Source: Cyanobacteriota bacterium | GTDB lineage: Bacteria > Cyanobacteriota > Cyanobacteriia > Cyanobacteriales > Nostocaceae | Direction: 5' to 3' | Length of the DNA stretch: 64,000 nucleotides | NCBI GenBank assembly: GCA_046045965.1 | Contig: JBJOKS010000002.1 | Span: forward strand, 64,001 to 128,000 | Shown: positions 1 through 64,000 of the stretch, piece by piece | Position numbering within the stretch: the first letter of the stretch is position 1 | How the letters are laid out: every line of letters begins with the position of its first letter | Program-made: the position numbers and the translations under genes | Notes under the pieces: generated by a model | What the model was told of the DNA's origin: nothing | Database searches by the model: none | The model's input: only the letters and a program-made list of their open reading frames with translations

Positions 1-210
1 ATTTATATTATCTGTAAACAATGGTTTATCACCCCTATCCGGCATCGAGTCGAAAACAATGGCAAGTATTGGGTTTATATTTTTAATAAGTATCTTTTTA
101 ACAAGGGTGTGATTGCCGGATACAATAAACAAAAGTGTGATTTGTAGTCTAATTCATAGCCTACATAGCTAAACCAGGTTTCACAAAATCAAGGCATTCT
201 ACTGAAGACT

Positions 211-1359
211 ATGGCTCAAACTGTGATGCAAACTCAGAGGGGTGTAACTAATTTCCAGCCGCTTGATGTTGAACTGCGGAACGTATTCAAGTTTTTCAAC
301 CAAGAACCAGCAGTACATGGTGTGGACTTAGATGTGAGACAGGGGGAGTTCTTTAGTATTTTAGGACCTTCTGGTTGTGGTAAGACAACTATACTCCGGT
401 TGATTGCCGGGTTTGAACAGGTTGATGCTGGCAAGTTGCTGATTCAAGGACAGTCGATGACTAATGTTCCTCCTTATAGGAGACCTGTAAATACTGTATT
501 TCAAAGCTATGCGCTGTTTAATCACTTGAATGTGTGGGATAACATTGCTTTTGGATTACGGTTAAAAAAAATCTCTAAATCAGAACTTAATAGCAGAGTC
601 ACGGAAGCTTTAAAGCTGGTGAAAATGGAAAGTTTGCGATCGCGTTTACCTTCTCAGCTTTCTGGTGGTCAGCAACAACGAGTTGCTTTAGCTAGAGCTT
701 TGGTTAACCGTCCCGCTGTCTTACTCCTAGATGAACCCTTGGGAGCTTTAGATTTAAAACTGCGTAAGGAAATGCAGGTGGAGCTATGCAATCTCCACAA
801 AGAGTTAGGATTGACCTTTATCATGGTGACTCATGATCAAGAGGAAGCACTCAGTTTATCTGATCGGATCGCAGTGATGAATCAGGGCAAAATTGAACAA
901 GTTGGTACTCCCAGCACCATTTACGAACGTCCGCAAACCGCTTTTGTGGCTGATTTTATTGGTGATACCAATTTATTTAGCGGGGAAATTACTACAATTG
1001 ATACCGAGTGTGTCAAGGTTTTGACTAAAACCGGACTGTCCATTGTTGCTGCTCGTACAGAAGATACACCCTGGGAATTATTACAAGCGGTAGTATTGAG
1101 TGTCCGTCCTGAAAAAATTCAGATTTCTCTTTATCATCCCAATCTACCAACAAACTGCTTTGAAGGTAGGCTCGTTAATGTTATGTATTTGGGTACTCAT
1201 GTTAATTATGTCGTGGAATTAGCCAATGGCATAAATGTTAATGTTTTACAACCTAACACCTTTGGTAGTTTACCAGACCGGAATACACCTATTTACATTT
1301 GGTGGGCAGAAACTGACTGTTTAGCTATTAGTCAAACATCAAAGGTGAATCAACAATAA
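211..1359 (+). CDS. potA: Polyamine ABC transporter ATP-binding subunit
   Basis: Walker [23 protein letters not shown] signature, LLLDEP Walker B, C-terminal TOBE-like region; adjacent to potD/potB. Confidence 0.93.
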
Positions 1360-1362
1360 ACC

Positions 1363-2460
1363 ATGATGATGAAAATAACAAGGAGAAGGGAATTTATCAA
1401 AAAAATGGCGTTGCTTTCTAGCTTGTCTTTAAGTAGTTGTGGCTGGAGATTAGCTAATGTGAGCGCCAATAATTTTACTAGTTCTGGTAAAAGTGATGAA
1501 TTGTATATATATACATGGAGTCAATATACCGATCAAGAACTACTATCTACATTTACTACCCAAACTGGTATCAAAGTTTTGGCAGATGTTTTTGATTCTA
1601 ATGATGTGATGCTGGCTAAATTACAAGCAGGAGGTGGTGGTGCTTATAGCATTATCTATCCATCTGACTATATGGTGCAGAAGATGGTAGAGAAAAATTT
1701 GTTAATAGAAATCAATCATGAAAATTTGCTCGGTTTAGAAAATTTATTTCCCCAATTTAAAAATCCTAGCTATGACCCTAATAACCGTTATAGTCTGCCT
1801 TTTAATTGGGGAACAACGGGGTTAGTTTACAACTCTGAAAAAATGGCAACTCCACCTGAAGATTGGGAATATCTTTGGCAAAACCAAGATCAACTTTATA
1901 AGCGGATGACTGTATTAAATGATGTGCGGGAGGTGATGGGGGCAACATTAAAGATGCTAGGTTATTCTTATAATTCGCAAAATGAGATGGAAATTAAAGC
2001 AGCTTATGAAAAATTGCGGTCTTTAAAACCAGCGATCGCCGCTTTTGACACCGATGCTTGGCAAAACCAAATGCTGGCAGGAGATTTATTATTAGCTATG
2101 TGTTATTCTGCCGATGGCGTGAAAATATCCAAGGAAAATCCTAAACTGAAATATGTGATTCCTCGCAGTGGTTCTTCTCTATGGACAGATACTATTGTCA
2201 TTCCCAAAACCGCCCCTAATATCCCTGGAGCTTATAGCTGGATTAACTTGTTACTGCAACCAGATGTAGCCGCCGAAATCAGCAAAAGATTGAAAATTGC
2301 TACTCCAAATAATGCTGGCTTTGAGCAATTACCAAAAGAAATTCAAAATAATACTAACTTATTTCCTCCTGAATCAGTTTTAAATAAATGTGAACGCCTC
2401 ACTCCTGTAGGTGATTTTGAAGAAGTTTATGAGCGATATTGGACTCAATTACTAGCATAA
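1363..2460 (+). CDS. potD: Spermidine/putrescine-binding periplasmic lipoprotein
   Basis: Twin-arginine-like signal RRREF and lipobox LSSC; PotD motifs YTWSQY, IIYPSDY, WGTTG, W-T-D-T-I-V-I-P. Confidence 0.9.
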   Translation: MMMKITRRREFIKKMALLSSLSLSSCGWRLANVSANNFTSSGKSDELYIYTWSQYTDQELLSTFTTQTGIKVLADVFDSNDVMLAKLQAGGGGAYSIIYPSDYMVQKMVEKNLLIEINHENLLGLENLFPQFKNPSYDPNNRYSLPFNWGTTGLVYNSEKMATPPEDWEYLWQNQDQLYKRMTVLNDVREVMGATLKMLGYSYNSQNEMEIKAAYEKLRSLKPAIAAFDTDAWQNQMLAGDLLLAMCYSADGVKISKENPKLKYVIPRSGSSLWTDTIVIPKTAPNIPGAYSWINLLLQPDVAAEISKRLKIATPNNAGFEQLPKEIQNNTNLFPPESVLNKCERLTPVGDFEEVYERYWTQLLA

Positions 2461-2494
2461 AATATCTAAAAAAATGGCTGTTAATTGATTTTTT

Positions 2495-2539
2495 CCAATT
2501 ACCAATTACCAATTACCAATTACCAATTACCAATTACCA
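2495..2539 (+). repeat. STRR heptamer tandem repeat (CCAATTA)x6
   Basis: Six perfect CCAATTA copies plus CCA between potD and potB. Confidence 0.95.
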
Positions 2540-2589
2540 GCCCAAACAGATAAGATAGAAAATTTCAAATCACAAATTGGTATCAAGCT

Positions 2590-3504
2590 GTGTCTATTCA
2601 AATTCCTAATTCCCCGGTAAAATCGAGCGATATTGTCAAAAAAACGCAATGGTATCACTATCCTTTCAAATGGATGCCACCATTAGCCTTACTAGCACCA
2701 TCTGGGATTTGGTTATTACTGTTATTATTACTGCCCACATTTATCATTTTTCAACTGAGTTTAGTAACGGATATCCGACCAGGGGATATTGTCAATCCTA
2801 ACGGTGTTGACAACTATATCCGTATTCTGGAACCGCTTTACTTACGAGTTATATTTAATTCTCTATTTTTGGCAATTAATACGACCATTATTTGTTTATT
2901 TTTGGGTTTTCCTGTGGCTTATTGGATTGCTCAAATGTCACCAAAACGCTGGCGAAATTTATTATTATTAGGCTTTGTTTTGCCTTTATGGACTTCTTCT
3001 TTACTGCGTTCTTATGCTTGGATTACTATTCTCCGTCCCACGGGATTATTGAATAGTATACTCACCAGTGTAGGTTTACCAGCTTTGGAATTACTCAATC
3101 GTACTCCTGCGGTATTAATTAGCATGAGTTATAGTTTATTACCCTATATGGTTTTAGTATTGTATGCTTCTTTAGAAAAATTAGATCGACGTTTATTAGA
3201 AGCTGCTGCTGATTTAGGTGCAAACCCAGTACAAACTTTTCGGAGAGTGACAGTACCACAAGTTTTTCCGGGTATTGCTGCTGGTTCTTTGTTGGTATTT
3301 ATTACCGCATTGGGGGATTTTATTGATCCAGAATTATTGGGTGGTGCTTCGAGTATGACTGCTGCAAGGTTGGTTTATAATCAGTTTCTCGGTGCTACTC
3401 AAAATTGGGGTTTTGGTTCTGCTTTGAGTATGACTTTGATTTTGGTGGTGAGTGTTGCGATCTCACTCGTGATTAAATTTGGTGAGGTGACACCGAAGAA
3501 GTAA
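2590..3504 (+). CDS. potB: Polyamine ABC transporter permease
   Basis: Multiple TM segments, LPLWTSSLLRSYAW, EAA loop (LLEAAADLGA), NWGFGSALS. Confidence 0.9.
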   Translation: MSIQIPNSPVKSSDIVKKTQWYHYPFKWMPPLALLAPSGIWLLLLLLLPTFIIFQLSLVTDIRPGDIVNPNGVDNYIRILEPLYLRVIFNSLFLAINTTIICLFLGFPVAYWIAQMSPKRWRNLLLLGFVLPLWTSSLLRSYAWITILRPTGLLNSILTSVGLPALELLNRTPAVLISMSYSLLPYMVLVLYASLEKLDRRLLEAAADLGANPVQTFRRVTVPQVFPGIAAGSLLVFITALGDFIDPELLGGASSMTAARLVYNQFLGATQNWGFGSALSMTLILVVSVAISLVIKFGEVTPKK

Positions 3505-3508
3505 TTCA

Positions 3509-4630
3509 TCAACTATCTATCTTTGATATCTGTAATTTTCTACTGGTGGGATTAATAATAGAAACACCCAATTCTTGAGTAATTTTTAAAGCTTGTTCAT
3601 AACACTGAGAAGATAAATGAGCAAGATTCATTTTTTGATATAATTCTGATAATGCTTCCAGTACCTCAGATTCTGCTCGACGACATTCCATTTCTCTAAA
3701 AATACTTAAAGCTGATTGTAAATGATCTTCTGCTTCTTGATACCGATTCATCCGCATTAAAGTTTTACCAATATTACAAGTTCCCCACGCTTCTTGAGTT
3801 CTATAACCAATTTTTTGGGCAACTTCTAAACCTTGTTTATTGTAATCTAATGCTTTGACATAATCCTCCATACAAATATACACCAATCCTAAACTTGTTA
3901 ATACTATAGATTCTTGTTCAGGATCACCAATTTCTCTCACATTTATTAACTCATTCTGATAACATTCCAGAGCTTGAGGATATTGTCCTAAATATATATA
4001 AGCTAAACCTAATCTGGTATTTAAAATGTTTTGTAGATGACGATTTTTAAGTTGATATGCAATAGTTAAACCTTGTTCATAAAAATCAATGGCAGTATCA
4101 TAATTGCTCTGCATTAAATACACATTACCTAAATTATTTAAAAGTTGAGCTTGGTTAGGTTGATCATTGATTTCTTGAGCTATTTCTAATCCTTTTTCAT
4201 AACATTGAAAACACTCAGAATATTTACTAATACTATAATAAACATTGCCTAAACCACATAAATAGGCTAATTCAGTTACAGGATCTAAATTTCCCAGGAG
4301 ATTTTTATATACTTGAATAAGTTCAGAATAATATCCCCAAATACCCAATTGTTGATGAAATTGTTGTTGAATTGGTGGAGTTAAAGACATAGATAAAATA
4401 TCACTAGCTGGTTTCCAAGCGTGAGCATCACAAAGATGATAAAGTGCTTGTAAATAGCCTTCTAATTTTTGCCGATGACTAGCATTAATATTAGTTTGGT
4501 AATCTGTTAACCAGTTAATTACAGCTATATAATGATCTAATTGTTCTGGGGGAACTTGTTGTACAAGATTAGATGGTTGAATGCCTATATTTTCTAGGAT
4601 GATCGATCCTGGTAATAAAGAAATTTCCAT
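3509..4630 (-). CDS. Tetratricopeptide-repeat protein
   Basis: Tandem ~40-aa TPR units (LNNLGNVY..Y..AI.FYEQGL.IA). Confidence 0.88.
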   Translation of the reverse strand: MEISLLPGSIILENIGIQPSNLVQQVPPEQLDHYIAVINWLTDYQTNINASHRQKLEGYLQALYHLCDAHAWKPASDILSMSLTPPIQQQFHQQLGIWGYYSELIQVYKNLLGNLDPVTELAYLCGLGNVYYSISKYSECFQCYEKGLEIAQEINDQPNQAQLLNNLGNVYLMQSNYDTAIDFYEQGLTIAYQLKNRHLQNILNTRLGLAYIYLGQYPQALECYQNELINVREIGDPEQESIVLTSLGLVYICMEDYVKALDYNKQGLEVAQKIGYRTQEAWGTCNIGKTLMRMNRYQEAEDHLQSALSIFREMECRRAESEVLEALSELYQKMNLAHLSSQCYEQALKITQELGVSIINPTSRKLQISKIDS

Positions 4631-4657
4631 ATTATGCCTTTTTTTATTCCTTTGGTG

Positions 4658-6139
4658 TTAAGATTTTTGTAATAACTTTTCATGATGAGCTATAGCAACA
4701 CTTCTAACTAAATTGTGCATTCCTATCAGTTTCCAGCCATTATTTTGATCAAAGGTGACTTCAACTAAATAACGATCTTCTAAAGTTTGTAGTGCGATTT
4801 TTTGCTGTTCTTCAGTACATTGCCTATACTGTAAATGTCTCAACCACCAACTTTGTTGCACTGGAACACGATATACTGAACCTGTGCAAAGCAAAATATA
4901 GGCATGATGGGCATGATCTGATAATCTTTTGAAAGTTTGCTCTAGTCTACTTTGGACTTTTATGCGTAGCTCGATAGAATACCGATCTAATTTCCATTGA
5001 TCATTTGTTGATTTTATCATACCTTGACTAGCTTCTGCTAAAGCTTTTTCTACTTCTTCAATTTCCTGACTATACTGTTGCCAATAAGCGGAAACTTGGG
5101 ATGAAAAATCATTGATAATTTCTCCTGAAATGGTTCTTAATGCTAAAGGATGTCCTTTATATGCTTTACCTATTCTTAACAGCAATTTCATTTCCACAGA
5201 TGGCAAATTAGCACCTAAACCAACTTTATTAAATAAAGTCAATTGTTCCGTTTCTGTGAGTCCATCAACTCTCTGACAGTGCCAGAAATTGGGATAGCGC
5301 GATGCTGCTTCTAGCAGTTGACGTGGTAACTCTTGAGAGGTAATAATAAAACGACTTTTACAGGTTTCTGTTGATAGCAAACTTGCGAAAAATTGACACC
5401 ACCATTCATCAATAAAATCACTCCATCCAGTATTTTCATCTCCCATCAGTGCCAATTCCAAAGAGTCAATTAAGATTAACTGTGGATGATGACAAAAATA
5501 TGTAACTAAATGCTGGAGTAAAGACTGTGGTTGTTTTCGTTCTTCTGGTGAAACCTGTTCTCCTGCATTTTCTAACCACTTTACCGCGACACTTACGAAG
5601 TCTGAAGACGTGTTTTTGTCATCAAAGTTTTTTCGACACAATTTTTCTGGATTATGATCAAACTTGCTACTTAATTCCAGACTTAACCTTTCTGCTAATG
5701 CTGTTTTACCAATTCCTGTTAGTCCAACTAAGAGCAGTAAACGACAACAACCTTGTAAACTTTGAGTGAGATTGGTAATTAAATCATCTCTTCCTGTCCA
5801 CCCACTATCATAAACAAAAAATTCAGTTATTAAACTTGCTGGATTGGATTTTTCTGATTTTTCTGATGTATCTGTGGGTATATTTTGGGGAATTAATTCT
5901 GGTTTGTATTGATAGAATAAAGTTATTAATTCCTGTCGTTTGGAAAGACGCTCTCCATCGAGGTTTTTTAATTCAAAAGCTTTACATATAGATTCAATAT
6001 GTTTTCTTACAGTGGTTCTACTTATGTAAAGAGATTCCGCAATTTGTTGGTCTTTTTCACCACATAAGAATTTATCTAATACTCGTCGCTGTTGACGGGT
6101 TAGTGCGTCAAGTGCTGTCTGGAACTTATCAATATCCAC
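4658..6139 (-). CDS. LuxR-type HTH + NB-ARC (STAND) NTPase, no C-terminal sensor repeats
   Basis: N-terminal LTRQQRRVL..GEKDQQIAESLYIS.TTVRKH; Walker A GLTGIGKT; Walker B LILIDSLE; IITSQE; GHPLAL; MHNLVR winged-helix motif. Confidence 0.85.
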   Translation of the reverse strand: MDIDKFQTALDALTRQQRRVLDKFLCGEKDQQIAESLYISRTTVRKHIESICKAFELKNLDGERLSKRQELITLFYQYKPELIPQNIPTDTSEKSEKSNPASLITEFFVYDSGWTGRDDLITNLTQSLQGCCRLLLLVGLTGIGKTALAERLSLELSSKFDHNPEKLCRKNFDDKNTSSDFVSVAVKWLENAGEQVSPEERKQPQSLLQHLVTYFCHHPQLILIDSLELALMGDENTGWSDFIDEWWCQFFASLLSTETCKSRFIITSQELPRQLLEAASRYPNFWHCQRVDGLTETEQLTLFNKVGLGANLPSVEMKLLLRIGKAYKGHPLALRTISGEIINDFSSQVSAYWQQYSQEIEEVEKALAEASQGMIKSTNDQWKLDRYSIELRIKVQSRLEQTFKRLSDHAHHAYILLCTGSVYRVPVQQSWWLRHLQYRQCTEEQQKIALQTLEDRYLVEVTFDQNNGWKLIGMHNLVRSVAIAHHEKLLQKS

Positions 6140-6355
6140 TGTGTCTCTTGGGTTGATGATTATATTGTGTATATTTTTAGGTTAATCAATATTATACACA
6201 GTTGTGAATTTTTCTACACAGTTACAAAAAATAATAAATTACTTAGTATGCTGTATATGTAGGTAATGCCTAATTAATGTCGTATTTGTTACGGTAATTA
6301 TTTGTATTATTATGTATGGCGATGTGTTATTGAATAGCGATCGCTCTGCTTAGAC

Positions 6356-6447
6356 ATCGCTATTCTCGTGGGTTTGGTATAGGTGTCAAAAAATTTTTTC
6401 CCTATTTGCAACACAGGATCAAGAAGGAGCGTATATAAAGTAAGCCT
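6356..6447 (+). repeat. Left copy of ~92 bp direct repeat (3' end of CPBP gene + promoter motif)
   Basis: First 26 nt identical to 18894-18919, roughly 90% identical overall by eye; encodes IAILVGLV-stop. Confidence 0.95.
6406..6435 (+). promoter_or_regulatory. Putative ECF-sigma promoter copy 1 (TTGCAAC-N17-CGTATA)
   Basis: -35-like TTGCAAC 6406-6412, -10-like CGTATA 6430-6435, upstream A/T tracts. Confidence 0.75.
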
Positions 6448-6499
6448 ATTCTGTCCTAGCTTGTCTGATACAGATGTCAAAAAAAATTTTTTGAGTTTT

Positions 6500-6529
6500 T
6501 TGCAACATGAGGTGAATCTAGTGCGTATA
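6500..6529 (+). promoter_or_regulatory. Putative ECF-sigma promoter copy 2
   Basis: TTGCAAC 6500-6506, 17-nt spacer, CGTATA 6524-6529; ~90 nt upstream of the first cargo gene. Confidence 0.78.
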
Positions 6530-6616
6530 TAGATTGTGGACGATATCAAACATCTGCATCCAGTTCAACAAGATACCTTGTTACTCCTAGAACATTCGTT
6601 TTAATTGCCTAACACT

Positions 6617-7348
6617 ATGTCAAATTCCATACCACCAGAAAATCAAACTTCTGATGAACTAACTAATAGAGATGATTTAGATTCTCCCTCAGCGGTTAAT
6701 TTTCCTACTTCCAATTCAAAACATCCACAGTTAGTAGTAGAAACTAGCAAAAACGCTGTTTTAGATGTCTGGAGTGCTTTAAAACTGATTTGGAATGATC
6801 CCAATAATGGACTACAAACGGCAATTAATAGTTTAGGAGATAGTCGAATTTTCTATGCGGGAATTGCCCTTTGTATTCTGTTTGTGTTATCTGTTTGGAT
6901 GGCAGCATTAAAAACTCTAGAATCTCTTGCACCGTTGTTTTCTTTCGGTGGTTTATTTGGTGCAAGTTATAGTACCCAGTTAAGTTTTTCAGAACAATTG
7001 CGAGTTATTTTAGCTGCGACAATTCCCGTATTAGGGATGATAGCAGTTTTGTGGATCACCCGCAAAATATTTAAAGGTTCTGGGAATTATCAACAATTCA
7101 CATTTGTTACAGGTTTTTGTTTTGCTCCTATTACCTTTTTGCTATTAATGCTGTGGTTATTAGGCAGTAATGCAGCAGAATTAATGGCGTTAATTTCTGT
7201 ATTTTGCTGGACTACATTTGTTTTATTTTTGAATACAGCACTAATAGGAGTGTTGGGTTTATCTTCTCGCAATGCACTATTACTTGTGCCGCTAGTTTTA
7301 GTGGCTGATTTTTTCATCACTAGAGTTGGTATTGATATTTTGTATTGA
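6617..7348 (+). CDS. Polytopic membrane protein, possibly Yip1-like
   Basis: Disordered N-terminus then ~5 hydrophobic segments; ATG 6617 preferred over TTG 6605. Confidence 0.7.
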   Translation: MSNSIPPENQTSDELTNRDDLDSPSAVNFPTSNSKHPQLVVETSKNAVLDVWSALKLIWNDPNNGLQTAINSLGDSRIFYAGIALCILFVLSVWMAALKTLESLAPLFSFGGLFGASYSTQLSFSEQLRVILAATIPVLGMIAVLWITRKIFKGSGNYQQFTFVTGFCFAPITFLLLMLWLLGSNAAELMALISVFCWTTFVLFLNTALIGVLGLSSRNALLLVPLVLVADFFITRVGIDILY

Positions 7349-7369
7349 AACCAATTTGGGAATAATTAG

Positions 7370-7415
7370 CAACCTGTTGTACTTCAACCTGTTGTACTTC
7401 AACCTGTTGTACTTC
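7370..7415 (+). repeat. 15-bp tandem repeat (CAACCTGTTGTACTT)x3
   Basis: Three perfect copies just upstream of the lemA RBS. Confidence 0.95.
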
Positions 7416-7447
7416 GTTATCATCAACGTTTTCATAAGGAGTCTATC

Positions 7448-8005
7448 ATGGGTCAAATATTTGTTTTTTTCCTGGCCATGCTGGGATTGTTAGGATATTT
7501 AGTATCGAAAATTTACAATGAAATGAATAGACTTAATTCCAGAGTGAACAGAAACTTTTCTGGAATAGATACACAATTATCCAGAAGACACGCTGTTATT
7601 AAAAAGTTGGTTAGTAGTGTTGGTGCAGAACAAAAAAACGTTATTAAACAGTTTGAAGAGTTGACTAATTTAGTGGAAAAAGCCAATTTACAACGGGGAA
7701 ATCAACAGGCTTTTCTTGATACAGAAAATCAGATATCAAGAATGTGGAATCAAATATTAAACTTACCACAACTCAAAAGTATACGCGGGTTTCAAGACCT
7801 CAATAAACAAATTGCTGAAATAGAAGAAGAAATTGCAGCAGCCAGAAGAACATATAACGATAGTGTTGAAAGATTTAACACTTATTTAGTGAGTTTTCCG
7901 GCTGGATTTATTGCACAACTTCTTTTCAAACAGTTTCAAGAAAAGGCTTATTTTCAAGCAACTGCTGAAGAAAGACAAGATTCTGATATAGATTTTAATT
8001 TTTAG
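7448..8005 (+). CDS. lemA: LemA family protein
   Basis: N-terminal TM anchor, IDTQLSRRH, IAAARRTYNDSVERFN..LVSFPAGFIA; AAGGAG RBS. Confidence 0.88.
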   Translation: MGQIFVFFLAMLGLLGYLVSKIYNEMNRLNSRVNRNFSGIDTQLSRRHAVIKKLVSSVGAEQKNVIKQFEELTNLVEKANLQRGNQQAFLDTENQISRMWNQILNLPQLKSIRGFQDLNKQIAEIEEEIAAARRTYNDSVERFNTYLVSFPAGFIAQLLFKQFQEKAYFQATAEERQDSDIDFNF

Positions 8006-8046
8006 GTTGCTGTTGTCATCAAAAATGAAATAGAGGTAGATAGAAC

Positions 8047-9282
8047 ATGGATGAAAAACATAGTTATGCAGTTGAGAGCTTCTTTACTGGTAATGCTTTC
8101 AATACTAGACTGATGGAAGTGGAAACTGCTAGACAGGAAAAAGTTAAAAATCAGTTAATTTTTGGGGGATTAATTTTAACTGCACGGATTGTAATTGGTA
8201 TTTTGGGTTGTAGTATTTTGACTTTCATAATCCTATTTTTTGTAGATTCAGGATTTTCTCATATTCTGGCTTCTCTAGTAGGTTCAGGTGTTATTTATGG
8301 GCTAATGCGTGGTATTGATTGGGCTAAAAGTCGTATTAATTTTTTTGTGAAAAAACATAACAATCTACTGTTTTATCTTCGTAAAGATGCAATTGAAGGC
8401 TTTGTAAAAATTATTTTTCCCAATGCAGAACAGATAATATTTGAACCACAGATTTCATCTAAGAATCAGATGCAACCGATATTAGCTAATTTGTTCTACA
8501 ACAAGCTTTATAAATATACAGAGAAAAACACGCTTTCATTTACAATTAATAAACGACCTTTTTACATAGCAGATGTAGAACCTGTATATATACTTAATTC
8601 CCAGAAAGAGTCTATTGAGATTGATAAATTTATGGATAGATATAATAGACAAACTGTGTGTTACTTTAAAGGCATTGCTTATCAAATGGAATATGAAAAA
8701 GAAAATCTCAATAGTAATTTTCTAACATTAATGATTCCTAAAAAAGCTGCACCTAGTCCCACAAAAAAAATCAGAGAAGACCGTAAAACAATTACAGTTA
8801 GTAAAGATTATCCTAGATTGGAACTTTTGAGTAGGGATAAACGCCGCCCAGAAAGATTTATCCAGCGTGGTTATGAGGAATATAGTGTAGAAAACATAGA
8901 AATGGAAGATAACTTCTATGTCTTTACAAACAATGAAAACGCTTCCAGAAAACTACTATCCTATCGGTTTATGGAGAAGATTGCAGAAATTACATCACCA
9001 AAAAAAGAAGAAATATCTCGACCAAAAGTAGTACAATTACTTTTAGGTAATCAGGAAAATACTCCTAATTTCTGGATGCAATTTATCAATATGACTCGCG
9101 GAAATAATAAACCATTACAGAAACTTACAGTTGTAACTACAAATAATAATTTGACTTTTTTTGAGCTAACAGGAGAAAAATCTTGTCAATTAGATAACTT
9201 TCTACACAACTTTCAAAAATTGGAGAACAGATTAAATTCAATAATTACTGCATTAAATGTAGTACCAACCACTGGAAATTGA
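8047..9282 (+). CDS. Two-TM membrane protein with large soluble domain, possibly DUF3137-like
   Basis: Two N-terminal TMs; ENIEMEDNFYVFTNNENASRKLLS..FMEKI resembles the DUF3137 motif; follows lemA. Confidence 0.6.
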   Translation: MDEKHSYAVESFFTGNAFNTRLMEVETARQEKVKNQLIFGGLILTARIVIGILGCSILTFIILFFVDSGFSHILASLVGSGVIYGLMRGIDWAKSRINFFVKKHNNLLFYLRKDAIEGFVKIIFPNAEQIIFEPQISSKNQMQPILANLFYNKLYKYTEKNTLSFTINKRPFYIADVEPVYILNSQKESIEIDKFMDRYNRQTVCYFKGIAYQMEYEKENLNSNFLTLMIPKKAAPSPTKKIREDRKTITVSKDYPRLELLSRDKRRPERFIQRGYEEYSVENIEMEDNFYVFTNNENASRKLLSYRFMEKIAEITSPKKEEISRPKVVQLLLGNQENTPNFWMQFINMTRGNNKPLQKLTVVTTNNNLTFFELTGEKSCQLDNFLHNFQKLENRLNSIITALNVVPTTGN

Positions 9283-9288
9283 TATGGA

Positions 9289-10035
9289 GTGATAACTATG
9301 GATTTGAATCTTCAAAATATTAATCTCTATATCTCAGAATCTGATGTGGTAAGAACTATCATTAATCAGCGTCTTCAGGAACTAAAATTGCAAGAACCCC
9401 GATTAAAATTAGTTTTTCCACGTGCAACACTCGCTTTTATTTGGTTATTTATGATCCTAGCATCTTCTGTTATGTTGGGAATTTCTGTAATTAGTTTTTC
9501 TCTCAATTTAATAGTGATATCCAAGGTATATTATGACTTTGGTATTTTTCTAGGATGTTTATTGTTAATACCTTTAATAGTTTCTTGGAGAAAATATTTA
9601 CAAACAACAAAAAACCACAAAAAGCAATTGCGTTTATCAAGAACAGAACCTATTAATATAATGGAGATAGAACACTATTTTTCTGAACAAAAAAGTAATT
9701 TTATCAGAACATATCAGGAATATGTAAAAAATGTGCATAAAAAGATAGAGAATATAGAAAAAAATCAGCATCTCAGTTCAACCACAGCAGATGAAGTGCA
9801 AAGTTTACAAAATAGAATTTCTCAAGCTATTGATAGACTAGAAATACTGAAAAATGATTACTTTTCACGGTTAGATAATGTGGAATTGGAATTAAAAAAT
9901 AGGCTGATTGACCATAAAAGCGATCAGGAAATAGAAGTAGTTATAGAGTCTCAAATTTTAGTAGAAAGATTAGAAGAAGAGGTAGAAGCTATTAATTATT
10001 ATTTACAAGCTGTGGATGAAATTGGTTGGAGATAA
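9289..10035 (+). CDS. Hypothetical two-TM protein with C-terminal coiled coil
   Basis: 248-aa ORF, RBS GGAG, two hydrophobic segments then a charged helical region; start could be ATG 9298. Confidence 0.7.
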   Translation: MITMDLNLQNINLYISESDVVRTIINQRLQELKLQEPRLKLVFPRATLAFIWLFMILASSVMLGISVISFSLNLIVISKVYYDFGIFLGCLLLIPLIVSWRKYLQTTKNHKKQLRLSRTEPINIMEIEHYFSEQKSNFIRTYQEYVKNVHKKIENIEKNQHLSSTTADEVQSLQNRISQAIDRLEILKNDYFSRLDNVELELKNRLIDHKSDQEIEVVIESQILVERLEEEVEAINYYLQAVDEIGWR

Positions 10036-10096
10036 TTTGCTGTTAGATTTTATCTAAAATTCAAATTTTGTCAACAAAAAATGAGGTAAAAATTTT

Positions 10097-10363
10097 ATGG
10101 GTTGTCTTGCTATTTTCCTAAATTTATTGTTTCCTGGGTTGGGAACTCTGTTATTTACCAATAAAAAAGTTGCAGGATTTATTCAGTTGTTGTTATGTAT
10201 TATTAACGATATCCTGATTTTAGGAACTCTAGGAATTTGGCTTTTCTTTGGTCTGTTCATTCATATAGGATTTTTTGCCTGGGCGTTAGCATCTACCATT
10301 GGTTTTATGAGTGAACGAGCAGCGAAAAAAGCAATTCAAGAAGAGAGGGAACGTCAAGGTTAA
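10097..10363 (+). CDS. Small membrane protein (TM2-like PGLG motif)
   Basis: LNLLFPGLG motif, ~3 hydrophobic segments, GAGGT RBS. Confidence 0.7.
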   Translation: MGCLAIFLNLLFPGLGTLLFTNKKVAGFIQLLLCIINDILILGTLGIWLFFGLFIHIGFFAWALASTIGFMSERAAKKAIQEERERQG

Positions 10364-10484
10364 TTTATGGCAAATTTACCCCATCGCATTCTAATCTAGC
10401 AATAATTTAATATCACGTTTGGTATTTACAAACAACAAAAGGCAGATTTGCCTGTCGTGATGAGATTATAAAAAGGAGAAAATA

Positions 10485-11585
10485 ATGAAGAGATTGACTG
10501 GATACCTCCTGATACTATCATTGTTAGCTAGTTGTGGAAAAAGCCCAGAACAAGCAAGAAAAGACCTGTTTGCAATGGGTTTACAATTTGATAAAAATAC
10601 TTTTTACCAAGTTACATATAAATGCGATCTCCTACCGATTGATGACTTTTTGATAGGAGGAATGGAACCAGGATATGGTTTACTAGGGGCATCTGAAGGT
10701 GGCTGTGTTCAAATTGTCAAGAAGTTAGTTAGTAAAACTAAAGATAAATCCTACTTAGCTAATGCTCTTTATGCTGCTGTAGATCAAGAGCCTCAACCTC
10801 AATACACAGAAATTATTAAGATTTTACTTAATGCAGGAGTAGACCCTAACATTAGTATTGAAAATAAACAATCTTATCTTACTGTTGCAGCAGAGCGAAA
10901 TAATCTGGAAGTAGTGGAATTATTAATTAATAAAGGAGCTAATCCTCAAGATATTGATGGTGTAAACTCCTCAGCTTTAGTTGCTGCTGCTGCTAAGAGC
11001 GAAGAAATCACAAAAATTTTACTTGATAAAGGGGCAAACCCTAGTTCTGTAGGATGTGGTGACAACCATTGCACAGCTTTATCGCAAGCTGTTTTATCAG
11101 GAAATCAAGCGACTGTGAAGTTGTTATTAGATAAGGGAGCAGTGGTTAAAGATGGTAAAGATGGTAACTCTCTGTCATTAGAACAAGCAGTATATATATC
11201 TAATCCAGACCTGATCAAATTATTAGTCAATGCAGGGGCTGATCCCAATCAAAAAGGTTCTTGGAATCATTCTTTACTTGTCGGTGTGGTCAAAAGATAT
11301 GACGTGAATCTACCAATCCTCAAAGCTCTTTTGGAAGCAGGAGCAAAACCTAATGAGGAAGATGGCAACTCTTTGGCTTTGTCTGAAGTAGTACGATATA
11401 GGCAAAATGCTGAAGCAGTAGAACTTTTATTAAAACATGGTGCTAATCCAAATACAATTTCATCGGTTTTTATCAATACACCTAGAACTGTATTGGATGA
11501 GGCTTCAAGTGAAATCGCTGTAATTTTAAAGAAGTATGGAGCAGTTTCTGGTAATCAGCTTAATAAATCAAAACCACAAAGTTAG
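10485..11585 (+). CDS. Ankyrin-repeat lipoprotein
   Basis: Lipobox LLASC; repeated L..A......V.LLL..GA.PN units; AAGGAG RBS. Confidence 0.88.
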   Translation: MKRLTGYLLILSLLASCGKSPEQARKDLFAMGLQFDKNTFYQVTYKCDLLPIDDFLIGGMEPGYGLLGASEGGCVQIVKKLVSKTKDKSYLANALYAAVDQEPQPQYTEIIKILLNAGVDPNISIENKQSYLTVAAERNNLEVVELLINKGANPQDIDGVNSSALVAAAAKSEEITKILLDKGANPSSVGCGDNHCTALSQAVLSGNQATVKLLLDKGAVVKDGKDGNSLSLEQAVYISNPDLIKLLVNAGADPNQKGSWNHSLLVGVVKRYDVNLPILKALLEAGAKPNEEDGNSLALSEVVRYRQNAEAVELLLKHGANPNTISSVFINTPRTVLDEASSEIAVILKKYGAVSGNQLNKSKPQS

Positions 11586-11685
11586 TTTGGTAACAATTTT
11601 AGCAGAAGTGTAGAATGCTAAAAAAACTACCATAAAAATTGCCAAATATTCAAATTATCCAAATAGCCAACACAAGGATTAGTAT

Positions 11686-12165
11686 ATGCAGGTAAATCAA
11701 ATAATTGCTACTGGGTTAATTATCACCAATATTATTTTCTTGTTTTCATCAGTAGCAGAAGCACAAAACACAAAATTTACTGTTGAATGTAATGCAGCTT
11801 TACAAAGGGCAAAAAAACAAATTCAAAAAAATAGAAAAGTCAAAGTTGTTCATACAGATCAAGAAGATATTTCTCAACATTACAAACATGACAAAAGCTA
11901 TCCTCAAAATCGTCCATTTTCCTATGAGTTTGGTTTGAGAGGAGCAGCGACAGAATCTATCTTAAATTCTGATAAGTTATTAACTATAATTGCCAAAGAC
12001 ATTATAGATAATTGTCCATCAATTAGCATGATTAAATTTGGAGAATATGCAACTGATCATGGTGGGGCTATCGGTTTATTGAGAAATAACAAAGTTGAAC
12101 CTTTTGAATGTGTCGATCCAGGAGAAAACATCAAATTAAGTTGGGGACAAATCGTTTGCATTTAG
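11686..12165 (+). CDS. Hypothetical secreted protein (4 Cys)
   Basis: Signal peptide ending AEA-Q; AAGGA RBS. Confidence 0.75.
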   Translation: MQVNQIIATGLIITNIIFLFSSVAEAQNTKFTVECNAALQRAKKQIQKNRKVKVVHTDQEDISQHYKHDKSYPQNRPFSYEFGLRGAATESILNSDKLLTIIAKDIIDNCPSISMIKFGEYATDHGGAIGLLRNNKVEPFECVDPGENIKLSWGQIVCI

Positions 12166-12208
12166 ATAACAGATAATAGCTAACAAAACTTATTTATTTG
12201 GACAAAAA

Positions 12209-12742
12209 ATGAAAACCTTGTTTATCAACTTCACAATAACAACTGCATTAATTACAGTTATGTCACCTTTAGCATTTGCAGCACCAAAATCAGGATCAAA
12301 ACTTCCTTCAGGTGCTTATTATACTCCAGGAAGTATGTTTAATAATTCTTGGAGAGAGATTTTAAATCGTAATGGAAAAATTTGCATCAAAATAATTGAT
12401 GGACCTCCTAGTAATACAAAAGGACTAGAAGAAATAATGATTAGTAGTGTATCAAATCGAGGAGGTAAACTTTATATTGATGGTAAAAATCAGGAAATTC
12501 AGATAGACAGAGTAAGTAGAAAAAATCCACAGTATGAATTTTTAAGTCCCAGTGACTTTAACAGTATTCTAGCTGCTTTTGGTGATAATACTGGTGGTGC
12601 TGCTGCTTGGGTATTGTTTACAGGAAATAATTCTGATTCTCGTACTACTCCAGAGCAAAATAAGAGAATGCAGGAATGTATAAATACTAAAGGTAAGTAT
12701 GTCCGCAAAATCAAAGGTAGAATGCTGCAAGGACAATTTTAG
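12209..12742 (+). CDS. Hypothetical secreted protein
   Basis: Signal peptide ending AFA-A; 177 aa, two Cys. Confidence 0.75.
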   Translation: MKTLFINFTITTALITVMSPLAFAAPKSGSKLPSGAYYTPGSMFNNSWREILNRNGKICIKIIDGPPSNTKGLEEIMISSVSNRGGKLYIDGKNQEIQIDRVSRKNPQYEFLSPSDFNSILAAFGDNTGGAAAWVLFTGNNSDSRTTPEQNKRMQECINTKGKYVRKIKGRMLQGQF

Positions 12743-12833
12743 ATAATAAAAGAATTGAACAAAATGCAAAGAAATTTTAGCCAGTTAACAAGATTTTTGA
12801 TAATGACTTTTGTTAAAATACAGGACTAAATTT

Positions 12834-13340
12834 ATGAAATTTTCCCAGCTTAAAAACATCATTCTATGCTTCATATCTTGGTTTGGCTGGTTAGCATATA
12901 TCATCTGGAGTTTGTGTTATCTGATCTTGATGATATCTGTAGGTGTAGTCATACTAATTATACCCATCATAGCTTATATATTTTTTGCCATTACTTCTGT
13001 TATGTCCAGACTGGTACTAGGAGCGATAGGAATTGGTGATAATTACACTAACTATAATAGCCAATTTGAACTTACTCCCAGCGATAGTATAGGCTATACT
13101 CTGACGAAAGCTATAACATCTATTGTTCGCTTTATCTTTAAGCTAATTTTTGTACTACCTCTTAAATTATTTATTGGTAGTTATACAGGTATGTCAATGG
13201 AAACCCCTATAGCTGAAATTCCGGGTTATATATTAGAAAGTATTAGCTATTTACGTCCTCCACATCGTTTCAGCTTTTACAGTGGTATTATCAGTTTTCC
13301 ATTGATAATTGCAGTCTATTTTTATTTTACTAAAACCTGA
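12834..13340 (+). CDS. Hypothetical membrane protein
   Basis: Highly hydrophobic; ATG 12834 with AGGA upstream preferred over TTG 12810. Confidence 0.65.
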   Translation: MKFSQLKNIILCFISWFGWLAYIIWSLCYLILMISVGVVILIIPIIAYIFFAITSVMSRLVLGAIGIGDNYTNYNSQFELTPSDSIGYTLTKAITSIVRFIFKLIFVLPLKLFIGSYTGMSMETPIAEIPGYILESISYLRPPHRFSFYSGIISFPLIIAVYFYFTKT

Positions 13341-13355
13341 AAATTTTTCCCCTTT

Positions 13356-13385
13356 TTGCAACACGGAATGAATCTGGTTCGTATA
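13356..13385 (+). promoter_or_regulatory. Putative ECF-sigma promoter copy 3
   Basis: TTGCAAC 13356-13362, 17-nt spacer, CGTATA 13380-13385; 28 nt from the -10 identical to copy 2. Confidence 0.78.
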
Positions 13386-13448
13386 TAGATTGTGGACGAT
13401 ATCAAACGTCAATCAATCTGTAAATACAATAATGGGAGGAATAATTAC

Positions 13449-13997
13449 ATGAAAACCAAAATACTATTCAACATGAGCGTGGTTTTAATACTAATTGGTG
13501 TTAATTTACTGCCAGTTTATGCTCAAAAAGACAATAATCGGAGTTATATTGGACTCCGCTACCTTGGTCCCCGTCTTCCTTACACCCTTCCAGTGTACCT
13601 TGACCACCCCAAGGGTATTCAATATTTTGGTAGCTGGACAGTTGACGATGCTGAATATCCAAAACTACCCATATATGGAATCAGTCGTGTTAAAAAGGGA
13701 AACCAGGAAATGTTATGGTTGGAAATGGTTGTAGATAGAGACAGAAAAGGAAATCCAAGTAAATGGTTAGTTCTAGATGTATTCAATGTTCCTAAAACGG
13801 ACAAATCCTCAACTTTTGCCTATTCTTGTCAACGTAATGGTGTTGGTGATCCGGGAATAATTGTGATCGCTAAACTTCAAAATTCCCAAGATTTAAGGCA
13901 AATTCAAAAAGCTTGGCGTGCTAATCAGAAAACAAGAAAGTTTGAACCAATTAGTACCAAAGGTATAGTTTGTCAAAACCTGGATCTTTATCCTTAA
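13449..13997 (+). CDS. Hypothetical secreted protein
   Basis: GGGAGGA RBS before ATG 13449; signal peptide ending VYA-Q. Confidence 0.78.
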   Translation: MKTKILFNMSVVLILIGVNLLPVYAQKDNNRSYIGLRYLGPRLPYTLPVYLDHPKGIQYFGSWTVDDAEYPKLPIYGISRVKKGNQEMLWLEMVVDRDRKGNPSKWLVLDVFNVPKTDKSSTFAYSCQRNGVGDPGIIVIAKLQNSQDLRQIQKAWRANQKTRKFEPISTKGIVCQNLDLYP

Positions 13998-14061
13998 TAC
14001 AGCAATAATAATTCAATTTTTATTAATAGGGATGGTGTAGATTAAATACTAACTCTATAAG

Positions 14062-14256
14062 TCAGCCTCTGGAAACTGCTCTATCGCTAATTTCATCCAT
14101 CAATTTACCAAGAAAATCAACTTCCTCATTCAGATCCTCTCGTAAAAATAAACTAACCAGCGTTACCAAAGATTGCTTTTTCCGTTCTGTTGCTTTTTGA
14201 TAGGCTTGAGCAACTTTAGGACTCACTTTGATTGTAATTTCTTCACTAATCTGCAT
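14062..14256 (-). pseudogene. Small antitoxin-like gene, probably 3'-truncated
   Basis: ITIKVSPKVAQAYQKA...LMDEISDRAVSRG resembles small cyanobacterial antitoxin-like proteins; frame slips at AGAGGCTGACT; no partner toxin downstream. Confidence 0.45.
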
Positions 14257-14323
14257 AGTCAAGACTTGTTGATAGTATTGGTATTATTATATCGGATCAG
14301 GGCGATTGCAGCGATCGCTCTCC

Positions 14324-14363
14324 AAAAAATTATCAACAAATATAAAAAACTATCAACAAATAT
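14324..14363 (+). repeat. 20-bp tandem direct repeat AAAAAA(T/C)TATCAACAAATAT
   Basis: Two copies, one mismatch, abutting the -35 of promoter copy 4. Confidence 0.9.
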
Positions 14364-14393
14364 TTGCAACACGAGTTAATTATTTTTCGTATA
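14364..14393 (+). promoter_or_regulatory. Putative ECF-sigma promoter copy 4 (autoregulatory position)
   Basis: TTGCAAC 14364-14370, 17-nt spacer, CGTATA 14388-14393; 54 nt upstream of sigma ATG 14448. Confidence 0.78.
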
Positions 14394-14447
14394 AATAGTA
14401 GAGATATTGTATACTTAATGATGTTATTACTACAATGTCATAAGTCT

Positions 14448-15110
14448 ATGGATGATTTCAACCTCCACCTGCAATCTCTCATTCAAGAAGCTTGCACGTA
14501 CCCCAAAAACACCCCCCAGCATCGTAAAGCAATTAACAATTTGCTCCGATCTCTCCTGAAATCAGGACGTATTTGGAGGCCACCAGCAGGGAATGATAAC
14601 AACAAGGATATTTATGAAGAAGCATTACAAAAAACTCTGATTGATTTAGACAATAAAACATTATTTGAGAAATACGATCCAAATCAAGGTTCATTCCTAC
14701 CTTGGTTTAACAGATGTTTAGAAAACAAGTACAAAGATGAAATAAGAAAAGTTAAGCGTTATCAAAAGCGGATACAGTCTGTCTTAGAAAATGATGAAAT
14801 TTATATTGATCCATCAGAGCAAATTGTTTCTACCATAGATGCAACCTTACTCACTCCAATTTGGGAATCATTTGTACAATGGATTAAAGAAGATCCTGAT
14901 AATATTCTGAAAGATTGTCACATCAGAAATAACCCAAAAGCTAACTGTCAATTATTTGCTGAATTGAACCGTATCCAAGGAAAAAAATGGAAAGAAATAG
15001 CTGATGAAGTTGGATCACCGCAGGGTTCGTTGAGATCCCATTGGAATAGAAAATGTGAACCATTGCTGCAAAAATGGTTAGAAGAAAATCAAAAATTATT
15101 GGGAGAATAA
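14448..15110 (+). CDS. Sigma-70 family ECF-like sigma factor
   Basis: Region-2-like DIYEEALQKT...YDPNQGSFLPWFN and region-4 HTH GKKWKEIADEVG; ATG 14448 chosen because TTG 14364 falls inside the promoter motif. Confidence 0.78.
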   Translation: MDDFNLHLQSLIQEACTYPKNTPQHRKAINNLLRSLLKSGRIWRPPAGNDNNKDIYEEALQKTLIDLDNKTLFEKYDPNQGSFLPWFNRCLENKYKDEIRKVKRYQKRIQSVLENDEIYIDPSEQIVSTIDATLLTPIWESFVQWIKEDPDNILKDCHIRNNPKANCQLFAELNRIQGKKWKEIADEVGSPQGSLRSHWNRKCEPLLQKWLEENQKLLGE

Positions 15111-15114
15111 AACT

Positions 15115-16047
15115 ATGAATAATAAACTAGATAAACTAAATGTATTACATGATCTAGCTATTCCCTTTCCCATTAGTGCATCATTTCGTCACCAAGCTAG
15201 AACATACTCAGCACAATATTTTACACCAAATCTTCAACAAAGAATTTATTTGAATACCTTAGCTGTATTTGTTGCTGATGCTTATTTGCGGATGCTCGGT
15301 TTTAAGACTAATCTCAATCAACCAGAAAGATGGAATCCCATCCTTCGTTTATGGAGTGAAGCTAACGAATTAGAATTATTAGGATTGGGTAATTTAGAAT
15401 GTTGTGTGATTGCAAAAGATCAGGAAACATTAATTTTACCATCTGATACTGTTAGTAATAACATCGGCTATTTATTTATAGAAATTGCTGATTCAGAAAA
15501 ACAAGCCGTCTTAATAGGTTTTTTACCTGATTTTGATACTGAAGCTGCTAATGAAGAAGTAAAAATCACCGATTTACAATCTATGGATGATTTAATTGAT
15601 TATTTATCTCAAAAAGAAACATCTTCCCTAGCAGCAACAGCAGCAATTGATGAGCTATCCCTAGAATTTGCTGAAAAAAAAATTACTTATTTAAGAAATT
15701 GGTTGAATAATATTTATGAGGGAGATTGGCAACCCTCAATGCGCGATCTGAAAAATGCTACCTGCAACAAAAATATCTCCCTAGCAGGACAAATATTTAA
15801 AATGCAGCTTTCCGTTTCTCAAAACAGTGAGGAATTAGTTACTGTTAGAGTCATTGTCCAGAGTGAAAATACTCTTTTACCTATGGGTATGCAGGTGAGT
15901 GTACCAGACGAATCTGATATTTATACAGAAACAGTTGATCAACCTGCGGATTTGATATCTATACCCCTAGAATTATCTCCAGGTGATGAATTTTGGGTAG
16001 AATTGCGGTTAGGAGAAACCTTTGTTAGAGAATATTTCATTGCTTAA
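15115..16047 (+). CDS. DUF1822-like protein (candidate anti-sigma factor)
   Basis: IYLNTLAV.VADAYL..LG, LGLGNLEC, IGYLFIEI, LIGFL, LRNWL...EGDWQ and terminal PGDEFWVELRLG motifs typical of DUF1822 proteins. Confidence 0.8.
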   Translation: MNNKLDKLNVLHDLAIPFPISASFRHQARTYSAQYFTPNLQQRIYLNTLAVFVADAYLRMLGFKTNLNQPERWNPILRLWSEANELELLGLGNLECCVIAKDQETLILPSDTVSNNIGYLFIEIADSEKQAVLIGFLPDFDTEAANEEVKITDLQSMDDLIDYLSQKETSSLAATAAIDELSLEFAEKKITYLRNWLNNIYEGDWQPSMRDLKNATCNKNISLAGQIFKMQLSVSQNSEELVTVRVIVQSENTLLPMGMQVSVPDESDIYTETVDQPADLISIPLELSPGDEFWVELRLGETFVREYFIA

Positions 16048-16059
16048 ACAGGAGTTTCT

Positions 16060-18306
16060 ATGACTTGGAAAATCTCCTTTAAAATTGGTGGTAGAGTACA
16101 ACTGAATAATTCTGAACTTTTACCAGTCACCCTTGCTATTTATGATCAAGATGGACAAATAGAAGAACTGGTTTCTTTTCTTTCTCCTCTCCCACAATCT
16201 TTATCAAATAAGTTTAAAGATTGGCAAGATTATATTGGTTTACAAGGAGATAGAAAAGTTCCAAAAAATCGGGAAAATCGGACTTCTGGAGTAATTAATC
16301 TCACAGAATTAGCCAATTCTTTGAAAGCAGAATTAAACAAATGGTTAGGTAGAGATGGTTGGGTTGATGAAAATGGAAAACCAGATCCCCGTGTGAGTTT
16401 AGTTTTAGAAAAATTCCGGGAGAAAATAACTCAAAAAGATGAAGTTCAGATTATTGTCCAAACAGAAGATCGACAATTGCGGGGTCTTCCTTGGCAAGAA
16501 TGGGATACTTTGGCAGGGTATACTAGCAGTGGTGTAGAAGTTGCTATTAGTGCGACTAATTTTAAACGGTTGACGCAAAAGCAAACCCCACAATTAAAAG
16601 CAACTGCTCGGATATTGGTGGTATTTGGTGATGAAAAACTTGATTTTGCAGAAGAAATCAGTTTTATTAAAAGTTTGGAACAACATGGTGGTGATCCCCA
16701 TATCCTTAGACAACCTACACGCAAACAGTTAGAAGAGAAATTACAAGATAGTCAAGGTTGGCACATTTTCTTTTTTGCTGGCCATAGTGAAAGCGATCGC
16801 AATGGACGTATTGGACGGATTCAAATTAATCCCGCCGATGGGGAAGAAGGAATTATTGAAATTGCTGAATTGAAAGATTTATTAGCAGGTACAATTCAGA
16901 AAAAGTTACAAATAGCTATCTTTAATTCTTGTGATGGTTTGGGATTAGCAAATCAATTAACTGAGCTATCTTTGCCTTATTGTATTGTTATGCGCGAAAG
17001 GGTTGAATCTACCGTAGCTAGAGAATTATTAAGGCATTTTTTGGAGGCATTTGTACAAGATCGCTCTTTATTTGCATCTATGAATTATGCCAGACAACAG
17101 TTACAAAAGAAATTTGAACCCGGTAAAAGTTGGCTTCCTGTAATTGTTGCTAACCCCTTAGCGAAAGAAGTAACTTGGAATCGTTTATTTTCTGAAAGAA
17201 GGTTATCTTGGCAATGGGAAATATTTTTAGGAATGATAGCGATCGCCATGCTTATTTGCCTACCTCTTGGTATATTCACTGAATTTAATGGACGGGAAAC
17301 TTTAACACTTTACGCTCAACTTTATCCGCACATTACAGTTTATCCTTCCCTGTTTCTTTGGATGTCTCTATTTGCAGCTTATAGAGCGCATTGTATGATT
17401 AGAGTGCAAACACGCTCTTTTTTAATTTTAACATTGGTGACAATTTTTATGACTTTCGCTGCATTATTTTTTGAGCTTAATGGCGATCGCATGATGTTAT
17501 TAGAATTTAATTACCAAGCGATGACAACAATTAAAGCTGAAAATCTTGAAAAACTCTATTCAGATTGGGGAACTTCACAAGCAGAGATTAAAAATATTCC
17601 CCAGGGAATTTTTAATATTCATCAATCTTTTGATAATCAAGGAAATTTAATCATTAAAAAATCAGAGTTAGAACCAGCTATAAAACGATTGCAAAAAAGC
17701 AATAATAAAACTGCATTTCAAGGACTTTTTAGAATTGCTACATCTTATCAAGTGTGGCAACAAAATTATCAAGCATTTTCTCTAAATAGATGGTTTTACG
17801 CTCTAAATTTTCTCAGTATTGTTGCTTGTGGTATGCAGATTTTAGCACTGGTTTCCAATATTCTGTTTGTTCCAGATTCTATTTTTAATAAAAATAAATA
17901 CTTGACATATTTGATTATCTGTGAGTTGGGTATTCTCCTATGGTTGCCTTTTCAAAGTTACACCATAGAACATACCAAAAGTCTCTTATTCTCATATAAT
18001 TTTCGAGGTTCTCTAGCTGGAATGAATGTGATTATTTATGCGATTATTACTATACTGTTTTTTACCACTATTAGCAGTATCTATAAAAGTGCTACCAAAA
18101 AATATCAACCTATTTTGTTGTCATTTTTATTAGGTAGTTTAGGTTTGACTTTACTGAGTAGTATTTTTGGTGTTTCTTTGATTGATCATCTATTTGGGAT
18201 CAGCAGTACCGATCCTTTGACTCCTTGGTTTGCAAGTATCGTTTTTTCTGCTCCTTTATTTTTCTTACTTGTGCGTTGGATTGATTTACGAGTAGGTGAT
18301 GATTAA
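16060..18306 (+). CDS. CHAT (caspase-like) protease with ~8 C-terminal TM helices
   Basis: LPWQEWD, HIFFFAGHS (His) and IAIFNSCDG (Cys) dyad motifs, SWLPVI domain end; hydrophobic C-terminal half. Confidence 0.85.
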   Translation: MTWKISFKIGGRVQLNNSELLPVTLAIYDQDGQIEELVSFLSPLPQSLSNKFKDWQDYIGLQGDRKVPKNRENRTSGVINLTELANSLKAELNKWLGRDGWVDENGKPDPRVSLVLEKFREKITQKDEVQIIVQTEDRQLRGLPWQEWDTLAGYTSSGVEVAISATNFKRLTQKQTPQLKATARILVVFGDEKLDFAEEISFIKSLEQHGGDPHILRQPTRKQLEEKLQDSQGWHIFFFAGHSESDRNGRIGRIQINPADGEEGIIEIAELKDLLAGTIQKKLQIAIFNSCDGLGLANQLTELSLPYCIVMRERVESTVARELLRHFLEAFVQDRSLFASMNYARQQLQKKFEPGKSWLPVIVANPLAKEVTWNRLFSERRLSWQWEIFLGMIAIAMLICLPLGIFTEFNGRETLTLYAQLYPHITVYPSLFLWMSLFAAYRAHCMIRVQTRSFLILTLVTIFMTFAALFFELNGDRMMLLEFNYQAMTTIKAENLEKLYSDWGTSQAEIKNIPQGIFNIHQSFDNQGNLIIKKSELEPAIKRLQKSNNKTAFQGLFRIATSYQVWQQNYQAFSLNRWFYALNFLSIVACGMQILALVSNILFVPDSIFNKNKYLTYLIICELGILLWLPFQSYTIEHTKSLLFSYNFRGSLAGMNVIIYAIITILFFTTISSIYKSATKKYQPILLSFLLGSLGLTLLSSIFGVSLIDHLFGISSTDPLTPWFASIVFSAPLFFLLVRWIDLRVGDD

Positions 18307-18308
18307 AT

Positions 18309-18920
18309 ATGGAAAATCAGCAATTATATCAAGAACGAAAAAAAGTAATTCTGATTGTATTTTTTGCCTACATTCTGCCAGTTTTACTTGTGTTTTTAGA
18401 ATTAATTCCTTTTTCCTGGCGGTTTTATGTGCTAATTTTGGCGGCTATATTGGTAGTAGGAATCGCCTACCTATACCGATTTTCTCCTGTAGAATTGGGA
18501 TTTACAAACAATAACTTGGGAAAATCTTTGACAGCGATAGCCATACCAACATTAATTTTTGCTGGGTTGATGTTTGTTTATTATTTGACTCATGGATCGC
18601 GCATAGACAACTCAGCATATCAATGGATATTTTACCTTTTCTTTGTGGGTGTATCTTCTCCCATACAAGAATTTTTATATCGCGGGTTTTTATTTGCTAT
18701 TTTTAAGAGAGCAAAATTTGCCCCTTGGGTACAGATTATACTTTCTACCTTACTTTACAGTTTTGTGCATCTGATTTATAGAGATATACCCACGCTGGTA
18801 TTTACATTTATTATTGGTATATTTTGGGGCTGGAACTACGCCAAGTTTGGTAATTTATATAGTGTCATTATTAGTCATTCTTTATTAGGAGCGATCGCTA
18901 TTCTCGTGGGTTTGGTATAA
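18309..18920 (+). CDS. CPBP (CAAX/Abi) family intramembrane protease
   Basis: PIQEFLYRG, FVHL, IISHSLLG motifs in a polytopic membrane protein. Confidence 0.85.
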   Translation: MENQQLYQERKKVILIVFFAYILPVLLVFLELIPFSWRFYVLILAAILVVGIAYLYRFSPVELGFTNNNLGKSLTAIAIPTLIFAGLMFVYYLTHGSRIDNSAYQWIFYLFFVGVSSPIQEFLYRGFLFAIFKRAKFAPWVQIILSTLLYSFVHLIYRDIPTLVFTFIIGIFWGWNYAKFGNLYSVIISHSLLGAIAILVGLV

Positions 18921-18986
18921 GTGTCAAAAAAATTTTTTTACTATTTGCAACACAGGATAAACAGAGAGCGTATATAAAGTAAGCCT
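18894..18986 (+). repeat. Right copy of ~92 bp direct repeat
   Basis: Matches 6356-6447; begins inside HIP1 site 18891-18898. Confidence 0.95.
18945..18974 (+). promoter_or_regulatory. Putative ECF-sigma promoter copy 5 (no downstream gene)
   Basis: TTGCAAC 18945-18951, 17-nt spacer, CGTATA 18969-18974. Confidence 0.72.
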
Positions 18987-19146
18987 GTTTAAGAAATTAC
19001 ATCTCAAATAATTAGATGATTTCTTTAAGAGGTTATCTGCAAAGTTTTCGACGAATATAAAAAAGGTGACATCATGACTATTACTGGTGATTCTAAAAAT
19101 AACCTGACTTGCATCTCTGCTCCTCAAAAAACACAATAATAATTTT

Positions 19147-19177
19147 GTAGGGGTAAAGCACTTTGCTAAACCCTTAC
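19147..19177. terminator. GTAG-type imperfect hairpin downstream of cheA (REP-like or terminator)
   Basis: GTAGGGGTAAAGCA..TGCTAAACCCTTAC; similar element at 58198. Confidence 0.5.
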
Positions 19178-19193
19178 AATTACCAACCATAAA

Positions 19194-22100
19194 TTATTTA
19201 CCAGCCGCTATTAACCCCTGATTCAAACTACCACTATTACTGTTTGCTAAACTTTCCACAGTAGAAAGAAGTTCATGCTCTAAATAAGGCTTAGTTAAAT
19301 AACCAGTTGCACCCAATTCTTGAGCTAACTGACGATGTTTTTCAGAACTACGAGAAGTGAGAATCACAACTGGTTTGTTAGACCAATCTTTATGTTGACG
19401 GATATGGCTTAATAATTCAAATCCATTCATCCGAGGCATTTCCAAATCAGAAATGATCACTTCAATTTCTGGATGTAACTCCAATTGTTCAATTGCTTCT
19501 ATTCCATTTTGGGCTGAAAATACTTGATAGCCATACTTTTGCAAAGTCATAACAATAGTTTGTCGGACACTAATAGCGTCATCTATGATTAAAACTACTT
19601 TTGGTAATTTTGGTGTTATCCCTGCATAGGAATTTGGTAGAGACTCGATAGTATTTACAGCAGCAGATGCAGCCAGTAGCGGTGTAGATGATATAGATAT
19701 ATGATCATCCGACATAGGCAAAGCTTGTTTCTGTAACCCAGAATTTGTGGGTAGAGTCCTAACATCAAGTGTGGCTTGCATCTGTTGAGAATCTATCAAC
19801 ATAGTGCCATCAATCACTAAAATCAGGTTGCCATTAGCTAAACTACTACAACCATAAATGTATTTTGGTGGAGTAATGGCACTGCCTAAAGGTCTAATTA
19901 CTAACTCTTGTTCCCCGATAATTTGGTCAACTTCTAAACCTAAAATTCCCTGATTGCGTCTAAGCAGAAGCACAGGATTTTTCATGATTTCTGTATCAGC
20001 ACTTTTGGGGATATTATTTATATAATTGCTGCCAACAATTGAACCATTGTAATACACCAAACTTTCCAGTTTTATGAGGTTAACAACCATTTCTTCCTCA
20101 CCGGAATGCCAATATAAAATTTGTTTGCCTTCAAAATCTTTGATTTGCTGTTCAGAGGGAATTAGTATTTTCTCGATACTATCTAGCAGTAAGGCATAAA
20201 CAACACCCCCGGACTGGACTAGCATTAGTTTATCTGTGGTCATAGAAAAGGGGATTTTAAGTATAAATGTTGTTCCTTGATTGGGCGATGATTGCACTGA
20301 AATCACGCCATTAAGAGATTGCAACTGAGTACGGACAATATCTAATCCCATACCACGTCCAGAAATTTCGCTCACCTTAGCAACGGTGGAAAATCCAGGT
20401 GAAAACATGAAATCAATCAGTTCGGATTCAGTTTGGTGATAATAGCCTTGAGTGTGATTATCATCTGGTATGAGATTAAGTTCAATAGCTCTCCTACGAA
20501 TACTTTCTAAATTTAAACCTTGACCATCATCTCTAACTTCAATAATAGTTTGATTTCCTTGATGATAGGCACAAATTTCTATTAAACCTTGTGGTTTTTT
20601 GCCAAGTTCACGGCGCATTTCTGGAGATTCAATGCCATGATCAAAAGCATTACGAACTAATTGCAATAGCGGATCATATAGTTTTTCGGCAATGGCTTTA
20701 TCTATGGGAACTTGTGTACCAGTGAGTTTTAATTCTACACTTTTTGCGTAAACATTGGCTAGATTGCTGACCATTAGCGGAAAGCGATTTAAGATAGTTC
20801 CTAAAGGCAGCATTCTGGCATCTGCTAGGTTATCTATAATGCTCAAAGTTAAATTATATTTTTTCTCACTAATTTGAGCAGATTGTTTAATTAGTAAGTC
20901 CAGAGATTCAGATGTTTCTTGTAGTTGTAGTGTTTCCTCTAGTGCTTCATGTAATGTCAGATTAAATTCTGTATAGACATCCATTTCTAGAGCATCAAAT
21001 TGGACAGCCGAAACTTTTTGGCTGGTTTCTATAGAAAAATTATTTCCCTGTAAAGGTAAATCACGTAATTGTTGTAAAACTGCTTGATGTCGGCTTAATT
21101 TCTGACTTAATTGCTCAATTAATTCTATAATCTGTTCATCATATAAAGTGCGTCGTTTTTGGTAAATGAGTAGTTCTCCTGTCAAGTAATTGAGGCGTTC
21201 TAATCCCTCCACGTCTACACGCACAAAGGAAGATTGTCGGGAATTCTTGTTGGGGGATAGTGAGGATTTATCTTCTGCTTCTCTATTTTTGGTTTCGGTA
21301 TCATCGGTAATCACTTCATAGTTTGAATCAGGAGTATTGGCAAATACCTGATTGCTGACAACTGATGATGTCACACTTTCTAAATAATTATCATTTTTAA
21401 TTTTTTCGGCGGTATGGGTTAACAGATCTTGCTCGGCTGTTTCTGGGATGGTGTCTCCTCCCCATATTTCTTCTACTAGATTATAGTCAGTGGGAGTAAC
21501 TACGGGGGGGGATATTTCTTTAATAACTAATAATTCTTGTAACTTGGGACTGTCAAGCCATTTTTTTTCTGACTCTGTAACAGGAGGATAATTTTTATAT
21601 TCTTTGCCTAATTTGCGGATTTGTTTTCTCAGGGCGCTGATAATTGATATAGCATTATCATTCTTTTTAACTGCATACTCAAATTCAGCTACAGCTAGGA
21701 TAATTATTAAGATCACACCCCGACGATAAAGGCAAAGGTTCTGCTGATCTTTTTCATCTTTAATAAAATCTAGAAATTGATTGAGCCAAATTTCTACATA
21801 ATCTTCGGAATCATCTTGATGATATGGAGGAATTAATAAATCTAAACTCAGTTCTGATTCGGGTATTCTTCTCTGGTGATTAAACCAGCCCAAAATATAG
21901 CGAATTACTTTTAAGTAAAATTTAGCATTTGCTGGTTTTAAAGGCTCATTACCTCTGTCACCAGACGTAATTAAAAACTGGTAAAATTCAGTGGTGATGC
22001 TGAAGAATTTGTTAGCAAAAGAGTTATTTGTATGAGTAATTCCCGTCTCATTTTTGGGAACTGTTACTAAAGAGCTAGTAGTTGGTGTAACAGGTGATTC

Positions 22101-22907
22101 ATCTGTTACTACTTCTTTGGCTACTGTTGTTAGGGCTTGCAAAGCAACAGAAGCTGAACCTCCGGATGTGCGATCGCCCGCTAAAACTGCTTTTTGTGCC
22201 GCTTGTAAATCAGCTAAGGCAATTTCTGCTATTTGATGTACTTCCTGTGGTTGAGCTACAAGTGCAGCCATTATTGTCTGAGACAGTTGTTTTAACCCAG
22301 GTAGATTTAAAGATTCAGCTAACCCTAGAAATACCTCGATTTGAGAGTTTAAAAACTCGCTTAATTCCTGATCTTTTAGGGAATTATTAATAGCTTCAGC
22401 AATACTTTCTATCCGTTGGGCAACTCCTACTTCAAAAATAGATTGCACAATATCAAATCCTAATTCTTCAGAAGTAGGAATATGATCTTCAGCCCCAAAA
22501 GCATCACCTAATTTTGTTTGTAGTTGGGCAAATGCAGAAGTTGCTCTTTGCAGAATTTCATCACTATTAATATTATTTGATGTCAACTCAGCGGTGACAG
22601 CTAACTGAAGACATTCGTAAGCTTCTAGCAGGAGGGTTTGCAATTCAGTATCTATAACTACGTCTGGACTGTATAAAGCTTTAAATATGTCTTCTAAAGA
22701 ATGGGCTATCATTTTGATTGTATCTAGCCCAACTGTAGCTGCTCCCCCTTTAATTGTATGGGTTGCCCGCATTAAGTTATGCACTTTATTGGTGCTATGG
22801 TCTTCTAAGAAGCTAAATAAATCCTGTTCAATTGTTTGTAATAATTCTGGTGCTTCTGCCAAAAAGTAGGCATAGCCTTGTTCGCGAATTTCAGTGTCTG
22901 TAATCAT
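19194..22907 (-). CDS. cheA: CheA-like hybrid histidine kinase (ptxE-like)
   Basis: Hpt MRATHTIKGGA, VRNAFDHGIE, DDGQG, SGRGMGLD, CheW domain, C-terminal receiver. Confidence 0.93.
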   Translation of the reverse strand: MITDTEIREQGYAYFLAEAPELLQTIEQDLFSFLEDHSTNKVHNLMRATHTIKGGAATVGLDTIKMIAHSLEDIFKALYSPDVVIDTELQTLLLEAYECLQLAVTAELTSNNINSDEILQRATSAFAQLQTKLGDAFGAEDHIPTSEELGFDIVQSIFEVGVAQRIESIAEAINNSLKDQELSEFLNSQIEVFLGLAESLNLPGLKQLSQTIMAALVAQPQEVHQIAEIALADLQAAQKAVLAGDRTSGGSASVALQALTTVAKEVVTDESPVTPTTSSLVTVPKNETGITHTNNSFANKFFSITTEFYQFLITSGDRGNEPLKPANAKFYLKVIRYILGWFNHQRRIPESELSLDLLIPPYHQDDSEDYVEIWLNQFLDFIKDEKDQQNLCLYRRGVILIIILAVAEFEYAVKKNDNAISIISALRKQIRKLGKEYKNYPPVTESEKKWLDSPKLQELLVIKEISPPVVTPTDYNLVEEIWGGDTIPETAEQDLLTHTAEKIKNDNYLESVTSSVVSNQVFANTPDSNYEVITDDTETKNREAEDKSSLSPNKNSRQSSFVRVDVEGLERLNYLTGELLIYQKRRTLYDEQIIELIEQLSQKLSRHQAVLQQLRDLPLQGNNFSIETSQKVSAVQFDALEMDVYTEFNLTLHEALEETLQLQETSESLDLLIKQSAQISEKKYNLTLSIIDNLADARMLPLGTILNRFPLMVSNLANVYAKSVELKLTGTQVPIDKAIAEKLYDPLLQLVRNAFDHGIESPEMRRELGKKPQGLIEICAYHQGNQTIIEVRDDGQGLNLESIRRRAIELNLIPDDNHTQGYYHQTESELIDFMFSPGFSTVAKVSEISGRGMGLDIVRTQLQSLNGVISVQSSPNQGTTFILKIPFSMTTDKLMLVQSGGVVYALLLDSIEKILIPSEQQIKDFEGKQILYWHSGEEEMVVNLIKLESLVYYNGSIVGSNYINNIPKSADTEIMKNPVLLLRRNQGILGLEVDQIIGEQELVIRPLGSAITPPKYIYGCSSLANGNLILVIDGTMLIDSQQMQATLDVRTLPTNSGLQKQALPMSDDHISISSTPLLAASAAVNTIESLPNSYAGITPKLPKVVLIIDDAISVRQTIVMTLQKYGYQVFSAQNGIEAIEQLELHPEIEVIISDLEMPRMNGFELLSHIRQHKDWSNKPVVILTSRSSEKHRQLAQELGATGYLTKPYLEHELLSTVESLANSNSGSLNQGLIAAGK

Positions 22908-22909
22908 AA

Positions 22910-23120
22910 GAGTCAGGAGTCAGGAGTCAGGAGGCATGAGGCAGGAGGCAGGAGGCAGGGGAGGCAGGGGAGGCAGGGGAGGCAGAAGGCAGGAGGCAGG
23001 GGAGGCAGGAGGCAGGAGGCAGGGGAGGCAGGAAGCAGGGGAGGCAGGGGAGGCAGGGGAAGAATTATATATAACCTGTACCTAGTACCCAGTACCCAGT
23101 CTCCAGTCCCCAGTCCCCAT
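22910..23120 (+). repeat. Mixed purine-rich repeat tract (AGGAGTC, GAGGCAG(GG)) followed by CCCAGT-type STRR
   Basis: Visible low-complexity tandem repeats filling the MCP-cheA spacer. Confidence 0.9.
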
Positions 23121-23123
23121 CTT

Positions 23124-26100
23124 TTATTTGACTTTGAACTTACCAGCGGTTGTTAATAGAGATTGAGCCATTCCTGATAAGTTTTGGAAGACTGTGGCAA
23201 TTTCTTGAGATTCACCAAAGGTCTTATTGGCAATTGCAGCTACATCATTCATTGATGCTGTCACTGTTACCGATTGATCCATTTGTGTTTGAGTGGCTTC
23301 AGTAATGCGCTCAATGAGTTGACTAATTTCCGCAGTAGCCGAAACGATAGCGTTCAAGTTTTGGCGAGTTTCACTAACTAAATTAGTTCCTTCTACTACT
23401 TGCTGAATTCCTGTTTCCATTGCTAGAGCAACTTCCCCAGTTTCAGCTTGAATTTCTTGGACTAATTTTTCAATTTCAATGGTAGCTGCTGCGGACTGAC
23501 GAGACAAAGAACGAACTTCATCCGCTACCACTGCAAAGCCTTTACCATATTCACCGGCGCGAGTAGCTTCGATGGCAGCATTCAAAGCCAGTACGTTGGT
23601 TTGTGAGGCAAAGTTGCTGATCAAATTTACCACTTTGGAGATTTTTTGTGATGATTCACTCAGGCGTTTAATCTTTTTGCTAGTTTGAGCGACGGTTTCA
23701 CGAATGGCCTGAATAGCATTTACTGTTTGGTTCATGGCTGTATCACCAGAATCTACAGTTTTGTTGGCTTGTTGTACCGCTATTTGTACTAATTGAGCAT
23801 TGGCTACTACAGCTTGGGTAGAATCTACCATCTGTTGTAGATCCCGTAAGGCTTGAGTGATTTCGTCGGACTGTTCTTTTGCTAAATCAGTCAATCCTAC
23901 TAGGGAAGAATTACTGTTGATAGAGGTTTGGGCAACTTGTTGGGAAGCGGTTTGTACCTGAATAACGATTTGCTGTAGTGCTTGCAGAGTACCATTATAG
24001 GCATCGGCAATTGTTCCTAATTCGTCTTCGGTAATGGGGGCGCGAACTGTTAAATCACCACTGAGGGCGGGACTTATGGATCTGAGTAATTGAATAGAGC
24101 GTTGTTGCAGTAATTCTTTAGCAGCTTTTTCTCTTTGGGCGGCTTCTGAAAGCTTGGCAGATTGAGTTTGCAGTTGTTTTAAGTATTCTGTTTGCTGCAA
24201 AGCTAGTCCTAATTGATCGCCAATACGTGACAGTAAGTTAATTTCTGTTTCTTCCCATTCACGAGGTGCGGAGTTTTGATAAGCTGCCAGTAAACCCCAG
24301 AGTTTATCTCCAAATAAGATGGGAGTAATGATGTATCCTCTAGCTTCATATTTTTCAATGATTTCTATGTAGCAGGGATCAAGGGTGGCTTTATAAATGT
24401 CGTTGACTACTAAGGTGTCACCTTTTTTATAACGCCCACCTTCATTGTCTTGGAGACAGGGATCATTTAAGACGGTTCTAATACCGGGTCCGACGAGTTT
24501 CACCCAACCACTAGCTACTGATTCGGCTACAAATTCACCTCCCCAATCAGATGTAAATTGATAAACGGCTGCGCGATCGCATTTTAGTAGTTGTCTTACT
24601 TCTTGGGTGGTGGTTTTGAAGATTTCGTCTACATCTAAAGATTGGCGAATGCGGTTGACTATCTTGGTGATGGCTTTTTCTTGTTCAGCGATCTGCGCTA
24701 GTTTCTCAGATTTAGATTTTACTTGTTCTATATAATCAATCTGAGATTTCGCTAGACTAATTTGCAAGCCAATCTGCTCTAAAAAGTTGACTTCTCTGGT
24801 TTGCCATTCACGAGTTCCAGTGTTTTGATAAGCTGCCAGTAATCCCCACAATTTTTCTCCATAGAAGATGGGAACTATGACGTAAGCTTTGGCTTCAATC
24901 TGCTCTAAAATCTCTAGGTGACATTGAGCGTGTCCGGCTTGATAAATGTCGTTAACAACAAAGTTTTCACCTTTAGCATATCTACCGCCTTGGGTTTCTT
25001 GCAAGTGGCTATCTTCCCAGACCATTTTAAAGTCAGGGGTGACAACTTTTATCCAGCCACTAGCAACTGATTCAGCTATAAATTGTCCACTCCAATTCGG
25101 ATGAAATTGATAAATACCAACGCGATCGCACCGCAAAGCTTGACGGATTTCTTGAGTAGCGGCTTTGAAGATATCTTCTAAATCCAAAGATTGACGGATG
25201 CGGCTGACTATTTTGTTGAGGGTTTTTTCCTGTTCCGCAATCTGACTGATTTCCTGAGATTGCAATTTCACTTGATTTATATAATCAATCTGTGATTTCG
25301 CTAAACTAAATTGCAAGCCAATCTGCTCTAAAAATTTGATTTCTCTTGCTTGCCATGCACGAGTTCCAGTGTTTTGATAAGCTGCTAGTAATCCCCACAA
25401 TTTTTCTCCATAAAAGATGGGAACTATGATGTAAGCTTTGGCTTCTACTTGCTCTAAAATTTCCAGGTGACATTGAGAATGACCGGCTTGATAAATGTCA
25501 TTAACTGCTAAGTATTCGCCTTTAGCATATCTACCGCCTTGGGTTTCTTGTAGGTGGCTATCTTCCCAAACCATTTTGAAGTCAGAAGTTGCAACTTTCA
25601 TCCAGCCACTAGCTACTGATTCGGCTATAAATTGTCCACTCCAATCAGGTTTAAATTGATAAACCGCAACGCGATCGCATTTGAGAGCTTGACGAACCTC
25701 TTGCGTAGCTGTTTTGAAGATGTCTTCTAAATCGAAGGATTGGCGAATGCGGTTGACTATTTTGTTGACTGTTTTTTCTTGTTCAGCAATCTGACTGATT
25801 TCCTGGGATTGCAATTTTACTTGTTCTATATAATCTAACTGTGATTTAGCTAGACTAAATTGCAAGCCTATTTGTTGTAAAAAGTTGATTTCTGATGCTT
25901 TCCATTCACGGGGTCTGGTATTTTGATAAGCTGCCAACAAGCCCCATAGTTTTTCGCCAAAGAATATCGGCACAATCACATAAGCTTTGGCTTCAAATTG
26001 TTCTAAAATTGCGATATGGCAAGGGGCAAGTCCCATTTTATAGGTGTCATTCACCACAAAGGTTTCCCCTTTGACATATCTACCGCCTTTGGTATCTTGT

Positions 26101-28085
26101 AAGTAGGTGTCATCTAAGACGGTTTTGATATTTGGTCCGACTAATTTTGTCCAACCAGTACCCACTGATTCAGATACAAATTCTCCACCCCAATCTGGTT
26201 TAAATTGATAAACGGCAACGCGATCGCATTTTATGGCTTGGCGCACTTCTTGAGTGGTAGTTATGAATATCTCGTCTACATCTCTGGCTTGACGAATGTG
26301 GTTGACTATTGTGTTGATACTTTTTTCTTGTTCAGCTATTTGTGCTAGTTCATCAGTTTTTGATCTGACTGTTTCTAGATAATCAATTTGTGATTTAGCT
26401 AGGTTAAACTGCAAGGCAATTTGAGTCAAAAAGTTGACTTCTGAACTTTGCCATTCACGGGGTTCAGAATTTTGATAAGCTGCCAATAATCCCCACAATT
26501 GATCACCAAAGAAGATGGGAACATTGATATAAGCTTTGGCTTCAAATGTTTCTAATAGCTCCAAGTAGCATGGTGTAATATTTTCTTGATAGATGTCATT
26601 CACCCACAAACTTTCGCCTTTAGCAAACCTCGCTCCTTTGGTTTCTTGAAAATAGGTATCTTCAACTAAGGTATTGATATCTGCACCGACAAGTTTTACC
26701 CATCCAGTTCCTACTGATTCAGCAACAAAATTACCACTCCAATCTGGGTTAAAGCGATAGATAGCGACGCGATCGCATTTGAGTGCTTGACGAGCTTCTT
26801 GTGTGGTAGTTTTGAAGATTTCTTCTAATTCTGAGGATTGACGAATGCGGTTAACTATCTTGGTTAGAGCTTTTTCTTGTTTAGCAATCTGTGCTAGTTG
26901 ATCAGATTGTTTCTGCACTTTTTCCAAGTATTCTCCTTGGGAAATAGCTACACCAAATTGCAAGCCTATTTGTGTTAAAAAGCTCACTTCCCAGTCTTGC
27001 CATTCCCTCGCACCGGTATTTTGATAAGCTGCTAGTAATCCCCATAATTTTTCCCCGGAGAAGATGGGAGCAATGACATAAGCTTTGGCTTCAAATTGTT
27101 CTAAGATGTCAATATGGCATTGAGCAAGACCGATTTTATAGGTGTCATTAACAACAAATGTTTCTCCTTTGGCATATCGTCCACCTTTGGTTTCTTGGAG
27201 GTGGGTATCTTCCCAAACCATTTTAAAGTCAGGGGTGACGATTTTTGTCCAATTGTTACCCACTGATTCGGAAACAAATTTACCACTCCAATCTGCCTCG
27301 AAACGATACACACCGACGCGATCGCATTTTAGTAATTGTCTGACTTCTTGAGTCGTAGTTTGAAAGATTTTATCTACATCTGGCTGTTGTAGAATCTTGC
27401 TGATAACTTTAGCTACTGATTGCTTTGCCAATACTGACTGTTGCAGTTCTTTTTGTAATTTAAAATTCTGCAATCTGTAGGTAATTTCTGTGGTTATTTG
27501 CGAGAGTAGAGTAATTTCTGCCTCTTGCCATCGATGTTCTGATCCACAACTATGAATTACCAATAATCCCCATACTCTACTATTGACAAGAATTGGTAGA
27601 CTTAAACTAGCTTTTACTTGAAATTTATCCAGTAGTTGTTTTTGATAGGGAGTAACTTGAATTTGATTAATATCGTCTATGGTTACTGGTTCTATGTAAT
27701 CTTGATCTGTATATAAACCAAACAAAATCGCTGGCAGATTTTCCCCTAAAGATGGTGTCCAACCTGTGGTTCTTGATTCTGCTAAAACTGTACCAGCATC
27801 AGAGTTAGTAAATTGATAAATCAAAGCGCGATCGCCACCAATTTTATCCCTAACTTGCGCTACAGTTACCTTTAGTAAAGAATCCAGATCCGGGGCTTGT
27901 GCCATCTGTGATGTTATGTATTGAAAGCGTTGCCTCCAGACTTTAAATTCCTGAGAAATAGCATTAGAGGTAGATAGATCATTGCGGGCAAAATTCTCTA
28001 TTGTGCTGCCATTTTGTTGATCTGATTTCTCGACTTCAGCAAAGATATTTCCTCTGTCTTCATTACTTTGATATAAAGTTGTCAT
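23124..28085 (-). CDS. Methyl-accepting phototaxis receptor with 7 GAF domains (6 cyanobacteriochrome-type), PtxD-like
   Basis: Seven GAF repeats; six with Asp motif and CH/CY bilin-attachment Cys; MCP core QTNVLALNAAIEATRAGEYGKGFAVVADEVR; no TM segment seen. Confidence 0.92.
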   Translation of the reverse strand: MTTLYQSNEDRGNIFAEVEKSDQQNGSTIENFARNDLSTSNAISQEFKVWRQRFQYITSQMAQAPDLDSLLKVTVAQVRDKIGGDRALIYQFTNSDAGTVLAESRTTGWTPSLGENLPAILFGLYTDQDYIEPVTIDDINQIQVTPYQKQLLDKFQVKASLSLPILVNSRVWGLLVIHSCGSEHRWQEAEITLLSQITTEITYRLQNFKLQKELQQSVLAKQSVAKVISKILQQPDVDKIFQTTTQEVRQLLKCDRVGVYRFEADWSGKFVSESVGNNWTKIVTPDFKMVWEDTHLQETKGGRYAKGETFVVNDTYKIGLAQCHIDILEQFEAKAYVIAPIFSGEKLWGLLAAYQNTGAREWQDWEVSFLTQIGLQFGVAISQGEYLEKVQKQSDQLAQIAKQEKALTKIVNRIRQSSELEEIFKTTTQEARQALKCDRVAIYRFNPDWSGNFVAESVGTGWVKLVGADINTLVEDTYFQETKGARFAKGESLWVNDIYQENITPCYLELLETFEAKAYINVPIFFGDQLWGLLAAYQNSEPREWQSSEVNFLTQIALQFNLAKSQIDYLETVRSKTDELAQIAEQEKSINTIVNHIRQARDVDEIFITTTQEVRQAIKCDRVAVYQFKPDWGGEFVSESVGTGWTKLVGPNIKTVLDDTYLQDTKGGRYVKGETFVVNDTYKMGLAPCHIAILEQFEAKAYVIVPIFFGEKLWGLLAAYQNTRPREWKASEINFLQQIGLQFSLAKSQLDYIEQVKLQSQEISQIAEQEKTVNKIVNRIRQSFDLEDIFKTATQEVRQALKCDRVAVYQFKPDWSGQFIAESVASGWMKVATSDFKMVWEDSHLQETQGGRYAKGEYLAVNDIYQAGHSQCHLEILEQVEAKAYIIVPIFYGEKLWGLLAAYQNTGTRAWQAREIKFLEQIGLQFSLAKSQIDYINQVKLQSQEISQIAEQEKTLNKIVSRIRQSLDLEDIFKAATQEIRQALRCDRVGIYQFHPNWSGQFIAESVASGWIKVVTPDFKMVWEDSHLQETQGGRYAKGENFVVNDIYQAGHAQCHLEILEQIEAKAYVIVPIFYGEKLWGLLAAYQNTGTREWQTREVNFLEQIGLQISLAKSQIDYIEQVKSKSEKLAQIAEQEKAITKIVNRIRQSLDVDEIFKTTTQEVRQLLKCDRAAVYQFTSDWGGEFVAESVASGWVKLVGPGIRTVLNDPCLQDNEGGRYKKGDTLVVNDIYKATLDPCYIEIIEKYEARGYIITPILFGDKLWGLLAAYQNSAPREWEETEINLLSRIGDQLGLALQQTEYLKQLQTQSAKLSEAAQREKAAKELLQQRSIQLLRSISPALSGDLTVRAPITEDELGTIADAYNGTLQALQQIVIQVQTASQQVAQTSINSNSSLVGLTDLAKEQSDEITQALRDLQQMVDSTQAVVANAQLVQIAVQQANKTVDSGDTAMNQTVNAIQAIRETVAQTSKKIKRLSESSQKISKVVNLISNFASQTNVLALNAAIEATRAGEYGKGFAVVADEVRSLSRQSAAATIEIEKLVQEIQAETGEVALAMETGIQQVVEGTNLVSETRQNLNAIVSATAEISQLIERITEATQTQMDQSVTVTASMNDVAAIANKTFGESQEIATVFQNLSGMAQSLLTTAGKFKVK

Positions 28086-28178
28086 TTGCCTAACCTCAAT
28101 AATTTTTTAGTTACTAATAATTTCAAGTTTTGATCCAGAAATTAAATTTTTCAATGCTAAGATGCAAATTACCTGTTA

Positions 28179-28658
28179 TTAGTGATGACTACTCCACATT
28201 GGTGATTGGATAATTGCCAGCGCATCTAAATTGAAAATCATTTGCTCTGAACCATTAGTAATGTATCCCTGCAAAAAAGGTGACATTGCTGGATAAAATA
28301 GGTCAGGAGAGGGAATCTTCATTTGCTCAGTATCCAACCACTCAATATCTGTCAATTGGCGCACCATCAACCCCAAATATTTACCCTCGTGTTCTAGCAC
28401 AATTGCCATCATTTTAGTGAGTAAATTTGAACCCTGCAAAAGAGGTGGATAACCTAACATTTCTTCTAAATCAACTAACCACAGCATCTCGCCACGCCAA
28501 CTATATATACCTAAAACGCAATTTGGCATCTGTGGAACTACGCAAATTTCGCTTAATGATATCCGTAATACTTCTGAGATATGCTGTAAGGAAATTACGG
28601 CTTGATCCCGCACTCCTAAATTAAAACTTAAGAATTTTTGTTTGGTTTCCAAGGTCAA
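28179..28658 (-). CDS. cheW: CheW-like coupling protein
   Basis: VPQMPNCVLGIYSWRGEMLWLVDL motif; operon position. Confidence 0.9.
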   Translation of the reverse strand: MTLETKQKFLSFNLGVRDQAVISLQHISEVLRISLSEICVVPQMPNCVLGIYSWRGEMLWLVDLEEMLGYPPLLQGSNLLTKMMAIVLEHEGKYLGLMVRQLTDIEWLDTEQMKIPSPDLFYPAMSPFLQGYITNGSEQMIFNLDALAIIQSPMWSSHH

Positions 28659-28898
28659 TTTCCTTTTTAATTAGATGATTTTTTAGCCACTATTTCATGA
28701 TTAAAGCTCAATATAAATAGTGACTATTGATTTTTTGGGAATTTGGGAATTAATGAAGTATTTTAGTAAGTATTCAGGATATACAAGGAATCAAAGTTTT
28801 TCGAGTCGAGCTTGATAATTTCTGAAAAAACTTGCTCATCTATATTCTTGATGCAAACAAATATTCTGACTCTTGACTCCTGAATTCTTACATATTTT

Positions 28899-29264
28899 CT
28901 AATTGTTGATCAATGTTTTCAAAGTTTTTTCTAATTCTTCCTTATCTACTGGTTTTGATAGGTAGGCTTTAGCGCCTAACATATTACCCCAAATCTTATC
29001 TACTTCACTGTTTTTAGTAGAGCAGAAAACCACAGGTATTTTGCTAGTATTAGGGTTATTTTGTAGTTCTCGGCAAATTTCAAACCCGCTTTTACCTGGT
29101 AAAATTACATCTAACAATATAACATCAGGTTTATTTGCATCTATTTTTTGTTGTGCTTCTTCACTGCTGGTAGCAGAAATTACAGAATATCCTGCCTGCC
29201 GCAAGTAACGGCTGATAATTTCCATATCGGTTAAACCATCTTCAACCACTAAAACAGTACTCAT
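28899..29264 (-). CDS. cheY: Single-domain response regulator (CheY/PilH-like)
   Basis: VLVVED, LLDVILPG, YLSKP. Confidence 0.9.
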   Translation of the reverse strand: MSTVLVVEDGLTDMEIISRYLRQAGYSVISATSSEEAQQKIDANKPDVILLDVILPGKSGFEICRELQNNPNTSKIPVVFCSTKNSEVDKIWGNMLGAKAYLSKPVDKEELEKTLKTLINN

Positions 29265-29590
29265 GGTAACTACCTGTTAAATTATTTTTTCAATTTGGAA
29301 ACAAAGACTTAGATATGTAATCAGACAGTTGAATATAGCACGAGTCTGTATTCTTATTATATCTTGAACCATTGTATAGATATTTCCATCAGGAAACTTG
29401 CGTGTTCAACATAAATTTACATCATCCAGCTTCATGCTTGAAGTAATATTAAAAACTCCTAAAAAAGTTCAACTGAGAATGGATCACAATCTGACTGCAA
29501 GTGTGTTGTCATTAGAGGTAGATTTTATTAACTAATTTGTCTCTGTGTAAAGTAAACATCAGCCTAAGTAGAAGCTTATTCAATAGAAGC

Positions 29591-30787
29591 TTATAAATTA
29601 GCTATATTTCTCACCGTTGAGTTAGCCTGTACAGGTAGATATTTACGTATTACACCTATGACTCGATCAGCCACTATTGGTTTAGAGATAAAATCTGTTG
29701 AACCAACTACCTTAGCACGCACTCGATCCAAAAGACCATCGTTGCCAGTTAAGATAATTACTGGTGTATTAGCAAAAGCAGGAATACGCCGTAATTGAGT
29801 ACAGATTTCATAACCACTGGCTACAGGCATAATCAAATCCAAGAAAATTAAATCTGGTTTTTCTTGAATCAAAACTGGTAATGCTTGTATGGCATCTTGT
29901 ACCTGAGTAAATCTAAATCCATGAGAGGTGATAATATCCTCTAGCATTTTACACACCAAAGGACTATCATCCACACAAGCTATCATTGGTGCAATTTGAT
30001 TAATGCGATTTCTAGGTTGTCTGGTGGTGGAGTTGTCTGCATCGGTAATTTGCAGAGGTAAATCAGGTACTTCTACCAGCTCAATAATTCCTTTCAGGAT
30101 GTAAGGAAGCAAGGAACGAGAAACAGGCATTACATCCTGCTTCATTTTGACTGCCAATTCTCGCAAAGTGTATTTGCCATTAATTAAATTGACAAAGTTT
30201 TTATACACAGATGCACTAACCATCTGTTGCAGTTGTTCTGGTCTCCGCAAGACTGGTGATGAGTTAGGAGAAATATTGGCTAAACCGACTTGTGACCAGA
30301 TCGCCCATGAGTCTTGCATCTGTTTGATTGACATATCTGCACTTGTGAAGCTCATGGGCATATCTAAGATCACTTCCTGACTTAGATTACAAGTTACAGA
30401 GGCAAAATCAACCTCCTGCGCTAAATCAAAAAATAGTTCTGCAATTGTGTTTTCGACAATAGCTTGAATTTGTTCTCGTTGGATTTTTTGCCTTTTGTAT
30501 AGGATATCCAAAATATTATAATCCCAGTAATCAATGGCAAAATCCTCATATCGACAGCGAATCTTTTCTAAGTCAATATCGGGGCAATATTGAGCCATTT
30601 GTCTACGCCAGCGTCTGAAAGGATGAGTCCCACCTGTTGCCCAAACGATTCGGCCGAGGCGATAGTAGAAAGCCCATTGACGGCCTTTGGAACTCTTAAT
30701 ATTTAGTCTTCCATTGTATTGTAATTGAGTACAGGTTTTAAACTCATTCAGTAAGTTGTGAGATTCTATGAGTTCTGAGTTGGTCAT
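29591..30787 (-). CDS. PatA-family response regulator (PATAN + receiver)
   Basis: W.FYYRLGRIVWATGG.HP.RRWRR N-terminal domain; C-terminal receiver CVDDS/FLDLIMP. Confidence 0.88.
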   Translation of the reverse strand: MTNSELIESHNLLNEFKTCTQLQYNGRLNIKSSKGRQWAFYYRLGRIVWATGGTHPFRRWRRQMAQYCPDIDLEKIRCRYEDFAIDYWDYNILDILYKRQKIQREQIQAIVENTIAELFFDLAQEVDFASVTCNLSQEVILDMPMSFTSADMSIKQMQDSWAIWSQVGLANISPNSSPVLRRPEQLQQMVSASVYKNFVNLINGKYTLRELAVKMKQDVMPVSRSLLPYILKGIIELVEVPDLPLQITDADNSTTRQPRNRINQIAPMIACVDDSPLVCKMLEDIITSHGFRFTQVQDAIQALPVLIQEKPDLIFLDLIMPVASGYEICTQLRRIPAFANTPVIILTGNDGLLDRVRAKVVGSTDFISKPIVADRVIGVIRKYLPVQANSTVRNIANL

Positions 30788-31296
30788 ACTTTGTTCCTTG
30801 TCATCAATAAGTCAGCCTCTAGAGAATCTAATATTAGCCAAACATGAGCCAGTAGTTGTCTGAAAATTGACAAAAATCAAAATATATGTGGCCTCAATGC
30901 TATAAATAGAATCCTTTGTTTTTCTATACTATTTTTGTACAGCACTTGTTTAGTCTTAATTAAGAGTATCTAAAAAGATGAGTTAGGAAATGATCCATTT
31001 AATACGTTACATCCTGTTGATTTTTTTGATGATAGTTGGTTGACTATCTGGATTGCCTAAACAGAATATTTAGGATTTAGGTATTGAGACGGGAATTACA
31101 CTTAGAAACTATTTTACGCACGATTCCCTATTAAGTTATCCGTAAAATTCCTGAATTTACATGAGGCAAAATTCAGGGTTTTGCGTATTTGCGTAATTTT
31201 TCCTTGATTACTTAATTATTATAATAATCTATACTTTGTATAGTTTTAATATTTTTTAACAAAATTAACCAAAGACGACAGAGAATTATAAGTATA

Positions 31297-31445
31297 TAGG
31301 ACTGACGCATAAGTCACGGAATAATGAACCCCGTTCGGCGTTCGCGTAGCGGTGCGTATCAGCCGTTCCCCCAGGGTAGGAGCGAGGATCACACGTTCGC
31401 GGAGCGTGACTATAGTTTGCTTGGTGACGCAGGAGTTAGAGGAAA
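31297..31445. repeat. GC-rich composite repeat / MITE-like remnant
   Basis: Starts TAGGACTGACGCA (cf. TAGGATTTACGC at 33451 and inverted at 49193); internal CGTTCGCG..GCG duplicates. Confidence 0.5.
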
Positions 31446-32153
31446 GAAGTCGTGGTATTGTAAAATATAGCTAAAAGAACATCACCAAAGTGCGGAAAAA
31501 TTGATATATCCAGTCCAAAAATTTTGAATATGACTTGAATTTTGTAGGTTTTGGAGTATTTATAAATTTTATTGATATCAAAGTTGGGTTACAAAATAAA
31601 AAAGTCCGCAGGTGCGGACTATGGACATTGGATAAGGTTAAGTTGTCACCAAGAGAGCCTACAAGATGTTAGACTTATTAATATTTTTGCTGAGTAAATA
31701 TAAAAAATCAAGTCTTTGAATGTAATGCTAAAGACATAACTCCAGGCATTATGTCTGAGCAATAACATATTTTAATTTCTCAAATATATTTATTTACTAT
31801 TATAAGTAGTTGCTAAAAATATCAACTTGATATATTGCTGACGTTAAATGACTAAAACAGCAGACAAAATTAAAGTAATTGTGTCTGGAATTTTTCTATG
31901 AGACTTAGATAATGAAAGACCCCACAAGTTATTACTTATGAGGTCTAAAGATTTTTAGGAACAGTTGAGAACAATACCAAGACTATTATCAGTAAGAGCA
32001 GGTCATTTCTCTACTGATAAAAATCTGGCAAAGTTTGCTAAAGTCTCAAACTTTTAACCTAAAAGCCCACAGGTCAATTACTGGAATACTCTACCAGACA
32101 TAATTATAGATATGTAGCCAAATTGGCTTTTTTTGACCTGTGGACGATAATAA

Positions 32154-33416
32154 TTATGAGGACAACTCAACCTGTGGGGATATATCTACTAATTGGTAGA
32201 GCTTATCTTCAAATTGTTGGCTACATACTGACCAATCAAATTCTAAGATAGAGGGGCGAGCTTGCTGAGATAATTGGGCTTTGAGTTCAGGATTTTCGAG
32301 AATTACAATGATATTTTCGGCAAAATCTTTGGGGTTGTTGGGTTGAGCAAGAAAGCCATTATAACCAACTATTACTTGTTCAGCAGTTGAGGGAGCCAGA
32401 GCAGCAACTACAGGAGTGCCAGAAGCTAAAGCTTCATTATTTGTAGTGCAGAAATTTTCCGTAACTGAAGGGTTAATAAAAACATCTGCTCTTGCGAACC
32501 ATCCTAAAAGTTCTGTACCGTGAGATTCTCCCCAAATAGTTATACCATTAGGGAAATTTTGAGCGCGACGAGCAATTTCTTTATCTAAGGGACCGCTACC
32601 AACGATGACTAAATGGACATCAGGAATTTTAGCAGCAATCAAGGGATAAGCATCTAAAAGTTGAGTAACATTTTTTTCTGCGGTGATGCGTCCCACAAAT
32701 AAAATTGTCGGTCTTTTATCGTTGGGAATTGGATCATAGCAGATGTTACGGGGATGAAATTTTTCGCAATTAATTCCTTGATAGGGTACGTATTCACCAC
32801 GTTGACATTTTAGTTGTTGGTACTTGGATAACTGTTCTCTTGAAGAAAATAAGTTGAGGTTGTAAGCCTCACTAAACTGCTTAACTAAAAGCGGAACAAT
32901 GGGACGCAGTAATGCAAATAATACATTACCTAAATAATATCGGATATAGGCAACGATATCGGTATGAAAAACGGAGATGATGGGGGTTTTAGTGCGTTTG
33001 GCGTAATCAACTCCTACAGGTCGTCCATAACCTTGTAGGAAAACTGAGTATAGCCCTCTCATCTGGGCTGCTTCTTCAACTATGATGATGTCAGGTTGAA
33101 ACTTTTCTAGTAATTTAGTATCGCTCCAATGGCGATAGTGCAGTGGTTGAGGTAGAGATTTATAGAAAATGAGTGGTTCTGTGGGAAAAGCATAGGATGA
33201 AAAGTTGGGAAAAGATTGTAGTTCTTCTAATCCCGACATGGGACGATTCCCAACTTGTTTGCTGTACTTATTATTGATTTGTGGATGAATGAGAAAAACT
33301 TCGTGTCCTTGTTCAAGTAACCAATGGACTCGCTGATGTACTGCAACTGATACTCCTGTTAAAAAAGGAGCATATAAGCCTGTAAATAAGGCGATGCGGA
33401 GGGGTTGTTTTTTCAT
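32154..33416 (-). CDS. hglT: Heterocyst glycolipid glycosyltransferase (GT4)
   Basis: FVGRITAEKN, ENFCTTNNEALASGTPV GT-B motifs; terminal gene of the hgd arm. Confidence 0.88.
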   Translation of the reverse strand: MKKQPLRIALFTGLYAPFLTGVSVAVHQRVHWLLEQGHEVFLIHPQINNKYSKQVGNRPMSGLEELQSFPNFSSYAFPTEPLIFYKSLPQPLHYRHWSDTKLLEKFQPDIIIVEEAAQMRGLYSVFLQGYGRPVGVDYAKRTKTPIISVFHTDIVAYIRYYLGNVLFALLRPIVPLLVKQFSEAYNLNLFSSREQLSKYQQLKCQRGEYVPYQGINCEKFHPRNICYDPIPNDKRPTILFVGRITAEKNVTQLLDAYPLIAAKIPDVHLVIVGSGPLDKEIARRAQNFPNGITIWGESHGTELLGWFARADVFINPSVTENFCTTNNEALASGTPVVAALAPSTAEQVIVGYNGFLAQPNNPKDFAENIIVILENPELKAQLSQQARPSILEFDWSVCSQQFEDKLYQLVDISPQVELSS

Positions 33417-33522
33417 TGTTGAGTAAACTATTTCATGAATGTGCTGGATTTAGGATTTACGCAGCAACTATCATGAAACTCTTGGTTTCTGCGCTGATAA
33501 TTAATAAAATACCCCAATGAAA

Positions 33523-34782
33523 TTACAGAGAACTTTTGGGATCAATAGGTTGATCTAACCATTGATAAGGATGATATTCAACTAAGCGAATATGCCAAGG
33601 ACTTTTAATTTTATAGGTAAGTCCTCGCCAGGTAACTGTTGACATCCATAAGGAAGATAGCATTGCTAATCCATAAACCCATTGTGTTAACGGAATAGCA
33701 ATTAACATTTTGATGATTGTGGTTAGTAAAATTTCCGGAATTGGTTGTCCTTGGGAGCGAATTATTTCTTGTACCCCTAGTTCCATGACTAGCATCAACA
33801 AGAGTAATCCAATTGTGTAGATGCTATAGGATTTAAATAAGGAAAATGCTGTATTCCATTCTGTTGCTAACAAGAATCCTAAAGCTAATACAATGGTGAC
33901 GGTAGGAAAGAGAATACTGGAAACAGCATCACTGACTAAAGCTAACCAATTGGGGTGATAAAGTCGGGAACAAAGTATTAAGCGTTTGAGCGATGTGAAT
34001 AAGTTGGGTAAATCGCTTTCTTCCCGGTTAACCATTAACAAAGAAGGGACAAATTTTATCTTCCATCCGTGTTTTTTGATGACTTTGTGCATGAGCATAT
34101 CGTCACCAAAAGCTTCTCCCCATTTTTCCAATAATTCTGTTTGGTGGAGGACTTCTTTTTTAATGGCTAAACTTCCACCCCAAGGAACTTGAAATAGGAA
34201 CATTTGCACCACTGTAGAAACGTTGCCGGCATAGCGTACTAAAGAACCCCAATATTTACCTGTGGGTACATACCAACGGTTTCCTGTTGTTAGTCCTATT
34301 TTTTCATCGGTGAAAGGACTAACTAATTCTCTTAACCAATTAGTATGAACTATGGTATCAGCATCTACTAATGCAATTACTTGGTAAGAGTCATCTAAAT
34401 CTGAAACTGCTTGCACTAAAGAACTGCATTTGAGACTACAATTATGGCGTACTGTTCTGAGGGTACTAATTTGAAAATTAGTCGCACCAATTTCCGTGAT
34501 GACTTCTTTAGCAACTTTAAAAGCTGGATCTTCTGTACTATCAATGATCAGCTTTAAATCGTACTGTGGGTAGTTTTGTTTTAAGAGCGATCGCACACAA
34601 TTAGGTAAAAACGGATCAGCACCTCGTAAACAAAGAATTACTGCCGTTTTTGGTAACTGGTTATCTGATAATAATGGTTGTTTGTATGCACGCAGATACC
34701 ATAAAAATATCAGCGTGAAACATACCTGCATCACCAGCCAACCTATCAAAGAATTAGACAGAAATGTGGTCAAATCTTCCAT
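33523..34782 (-). CDS. GT2/ceramide-glucosyltransferase-like membrane glycosyltransferase
   Basis: CLRGADP, CSLKC, LVDADT DxD, FGDD; N- and C-terminal TMs. Confidence 0.85.
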   Translation of the reverse strand: MEDLTTFLSNSLIGWLVMQVCFTLIFLWYLRAYKQPLLSDNQLPKTAVILCLRGADPFLPNCVRSLLKQNYPQYDLKLIIDSTEDPAFKVAKEVITEIGATNFQISTLRTVRHNCSLKCSSLVQAVSDLDDSYQVIALVDADTIVHTNWLRELVSPFTDEKIGLTTGNRWYVPTGKYWGSLVRYAGNVSTVVQMFLFQVPWGGSLAIKKEVLHQTELLEKWGEAFGDDMLMHKVIKKHGWKIKFVPSLLMVNREESDLPNLFTSLKRLILCSRLYHPNWLALVSDAVSSILFPTVTIVLALGFLLATEWNTAFSLFKSYSIYTIGLLLLMLVMELGVQEIIRSQGQPIPEILLTTIIKMLIAIPLTQWVYGLAMLSSLWMSTVTWRGLTYKIKSPWHIRLVEYHPYQWLDQPIDPKSSL

Positions 34783-34845
34783 TAGTTATGAGTCATTGGT
34801 GATTAGAAATAGTTACTTCTTTCGCTGTTCCCTATCACCTATTCT

Positions 34846-35319
34846 CTAGGGATCAAGAGAATATTTCATGGTGATATTGATAGTTGTATTTTTGGTCATT
34901 TTAAAGCTGGTGTTGCGGAATTTTGGTGTACCAGTTTGGATGGAAACAATAGGATTTCTGGAAACTCCAAATCCTTCTTGGGGAATACCAAAAAAGTCTT
35001 TGTTGAGTTTTGTATCTCCATTTTGATCGTCAACTACTGCTACAGCATAAGTGCCAGGTTTTAAACCAGAAAATACCTTTTTAACAGAACTACCAGTAAT
35101 CTTAGTGCAGCCACTTTGAACTTCACTGATATCACTGTAAGGAAATCCTTTTTCAGAGTCATAAATTCTCAAACAAATTTCCCCTGTTTTATTGCGTATA
35201 CCATTCACAATTACAGTGAGTGCTGTGGTTGGTTCTGCATGAACAGTGTTAGCACAACTTAAACTTAATAAAGTCGCTAACAATAGATAGGAAATGCGAG
35301 CAATTTTCAACATAAGCAC
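34846..35319 (-). CDS. DUF2141 family secreted protein
   Basis: GTYAVAVVDDQNGD.KLNKDFFGIPQEGFGVSRNP. Confidence 0.85.
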   Translation of the reverse strand: MLMLKIARISYLLLATLLSLSCANTVHAEPTTALTVIVNGIRNKTGEICLRIYDSEKGFPYSDISEVQSGCTKITGSSVKKVFSGLKPGTYAVAVVDDQNGDTKLNKDFFGIPQEGFGVSRNPIVSIQTGTPKFRNTSFKMTKNTTINITMKYSLDP

Positions 35320-35353
35320 CTATATGTTTGTGTGTAGGTTAATTGATTTAATA

Positions 35354-36331
35354 TTAATTGTTTGTTAGTAATTTATTGGAGTGGATCATTTTTGCAGCCA
35401 TCCACAAATCTTTGAGTAATAAAGATTCTGTACCTGAGAGCTTTTTCGCAATGCTTAAATAACACAATATTTGCTCATACAAATTAAGTGGACTTTGACT
35501 AATAGAAAGTAAATACTCTTTGAAAATGCGCCAATGGGGAAACAAAATTTTGCCTTTGTTACCTGAATCAAACCATACAGAATATTCATAGAAATCTGGT
35601 AACATATCTAATGAATACTGAGGATTTTTATTAGTAAATAACAGGTAATTGGGAAAAAACATACTTAGAGATTGTTGGGGATGAATCCGGGCAAAAAATA
35701 AGTATTCGGGAAGTTCATAAAACTGTCCTAGCATTGCCAGCCTTAATAATAAAATACCATCTGCATTGCCGTAACCACCCATAGGAGGGATTTTTTTTAA
35801 GGCACTTTTGCGGATTACACCATACATTTGATAACACAGATGTTTAGTTAGTAATTCATCAAACCTGATTTGTGGTTTTTCTGAATTAGTATTGAGTTTA
35901 ATGTCATAGTGTTGGAGAAAATCACCATGTTCATTAATCAAAGATGTGTGAGAATGGCATAAGATATAATGGGGATTTTTCTCAAGTACCTGTATACATT
36001 TACTGATAAAATCGGAAGCGTGTAAATCGTCATAAGCTGCCCATTTAAAGTATTCGCTCGTAGACAATTCAAAAACACGATTGAAATTACAAGCACAACC
36101 AATATTACTGGCGTTACGATAGTAACGAATTCGTTGATCTTGTGCAGCGTAATTTCTACAAATTTCCTCCGTATTATCTGTAGAAGCGTTATCTGAGATA
36201 ATTAACTCAAAGTCACTAAAAGTCTGATTTAATAGGGAATTTAGAGACTCTTTGAGAAATTTTCCGCCGTTGTATACAGGTAGTCCAATACTTAATTTTG
36301 GCTGAGATTTATACATATGCCATTCCCCCAA
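35354..36331 (-). CDS. GT2 family glycosyltransferase
   Basis: SIGLPVYNG, ISDNASTDNT, FKWAAYDD. Confidence 0.9.
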   Translation of the reverse strand: MGEWHMYKSQPKLSIGLPVYNGGKFLKESLNSLLNQTFSDFELIISDNASTDNTEEICRNYAAQDQRIRYYRNASNIGCACNFNRVFELSTSEYFKWAAYDDLHASDFISKCIQVLEKNPHYILCHSHTSLINEHGDFLQHYDIKLNTNSEKPQIRFDELLTKHLCYQMYGVIRKSALKKIPPMGGYGNADGILLLRLAMLGQFYELPEYLFFARIHPQQSLSMFFPNYLLFTNKNPQYSLDMLPDFYEYSVWFDSGNKGKILFPHWRIFKEYLLSISQSPLNLYEQILCYLSIAKKLSGTESLLLKDLWMAAKMIHSNKLLTNN

Positions 36332-36340
36332 TCATTTATA

Positions 36341-37345
36341 CTACTTCATCAATTTTTGAATGTCAGTTTTTTGCAACCATTGATGAGTGCGCTTCATGCC
36401 TTCTTCTAAGTCAATTTTGGGTTTATAATTTAAAATGTTTGTAGCCTTAGCAATAGAATAAGGGTATGGACGACTCATAAAATCAACAGACTCAGGGAGA
36501 ATATCGGCTTTTTTACGAAACAGTTTTTGTCCTTGGTTACGCACTCGGAGAAACAATTTCATTTCCTCTTTAGGAAGAGACATTGGTGCAGGTAAACCTT
36601 CCATTGCTGCTAAGTGAATAAAATACTCTTTCCAAGAAGTTTCTTGGCCATCTGTGATATTAAATATTTCGCCATAGGTTTCTTTTCCTATAGCTAAAAA
36701 TATGGCATCAATTAAGTTGTCCACATACAAATGATTCATCACACCCTTACCCTCATTTGCATAGGCAAATAATTTTTGTCGCATCATCAATACTGGCCGC
36801 ACTATCCAAGGAATACTTCCAGGTCCATAAACATCTCCAGCACGAATGATGATAACTCCAAAATCTGGGGATGAATTAAGTTTTAAAACTTCTGTTTCGG
36901 CTTCAATTTTTGTTTGACAGTAGGGATTATTTTCACTAGAAACTGTCCCGGTTTCTGTAATATTATTGGCATAGTTAAAGCCATAAACTAGGACGGTAGA
37001 AAGATGTACAAATGTTTTGACACCAGCTTGTTTTGCAGCTTTGGCTATGTTGAGAGTTCCATTAACATTGATTTCTCGAAAGTGTTTAAGTTCTCCTGCT
37101 TCTTCTGCAAGTTGAGCGGTGTGCAGAATAATATCTACTCCCTGACAAGCTTTTTGAGCAATTTTTTCGTCAGTGATGCTACCAACAATAATTTCAACTC
37201 CTAAGTTTTGCAGGTTTTTATCATTAACTGAAGAAGTTTGTAAACCGCGTACTTTTAAACCTTGAGCTATAGCTAATTCTGCTGCACGTAAACCGATAAA
37301 CTCGTCAGTTCCAGTGATAAGAATAGTTTTGTTGTTGAGGTTCAT
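36341..37345 (-). CDS. hgdA: Atypical NAD-dependent epimerase/SDR for glycolipid deposition
   Basis: ITGTDEFIG variant Rossmann motif, YCQTK; directly downstream of hgdBC. Confidence 0.8.
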   Translation of the reverse strand: MNLNNKTILITGTDEFIGLRAAELAIAQGLKVRGLQTSSVNDKNLQNLGVEIIVGSITDEKIAQKACQGVDIILHTAQLAEEAGELKHFREINVNGTLNIAKAAKQAGVKTFVHLSTVLVYGFNYANNITETGTVSSENNPYCQTKIEAETEVLKLNSSPDFGVIIIRAGDVYGPGSIPWIVRPVLMMRQKLFAYANEGKGVMNHLYVDNLIDAIFLAIGKETYGEIFNITDGQETSWKEYFIHLAAMEGLPAPMSLPKEEMKLFLRVRNQGQKLFRKKADILPESVDFMSRPYPYSIAKATNILNYKPKIDLEEGMKRTHQWLQKTDIQKLMK

Positions 37346-37398
37346 AGTATTAATTAGTAAATATGTGGGCTTGAATTTGTGAATTTGATTCAGGTTGC

Positions 37399-38577
37399 TT
37401 AGAAAATATCAGCCGGATCTGCGGAACGAAGTTTATTAATTGCCAACGCTCCAGAAGTTATGCAAATTAAAACTGTGGAAGTTAAAACAATTAGGGCATT
37501 ATTAGAAGTCATCATGATGGGTAATTTAGTTGCTTGCATAGCAAAATCATATAAAGCAACGGAACCAAGAAATCCTGGTATATAAGCTAGTAAAGCTAAG
37601 ATTAATGCTTGTTGAAAAACCACATTTAATAAGTAACCGTTGGCATAACCGATGGCTTTTAAGGTGGCATAGGCAATAAATTGAGTGGCAATATTGCTGT
37701 AAAGAATTTGATAGACAATAACTACACCCACTACAGAAGCCATTGTTAACATCAAGTTGAGAATGAAACCAATGGGTGTTCTTGCAGCCCAATATTGTTT
37801 TTCAAAATCAATAAATTGGGGACGGGTAAAAATCTGCACATCATTAGGTAAACTGGCTTGCAAATTTTTTAGAACCTGATTTGGATCAACACCTGGTTTG
37901 AGTTTAATGATACCTACATCTATATTTTCTGCGGGACGGACAAGAGGATTTATTCTTAAAAAAGTTGAGTCACTAACAATTAGATTTCCATCAACACCAA
38001 AGGAAGGACCTAAACTGAATAAACCGCCTACTCTGACTCGATAACCTTGGAGAGAATCGAAGGAAAAAATTTCAATTGTTTGCCCTGTATTTCCCTGATC
38101 AAATTTTTCGGCTATGGGACCAAATTCTGGACGAGAATCTCTATCAAATAGCATGACATCAGGAATTTTCAGCTTGTCTAAATTCTGCTCAATTTCTGGG
38201 ATATTCATGACTGGTTTACCTGGATCGAAACCAATTACATAGATTGAATATTTTTCACCAGTAGCAGGATTTTTTAATTTTGCAAATTGCAAATACATAG
38301 GGCTAACTGATTCGACACCATTAAACCCTAATGTTTGGTACAAACGATTTCGAGAAAAGCTTTGATTAGAAGTCAAAGATTTATATTGAGAACTGACTAA
38401 AAATAAATCACCTTTGAGATTTTGATGTACTGCTGTAGCACTAGAATAAAGTGCATCTTGGAAACCAAGTTGAATGAACATGAGCAGCACAATAAAAGCA
38501 ATTCCAGCGACAGCTACAACAAAACGGATTTTTTGCTGGGCTAACTGTAGCCATGCTAAAGGAATTTTAACATTCAT
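37399..38577 (-). CDS. hgdC: DevC-family ABC exporter permease
   Basis: IPLAWLQL, YATLKAIGY, KLRSADPADIF. Confidence 0.88.
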   Translation of the reverse strand: MNVKIPLAWLQLAQQKIRFVVAVAGIAFIVLLMFIQLGFQDALYSSATAVHQNLKGDLFLVSSQYKSLTSNQSFSRNRLYQTLGFNGVESVSPMYLQFAKLKNPATGEKYSIYVIGFDPGKPVMNIPEIEQNLDKLKIPDVMLFDRDSRPEFGPIAEKFDQGNTGQTIEIFSFDSLQGYRVRVGGLFSLGPSFGVDGNLIVSDSTFLRINPLVRPAENIDVGIIKLKPGVDPNQVLKNLQASLPNDVQIFTRPQFIDFEKQYWAARTPIGFILNLMLTMASVVGVVIVYQILYSNIATQFIAYATLKAIGYANGYLLNVVFQQALILALLAYIPGFLGSVALYDFAMQATKLPIMMTSNNALIVLTSTVLICITSGALAINKLRSADPADIF

Positions 38578-38669
38578 ATATTTTGTTATTAGTCATTAGT
38601 TATTAGTCATTATTTAATGGTGATTGGTAATGGGGTTAGTTATTCCCCTATTTCCTTTATTCCTAATGA

Positions 38670-39878
38670 CTAGATTTGAATAGAAACATCTACCTGCAAG
38701 TTAGTTAAGCGAGATACATTTTTGCTATCAGTGGGATTATCCAGGGATATTTTTACTTCAACAATTCTGCGATCTGTATCTGAAGTGGGGTTAATACTAA
38801 AGATTTTTTGTCTGTCAACTTGCCAACCAATTTCTCTGACTGTTCCTTGTATTTTTTCAGAAAATGCAGGACTGGTGATGATGGCTTTTTGCCCAACACG
38901 CACTTTTTGAATATCGGTTTGATAAACTTCAGCAATTACATTCATTTCTGATGTTTTACCAAGTTCAGCAAAGCCAGGATTGGAAATTACTTCACCATTT
39001 TTGGTATGAATTTTCAAAATTCTGGCATCTTTGGGGGATTTGATATAAGTTAAATCGTGGTCTGCTTTGGCTTGTTGAATAGAAGTTTCAGCACTTTTAA
39101 CTTCACTTTCTGCCAATGCAACATCTACATTACGTACTTCTTTGATGCTGCTGAGTCTAGCTTTTGCTTCCTGAATTTGATCTTGTAAAGTGTTTTGAGT
39201 GCGGAGAAGAGTAGCTTTAGCTTCTGTTAATTGTTGCTGTGTTGTCTTAAGTTGTAAGGCTTTAGTATCGGCAATGGAAGCTGAAATTGCACCATCTTTA
39301 TATAATTGCTGATAGCGATCGCTCTCTTTTTGAGCATTATCTACTTCTGCTTGAATACGGCTAATTGTTGCATTTTGAGCAGCAATTTCACCTTTTAATT
39401 GTGACTCTAAACGAGTTACTGTTGCTTTTTGAGCATTAATATCACCTGGTTTTGCTCCAGCTTTTACCTGTGCAAGTTTAGATTTTGCCACTAGCAATTT
39501 ATCAAAAGCCTGTTTAATAGCAGTTTTAGAGCGTTCATAATTCTCTAAATAAGCTAATACTTGTCCGGTTTTTACTTCGTCTCCTTCAGCTACTAACAGC
39601 TTTTCTACCCGCACACCGTTGATAGAATTAGGAGCAGATAAATAAGTAATTTTGCCTTGTGGTTGCAAACGTCCTAAAGCAGTGACAGCAACTTTTACAG
39701 GAGGTGCTTTAGGGGAATTGATACCAGAAGATGGAACCGGAGAATGAGGTTTGATACTCAATTGAGAAAAACTGTAGAAAGATGCTAAACCAGCACCTAA
39801 AGCCAGGGAAGCTGCTAAAATTATTTTCCACTTCCTAGTAGCTTTTTTCAATAACTGGCTTTCTTTGTTTACTGCCAT
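38670..39878 (-). CDS. hgdB: DevB-family membrane fusion protein
   Basis: VTALGRLQPQG, long coiled coil, AEVYQTDI, LTNLQVDV. Confidence 0.88.
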   Translation of the reverse strand: MAVNKESQLLKKATRKWKIILAASLALGAGLASFYSFSQLSIKPHSPVPSSGINSPKAPPVKVAVTALGRLQPQGKITYLSAPNSINGVRVEKLLVAEGDEVKTGQVLAYLENYERSKTAIKQAFDKLLVAKSKLAQVKAGAKPGDINAQKATVTRLESQLKGEIAAQNATISRIQAEVDNAQKESDRYQQLYKDGAISASIADTKALQLKTTQQQLTEAKATLLRTQNTLQDQIQEAKARLSSIKEVRNVDVALAESEVKSAETSIQQAKADHDLTYIKSPKDARILKIHTKNGEVISNPGFAELGKTSEMNVIAEVYQTDIQKVRVGQKAIITSPAFSEKIQGTVREIGWQVDRQKIFSINPTSDTDRRIVEVKISLDNPTDSKNVSRLTNLQVDVSIQI

Positions 39879-40106
39879 ATTTTTATTCCCATTATTATCT
39901 GATCAGGGATAGTCTTAATAGCGTAAATTACCTAAAAGAACTTATCCTTAATAGTTTTACTCTTCTTCAGTGGATAAGCCTAATTAGTTTTGTATGGATT
40001 GTTTTCAGAGTTTGTCGCCGCTATAGATAACAAGATGAACGGCAAAATAAACAGTGGTATTACTTCCAATTCTCCTCAGTTTTATCCTTAATTTGCGTTT
40101 CATGAA

Positions 40107-40120
40107 GTAGCGAGAAATAC
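40107..40120. promoter_or_regulatory. Putative NtcA-binding site
   Basis: GTA-GCGAGAAA-TAC matches GTA-N8-TAC, 229 nt upstream of hgdB. Confidence 0.55.
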
Positions 40121-41604
40121 AATAAAGCTCAATAAAATATTGGTTTCTAGATATATTGAATCTCTGATGCAATGAACTGGAAAAACTGAGTTAACTTAAA
40201 TTTAATTCTGCCAAAAGTATTTGATTTTGTCAACAAATAAACTCCAACTAATTTTCTTGATCTTAACAAACAATTGGTACTCAAAAACATAACTGAAAAT
40301 ATGTGTTTTATCTAGACCATTCTATTAAAAGCTCATAAATCAACCATTAAATCTGTATTTCTCTTATCAAATAAGGCTTTCTCAGGTGAAAATGTGCAGA
40401 TTCCATCACAATTTCACCCATTTGCACAGTGTAGAATCAGCCATTTGTGTGGATACTATTACATCTACTAAATTAATATTTGCTTTATAAATAACCACTT
40501 TGAGTAAGAAACTGAGTTATCTTAAAAATTCATCAAATACCAAAGCCGAATTATGATGTTTCTCTGAAAAAAAGATATTTATGTTCAAAACAAAGAGGTG
40601 TGTATTTAATTATTTGTGACTTACTAGACAATTTTTCAGTAAATCTTCATAGCTCAAGGTAAATAGACTGGATAACACCTAAATCCCCAAACCCTTGCCG
40701 CACAAATTCCAGTCAAAGATTATACGATTATACCGATTGAGTAGTTAAAAGTGAGTTCATGACCTCAAAATATTTTTGATAAACTTACTGTAAATGAACT
40801 ATTCAATTTCTATAAAGTGTGCTAGTCTTTGTATTAATTCAATATTTAAAAGCAGCAAAGGCATCAGTCAATTAATTGAACATGAACAGGAAAAAATACT
40901 ATAATCTAACCACTGTTGTTGGCACGATCAAACCGTTTAAGTATTTTTTATCTTGGCATGAATTTAGATTCAGGGTTGTGTTCTTTCTGTAACGAGCTTG
41001 GCAGCTTTTATTGGTCGAATCCCATAAAATATATTATCCTGGACGGTGAAACTGGCTATGGTCTTTATTAAGAGACAGAACGTTTTGATTAACACTAGTT
41101 ACGTTTCTGTATTGAAGCTAGATCATCCAAATGGGACAAGAAAAAAACACATTTCTAATTACATCCCTACTCTTGATGTTCCCTTCATTGGGATGCAATT
41201 CACCAATTTAGTACCTAAAGCACATCCAGAAAATTTTACTAGTTTCTGCAATATCTAGAGTCCTTTGTGTAGAGGTTCCTAAATTCTGTGGACAAAATTT
41301 ACCTTTCTAATATGCCCCAGTATTTACTCATAAAGTCTCTGATAAAACAACAAAAGGAAAGATAACCTTGTATAGTATTTTTCTAGGATTACAACGTTAC
41401 TAAATTGCATCACTACACCAGCAATGGCAATTATTTAGACGTGAAATTAAGGCAGTATTTACCGTGTAGTTTTGATGGATGAAAAGCCGGATTTCTTATG
41501 CAGCTAACTACTGCTGTTAAGCAGAAATAGCTTCATTATTTATGTGTAAGTGACAGGAATTACTGTAGCTAAATAATCCACAGTCCCCAAGATTACTCTA
41601 TGCC

Positions 41605-44600
41605 ATGATGTCTGCTGATTTAATTAATACTGCTTTGGCAGAGTTGGAGAGCCTTATTAACAGTTGTGAAAAGGATTTGATTAGGTTTATAGAGGGAAAA
41701 AAAATGAAATCAGAAAATCAAATGTCAACTCACAAAATTAACAGACAACTGCAACAAAATCCCATCGCAATTGTCGGTATGGCATCTTTATTACCACAAG
41801 CCAGAAACCTACGACAATACTGGGCAAATATTGTTAACAAAATTGATTGTATTACCGATGTTCCTGATACCCATTGGAGCGTTAAAGATTACTACGATCC
41901 CAACCCCAGAACACCAGAGGATAAAACCTATTGTAAACGTGGCGGTTTTATTCCTGAAGTTGATTTTAACCCGATGGAATTTGGTATTCCTCCCAGCATT
42001 TTAGAAGTTACTGATGTATCGCAACTGTTAAGTTTAGTAGTTGCGAAAGAAGCAATGGAAGATGCTGGTTATGGTGAATCTCGTGAATTTAGCCGCGAGA
42101 ATGTGGGTGTAATTTTAGGTGTAGCAATGGCTAAACAGTTGGGGATGCCATTATCTGCTAGATTAGAATATCCGATTTGGGAAAAAGTTCTCAAAAGTAG
42201 CGGTTTATCTGATGAAGATACTCAGAAAATCGTTGAAAAAATCAAAAGTGCATACATTAAATGGGATGAAAACGCTTTTCCTGGAATGTTAGCAAATGTT
42301 GTTGCTGGACGTATTGCTAACCGCCTCAATTTTGGGGGCATGAATTGTGTGGTTGATGCGGCTTGTGCTAGTTCCTTCGGTGCTTTGAAAATGGCAATTA
42401 GTGAACTGGTTGAACATCGCAGCGATATGATGCTGACGGGTGGTGTGGATACCGATAACACCATCATGGCGTACATTTCTTTTAGCAAAACTCCCGCTGT
42501 TTCTCCTAGCGAAAACGTCAAACCTTTCGATGCTAAATCAGACGGGATGATGTTAGGTGAAGGTATCGGGATGATTGTTATTAAACGTCTCGAAGATGCG
42601 GAACGAGATGGTGATAAAATCTATGCAGTTATTAAAGGTATTGGCACTTCTAGCGATGGACGCTATAAGAGTATTTATGCTCCCCGAAAAGAAGGACAAG
42701 TTAAAGCTTTAGAACGTGCTTACAATGATGCTGGTTTTTCTCCTGCTACTGTGGGTTTGATGGAAGCACATGGTACAGGAACAATGGCTGGAGATCCTAC
42801 AGAATTTGGTTCTTTACGAGATTTCTTGAATCAATATGACAACAAAAAACAGCATATTGCTTTAGGTAGTGTAAAATCTCAAATTGGACATACTAAAGCC
42901 GCTGCTGGTGCTGCTAGTTTAATTAAAACTGCACTGGCACTACATCACAAGATTTTACCACCAACTATCAATATTACTGAGCCAAATCCTAAGCTCGATA
43001 TTCAAAATTCTTCGTTTTATTTAAACACGGAAACTAGACCTTGGATTCGTGCAGAAGGTGAAGCACCAAGACGTGCGGGTGTGAGTTCTTTCGGTTTTGG
43101 TGGCACTAATTATCACGTTGTTTTGGAAGAATACGAAGCGGAACAACAACAAGCTTATCGTTTACATAATGCGGCAAGTGAAATGTTATTATTTGCTGCC
43201 AATCCATCTGAATTAATCAACAAGTTAGAAGCAACTTTCAATAATTTGCAATCTCATGAGGGAGAAAGACATTACTCGCAATTAGTCCAAGAATCGAAGT
43301 CTTTAACTATTCCTAAAACTGCGGCGAGAATTGGGTTTGTAGCTGAGAATGTGCAAGAAACTTGTAAGTTATTGAAAGTTAGTATTGATTTGCTGAAAAA
43401 TAAGCCTTCAGCAGTTTCTTGGGAACATCCTCAAGGTATTTATTACCGTGCTTCTGGGATGGAATTGGGTGGAAAAGTTGTGGCTTTATTCTCTGGACAA
43501 GGTTCTCAATACCTAGAAATGGGTAGAGAAGCAGTGATGAATTTCCCAGCTTTACGCCGTCTTTATGGGTTAATGGATGGGTTGTTAATTAAGGATAATT
43601 TGCAGCCAATTTCTCAAATTGTTTTCCCCCATCCGACTTTTGAGGAAGCAGAAAAAACTGCTCAAATTGCAGCTTTACAAAGAACTGAATATGCTCAACC
43701 TGCAATTGGTGTATTTAGTGCGGGACTGTATTCTATTTTCCAACAAGCTGGGTTTAAATCAGATTTTGCAGCGGGTCATAGTTTTGGAGAATTGACGGCT
43801 TTGTGGGCTGCGGGAGTGTTAACTGAGGAAGATTATTTGTACTTGGTTAAGTCTAGAGGTCAAGCGATGGCTGCACCAAAAGATCCTGACCATGATGCGG
43901 GTAGTATGTTAGCGGTGAAGGAAGATATTAATAAAGTGGAAGCGGTACTGCGGAATTTTCCCCAGGTTGCGATCGCTAATTTTAATTCTCCCACTCAAGT
44001 TGTTTTAGCAGGTCCTACTGCGGAAATTAAGAAAATTCAACAGAAGTTTCAAGAGTTAGGATATGGAGCGGTATTGTTACCAGTTTCCGCTGCTTTCCAC
44101 ACACCTTTAATTGCATTTGCTCAAAAATCATTTGCGATCGCTACTAAATCTGTTGCCTTCCAAAATCCGCAAATTCCCGTTTTTAGCAACGTCACTGGTA
44201 AACAATATCCCCAAGAACCTTCCAGCATTCAAAGAGTATTAGAAAATCATCTTTCTAACTCAGTGATGTTTAAACAAGAGATAGAAAATATCTATGCTGC
44301 TGGTGGTTACTGCTTCGTAGAATTTGGACCAAAACGCATTCTTAGCAACTTGGTAAAAGATATTTTAGGCGAGCGTCCACATATTACAATATCACTCAAT
44401 CCTAGTACCCAGAAAAACAGCGATCGCTCCCTCAGAGAAGCAGCAATACAACTGCGCGTCATTGGTATGGCTTTAAATGATCTTGACCCCTACCAACTAC
44501 CCCCAACATTACCTCCAGCCGCCACCAAAAAAGCCTTAAACGTCAAATTAAGAGGTATTAATTACGTTTCCGAAAAAACCAAAAATGCCTTCACTGAAGC

Positions 44601-46989
44601 ATTACAGGATGGGTTCAAAATCAAAGGAATTCAAGAGTCTAGAAATTTAGATATTCAGAATTTACCAACTCCTGAAATGCCTGTAATTCCTTCTAATAAC
44701 GGTCATAACGGTAATGGTAACGGAAACGGAAATGGGCACAAAAAAACCCCAGTAATTACTTCTTCACAAACAGTTCCCCAGATGAATCCGGCTACACCTG
44801 TAAATTCAAATCAAGTAACCAAAGAATTATTACCTACAGCACGCTATGCTATCGCAGAACGTCCAGGAGGGAAAATGGAAACACCAGATAAACATAACAA
44901 CTTCCAACAGGTTCTGGAAAGTTTAGAAAACCTCCTGAACCAGTTTCAAGAAAACCAAGGCGATAACTTACAAATTCACGGGACTTATTTAAGTCATCAA
45001 ATGGAATATGCCAAAACATTTTTCCAACTGATGCAACAACAAAACGCCCTGTTTATGAACAGTAAAGCTTCAGAAACTGCCCAAATCAAACAAGTAGTCA
45101 TGGAAAGCTTCGAGCGTAGCATGATGCAGTTTCACAGCCAACAAAGTGAAACCCTCCGCATTCATGAACAATATTTGCGTGAACAAGTAGAATACACTAA
45201 AAACTTTTTCCAACTCATTCAACAAGAATATTCTCTACTAATTGACGGTACAGAAACAAATCAACCAGTAATTCCGCCCCAATTTACCGAGACACACACC
45301 AACAGTCTCCGGGAATTGATGCCACAAAACCCAGAACCAACGATTACAGAAACAGTTGTTCCTCCTACCGCCAAAATAGTAGAAACTCAAGAACCTGTAA
45401 TTATCCAAACTGCACCTGCAATAGAAACAGTTCCCGTTGCTAAAATTGTAGAACCTGTAATAGAAACACCTGCTCCAGTTGTAGAAAAGCCAGTAGAAAA
45501 GCAACCTGAACCAATTGCACCCATAGCATTAATTCCAGAACCAACAAACTCTGGAGTTAATATTAAAGAAATAGGTAAAAATCTCCTAGCTATTACTAGT
45601 GAAAAAACCGGTTATCCCATCGAAATGTTAGAGTTTGACATGGACATGGAAGCTGACCTGGGAATTGACTCCATCAAACGGGTAGAAATTCTGGGAGGAT
45701 TGCAAGAATTATACCCCAACCTACCCAAACCAAACTTAGAAGAACTGGCAGAAAAACGCACCATTGGTCAAGTTGTTGAATATCTGCAAAAACAGGTTGC
45801 AGTTAACAGTTCAGAAGTAAAAAATGAGGTGACAGAAGAGGTAATAGGTGACAGGTTACAGGTGACAGAGGAAGTACAACAAGAGTTAGTCATTCCTCCC
45901 CAGTCCCTAGTTCCCAGTCCCCAGTCCCTAGTCCCCAGTACCGAATACCTTGATTTAGCCCAAACCCTGTTAAACATTACCAGTGAAAAAACAGGCTACC
46001 CAGTCGAGATGCTAGAACTAGACATGGACATGGAAGCTGACCTGGGAATTGACTCCATCAAACGGGTAGAAATACTGGGAGGAATGCAAGAAGCATACCC
46101 CGACTTACCCAAACCAAACATAGAAGAATTAGGCGACCTGCGGACAATTGGACAGATAGTGAACTACCTCCAGAAACTGGTGGCAGGTGAAAAAAAAAAG
46201 CTTGATTCTGACCAGATAGAACCACAAATAGAAACAATAGAAAAAGTGGTGGACTTAACCCCACCACTACCAGCAGACCCAAATTTACCACGTCGTCCAG
46301 CTAAACTTAAAACATTACCCAAACCTGATTTTTGGGAATGTAAATTACCAGAGGGACACATTGGTTTAATCACCGATGATGGTTCCCTCACCACCACCAA
46401 ACTAGCTCACGCACTTATTGAACAAGGTTGGAAAGTAGTAGTTTTAAGTTTCCCCCAATCATTAGTTGCAGAACAATTTCCATTACCAGCAGAAGTTACC
46501 CGCATCACCTTGGCAAACATGAGTGAAGAACATCTGCAACTACTCTTACAAAGTATCACCATTCAACACGGAAAAATTGGGGCATTCATTCACCTACATC
46601 CACAATTCACCACCTCTTATTTAGAAACAGAAAAAGCGATTGTCAAGCAAGTATTTTTGATGGCGAAACATCTCAAACAATCGCTCAACACAGCCGCAGA
46701 TTTAGAAGGAAGAGTGAGCTTTTGTACAGTTGCCCATCTCGACGGTGCATTTGGTTTAAACCACACAGAAGACTTCGGAATTATCGGTGCCGGATTATTT
46801 GGATTAACAAAGAGTTTGAGATGGGAATGGCCAAAAGTATTCTTGAGAGCAATTGATTTACATCCCAACTTAGACCCACACCAATCAGCAGAATATATTG
46901 TAGCAGAATTGCACGATTCTAACCGATATATTGGTGAAGTTGGTTATAGCTCCAAAGGACGAGTCACACTCATAGCTGAAGCTGAATAA
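41605..46989 (+). CDS. hglE: Heterocyst glycolipid synthase (KS-AT-ACP-ACP, PfaA-like)
   Basis: KS DAACASS/HGTGT/IGHTK, AT GHSFG, two ACP LGIDSI motifs; exact start uncertain. Confidence 0.92.
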   Translation: MMSADLINTALAELESLINSCEKDLIRFIEGKKMKSENQMSTHKINRQLQQNPIAIVGMASLLPQARNLRQYWANIVNKIDCITDVPDTHWSVKDYYDPNPRTPEDKTYCKRGGFIPEVDFNPMEFGIPPSILEVTDVSQLLSLVVAKEAMEDAGYGESREFSRENVGVILGVAMAKQLGMPLSARLEYPIWEKVLKSSGLSDEDTQKIVEKIKSAYIKWDENAFPGMLANVVAGRIANRLNFGGMNCVVDAACASSFGALKMAISELVEHRSDMMLTGGVDTDNTIMAYISFSKTPAVSPSENVKPFDAKSDGMMLGEGIGMIVIKRLEDAERDGDKIYAVIKGIGTSSDGRYKSIYAPRKEGQVKALERAYNDAGFSPATVGLMEAHGTGTMAGDPTEFGSLRDFLNQYDNKKQHIALGSVKSQIGHTKAAAGAASLIKTALALHHKILPPTINITEPNPKLDIQNSSFYLNTETRPWIRAEGEAPRRAGVSSFGFGGTNYHVVLEEYEAEQQQAYRLHNAASEMLLFAANPSELINKLEATFNNLQSHEGERHYSQLVQESKSLTIPKTAARIGFVAENVQETCKLLKVSIDLLKNKPSAVSWEHPQGIYYRASGMELGGKVVALFSGQGSQYLEMGREAVMNFPALRRLYGLMDGLLIKDNLQPISQIVFPHPTFEEAEKTAQIAALQRTEYAQPAIGVFSAGLYSIFQQAGFKSDFAAGHSFGELTALWAAGVLTEEDYLYLVKSRGQAMAAPKDPDHDAGSMLAVKEDINKVEAVLRNFPQVAIANFNSPTQVVLAGPTAEIKKIQQKFQELGYGAVLLPVSAAFHTPLIAFAQKSFAIATKSVAFQNPQIPVFSNVTGKQYPQEPSSIQRVLENHLSNSVMFKQEIENIYAAGGYCFVEFGPKRILSNLVKDILGERPHITISLNPSTQKNSDRSLREAAIQLRVIGMALNDLDPYQLPPTLPPAATKKALNVKLRGINYVSEKTKNAFTEALQDGFKIKGIQESRNLDIQNLPTPEMPVIPSNNGHNGNGNGNGNGHKKTPVITSSQTVPQMNPATPVNSNQVTKELLPTARYAIAERPGGKMETPDKHNNFQQVLESLENLLNQFQENQGDNLQIHGTYLSHQMEYAKTFFQLMQQQNALFMNSKASETAQIKQVVMESFERSMMQFHSQQSETLRIHEQYLREQVEYTKNFFQLIQQEYSLLIDGTETNQPVIPPQFTETHTNSLRELMPQNPEPTITETVVPPTAKIVETQEPVIIQTAPAIETVPVAKIVEPVIETPAPVVEKPVEKQPEPIAPIALIPEPTNSGVNIKEIGKNLLAITSEKTGYPIEMLEFDMDMEADLGIDSIKRVEILGGLQELYPNLPKPNLEELAEKRTIGQVVEYLQKQVAVNSSEVKNEVTEEVIGDRLQVTEEVQQELVIPPQSLVPSPQSLVPSTEYLDLAQTLLNITSEKTGYPVEMLELDMDMEADLGIDSIKRVEILGGMQEAYPDLPKPNIEELGDLRTIGQIVNYLQKLVAGEKKKLDSDQIEPQIETIEKVVDLTPPLPADPNLPRRPAKLKTLPKPDFWECKLPEGHIGLITDDGSLTTTKLAHALIEQGWKVVVLSFPQSLVAEQFPLPAEVTRITLANMSEEHLQLLLQSITIQHGKIGAFIHLHPQFTTSYLETEKAIVKQVFLMAKHLKQSLNTAADLEGRVSFCTVAHLDGAFGLNHTEDFGIIGAGLFGLTKSLRWEWPKVFLRAIDLHPNLDPHQSAEYIVAELHDSNRYIGEVGYSSKGRVTLIAEAE

Positions 46990-47034
46990 TTTGTCAGGTG
47001 GGCATTGCCCACCACACAAATAAACTATGTTTCG

Positions 47035-47205
47035 CTTATCTTCTTCTCTTCTTCCTTTCTTCCTTCGTGTACTTCGTGTCCTTCGTGGTTCATTAAATCT
47101 TCTTCTTTGTGTCTTTGCGTGAGATTTTAATTAATCATTTTCTGTTATGGGTAAGGATTTCTTTTAAAACGAACCGCAGAGGCGCAGAGAACACAGAGAG
47201 AAGAA
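47035..47205. repeat. Pyrimidine/purine-rich dispersed repeat remnants
   Basis: (CTTCGTGT) tandem units ending GGTTCATT and an inversely oriented GAACCGCAGAGGCGCAGAGAACACAGAG. Confidence 0.55.
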
Positions 47206-47327
47206 TAATTTATGCACTGACTTTTATGTAGCTAGAGATTTATTTACCTATGCAGACAAATGAAATGTTTTGAAGTTCGGAATTTTTAATTTTTAATTTT
47301 TAATTTTTAATTCATCACCGAGGAATT

Positions 47328-49058
47328 ATGACAGCAACACTTCAAGTTAGCCCATCATCTGTTTTTGTTGTAAGTGGTGGAGCTAAGGGAATCACTGCAC
47401 AATGCACAATTAAATTAGCACAAAATCAACCTTGTAAATTCATTCTTTTAGGTCGTTCTGAAATTACCCCAGAACCAGAATATGCACGTGACTGTTTAGA
47501 AGATGCAGCTTTGAAAAAACGCATCATGGAAAATTTGATTTCTCAAGGTGAGAAACCGACACCCATGATGGTACAAAAGATATTTAATGAGATTAATTCT
47601 AGCCGAGAAATTAAAAAGACCTTGGCTGCAATTGAAGAAGCGAGTGCAAAGGCTGAATATATCAGCGTTGATGTGACTGATACTGTAGCTTTAAAAGAAA
47701 AACTCAACGCTGTAGCTCAAAAGTTTGGTCAAATTACAGGTATTATTCACGGTGCTGGTAACTTAGCTGATAAGTTAATTGAAAAGAAAACTTCTGAGGA
47801 TTTTGAAAAGGTTTACACAGCTAAAGTGCAAGGATTACAAAATTTACTCAATTGTATTAATCCTCAGCAATTGCAGCATTTAGTTTTGTTTTCTTCCGTG
47901 ACTGGTTTTTATGGAAATATTGGACAAAGTGATTATGCGATCGCTAATGAAATTCTCAATAAATCATCTCACCAATTTAAGAAAAATTACCCAAACTCTC
48001 ATGTAGTTGCAATTAACTGGGGTGGTTGGGATAGTGGTATGGTGACACCACAACTCAAAAAAGCATTTGCTGAAAGAGGAATTGACATTATTCCTGTAGA
48101 TATTGGTACACAAATGTTAGTTAATGAACTACATCCCGCTTATCAAAATCAGTCGCAAGTTGTAATTGGTAGTCCCATGAATCTACCACCAACACCATTA
48201 GATAATAAACTAAAAAGCTATCGCATCCGCAGACGGATGACATTAGCAGAAAATCCTTTTTTATATGATCATACCATTGCCGGGGCGCAAGTATTACCAG
48301 CCACCTGCGCCATGTCTTGGATGATTCATGCTTGTGAAGAAATTTATCCCGGTTATCGCTACTTGAATTGCAAAGAATTTAAGGTATTAAAAGGAATTAC
48401 CTTTAATTCAAGTCTTGCAGATGAATATATTCTAGAGATTCAAGAACTATCCAAAGTAGATGGTGATTTTATTGAATTTCAGACCAAGATATTGAGTAAA
48501 AATGCTCAATGTAAAACTCATTTTCATTTCTCTGCTATCATCAAAGTAGTGGGAAAAATGCCAGAAGCACCCATGTATGAATCTCTGAATCTCACGGAAG
48601 ATAATATTATTACCACCACAGGTAAAGGATTTTATCAAAATGGTAATTCAACCTTATTTCATGGACCAGCATTTCAAGAAATTACCAGAGTATTAAATGT
48701 TAACCCTAATAAAATTACTGTAGAGTGTTGTTGGCAAGAAATATCTGAACAAGCACAAGGACAATTTCCTGTTAAATGGCATAATCCTTATACTACAGAT
48801 ATCAGTACCCAATCACTTTGGATTTGGTTAAATCACTTTCATCAAGAAGTATGTTTACCAGGACAATTAACATATTCAGAACAGTTTTTAGCCGTACCTT
48901 GTAACTCACCATTTTATGTATCTTGCGAAATCGAAAATAAAACAGATACTGGAGCAACAGCTAATTTTATTCTACACAGTCATGAAGGGAAAATATACTC
49001 ACGAATTTTAGGAGCAAAGGCAGTAATTTGGCCAATGAAAATGTTAAATAAGAAGTAA
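47328..49058 (+). CDS. hglG: Ketoreductase + dehydratase subunit
   Basis: SGGAKGITA, HGAGNLAD, GQSDYAIAN; DH motif DHTIAGAQVLP, FHGPAFQ. Confidence 0.88.
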   Translation: MTATLQVSPSSVFVVSGGAKGITAQCTIKLAQNQPCKFILLGRSEITPEPEYARDCLEDAALKKRIMENLISQGEKPTPMMVQKIFNEINSSREIKKTLAAIEEASAKAEYISVDVTDTVALKEKLNAVAQKFGQITGIIHGAGNLADKLIEKKTSEDFEKVYTAKVQGLQNLLNCINPQQLQHLVLFSSVTGFYGNIGQSDYAIANEILNKSSHQFKKNYPNSHVVAINWGGWDSGMVTPQLKKAFAERGIDIIPVDIGTQMLVNELHPAYQNQSQVVIGSPMNLPPTPLDNKLKSYRIRRRMTLAENPFLYDHTIAGAQVLPATCAMSWMIHACEEIYPGYRYLNCKEFKVLKGITFNSSLADEYILEIQELSKVDGDFIEFQTKILSKNAQCKTHFHFSAIIKVVGKMPEAPMYESLNLTEDNIITTTGKGFYQNGNSTLFHGPAFQEITRVLNVNPNKITVECCWQEISEQAQGQFPVKWHNPYTTDISTQSLWIWLNHFHQEVCLPGQLTYSEQFLAVPCNSPFYVSCEIENKTDTGATANFILHSHEGKIYSRILGAKAVIWPMKMLNKK

Positions 49059-49065
49059 AGACACA

Positions 49066-49164
49066 AATTGTAGGTTGGGTTAAGCGATAGCGCAACCCAA
49101 CAACATTACCAAAATATTGAATTTATTAATGTTGGGTTTCCTTACGTCAACCCAACCTACAATT
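49066..49164. repeat. REP-like inverted-repeat element
   Basis: Terminal IR AATTGTAGGTTGGGTT...AACCCAACCTACAATT; second copy at 53964-54038. Confidence 0.85.
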
Positions 49165-49287
49165 AAAACTTTGAACCACGTTTGGGGGAATCGCGTAAAT
49201 CCTAAAACACTATGAGGGAATTAAATTAAGGATTAATTCTTAATTCTTAATTCTTAATTTCCTCCTACCCCAACGAGGATTTCAACA

Positions 49288-50649
49288 GTGGAAAAAATAG
49301 CCATCATTGGATTATCATGCCTCTTTCCAGACGCAAACAATCCTGAACAATTTTGGCAGAATCTCAGCGAAGAAAAAGACTCAACCTCTGATATTAGCGT
49401 AGCCGATTTAGGTTTAGATCCTAGCATATTTTACGATGCTAACAAAGGCAAACCGGAAAAATTTTACTTTCTTAAAGGTGGATTTATTCGGAACTTTGAT
49501 TTTAATCCTAGTGAGTACAATTTACCTGGGGAATTTGTACAAAGCTTGGACAATACTTTTAAATGGTCACTGTATGCGGCTAAACAAGCAATTGTTAACA
49601 GTGGCTATTGGGGAAATGAATCTGCACTCTCAAAATGTGGCGTAATTTTAGGAACTCTCGCTTTACCAACTAAAGCATCAAATCAATTGTTTGCACCTAT
49701 TTATCAGCAAACCATTGAACCTGCAATTAGTGAACTTCTACAAGAAAAAGATTTCCGTCTAGGTGGTTCATTAACCGCAGCCAAAGCATCACCCTATAAT
49801 GCGATGGTTTCCGGTTTACCTGCTGCCATAATTTCCCGTGCATTTGCACTATCTGGAACTCATTGCTGTATAGATGCAGCCTGTTCATCATCATTTTATG
49901 CCATTAAATTAGCATCCCATTATTTGCAATCTGGCAAAGCAGATTTGATGTTAGCCGGTGCTATTAGTTGCTCAGATCCGTTGTTTGTAAGAATGCTATT
50001 TTCCGGTATTCAAGGATATCCAGAAAATGGCATTAGTCGCCCTCTAGATAAAGCATCACGGGGCTTAATTACCTCCGAAGGAATAGGGATGGTAATGCTG
50101 AAAAGATATAGTGATGCTGTCAGAGATGGAGATAAAATTCTCGCAACTATTTGTGGTAATGGTCTATCTAATGATGGGAAAGGTAAGCATCTCCTCAGTC
50201 CTAATGCTCAAGGGCAAATTACCGCCTATCAAAGAGCTTATGCTGAGGCAAAACTTGACCCCAAAACAATTGATTATTTAGAGTGTCATGCTACCGGCAC
50301 TCTATTAGGAGATACCACCGAATCTAACTCTATTGAAGGCTTTTTTGGTAAAAATCAAGCAACGCCTTTAGTGGGTTCTACTAAAAATAACGTCGGTCAT
50401 TTACTCGTTGCTGCCGGTATGGTGGGGATAACAAAGACCATTTTAAGTATGTCTCATAATGTGATCCCAGCGACTATTAATGTCAGTGAACCTATGGGTT
50501 CTGAAAATAATGTTGTTTCGCCACAAAACATTGTCAGAACCGCCACAAATTGGCCGAGTAAACTCACTAAGCAAGTAGCTTTGAGCGCATTTGGATTTGG
50601 TGGAACAAACTCTCATTTAGTTTTGGAACAAGGGGAAGTCAGCAAATGA
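49288..50649 (+). CDS. hglD: Stand-alone ketosynthase
   Basis: DAACSSS, ECHATGT, VGHLL, SAFGFGGTN. Confidence 0.88.
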   Translation: MEKIAIIGLSCLFPDANNPEQFWQNLSEEKDSTSDISVADLGLDPSIFYDANKGKPEKFYFLKGGFIRNFDFNPSEYNLPGEFVQSLDNTFKWSLYAAKQAIVNSGYWGNESALSKCGVILGTLALPTKASNQLFAPIYQQTIEPAISELLQEKDFRLGGSLTAAKASPYNAMVSGLPAAIISRAFALSGTHCCIDAACSSSFYAIKLASHYLQSGKADLMLAGAISCSDPLFVRMLFSGIQGYPENGISRPLDKASRGLITSEGIGMVMLKRYSDAVRDGDKILATICGNGLSNDGKGKHLLSPNAQGQITAYQRAYAEAKLDPKTIDYLECHATGTLLGDTTESNSIEGFFGKNQATPLVGSTKNNVGHLLVAAGMVGITKTILSMSHNVIPATINVSEPMGSENNVVSPQNIVRTATNWPSKLTKQVALSAFGFGGTNSHLVLEQGEVSK

Positions 50650-53600
50650 GTATTCAAGAAAATAAGACCGCAAAAATGGCAATTGTCGGCATGGATGCCT
50701 TTTTTGGTGAATGTGATGGATTAGATGCTTTTGAGAGCAGTATTTATGACGGAAAACAGCATTTTATTCCCTTACCTGAAAAAAGATGGCATGGAATTAA
50801 TGAACAAGAAAAATTACTGCAAGAGTACGGTTTAGAAGCAGGAAGATCACCAAATGGCGCGTACATTAAAGATTTTGAAGTTGACACTTTGGCTTACAAA
50901 ATTCCACCTAATGAAGTTGAAAAACTCAATCCACAGCAGACCTTATTATTAAAAGTGTGCGATCGCGCCCTCAAAGATGGCAACATAAAACCTAACAGCA
51001 ATGTAGCCGTAATTATTGCCGCAGATACAGAATTATCTGTACACCAGCTACAACAACGGTGGAATTCATCTTGGCAACTAAAAGACGGTTTAAATAGGGC
51101 AGAAATTGCCTTGTCAACCGAAAAAATTACCCAATTAGAAAACATAATTAAAGATAGTATTCACCATCAAGTTGATATTGGCGAATATCTCAGTTATGTC
51201 GGCAATATTATGGCTAGTCGAGTTTCTTCTCTATGGAATTTCTCTGGTCCATCCTTGACTATTAGCGCCGTAGAAACTGCTACTTTTAAAGCTTTAGAAT
51301 TAGCAGAAATGCTATTAGCTACCAGGGAGGTGGAAGCAGTTGTTGTAGGTGCTGTTGACTTAGCTGGTGGAGTAGAAAACGTCTTACTCAGAAGTCAATT
51401 TGGTAAGCTAAATACAGGCATAAATACCCTCAGTTTTGATCAAAATGCAGACGGTTGGAATGTGGGAGAAGGTGCAGGTGCGGTAGTATTGCAACGACAT
51501 GATATAGCATTGCAAAATAATCAACGCATATATGCAATAATTGATGGTTTAAGTATTGGTCAATCTCCCTCAATGGCGATAAATGCAGATACGATCAACC
51601 AAGTCTGCAAACAGGCATTTAAACAAGCCGGAATTCAACCCCAAGAAGTCAACTATTTAGAAGTCTGCGGTAGTGGTATTCTCCAAGAAGACGAAGCGGA
51701 AATTAACGGTATCCTCCAAGCTTATCCTCCCATTGGTGATGGTTTGCATTGTGCCATTGGTAGCGTCAAAGCCAATATTGGTCATACTTTTGTCGCTTCC
51801 GGAATAGCCAGTTTAATTAAAACTGCCCTGAGTCTTTACTATAAATATCTACCTGCAACCCCCAACTGGTCTGGTGTCAAAACACCGCAAGTATGGGAAG
51901 GAAGTCCCTTTTATGTCGCTACCGAGTCCAGACCTTGGTTTTTGCAAAAAGAGGTCAAATGCAGAATTTCAGCTATTAATAGTATTGGTTGTGATGGTTC
52001 ATTTGCTCACGTTATCTTATCAGAAGAAACCCAACAAGAAGAACGCGGCAGTAGATATTTAGAGTCAAGACCATTTAATCTTTTTCCCATCGCTGCTGAT
52101 GACCAGTCTAGCTTATTTTCTGCATTAGATCAATTGCAACAAACAATTGAAAATGCTGAATGTTTGAAAACTACTGCAAGTCAAACATTTATTAAATTTC
52201 AGCAAACGCCTGATGCAAAATATACTCTATCTATCACCGGACGCAACCAAAAAGAATTACTTAAAGAAATAAATTCCGCTAAAAAAGGTGTCACTAATGC
52301 CTTTGAAAATGGCAAAGATTGGTTAACTCCTATTGGTAGTTATTTTACACCTAAGCCATTAGGAAAAAATGGCGAAATAGCCTTTGTTTATCCTGCCGCT
52401 GTTAACACCTATGTAGGTATTGGTCGGACTTTATTCCGGCTATTTCCTAAAGCCTTCGATGATGTAATTATGAAAAGTCTTTACAAGCGGGCAGCCGATG
52501 TAGAGAAATTAGTATTTCCTAGAAGCCTGAGTAAATTAACTACCAGGGAACTAGAAACACTAGAAAAGAAATTGTTAGATGATTCGCTGGCTATGTTTGA
52601 AGCAGAAATGCTCTTTACCAGATTCATCACCACAATTATCAGCGATGACTTCCAAATTAAACCCAAATACATCTTTGGTTACAGTTTAGGTGAAACCAGT
52701 ATGATGGTTGCCCAAGGAGTTTGGAGCAACTTCTATCAAGGAAGTAACACCTTTAACTCCTCCGCATTATTTGGTGATAGATTATCTGGACAAAAAAATG
52801 CAGTCAGAGAGTATTGGGGACTACCAAAAAATTCTGAAACTTATGATAATAATTTGTGGAGTAACTACGTTTTAATTGCCACTCCTGCACAAATCCGAGA
52901 AGTTTTAAAAACAGAAAATCGCGTCTACCTAACCCAGATTAACACACCAGAAGAAGTATTAATTGCCGGTGAACCAGCAGCCTGTGAACGAGTGATTAAA
53001 AAACTGGGATGTAATGCTTTTCCTGCACCATTTGATCATGTAATTCACGCTCCAGCAATGCACTCAGAATACCCAGAACTATTCCGACTCAACAACTTAC
53101 CAGCCCAAAAAATTACCGGAGTTACCTGTTATTCTGCTGCTGAATATCAACCTATTTCTCTAGAAAGTGAGGTAATTGCCCACAATATTGCCAAAGGATT
53201 ATGTCAAGAATTAGACTTTCCTCGCTTAGTAAATCGCGTTTATCAAGACGGAGCAAAAGTATTTATTGAAGCAGGTGCCGGTGGAATTTGTTCACGCTGG
53301 ATAGATAAAATTCTTAGCAACCAAGAACACATCACCATATCCTTAAATCGTCGCGGACTAGATGATCATACATCAATAGTCAAAGCCCTAGCAAAACTAC
53401 TCAGTCATAGAGTCAAATTAAATCTTTCTCCACTTTATAACCTATCCTCAGCTACAACTAAACAAAATAAAGCAGCCTTGAGAAAAGTTGCATTAGGTGG
53501 AAATTCCATGACTGCAACAATTTTAAGTACCGAAAACCGTCAGCTTTTCCAGAAAGATACTCCTCAAAAACAACAACAAACAATTCCCAATTACCGAGAG

Positions 53601-53957
53601 TATAAAATCATTAACTCCTTACAGCCATCATTAAAAATTGCCCCCAGTGAAATTTACCCCCAACCAGAAAAAACGACCATGAAAACTATCATGGATAACC
53701 GTTTAAAACCGCAAGAAGAATTAAACTCTTCAGAGTCAACTATCACCGAAAACCAAAAACCTCAAAACATTACTAGCAAAATCAATATGAATGATTTAAA
53801 AATATCTCAGTACCAAAAACTGACTAGCAACAACTCAAAATTAACAAAAGCCCATACCAGCTTTCTCGAAGCTAGACAAGATTTTAGTCAACAAATGAGC
53901 CAAATAATTCAACTCCAACTAGCTTGCGCTCAAAACTTACTCAACCCAGAAAAATAA
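50646..53957 (+). CDS. hglC: Chain-length factor + acyltransferase
   Basis: KS-like domain lacking the catalytic Cys (SAVETA), AT motif GYSLG; overlaps the hglD stop. Confidence 0.88.
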   Translation: MSIQENKTAKMAIVGMDAFFGECDGLDAFESSIYDGKQHFIPLPEKRWHGINEQEKLLQEYGLEAGRSPNGAYIKDFEVDTLAYKIPPNEVEKLNPQQTLLLKVCDRALKDGNIKPNSNVAVIIAADTELSVHQLQQRWNSSWQLKDGLNRAEIALSTEKITQLENIIKDSIHHQVDIGEYLSYVGNIMASRVSSLWNFSGPSLTISAVETATFKALELAEMLLATREVEAVVVGAVDLAGGVENVLLRSQFGKLNTGINTLSFDQNADGWNVGEGAGAVVLQRHDIALQNNQRIYAIIDGLSIGQSPSMAINADTINQVCKQAFKQAGIQPQEVNYLEVCGSGILQEDEAEINGILQAYPPIGDGLHCAIGSVKANIGHTFVASGIASLIKTALSLYYKYLPATPNWSGVKTPQVWEGSPFYVATESRPWFLQKEVKCRISAINSIGCDGSFAHVILSEETQQEERGSRYLESRPFNLFPIAADDQSSLFSALDQLQQTIENAECLKTTASQTFIKFQQTPDAKYTLSITGRNQKELLKEINSAKKGVTNAFENGKDWLTPIGSYFTPKPLGKNGEIAFVYPAAVNTYVGIGRTLFRLFPKAFDDVIMKSLYKRAADVEKLVFPRSLSKLTTRELETLEKKLLDDSLAMFEAEMLFTRFITTIISDDFQIKPKYIFGYSLGETSMMVAQGVWSNFYQGSNTFNSSALFGDRLSGQKNAVREYWGLPKNSETYDNNLWSNYVLIATPAQIREVLKTENRVYLTQINTPEEVLIAGEPAACERVIKKLGCNAFPAPFDHVIHAPAMHSEYPELFRLNNLPAQKITGVTCYSAAEYQPISLESEVIAHNIAKGLCQELDFPRLVNRVYQDGAKVFIEAGAGGICSRWIDKILSNQEHITISLNRRGLDDHTSIVKALAKLLSHRVKLNLSPLYNLSSATTKQNKAALRKVALGGNSMTATILSTENRQLFQKDTPQKQQQTIPNYREYKIINSLQPSLKIAPSEIYPQPEKTTMKTIMDNRLKPQEELNSSESTITENQKPQNITSKINMNDLKISQYQKLTSNNSKLTKAHTSFLEARQDFSQQMSQIIQLQLACAQNLLNPEK

Positions 53958-53963
53958 TCTCCT

Positions 53964-54038
53964 GTAGGTTGGGTTAAGCGAAGCGCAAACCAAAAAATTT
54001 ACCAAAATGTTGGGCTTCCTTACATTAACCCAACCTAC
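53964..54038. repeat. REP-like inverted-repeat element (copy 2)
   Basis: GTAGGTTGGGTTAA...TTAACCCAACCTAC. Confidence 0.85.
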
Positions 54039-54073
54039 TAATTCATTACTTATAAACTGAGGAAAAAACTACC

Positions 54074-55744
54074 GTGACAACATTCAATACGGTACTAAAT
54101 AAACACAATAACGGACTAACCTTTTCCAGTTTCTCCAATCATCAAAACCAAACTTGGAGAGGTTCAATAGACTGTATCGCCTTTGAGCAAAACGCCATCA
54201 AAGATAAATTACTCACCCTCGAAAAACCCTGTCATATAGTCAAAATAGCAGGTAACATAGGCGTAACTAACGACGGTTATTTAACACCTGCTCATAACGG
54301 TGCTTCCGAACAAGCCGAACTATTAATATCATTACCACCTTTGGGATTGCAACAATTTGGCGACTCCAAATTTCTCACTGATTATAGTGTAAAATACGCC
54401 TATATGACAGGTGCAATGGCTGGTGGTATTGCTTCCGAAGAAATGGTAATTGCACTAGGAAAACAAAAACTTTTAGGTTCTTTTGGTGCAGGTGGTTTAC
54501 CTCCAGAACGCATAGAAACAGCCATTCAACGTATACAAGAAGCCTTACCTAATGGACCCTATGCTTTTAATTTAATTCACAGTCCTAACGAACCAGCAAT
54601 AGAACGCCGCGCCGTAGAATTATACTTAAAATATGGTGTCACAACAGTAGAAGCATCGGCATTTTTAGACTTAACTTCCAACATCGTTTATTATCGAGTC
54701 GCAGGACTAAGTTTAAATGCAAATCATCAAATTGAAATCAAAAATAAAGTCATTGCTAAAATTTCTCGTCGAGAAGTAGCGACTAAATTTTTGCAACCAC
54801 CACCAGCAAGAATTATCAAAGAATTACTTGAACAAGGGCTAATTACTGAACTGCAAGCAAGTTTAGCCAGCAAAGTGCCAATGGCTGATGATATTACCGT
54901 AGAAGCTGATTCTGGCGGCCATACAGATAATCGTCCCCTGGTATGTTTGCTCCCTTCAATTATTAGTTTACGGGACGAAATTCAAGCACAATATCAATAT
55001 GAAAAACCCATTAGAGTGGGAGTAGCAGGAGGAATTGGTACACCAGAATCTGCCTTAGCTGCTTTTATGATGGGTGCTGCTTATATAGTCACCGGTTCTA
55101 TTAATCAATCCTGTATTGAATCTGGAGCTTGTGATTACACCAAAAAATTATTAGCTCAAGCAGAAATGGCTGATATGATGATGGCTCCCGCTGCTGATAT
55201 GTTTGAAATGGGAGTCAAATTACAAGTCCTTAAACGCGGAACAATGTTTCCCATGCGGGCGCAAAAACTATATGAATTATACCGCAGCTATGACTCAATT
55301 GAAGATATTCCTTTAGCCGAAAGAGAGAAGTTAGAAAAACAAATCTTCCGTAAAACTATCGCTGAAGTTTGGGAAGGAACAGCCGCTTATTTATCACAGA
55401 AAAATCCTGAAAAATTAGGTAAAGCGGTTAATAATCCTAAATTAAAAATGGCTTTAATTTTCCGTTGGTATTTAGGTTTATCTTCCCGTTGGTCTAGTGC
55501 TGGTGAAAAAGGTCGAGAAGTCGATTATCAAATTTGGTGCGGTCCAGCAATGGGTGGTTTCAATGACTGGGTGCGTGGTTCTTATTTAGCAGAACCTCAA
55601 AACCGTCACGTTGTTGATGTTGCTAATCATATTATGTTAGGAACTGCCTTTTTATATCGCATTCAAAACCTAAAATTCCAAGGTTTGCAACTTCCCAGTT
55701 TTTACAGTCAATATCAACCAGTTCGTTCTACATTGGAGATGTAA
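54074..55744 (+). CDS. hglA: PfaD-family enoyl reductase
   Basis: [31 protein letters not shown]. Confidence 0.92.
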
Positions 55745-55746
55745 AA

Positions 55747-57264
55747 ATGAATTTAAAACCTGCTTATACTGCTGAAAATATTCAATCTTTCATGGTAGCT
55801 AATTTAGCGGAAGTGCTAGGAACAACTCCAGCAGAAATTGACGTTCAAGAACATTTAGAAAATTATGGTTTGGATTCAGCCCAAGCTATGATTATTATCA
55901 GTAAGTTGGAGAATTTACTAGGTTTTAAACCTTCTCCTGTTTTACTTTGGCATTATCCCACTATTGCTGCACTTTCTCAACGTTTATCTGAAGAATTACC
56001 AGGTGAAGCACAGTTAAAAGATGCGGTAAATGGAACAGTTTCAACTGTTAATATTGCTCCCCCTTTCCTAGATTTAGGTGCTGAAGCTGTACTTGACCCA
56101 ACTATTCAACCAGTGGGTAATACTGCTATTTCTGTTACCAATCCCAAAAACATCTTTTTAACTGGAGGAACAGGTTATTTAGGTGCTTTTGTAATCAAGG
56201 AACTCCTAGCAGAAACTCAAGCAACTCTCTATTGTTTGGTGCGTGCTGCTGATGTTGTAGAAGGGAAGAATAAATTAGAAAAAAATCTTCAACAGTATGC
56301 AATTTGGGATGATAAATATACTTCTCGAATTATTCCTATTGTTGGTGATTTAGCCCAGCCACTTTTAGGTATTGGTGCAGAACAGTTTGAAAATCTAGCT
56401 GCTAATATTGACACCATTTATCATAGTGGTGCTTTGCTGAATTATGTCTATCCCTATTCAGCATTAAAAACAGCTAATGTTTTAGGAACTCAAGAGGTTT
56501 TAAGGTTAGCTTGTAAAACCAAAATTAAGCCTGTACATTATGTTTCTAGCGTCGCTGTTTTTGAATCTACTGCTTATGCAGGTCAAGTAGTTAAAGAACA
56601 GGATGATTTTCATGATTGGCAAGGTATTTTCTTAGGTTATTCTCAAACAAAATGGGTAGCAGAAAAGTTAGTTAAAATTGCCAGTGACCGGGGACTTCCT
56701 GTTACAATATATAGACCACCTTTAATTGCTGGAGATAGCAAAACAGGGATTTGTAACACCCATGATTTTATCAATTTGATGATTAAAGGCTGTCTACAAA
56801 TGGGGTCTTTCCCTGATGTAGATTATATGTTGGATATGTCTCCAGTAGATTATGTAAGTAAAGCCGTAGTTTATTTATCCAGACAGGAAACATCAATTGG
56901 TAAAGCTTTTCATTTACAACATCCTCAACCAGCTTCTTTAAAATCTTTAGTGGAATGGATACGCACTTTTGGTTTTAAATTAGAAATGATTCCCTACGAA
57001 CAATGGCAAGCTGATTTAATCAATAATGTCACTGACCAAGAGAATCCATTATACACCCTCAGACCATTTTTATTAGAGCGTTGGTCTGATGAACAAATCA
57101 CCATTCCTGATTTGTATTTGCAAGCTAGAAGGCCAATCATTAGCTGCGAAGAAACCCTAGAAGCTTTGAAAGGAAGTTCCATTGTTTGTCCTCCTATTGA
57201 TTCCCAATTGTTGATAACTTACACTTCCTATTTGATGCAAACAGGTTTCCTCAGTCTCGTATAA
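55747..57264 (+). CDS. hglB: ACP + thioester reductase (HetM)
   Basis: YGLDSA ACP motif; [20 protein letters not shown]. Confidence 0.92.
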
Positions 57265-57379
57265 TTATAGTCTTGTATAGTCTTGAAAAAGTAGGGTAGG
57301 TATTGCCTACCTTACAGAATTATCATGTTAGCACCATTAAATTGCTAATAATTTTAGGTGAATATCACCATTTTTTAAT

Positions 57380-58183
57380 ATGAACATCAAAGGTCAATTA
57401 CAGTGTCAAGAAACTGTTCTTATTACTGGAGCAGCTAGTGGAATTGGCTACCAATTAGCCTGTATATTTGCCTCTGAGAATTATCATCTTGTCCTAGTAG
57501 ATAGAAACGAAATCAAACTTCTAGAAATCGCTGTCTATTTCCAAGAAAAATTTAATATTCTTGTTAAAACCATTGTCAAAGATTTATCCATAGCATCGTC
57601 TCCTGAAGAAATTTTCACGGAGTTGCAACAAACCGACATTAAAGTTAATATTCTTGTGAATAATGCCGGATTTGGTACTTATGGTTTATTCAATGAAACC
57701 AGTTTAAAAAATGAGCTAGAAATGTTGCAGGTTAATTTAGTTTGTTTGACTCATTTAACCAAGCTATTTCTCAAGGATATGGTGAAGCAAGGTCAGGGAA
57801 AAATCTTAAATGTTTCTTCGGCTGCTGCTTTTCAACCTGGTCCTTTAATGGCGGTTTATTTTGCCACTAAAGCTTATGTTTTATCTTTTTCTGAAGCTAT
57901 TGCTAATGAGTTAGAAGGTACAGGTGTAACAGTAACAGTTCTGTGTCCAGGTTCTACTGTATCTGCATTTCATGAACGCACAGGAATGGCAGATTCTAAG
58001 CTGGTTAAGGGGCAAAAAATGATGGATGCTGAAACTGTAGCTCTGATTGGGTATGATGCCTTAATGCGAGGTAAAACAATTGTTATTCCCGGACTTTTAA
58101 ATAAAATTTTGGCCAAAAGTGTCAGATTTTTTCCTAGAAAGCTGGTAACAAAAATTGTCAGGAGTATGCAGGAAGATAAATAA
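57380..58183 (+). CDS. Short-chain dehydrogenase at the hetN position, lacking RGSGR
   Basis: TGAASGIG, NNAG, YFATK; KQGQGK where HetN has ERGSGR. Confidence 0.85.
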   Translation: MNIKGQLQCQETVLITGAASGIGYQLACIFASENYHLVLVDRNEIKLLEIAVYFQEKFNILVKTIVKDLSIASSPEEIFTELQQTDIKVNILVNNAGFGTYGLFNETSLKNELEMLQVNLVCLTHLTKLFLKDMVKQGQGKILNVSSAAAFQPGPLMAVYFATKAYVLSFSEAIANELEGTGVTVTVLCPGSTVSAFHERTGMADSKLVKGQKMMDAETVALIGYDALMRGKTIVIPGLLNKILAKSVRFFPRKLVTKIVRSMQEDK

Positions 58184-58197
58184 TAATTTAGGAGTTT

Positions 58198-58226
58198 GTA
58201 GGGGTTTAGCAATGCTAAACCCTGAC
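58198..58226. terminator. Hairpin downstream of the hgl operon (REP-like or terminator)
   Basis: GGGTTTAGCA-A-TGCTAAACCC perfect stem between convergent genes. Confidence 0.6.
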
Positions 58227-58369
58227 TTACAGGATTTTTACTGCCAAATTCTTTCAGTCCGTTTTAACGGACTTTGGCTATGAGAATGAGAATTTATTTC
58301 CAGACGGGAGAGGTGTTGCTTGAGAAAGGAGAAATTTATAAATTAAACTGAGGTTGATACACCAACAGA

Positions 58370-59392
58370 CTACTTAATTGGGTTTCGTTTGAAACCAGCA
58401 TATCCACCAGTAGTAAACCAATATTCCCAACTTCCACCAGAAGCATTTGACCAATTATTGAGGTCGAATTTTCCACTTCCTTCTGGTGTTCCGGCAATTT
58501 TATAAACTTTAACTGCCTTGCCGTTATTATTCCAAATTACGGGTAAATGCCGTTTAACTTGTTCTGGTTCTGCACCGTTAATTTGCAAGAAATAGGCATC
58601 TTGTCCTTTATCAGCACCATTACCAAATACTTTAGCAATTCCTTTTTCATCAATGGCAACAAAAGCACCTTCTTCTAAACCAATGGCAAAAGCTGAAAGT
58701 CGATTGCTATCATGGACAACTCTAGCTAATAATCCAAAAAGTCTTCCGTATCTTGTTTCAGGATGGTTTTTATCAATCCTATCTAAATGCGTATCAGTAA
58801 TAACATTTTTTAGAAATGGAACTTTAATAAAATCACTGCGATAAATATCCTTTGTATTGTGGTGAAAGGGATCATTTAAAATTTCTGAACTCAGCACACC
58901 CTGATGGGAAGGTACATAATAGTAATCTCCCAAAATTGCCATACCGGCACTAGTTCCAGCAATAGGAATCTTTTTTTCATTAATCAAAAAATTAATTGCG
59001 TCTTCTACTGCTGTTCCTTCCCAATAATCTTCATAGGCATTTTGATCACCACCAGCTATAAATAGAGCGTCGGCCTGGCGGATATATTCAATAACTTCTG
59101 GATCATCCGCTGCTTCTCGACTGTCAATAGAAAGTTCAGCTGCTGAACTGATAAAATCTCTATAATTATCACAAATCCAATCAGCGTGTTTGCCTACTCC
59201 ACCAGAACGAAGCACTAAAAAATTGCCCCGATTTGCTCTTTTAAGAAACCATTGCGTAGCTGCATCTTCTCCAGATTTTTTGCCTTCTGCACCACCAATT
59301 AACAGAATTCCAGGAACTGGTTTAGCTGATGTCTTATTGACTTTTCCGCATTCTCTAATATAGTCAAAGTCTCGTCTTACCATAAACATCAC
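58370..59392 (-). CDS. Cyanophycinase-like peptidase (S51 family)
   Basis: FIAGGDQ, GTSAG nucleophile, ITDTH, YGRL. Confidence 0.85.
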   Translation of the reverse strand: MMFMVRRDFDYIRECGKVNKTSAKPVPGILLIGGAEGKKSGEDAATQWFLKRANRGNFLVLRSGGVGKHADWICDNYRDFISSAAELSIDSREAADDPEVIEYIRQADALFIAGGDQNAYEDYWEGTAVEDAINFLINEKKIPIAGTSAGMAILGDYYYVPSHQGVLSSEILNDPFHHNTKDIYRSDFIKVPFLKNVITDTHLDRIDKNHPETRYGRLFGLLARVVHDSNRLSAFAIGLEEGAFVAIDEKGIAKVFGNGADKGQDAYFLQINGAEPEQVKRHLPVIWNNNGKAVKVYKIAGTPEGSGKFDLNNWSNASGGSWEYWFTTGGYAGFKRNPIK

Positions 59393-59599
59393 ATTTGCTA
59401 CTTATTGAGAATGACAAATCTTGAGAACCTTTGATGTTCAAAAAATACATTTTTATAAATTATTAAGAATGGTGTAGAATATCTGCTATTCGTTACCTTT
59501 TGCGTTTATGCAGCATAAAAAAGAAACAATAATCATCCAATCTTGTTTCCTATCACCTATTTCCTATGTTTATTGCAAATGCTCTACAGTTAGGGCAAA

Positions 59600-60868
59600 C
59601 TATTGGTTTTTTTGAATCAAACTGTTTAAAGCAGAAGCTGTTTCCTCTGGTTTTCCAGACCCAGGGAAAACTAAAATACTCTTAATTTCCGGGTTATCTA
59701 CTAATTCTTTGACTCGATGAAACTGTTGCTCAGTAATAGCAACCCCTTCATAATTTTTAGCATAATTTAATTCTTCCTTAAAATTAGCATCATTATAAAC
59801 TTGAATAAAAACTCTATCCACATTCCATTTCTCCCAATCAGCAGCAAAGTATCTTTTAGCCCAATAAGGATTATGATGACAAAGATCAAAACTCACTGAA
59901 GAATTAGCTTGTTTCATCCCCGTGATCATTTGCTGCACAAAAGTAGTTAACTTAGTTGTGCGATCTACTTTTCCTGGTAATTCAGCATGATATCCTAGAT
60001 AATCATCCCATTGCACAGCATCAATTTTTGGATACCTCTGCACAAACTCAACTACAATATTTTTAAAGAAATTAGCAACTTCAGGAATTTCTACATCAAG
60101 CACATAATGATCAATGCCAGAATAGGTTTTATCTACACCAGGAACAATCCATTTTTTAGCAACTGCTAAATCAAAAATTGGGCTTTTTTCGTCTATTTTA
60201 ATTCCTTTCTCAAAATAAGCGTGAACTTCCATCCCCTGTTTATGTGCCTCATCAATCAGCCAATCTAGCCATTGGTCTTGAAACAAGTTTGGACAACTTT
60301 TATAACCTAGAGTTTGCTGCATAACCTTACTATTGTACATCGTACAACCATTACCCCAAACACCATGAAGAATCGTATTAAATCCTTGAGAGCGATAAAA
60401 TCTCACTCTTTCACGAATCACGTTTTCATTGGCATTATTAGTAATGTGGTAGCGACTGAAATAAATTCCTCTAATTACTTTCTTATCCCAAGAATTGGCA
60501 AATGTTGAAGTTTTTGAAAGTACATTTTTTTTAATTGCATCTTGCTGATTATTAGGATTGATTGATAGAGCAGGAGTAGGAATTTTACTAGCAATAGGTA
60601 TAGGATTTAAACTAGTAATAGAGCTAGGAATTGGTAGAGGTGTAGGATTTAAACTAGGCGTAGGTGTTGCTGTAGAAATCGGTATTTGATTTGATTGTTG
60701 CTGGAAAAGGGGACTAACAACTTCTTGACCTTTAGCCCACAAATAACCGACATCTATATTATCTCTTTGGCTAAATAACCAATAACCTCCTCCCAAAATA
60801 ATTACAATTACAGACAATGGAATATTGGCGCATCCACATCCAGTTGGTTCTTGTTTTTTAGGAGGCAT
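59600..60868 (-). CDS. Glycoside hydrolase family 10-like (DUF187) protein with TM anchor and Pro/Thr linker
   Basis: IRGIY, EAHKQGMEVHAYFE, IDAVQWDDY. Confidence 0.8.
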   Translation of the reverse strand: MPPKKQEPTGCGCANIPLSVIVIILGGGYWLFSQRDNIDVGYLWAKGQEVVSPLFQQQSNQIPISTATPTPSLNPTPLPIPSSITSLNPIPIASKIPTPALSINPNNQQDAIKKNVLSKTSTFANSWDKKVIRGIYFSRYHITNNANENVIRERVRFYRSQGFNTILHGVWGNGCTMYNSKVMQQTLGYKSCPNLFQDQWLDWLIDEAHKQGMEVHAYFEKGIKIDEKSPIFDLAVAKKWIVPGVDKTYSGIDHYVLDVEIPEVANFFKNIVVEFVQRYPKIDAVQWDDYLGYHAELPGKVDRTTKLTTFVQQMITGMKQANSSVSFDLCHHNPYWAKRYFAADWEKWNVDRVFIQVYNDANFKEELNYAKNYEGVAITEQQFHRVKELVDNPEIKSILVFPGSGKPEETASALNSLIQKNQ

Positions 60869-61157
60869 AGTAATATAGTTTCCAAGTAATTAAATACTGA
60901 AAAATAAACAGATATATTTCAGATTATCAAGTAAATACCGCTTCAAATCTCCAGATTCCGGTTACGAGTTACAAAATATTTACAATTGACAACACTCATA
61001 GCGGACAAGATCCTCAATTCCTCCGTGTTCTCTGTTCTCTTAATTACTCTCACTAATCACCAGCATCCTGCCTCCTAAAATTTCCACAGTCCTCTATTGC
61101 TGTGATATTATGGAAAACTGCTGCATACATTTAGAAAAAATAGAAATTTCATAGATT

Positions 61158-61427
61158 ATGGCTCTGACGCAACAGCGCAAACAAGAACTCATCTCTGGCT
61201 TCCAAGTACATGAAACCGATACCGGTTCAGCGGATGTCCAAATCGCTATGTTAACTGATCGCATTAACCGCCTCAGTCAGCACCTCCAAGCTAACAAGAA
61301 AGATCACTCCTCCCGCAGAGGACTATTAAAGATGATCGGACAACGCAAGCGTCTTTTAGCTTATGTTCAGCAAAACAACCGGGAAAAGTATCAAGCTTTG
61401 ATTTCTCGCCTCGGTATTCGTGGTTAG
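61158..61427 (+). CDS. rpsO: 30S ribosomal protein S15
   Basis: [29 protein letters not shown]. Confidence 0.98.
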
Positions 61428-61439
61428 GAACTACAGCTT

Positions 61440-61910
61440 ATGTCTGCTGAAGAATCAGATCGCAGTCGCTTACCTTTTGAACCAAACACAAAGCGTCAAA
61501 AAACTACAAAAGCTAAAAGTAAACCCGTAATCAAGGAACAGGAATCAAGTCAAAAGTCGCAAAAGCAGCCACCATTCACTAAAGAAGAAATGGCGATTCC
61601 TGAAGTGGTCAGCCAGCGGATGATCCGCAGAGTCGCTGCATTTTGTGGTATACCTACGGCTTTAGGTATTACTACTCTGGTGGCCAGCTATTTGTTGGTC
61701 AGCTACGCTCATATCCAATTACCTCCTATCGCTGTGTTATTGGTCAACATGGGATTATTTGGTATCGGGGTTTTAGGCATAACTTATGGTGTTCTTTCTG
61801 CCTCTTGGGATGAAGACAGCCCTGGAACTTTAATAGGTTTGGGTGAATTTAAGATCAACTGGGGAAGGATGACTGAAGTTTGGCGTGAAACACGCAAAAA
61901 GAACGTCTGA
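61440..61910 (+). CDS. pam68: PAM68 photosystem II assembly factor
   Basis: IPEVVSQRMIRR, two TMs, YGVLSASWD; conserved position after rpsO. Confidence 0.9.
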   Translation: MSAEESDRSRLPFEPNTKRQKTTKAKSKPVIKEQESSQKSQKQPPFTKEEMAIPEVVSQRMIRRVAAFCGIPTALGITTLVASYLLVSYAHIQLPPIAVLLVNMGLFGIGVLGITYGVLSASWDEDSPGTLIGLGEFKINWGRMTEVWRETRKKNV

Positions 61911-62134
61911 TCAGCGGCGCTCAGGTATCTTTAGATAACTGCAATATTGGGTAAATTAGTGAATAAATTTTGTCTGATTTATACCCAATATTCAGGAAAA
62001 GTACCTCACGCTACATTTTTTCTATATTTTCTAGCTTAATTATTTAGTAATTCCAGTAGGCAAAAGTAAAGTCAACATTCCTGAGTCGGTAAATATTTTA
62101 CGCAAATTTTACTCAAAAATACAGGGATTTTAAA

Positions 62135-63193
62135 ATGATTGTTGTCATGAAAGTCGGTTCCCCACAGGTAGAAATAGACCGTTTAACTGAAGAGTTAGCA
62201 GCCTGGGGTTTAACACCAGAAAAAATTATTGGACAGCATAAAGTAGTCATAGGTTTAGTAGGTGAAACTGCGGATTTAGATCCCCTGCAAATTCAGGAAC
62301 TCAGTCAATGGATTGAGCAAGTATTAAGGGTGGAAGTACCTTATAAACGCGCTAGTCGTCAGTTCCGCCACGGTGAAGCTTCTGAGGTGGTGGTAAATAC
62401 TCCCGATAGTCCTGTAATTTTTGGTGAACATCATCCTTTAGTGGTGGTTGCTGGACCATGTTCAGTAGAAAATGAAGCCATGATTGTGGAGACGGCGCTG
62501 CGGGTTAAGGCCGCTGGTGCTAAATTTCTCCGTGGTGGTGCATATAAACCCCGAACTTCACCCTATGCTTTTCAAGGACACGGTGAAAGTGCTTTGGAGT
62601 TGTTAGCAAAAGCACGGGAAGTCAGCGGACTGGGAATAATTACTGAGGTGATGGATGGGGGAGATTTGGAAAAAATCGCCGAAGTTGCCGATGTGATTCA
62701 GGTAGGGGCAAGAAATATGCAGAATTTCTCCCTTTTAAAACAAGTTGGGGCGCAATCAAAACCGGTGTTGTTAAAACGGGGAATGGCGGCCACTATTGAA
62801 GACTGGTTAATGGCGGCTGAGTATATTTTGGCTGCTGGTAATCCGAATGTGATTTTGTGTGAGCGAGGAATTAGAACTTTTGACCGTCAGTATACGCGCA
62901 ATACTTTAGATTTATCTGTTGTACCGGTGTTAAGAAAACTCACTCACCTGCCAATTATGATTGATCCTAGTCATGGTGTGGGTTGGTCTGAGTTTGTACC
63001 TGCAATGGCGATGGCGGCGATCGCAGCTGGTACTGATTCTCTCATGATTGAAGTCCATCCCAACCCAGCTAAAGCTTTATCTGATGGACCCCAATCTTTA
63101 ACACCAGACCGTTTTGATCAATTGATGTCAGAATTGGCAGTCATCGGTAAAGCCGTAGGACGTTGGCCACAACCCGCATTTGTGGCAGTTTGA
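62135..63193 (+). CDS. aroF: DAHP synthase (type I-beta)
   Basis: AGPCSVE, RGGAYKPRTSPY, CERGIRTF, DPSH. Confidence 0.95.
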   Translation: MIVVMKVGSPQVEIDRLTEELAAWGLTPEKIIGQHKVVIGLVGETADLDPLQIQELSQWIEQVLRVEVPYKRASRQFRHGEASEVVVNTPDSPVIFGEHHPLVVVAGPCSVENEAMIVETALRVKAAGAKFLRGGAYKPRTSPYAFQGHGESALELLAKAREVSGLGIITEVMDGGDLEKIAEVADVIQVGARNMQNFSLLKQVGAQSKPVLLKRGMAATIEDWLMAAEYILAAGNPNVILCERGIRTFDRQYTRNTLDLSVVPVLRKLTHLPIMIDPSHGVGWSEFVPAMAMAAIAAGTDSLMIEVHPNPAKALSDGPQSLTPDRFDQLMSELAVIGKAVGRWPQPAFVAV

Positions 63194-63214
63194 TGGGTGA
63201 CAGGTGATAGTGAA

Positions 63215-63325
63215 GAAAGCAGGGGAGGCAGGGGAAGTTGGGGAAGCAGGGGGAGAATATTAACTTTTGCCTCCTGACTCCTGTACGGGCGAACGGCCGT
63301 TCGCCCCTCCTGACTCCTGCCTCCT
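63215..63325. repeat. G-tract repeat, CTCCTGA STRR units and hairpin GGGCGAACGGCCGTTCGCCC
   Basis: Seen between convergent aroF and the last gene. Confidence 0.75.
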
Positions 63326-63330
63326 ATCAA

Positions 63331-64000
63331 TTATCTTCTTCTGCTTCTGCTACCAAAGCCAGAAGAACGACTACCAGAAGAACGGCCACCACTACCAAAA
63401 CTACTACCAGATTTGCGTTGAGTAGAACTGGAGTTACCAGAAGGACGGAGGTTACTGCTACCAAAGCCAGAACCTGTAGAACGTCCACTTGTATTTGTCC
63501 GTGGTGTTGTGGTTGTAGAACCTCCAGAGGATCTAATTGAACCTGTAGTGCGGAAAGCAGTACGATTTCTTACCGCTGCGGGTGGTTCATTGTAGCGAGT
63601 CCGATAACTGGAAACCGCTTGGTCATAACTAGAACCATAGCCACCATAGCCGGTCATAACCCCACCGGGTTGATAAACGGGTGGAACATAATATTGAGGT
63701 CTAAATAATAGACTACCAATAGCTTGACCTGCCACATTACCAGCCAAAGACGCTGCGAAAGGTGTCCAGAAGTTAGATTCTCTCCGCACAACTACGGTTT
63801 CTTGTTGTCCGGTTTGGGGATTGGTTTTTGTCTCGGTGACGTTATGAACGTACTCAATTTTAAAGTCTTCTGTCAGGTATAAGGCTGGTTGGCCATTTTC
63901 TACCTTCAGGTAACTTTTTTTGCCCTCTTTGATTTCTTCCTCTGTCAGCCGCGCCATTTGTAATTTTTCTGTGGCAAAGGTTGGCGGCTGACTACCAAGT
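63331..64000 (-). CDS. Partial conserved hypothetical protein with Gly/Ser/Arg-rich tail
   Basis: Frame stays open upstream of ATG 63957 to the window edge (..LGSQPPTFATEKLQ-MARL..). Confidence 0.8.
   Translation of the reverse strand, partial: LGSQPPTFATEKLQMARLTEEEIKEGKKSYLKVENGQPALYLTEDFKIEYVHNVTETKTNPQTGQQETVVVRRESNFWTPFAASLAGNVAGQAIGSLLFRPQYYVPPVYQPGGVMTGYGGYGSSYDQAVSSYRTRYNEPPAAVRNRTAFRTTGSIRSSGGSTTTTPRTNTSGRSTGSGFGSSNLRPSGNSSSTQRKSGSSFGSGGRSSGSRSSGFGSRSRRR

Follow-up and report, generated by a model that had tools for sequence, protein, structure and literature searches.

A bipartite motif recurs five times in the window, the whole 64,000-nucleotide stretch of DNA that was analyzed here, around a module encoding a sigma factor, a DUF1822 protein, a CHAT protease, and a CPBP membrane protein. 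On sequence grounds, it is very probably the private promoter by which the island sigma activates its own gene along with a varying complement of exported and membrane proteins. We give a probability of about 0.7 to the model as a whole, which comprises the private promoter, a DUF1822 anti-sigma, release by CHAT, and a local regulon for envelope functions or antagonism.

Five promoter-like sites and their duplication history

The exact sequence TTGCAAC-N17-CGTATA lies at 6406, 6500, 13356, 14364, and 18945, in each case on the + strand and in intergenic DNA, as the preliminary description had reported. A genome-wide scan places no further exact copy in the 5.29 Mb of the source genome, exact copies being found at spacer 17 alone when spacers of 10 to 25 were tried, and a matrix built from homologues adds none, which confines the motif to the island. 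The first two sites form a tandem pair; P1 (6406..6435, 32.8 bits) is followed by P2 (6500..6529, 49.1 bits), which stands ahead of the Yip1-like/LemA cargo run, and P3 (13356..13385, 47.6 bits) is a P2-type copy ahead of the gene at 13449. The putative self promoter of the sigma operon (14364..14393) stops 54 nt short of the ATG that opens the sigma gene at 14448, exactly the distance first given, and the same start is used in homologues. The fifth site (18945..18974) occupies the ancestral post-CPBP position and has no target gene on the + strand; a CheA-like gene running toward it ends about 220 nt downstream. Directly before the sigma start is a conserved short inverted repeat (14419..14440, + strand; consensus, TGACA-N11-TGTCA), which is weak as an RNA structure (−0.2 kcal/mol). 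Scans for sigma-70-type promoters and for terminators both remained at chance level.

The two boxes are invariant among the five copies, as first described, but the spacers are not independent of one another: 13 of 17 letters are common to 6406 and 18945, and 11 of 17 to 6500 and 13356, the latter pair also sharing about 25 nt downstream. The 6406 and 18945 sites are embedded in a direct repeat with 87 identities in 96 columns (left, 6356..6450; right, 18894..18989; both + strand). The right repeat begins in the last CPBP codons, and the left one consists of a CPBP 3′ tail and the promoter-like site and opens with ATCGC, half of a HIP1 octamer; a complete GCGATCGC is present at 18891-18898, within the A-I-A codons of CPBP. 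Four of the five copies derive from one post-CPBP promoter unit and are not independent. None of 100 shuffled sequences contained five copies (mean, 0.00), a statistic that is overstated because the five reduce to two lineages, the self promoter and the post-CPBP unit.

Alternatively, a HIP1-bounded unit may have been duplicated in tandem locally and have left most copies behind as inert relics, with at most the self site being functional. In the homologous loci, CPBP-tail-like DNA precedes 14 of 45 non-adjacent copies compared with 1 of 23 self sites, empty tandem units are found in loci L043, L033, and L056, and the 18945 copy has no gene, all of which fit such an origin. However, the boxes stay constant while spacer identity between lineages falls to 6 to 9 of 17 letters (a constancy that is partly circular among targets because the sites were chosen by their boxes), the target copies are positioned 60 to 210 nt ahead of cargo starts, and their boxes switch along with the self box (see below). 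We consider the relic explanation very unlikely and favor functional promoters at target and self sites alike.

Conservation of the motif and a switch in the −35 box

In 30 distinct homologous loci (503,585 bp), the pattern TGCA-nn-N17-CGTA matches 92 times on the sigma strand at spacer 17, compared with 1 to 8 times at other spacers from 12 to 22 and 1 to 6 times on the opposite strand. As expected of an ECF sigma gene, a conserved bipartite site is found no more than 600 nt upstream of the sigma gene itself in 34 of 35 loci, and the 35th has a one-letter variant. The sequence first described is correct for the window, but the consensus of the family is TGCARCA-N16-CGTA. A matrix from 72 homologue sites, with the window excluded, returns exactly the five window sites at 32.8 to 49.1 bits and nothing else above 14. 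The motif occurs across cyanobacterial families, always on the sigma strand, and precedes both the sigma and cargo genes. A plain alignment covering 30 upstream regions gives column identities of 0.89 in the −35 box, 0.70 in the spacer, 0.95 in the −10 box, and 0.45 in the upstream flank; shared descent accounts for some of the box conservation, because identity is also high in the 5′ leader (0.78). The locus counts, matrix, tree, and column profile exclude six near-duplicate loci (L049-L053 and L055), and the tree also excludes L041; the matrix, CPBP-tail, and column analyses omit L044@1393 (an AAC site at a distance of 8.6 kb upstream), L041@2944 (inside a reading frame), L039@683, and the TGCAAA sites.

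At the genome level, clusters of at least two copies on one strand inside 20 kb are found in 9 of 15 sigma-bearing genomes (12 of which helped to define the pattern) versus 1 of 135 others; all three held-out genomes have the self site, and two of them also have post-CPBP copies. A relaxed pattern is present in 82 of 151 genomes of the family, with 136 matches versus 22 in a reversed control, and these are mostly single sites distant from any such sigma. In two of five genomes, the island holds only a minority of the matches (2 of 7 and 3 of 7), and among 10 isolated sites chosen by spacer likeness or clustering, 3 have neither a module remnant nor island cargo nearby.

The −35 box follows the sigma clade. 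In the clade lacking Arg192, AAC is found at 9/9 self and 16/16 target sites, whereas the target −35 boxes of the other sigmas, all of which have Arg192, read AGC (37), AGT (2), or AAC (1). Arg192 goes with G and Gln or Ser at this position with A; residue 192 is a candidate specificity residue. The change from AGC to AAC is confined to one branch (99/97) and therefore counts as a single event; duplication within the clade could spread AAC among target copies.

AAC and CGT boxes are typical of many ECF promoters, which leaves room for a host factor (SigG or another core ECF, or the neighboring LuxR-STAND protein) to read the motif in place of the island sigma. Single strict matches also recur in small genomes of another class, which may or may not carry this sigma, and would suit such a reader. 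Against it, the genome holds no sixth site, the motif is absent upstream of the gene that we take to be SigG-like, the LuxR-STAND gene has no homologue in 26 other loci, and the −35 box changes with the island sigma clade; we judge a host reader extremely unlikely. The proposal that the motif is the cognate promoter of the 14448 sigma is instead supported by a site that tracks the sigma family, is confined to the island, and varies in its −35 box with the sigma clade, and transcription from the sites is highly likely.

The sigma factor and its predicted control

The 220-residue product of 14448..15110 (+ strand) is a divergent ECF-like sigma according to profiles and a structure model. Its matches to Sigma70_r2 (E value 3e-4; 21 bits versus a cutoff of 24) and TIGR02937 (35.8 bits versus a curated cutoff of 42.9) are weak, and because the scores fall under curated cutoffs, it is a divergent ECF member at best. 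The predicted structure (pLDDT 81.7) contains sigma2 and sigma4 folds without sigma3, the domain composition of ECF sigmas. Its best fold matches are likewise ECF sigmas, namely, SigW (Z 8.5, RMSD 2.9, 91 residues aligned), the isolated ECF sigma2 2o7g (Z 8.1, RMSD 2.3, 83 aligned), and the isolated sigma4 2h27 (Z 7.2, RMSD 2.7, 69 aligned). No Foldseek match to the model reached an E value of 0.001, and the sigma profile found no PDB sequence below 0.18. On contig C5, a paralogous module has a sigma of 28% identity and a CHAT-NTPase-like partner; it does not carry the window motif, and a gapped-word scan that ranked TTGCAAC-N17-CGTATA first around the window found no motif of its own there.

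The gene labels assigned at first to the sigma and its three neighbors were borne out by Pfam. The DUF1822 protein (15115..16047, + strand; 310 residues), identified by Pfam, is predicted to be a soluble anti-sigma. In the predicted complex, it clamps both sigma domains with a score of 0.79 (best control, 0.33), a mark reached by 116 of 157 solved pairs and 2 of 215 mismatched pairs in a calibration that is roughly applicable here; the runs share at least 66% of contacts, and the partner pLDDT is at least 77. This modeling lends weight to the anti-sigma role proposed earlier, which we hold with good confidence. Between the two DUF1822 domains, Arg210 is invariant (23/23) and is a candidate cut site; YR-S occurs at a like place in the paralogous DUF1822 and in the genome's own PatU3-like ORF. 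The predicted interface spans DUF1822 residues 14 to 168, so a cut at Arg210 would need to be followed by further degradation to free the sigma.

The CHAT gene (16060..18306, + strand; 748 residues) always directly follows the DUF1822 gene in homologous loci. Its caspase-fold domain (PF12770, E value 1.5e-10) retains the His242/Cys291 dyad characteristic of clan CD in 23/23 full-length CHATs and is preceded by a conserved region of about 130 residues. The C-terminal multi-pass membrane region has a mean column identity of 77%; its model is poor (pLDDT 57), with the best Z value (7.7) to generic helical bundles and a blank Atlas result. CPBP/Abi intramembrane proteases carry EExxxR, FxxxH, and distal His motifs. 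The CPBP/Abi (Rce1-like) membrane protein of the island (18309..18920, + strand; 203 residues; PF02517 above cutoff) retains His154 and His190, but QEFLYRG replaces the usual EE motif in 24/24 sequences, and since the first Glu is absent, its own protease activity is doubtful.

In the model that we favor, the TGCARCA-N16-CGTA motif would serve as the −35/−10 promoter read by the island sigma, which at rest would be gripped at both domains by soluble DUF1822. A membrane signal would be sensed by the multi-pass region of CHAT, perhaps with CPBP as a partner, and would activate the caspase-fold protease, which would cut DUF1822, most likely after Arg210. The freed sigma would then amplify its own operon and transcribe a few local genes, differing between strains, for membrane proteins, lipoproteins, and exported proteins. 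That the island CHAT cleaves DUF1822 seems rather probable, while the trigger and the purpose, which may be to protect or repair the cell envelope under biological attack, stand at about even odds. The promoter and the anti-sigma might also be right and CHAT be an effector arm, which cuts itself or another protein to free a membrane-acting domain, with the sigma released otherwise, e.g., via CPBP. The location of Arg210 outside the modeled interface and a membrane region as conserved as an effector might be would agree with this; however, the constant placement of CHAT after DUF1822, the invariant linker Arg paralleling the HetF site, with YR-S in the paralogous DUF1822 and the PatU3-like ORF, and the missing Glu of CPBP make it unlikely.

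Island cargo and comparison with known systems

All cargo genes are on the + strand. They encode a Yip1-like multi-pass membrane protein (6617..7348, Pfam below cutoff), a LemA family protein (7448..8005), a DUF3137-like membrane protein (8047..9282, Pfam below cutoff), two membrane proteins of 245 and 88 residues without a named family (9298..10363), an ankyrin-repeat protein with a lipoprotein-like N terminus (10485..11585), two predicted exported proteins (159 and 177 residues) and a membrane protein (168 residues) without a named family (11686..13340), and a predicted exported protein of 182 residues whose unnamed family is seen in other phyla too (13449..13997). None has a known protective function; Atlas returned unnamed clusters, and PADLOC returned repeat-domain or weak coiled-coil matches. 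A TPR gene and a LuxR-HTH/STAND gene (3509..6139, − strand) lie in the same insertion and are probably passengers, because they are absent from homologous loci. The island is inserted at a site that is empty or nearly empty in congeners, its distribution among cyanobacteria is patchy, and the cargo varies between strains. It is possible, although we advance it only tentatively, that such islands are self-building regulons, in which a HIP1-bounded unit of about 95 to 150 bp (CPBP tail plus promoter) is copied by local recombination, each copy placing captured genes for exported proteins under the control of a private, caspase-gated sigma that drifts together with its promoter. This would amount to an integrase-free cassette system for inducible envelope defense; a Pfam scan covering 24 of 35 ORFs of window positions 1 to 30000 found no integrase of the kind that defines integrons.

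The SigW antibiosis regulon of Bacillus subtilis combines an AAC/CGTA-type promoter and a protease-released ECF with membrane and immunity-like proteins; its anti-sigma is transmembrane and is cut by PrsW/RasP, and the regulon is dispersed. SigW is the top fold match of the island sigma and the promoter types are alike, but the proposed island regulon is local and DUF1822 is predicted to be soluble.

A similar logic is that of Anabaena PCC 7120, where PatU3 inhibits the sigma HetZ (PMC13342950) and HetF cuts PatU3 after Arg117 (PMC9457339). Both systems have a cyanobacterial ECF-type sigma and a membrane-anchored CHAT protease, the island would likewise have a co-encoded soluble inhibitor and a bipartite promoter with a 16- to 17-nt spacer, and Arg210 is the candidate parallel to the Arg cut by HetF. 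HetZ differs in having about 400 residues with insertions, compared with 220, and in reading TCCGGA (−35)/TGnA (−10), which the island consensus does not match, at 546 sites genome-wide rather than five local ones (PMC13342950). Homology to HetZ, PatU3, or HetF received an hhalign probability below 1%, from shallow templates that still permit remote kinship, and the HetF model scores the island CHAT at 23.8 bits against 1200. The source genome has its own HetZ elsewhere; identity with HetZ was rejected, since the two weak profile matches in the genome belonged to TnpB and a coiled-coil protein, and the true HetZ and its neighbor showed no likeness to the island genes. In type III-E CRISPR, Csx29, Csx30, and CASP-sigma likewise combine a CHAT protease, a soluble anti-sigma, and an ECF sigma with local sites (three, in its own locus; PMC10028731), and a weak profile match to NF041236 (E value 1e-4, far below cutoff) adds to the likeness. 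The sensor there is Cas7-11, whereas in the island it would be the membrane region, with exported cargo; Pfam, NCBIfam, and PADLOC scans of island proteins gave no Cas7-11, Csx29, Csx30, or other Cas gene. In the DdvS/DdvA defense island of Myxococcus xanthus, one ECF sigma uses four promoters within the island (PMC11506125), again with a CHAT domain in control, but this CHAT lies in the periplasm and belongs to the anti-sigma itself, and CBASS and CRISPR make up the cargo.

The four-gene core has been catalogued by Kaur, Iyer, Burroughs, and Aravind (eLife 2021; PMC8195603, Figure 3 source data) among EACC2-caspase neighborhoods with an ECF sigma and a DUF1822 (TRADD-N+TPRs) protein. The island has a matching source-data row, the same gene set, and the gene order given there (sigma or HTH, DUF1822, caspase with a variable C terminus). 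In those neighborhoods, an EACC2 domain stands ahead of the caspase domain; the island CHAT has its conserved region of about 130 residues in this place. The earlier remark that no promoter or regulon is described for such modules stands, as we found none in the literature; in the passages and source-data rows consulted, this purely computational catalogue assigns no promoter, regulon, anti-sigma role, or cut site.

The gene core has thus been published, and three tested precedents exist for the logic. There are many sigma-DUF1822-CHAT modules (838 related clusters at 50% identity by the sigma profile), which have been catalogued by computer; we found no tested output of such a module in the literature. 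This locus offers an exact putative promoter, a complete predicted regulon of five sites, a modeled interface for the candidate anti-sigma, and candidates for both the cut site and the specificity residue, which, if true, would make the signaling module directly testable and might provide cyanobacterial engineering with a compact, orthogonal switch gated by a protease. If sigma and promoter do drift together, the related sigma clusters might form a large set of switches insulated from one another, whose specificity code could be read. If the model is true, the HetF-PatU3-HetZ logic would reach beyond heterocyst development to the mobile accessory islands of Nostocales, bloom-forming genera included.

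Island architecture and the sigma-like protein

The core of the island consists of four genes, encoding a 220-aa sigma-like protein (start 14448), a DUF1822 protein (start 15115), a CHAT protein of 748 aa whose C-terminal region is multi-pass (start 16060), and a CPBP protein (start 18309). The same strand carries, farther upstream, ten cargo genes whose products are membrane or exported proteins, including a Yip1-like protein, LemA, a DUF3137-like protein, and an ankyrin protein. The block from ~3510 to 19190 is unmatched in three congeners, although its flanks match, with flank-to-flank distances of 135 bp and ~1.1 kb in two of the three; the sigma gene was detected in 15 of the 150 genomes of the family and in 0 of the 3 congeners. 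The island is an accessory element in a heterocyst-forming cyanobacterium whose genome also encodes HetZ. The insertion also carries LuxR-HTH/STAND and TPR genes (3509 to 6139, minus strand), which are divergent from the cargo and have no homologues in other island loci, and three perfect 15-nt tandem repeats (7370 to 7415) lie between the Yip1-like and LemA genes. A second sigma-DUF1822-CHAT module of the same genome (G000, contig C5; L022:7902-15141) has a CHAT protein of 1859 aa with an NTPase-like and repeat region and is followed by a peptidase-ABC transporter gene together with two short ORFs that look like precursors; this module yielded no repeated motif.

The sigma-like protein scores under the profile cut-off, and a profile search gathered 838 clusters at E ≤0.001. 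Its predicted model (pLDDT 81.7) retrieves ECF sigmas at the top of both structure searches; the ten highest Foldseek ranks are sigma factors throughout, most of them ECF, and none reaches E ≤0.001. The model aligns with SigW (Z 8.5, rmsd 2.9, 91 residues aligned), and isolated sigma2 and sigma4 domains are each matched separately. We regard the protein as a divergent ECF-like sigma.

The gene set, a putative caspase-gated module, is already catalogued: Kaur et al. (PMC8195603) gave an account of this neighbourhood, and one of their source-data rows has the four-gene order. The module would work like HetF-PatU3-HetZ (PMC13342950, PMC9457339) and Csx29-Csx30-CASP-sigma (PMC10028731), yet it is a member of neither. 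In the literature searched, DUF1822 is named in just two papers, and the main text of PMC7826278 mentions neither CHAT, DUF1822, nor caspase. No promoter or regulon for the sigma-DUF1822-CHAT neighbourhood was found in that largely open-access literature, though an existing account may have escaped the search.

A probable promoter motif that tracks the sigma gene

The five plus-strand copies of TTGCAAC-N17-CGTATA reported in the preliminary description (6406, 6500, 13356, 14364, and 18945) were all recovered; 0 of 100 shuffled windows attained five, and the feature is real. A genome-wide scan returned no further exact copy in 5,292,358 bases, and when spacers of 10 to 25 were tried, the exact box pair occurred at 17 only. 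The boxes are invariant, as had been claimed, but the differing spacers do not make the copies independent: those at 6500 and 13356 agree in 11 of 17 spacer letters and also in the DNA that follows, and 6356 to 6450, which opens with the final CPBP codons, repeats 18894 to 18989 (87 of 96 columns identical). The 18945 copy has no gene downstream.

Two scans yielded 35 homologous loci (identity, 50 to 83%), 34 of which have TGCA-nn-N17-CGTA within 600 nt upstream of sigma; the remaining one has TACAGC. Over 30 distinct loci (six near-duplicates, L049 to L053 and L055, dropped), the sigma strand gives 92 matches at spacer 17 versus 1 to 8 at spacers 12 to 22, and the opposite strand gives 1 to 6. 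In a plain alignment of the 30 upstream regions, column identity peaks in the boxes (0.89 at –35, 0.95 at –10), with 0.70 in the spacer and 0.45 in the upstream flank; the 5' leader is conserved too (0.78). A matrix built from 72 homologue sites, window excluded, recovers exactly the five window sites, the rest scoring ≤14 bits. Clusters of at least two copies occur, by our own count, in 9 of 15 sigma-bearing genomes versus 1 of 135 others, 12 of the 15 being those from which the pattern was defined; the held-out genomes have the self site in 3/3 and post-CPBP copies in 2/3. Ten isolated sites were picked for spacer likeness or clustering, and seven adjoin deleted core remnants or island cargo. 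Counting against the link to the sigma, the relaxed pattern gives many single matches elsewhere, in 82 of 151 genomes (136 versus 22 in the reversed control), some being, by inspection, a coding Leu-Gln-Gln stretch; the in-island share in five whole genomes is 3/3, 2/7, 7/9, 3/3, and 3/7. The motif copies very probably represent the cognate promoter and the whole regulon of the divergent ECF sigma.

Small genomes from another class (L010 to L020, family f34) repeatedly contain single strict matches too, several of which have a common spacer; these are possibly promoter sites for an unrelated ECF of those genomes. Directly before the sigma start, a conserved inverted repeat with the consensus TGACA-N11-TGTCA (14419 to 14440 and homologues, alignment A4), is preceded by the hexamer TATACT, or by TCTGCT in most loci with a TGCAGA self site; weak as RNA, it is possibly an operator, or else a second promoter.

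In the window's clade (9 rows; support, 99/97), TGCAAC is found at 9/9 self and 16/16 target sites, whereas the other 21 loci have 13 AGC and 7 AGA at self sites and 37 AGC, 2 AGT, and 1 AAC at targets (the tree omits L041, and the counts omit L044@1393, which is an AAC site 8.6 kb upstream; L041@2944, which falls within a reading frame; L039@683; and TGCAAA sites). Residue 192, immediately N-terminal to the sigma4 recognition helix, is Gln/Ser in the AAC clade and Arg in all others. Because both promoter lineages changed alike, the comparison suggests a shared reader; as one branch, it is no proof of a code. Seven loci have a weaker-looking self site, TGCAGA..CGTAA/C, while their targets retain the consensus.

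Variable cargo and copying of the probable promoter unit

Across 26 long loci and the window, sigma is found in 27, DUF1822 in 26, and CPBP in 24; CHAT is full-length in 23, broken in 3, and meets a contig end in 1. The cargo usually follows the CPBP gene behind 1 to 7 promoter copies and is variable (COP23, CsgG, trypsin, PDZ, M48-TPR, DUF4833, LemA/DUF3137, and many unnamed proteins); by inspection and hydropathy scan, most N termini are signal peptide-like or membrane. In the window, cargo block and CPBP-tail promoter unit stand on the upstream side of the core with terminal repeats left, and L024 has the same tandem promoter pair, but downstream of CPBP. CPBP-tail-like DNA precedes 14 of 45 nonadjacent target copies versus 1 of 23 self sites. 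In L043, L033, and L056, the promoter unit is amplified as empty tandem copies joined at the HIP1 octamer GCGATCGC; a HIP1-like octamer lies just downstream of 8 of 58 copies (background, 3.9%), and all 8 belong to these three related loci.

A reverse-strand short ORF remnant and a HIP1 site occupy 14020 to 14320, between the cargo and the self promoter, and similar DNA is present in L023, L025, and L027. In L023, L025, L039, L070, L071, and L072, the core is often wrecked by internal deletions that fuse sigma, DUF1822, CHAT, or CPBP pieces, with promoters retained. In L077 (genome G268), L075, and L076, the promoter and island-type cargo occur either far away from an intact core or with none; the distance to sigma is ~90 kb in G268, which means that the regulon can be separated into parts. 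Immediately past the CPBP stop, L024, L026, L027, and L047 carry a common short element starting GGACTTAC(G), and L031 and L044 have UPF0175/DUF3368 gene pairs at the same point, which looks like an insertion hotspot. The most widespread cargo outside the window's clade (L029:14917-15639, L045:15217-15918, and L056:15009-15296) comprises an exported charged coiled-coil family (12 loci), a lipoprotein coiled-coil with a hydrophobic hairpin (6 loci), and a two-helix membrane protein of 96 aa (6 loci); no Pfam family was found for these three.

Proposed release of the sigma factor

The predicted DUF1822-sigma complex scores 0.79 versus 0.33 for the best control, with at least 66% of contacts agreeing between runs and partner pLDDT of at least 77; the score mark, which 116 of 157 solved pairs attained and 2 of 215 mismatched ones, is roughly applicable here. 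The DUF1822 N-terminal domain (14 to 168) is predicted to contact sigma2 (20 to 68) and sigma4 (175 to 215, including 192 and 196), a modeled pattern as for an anti-sigma. His242 and Cys291 of CHAT and Arg210 in the DUF1822 linker are invariant in 23/23, and HetF cuts PatU3 after Arg117 (PMC9457339). From the predicted binding, these invariant residues, and the HetF/PatU3 precedent, we infer that a signal would activate CHAT, which would cut DUF1822 at Arg210; the cut DUF1822 would then be degraded, and the released sigma would enter positive feedback. CPBP, with QE in place of EE in all 24 sequences, may be a noncatalytic partner. Because the cargo is exported, the spread patchy, and deletion frequent, the trigger may be envelope attack or antagonism, a reading to which we give about even odds.
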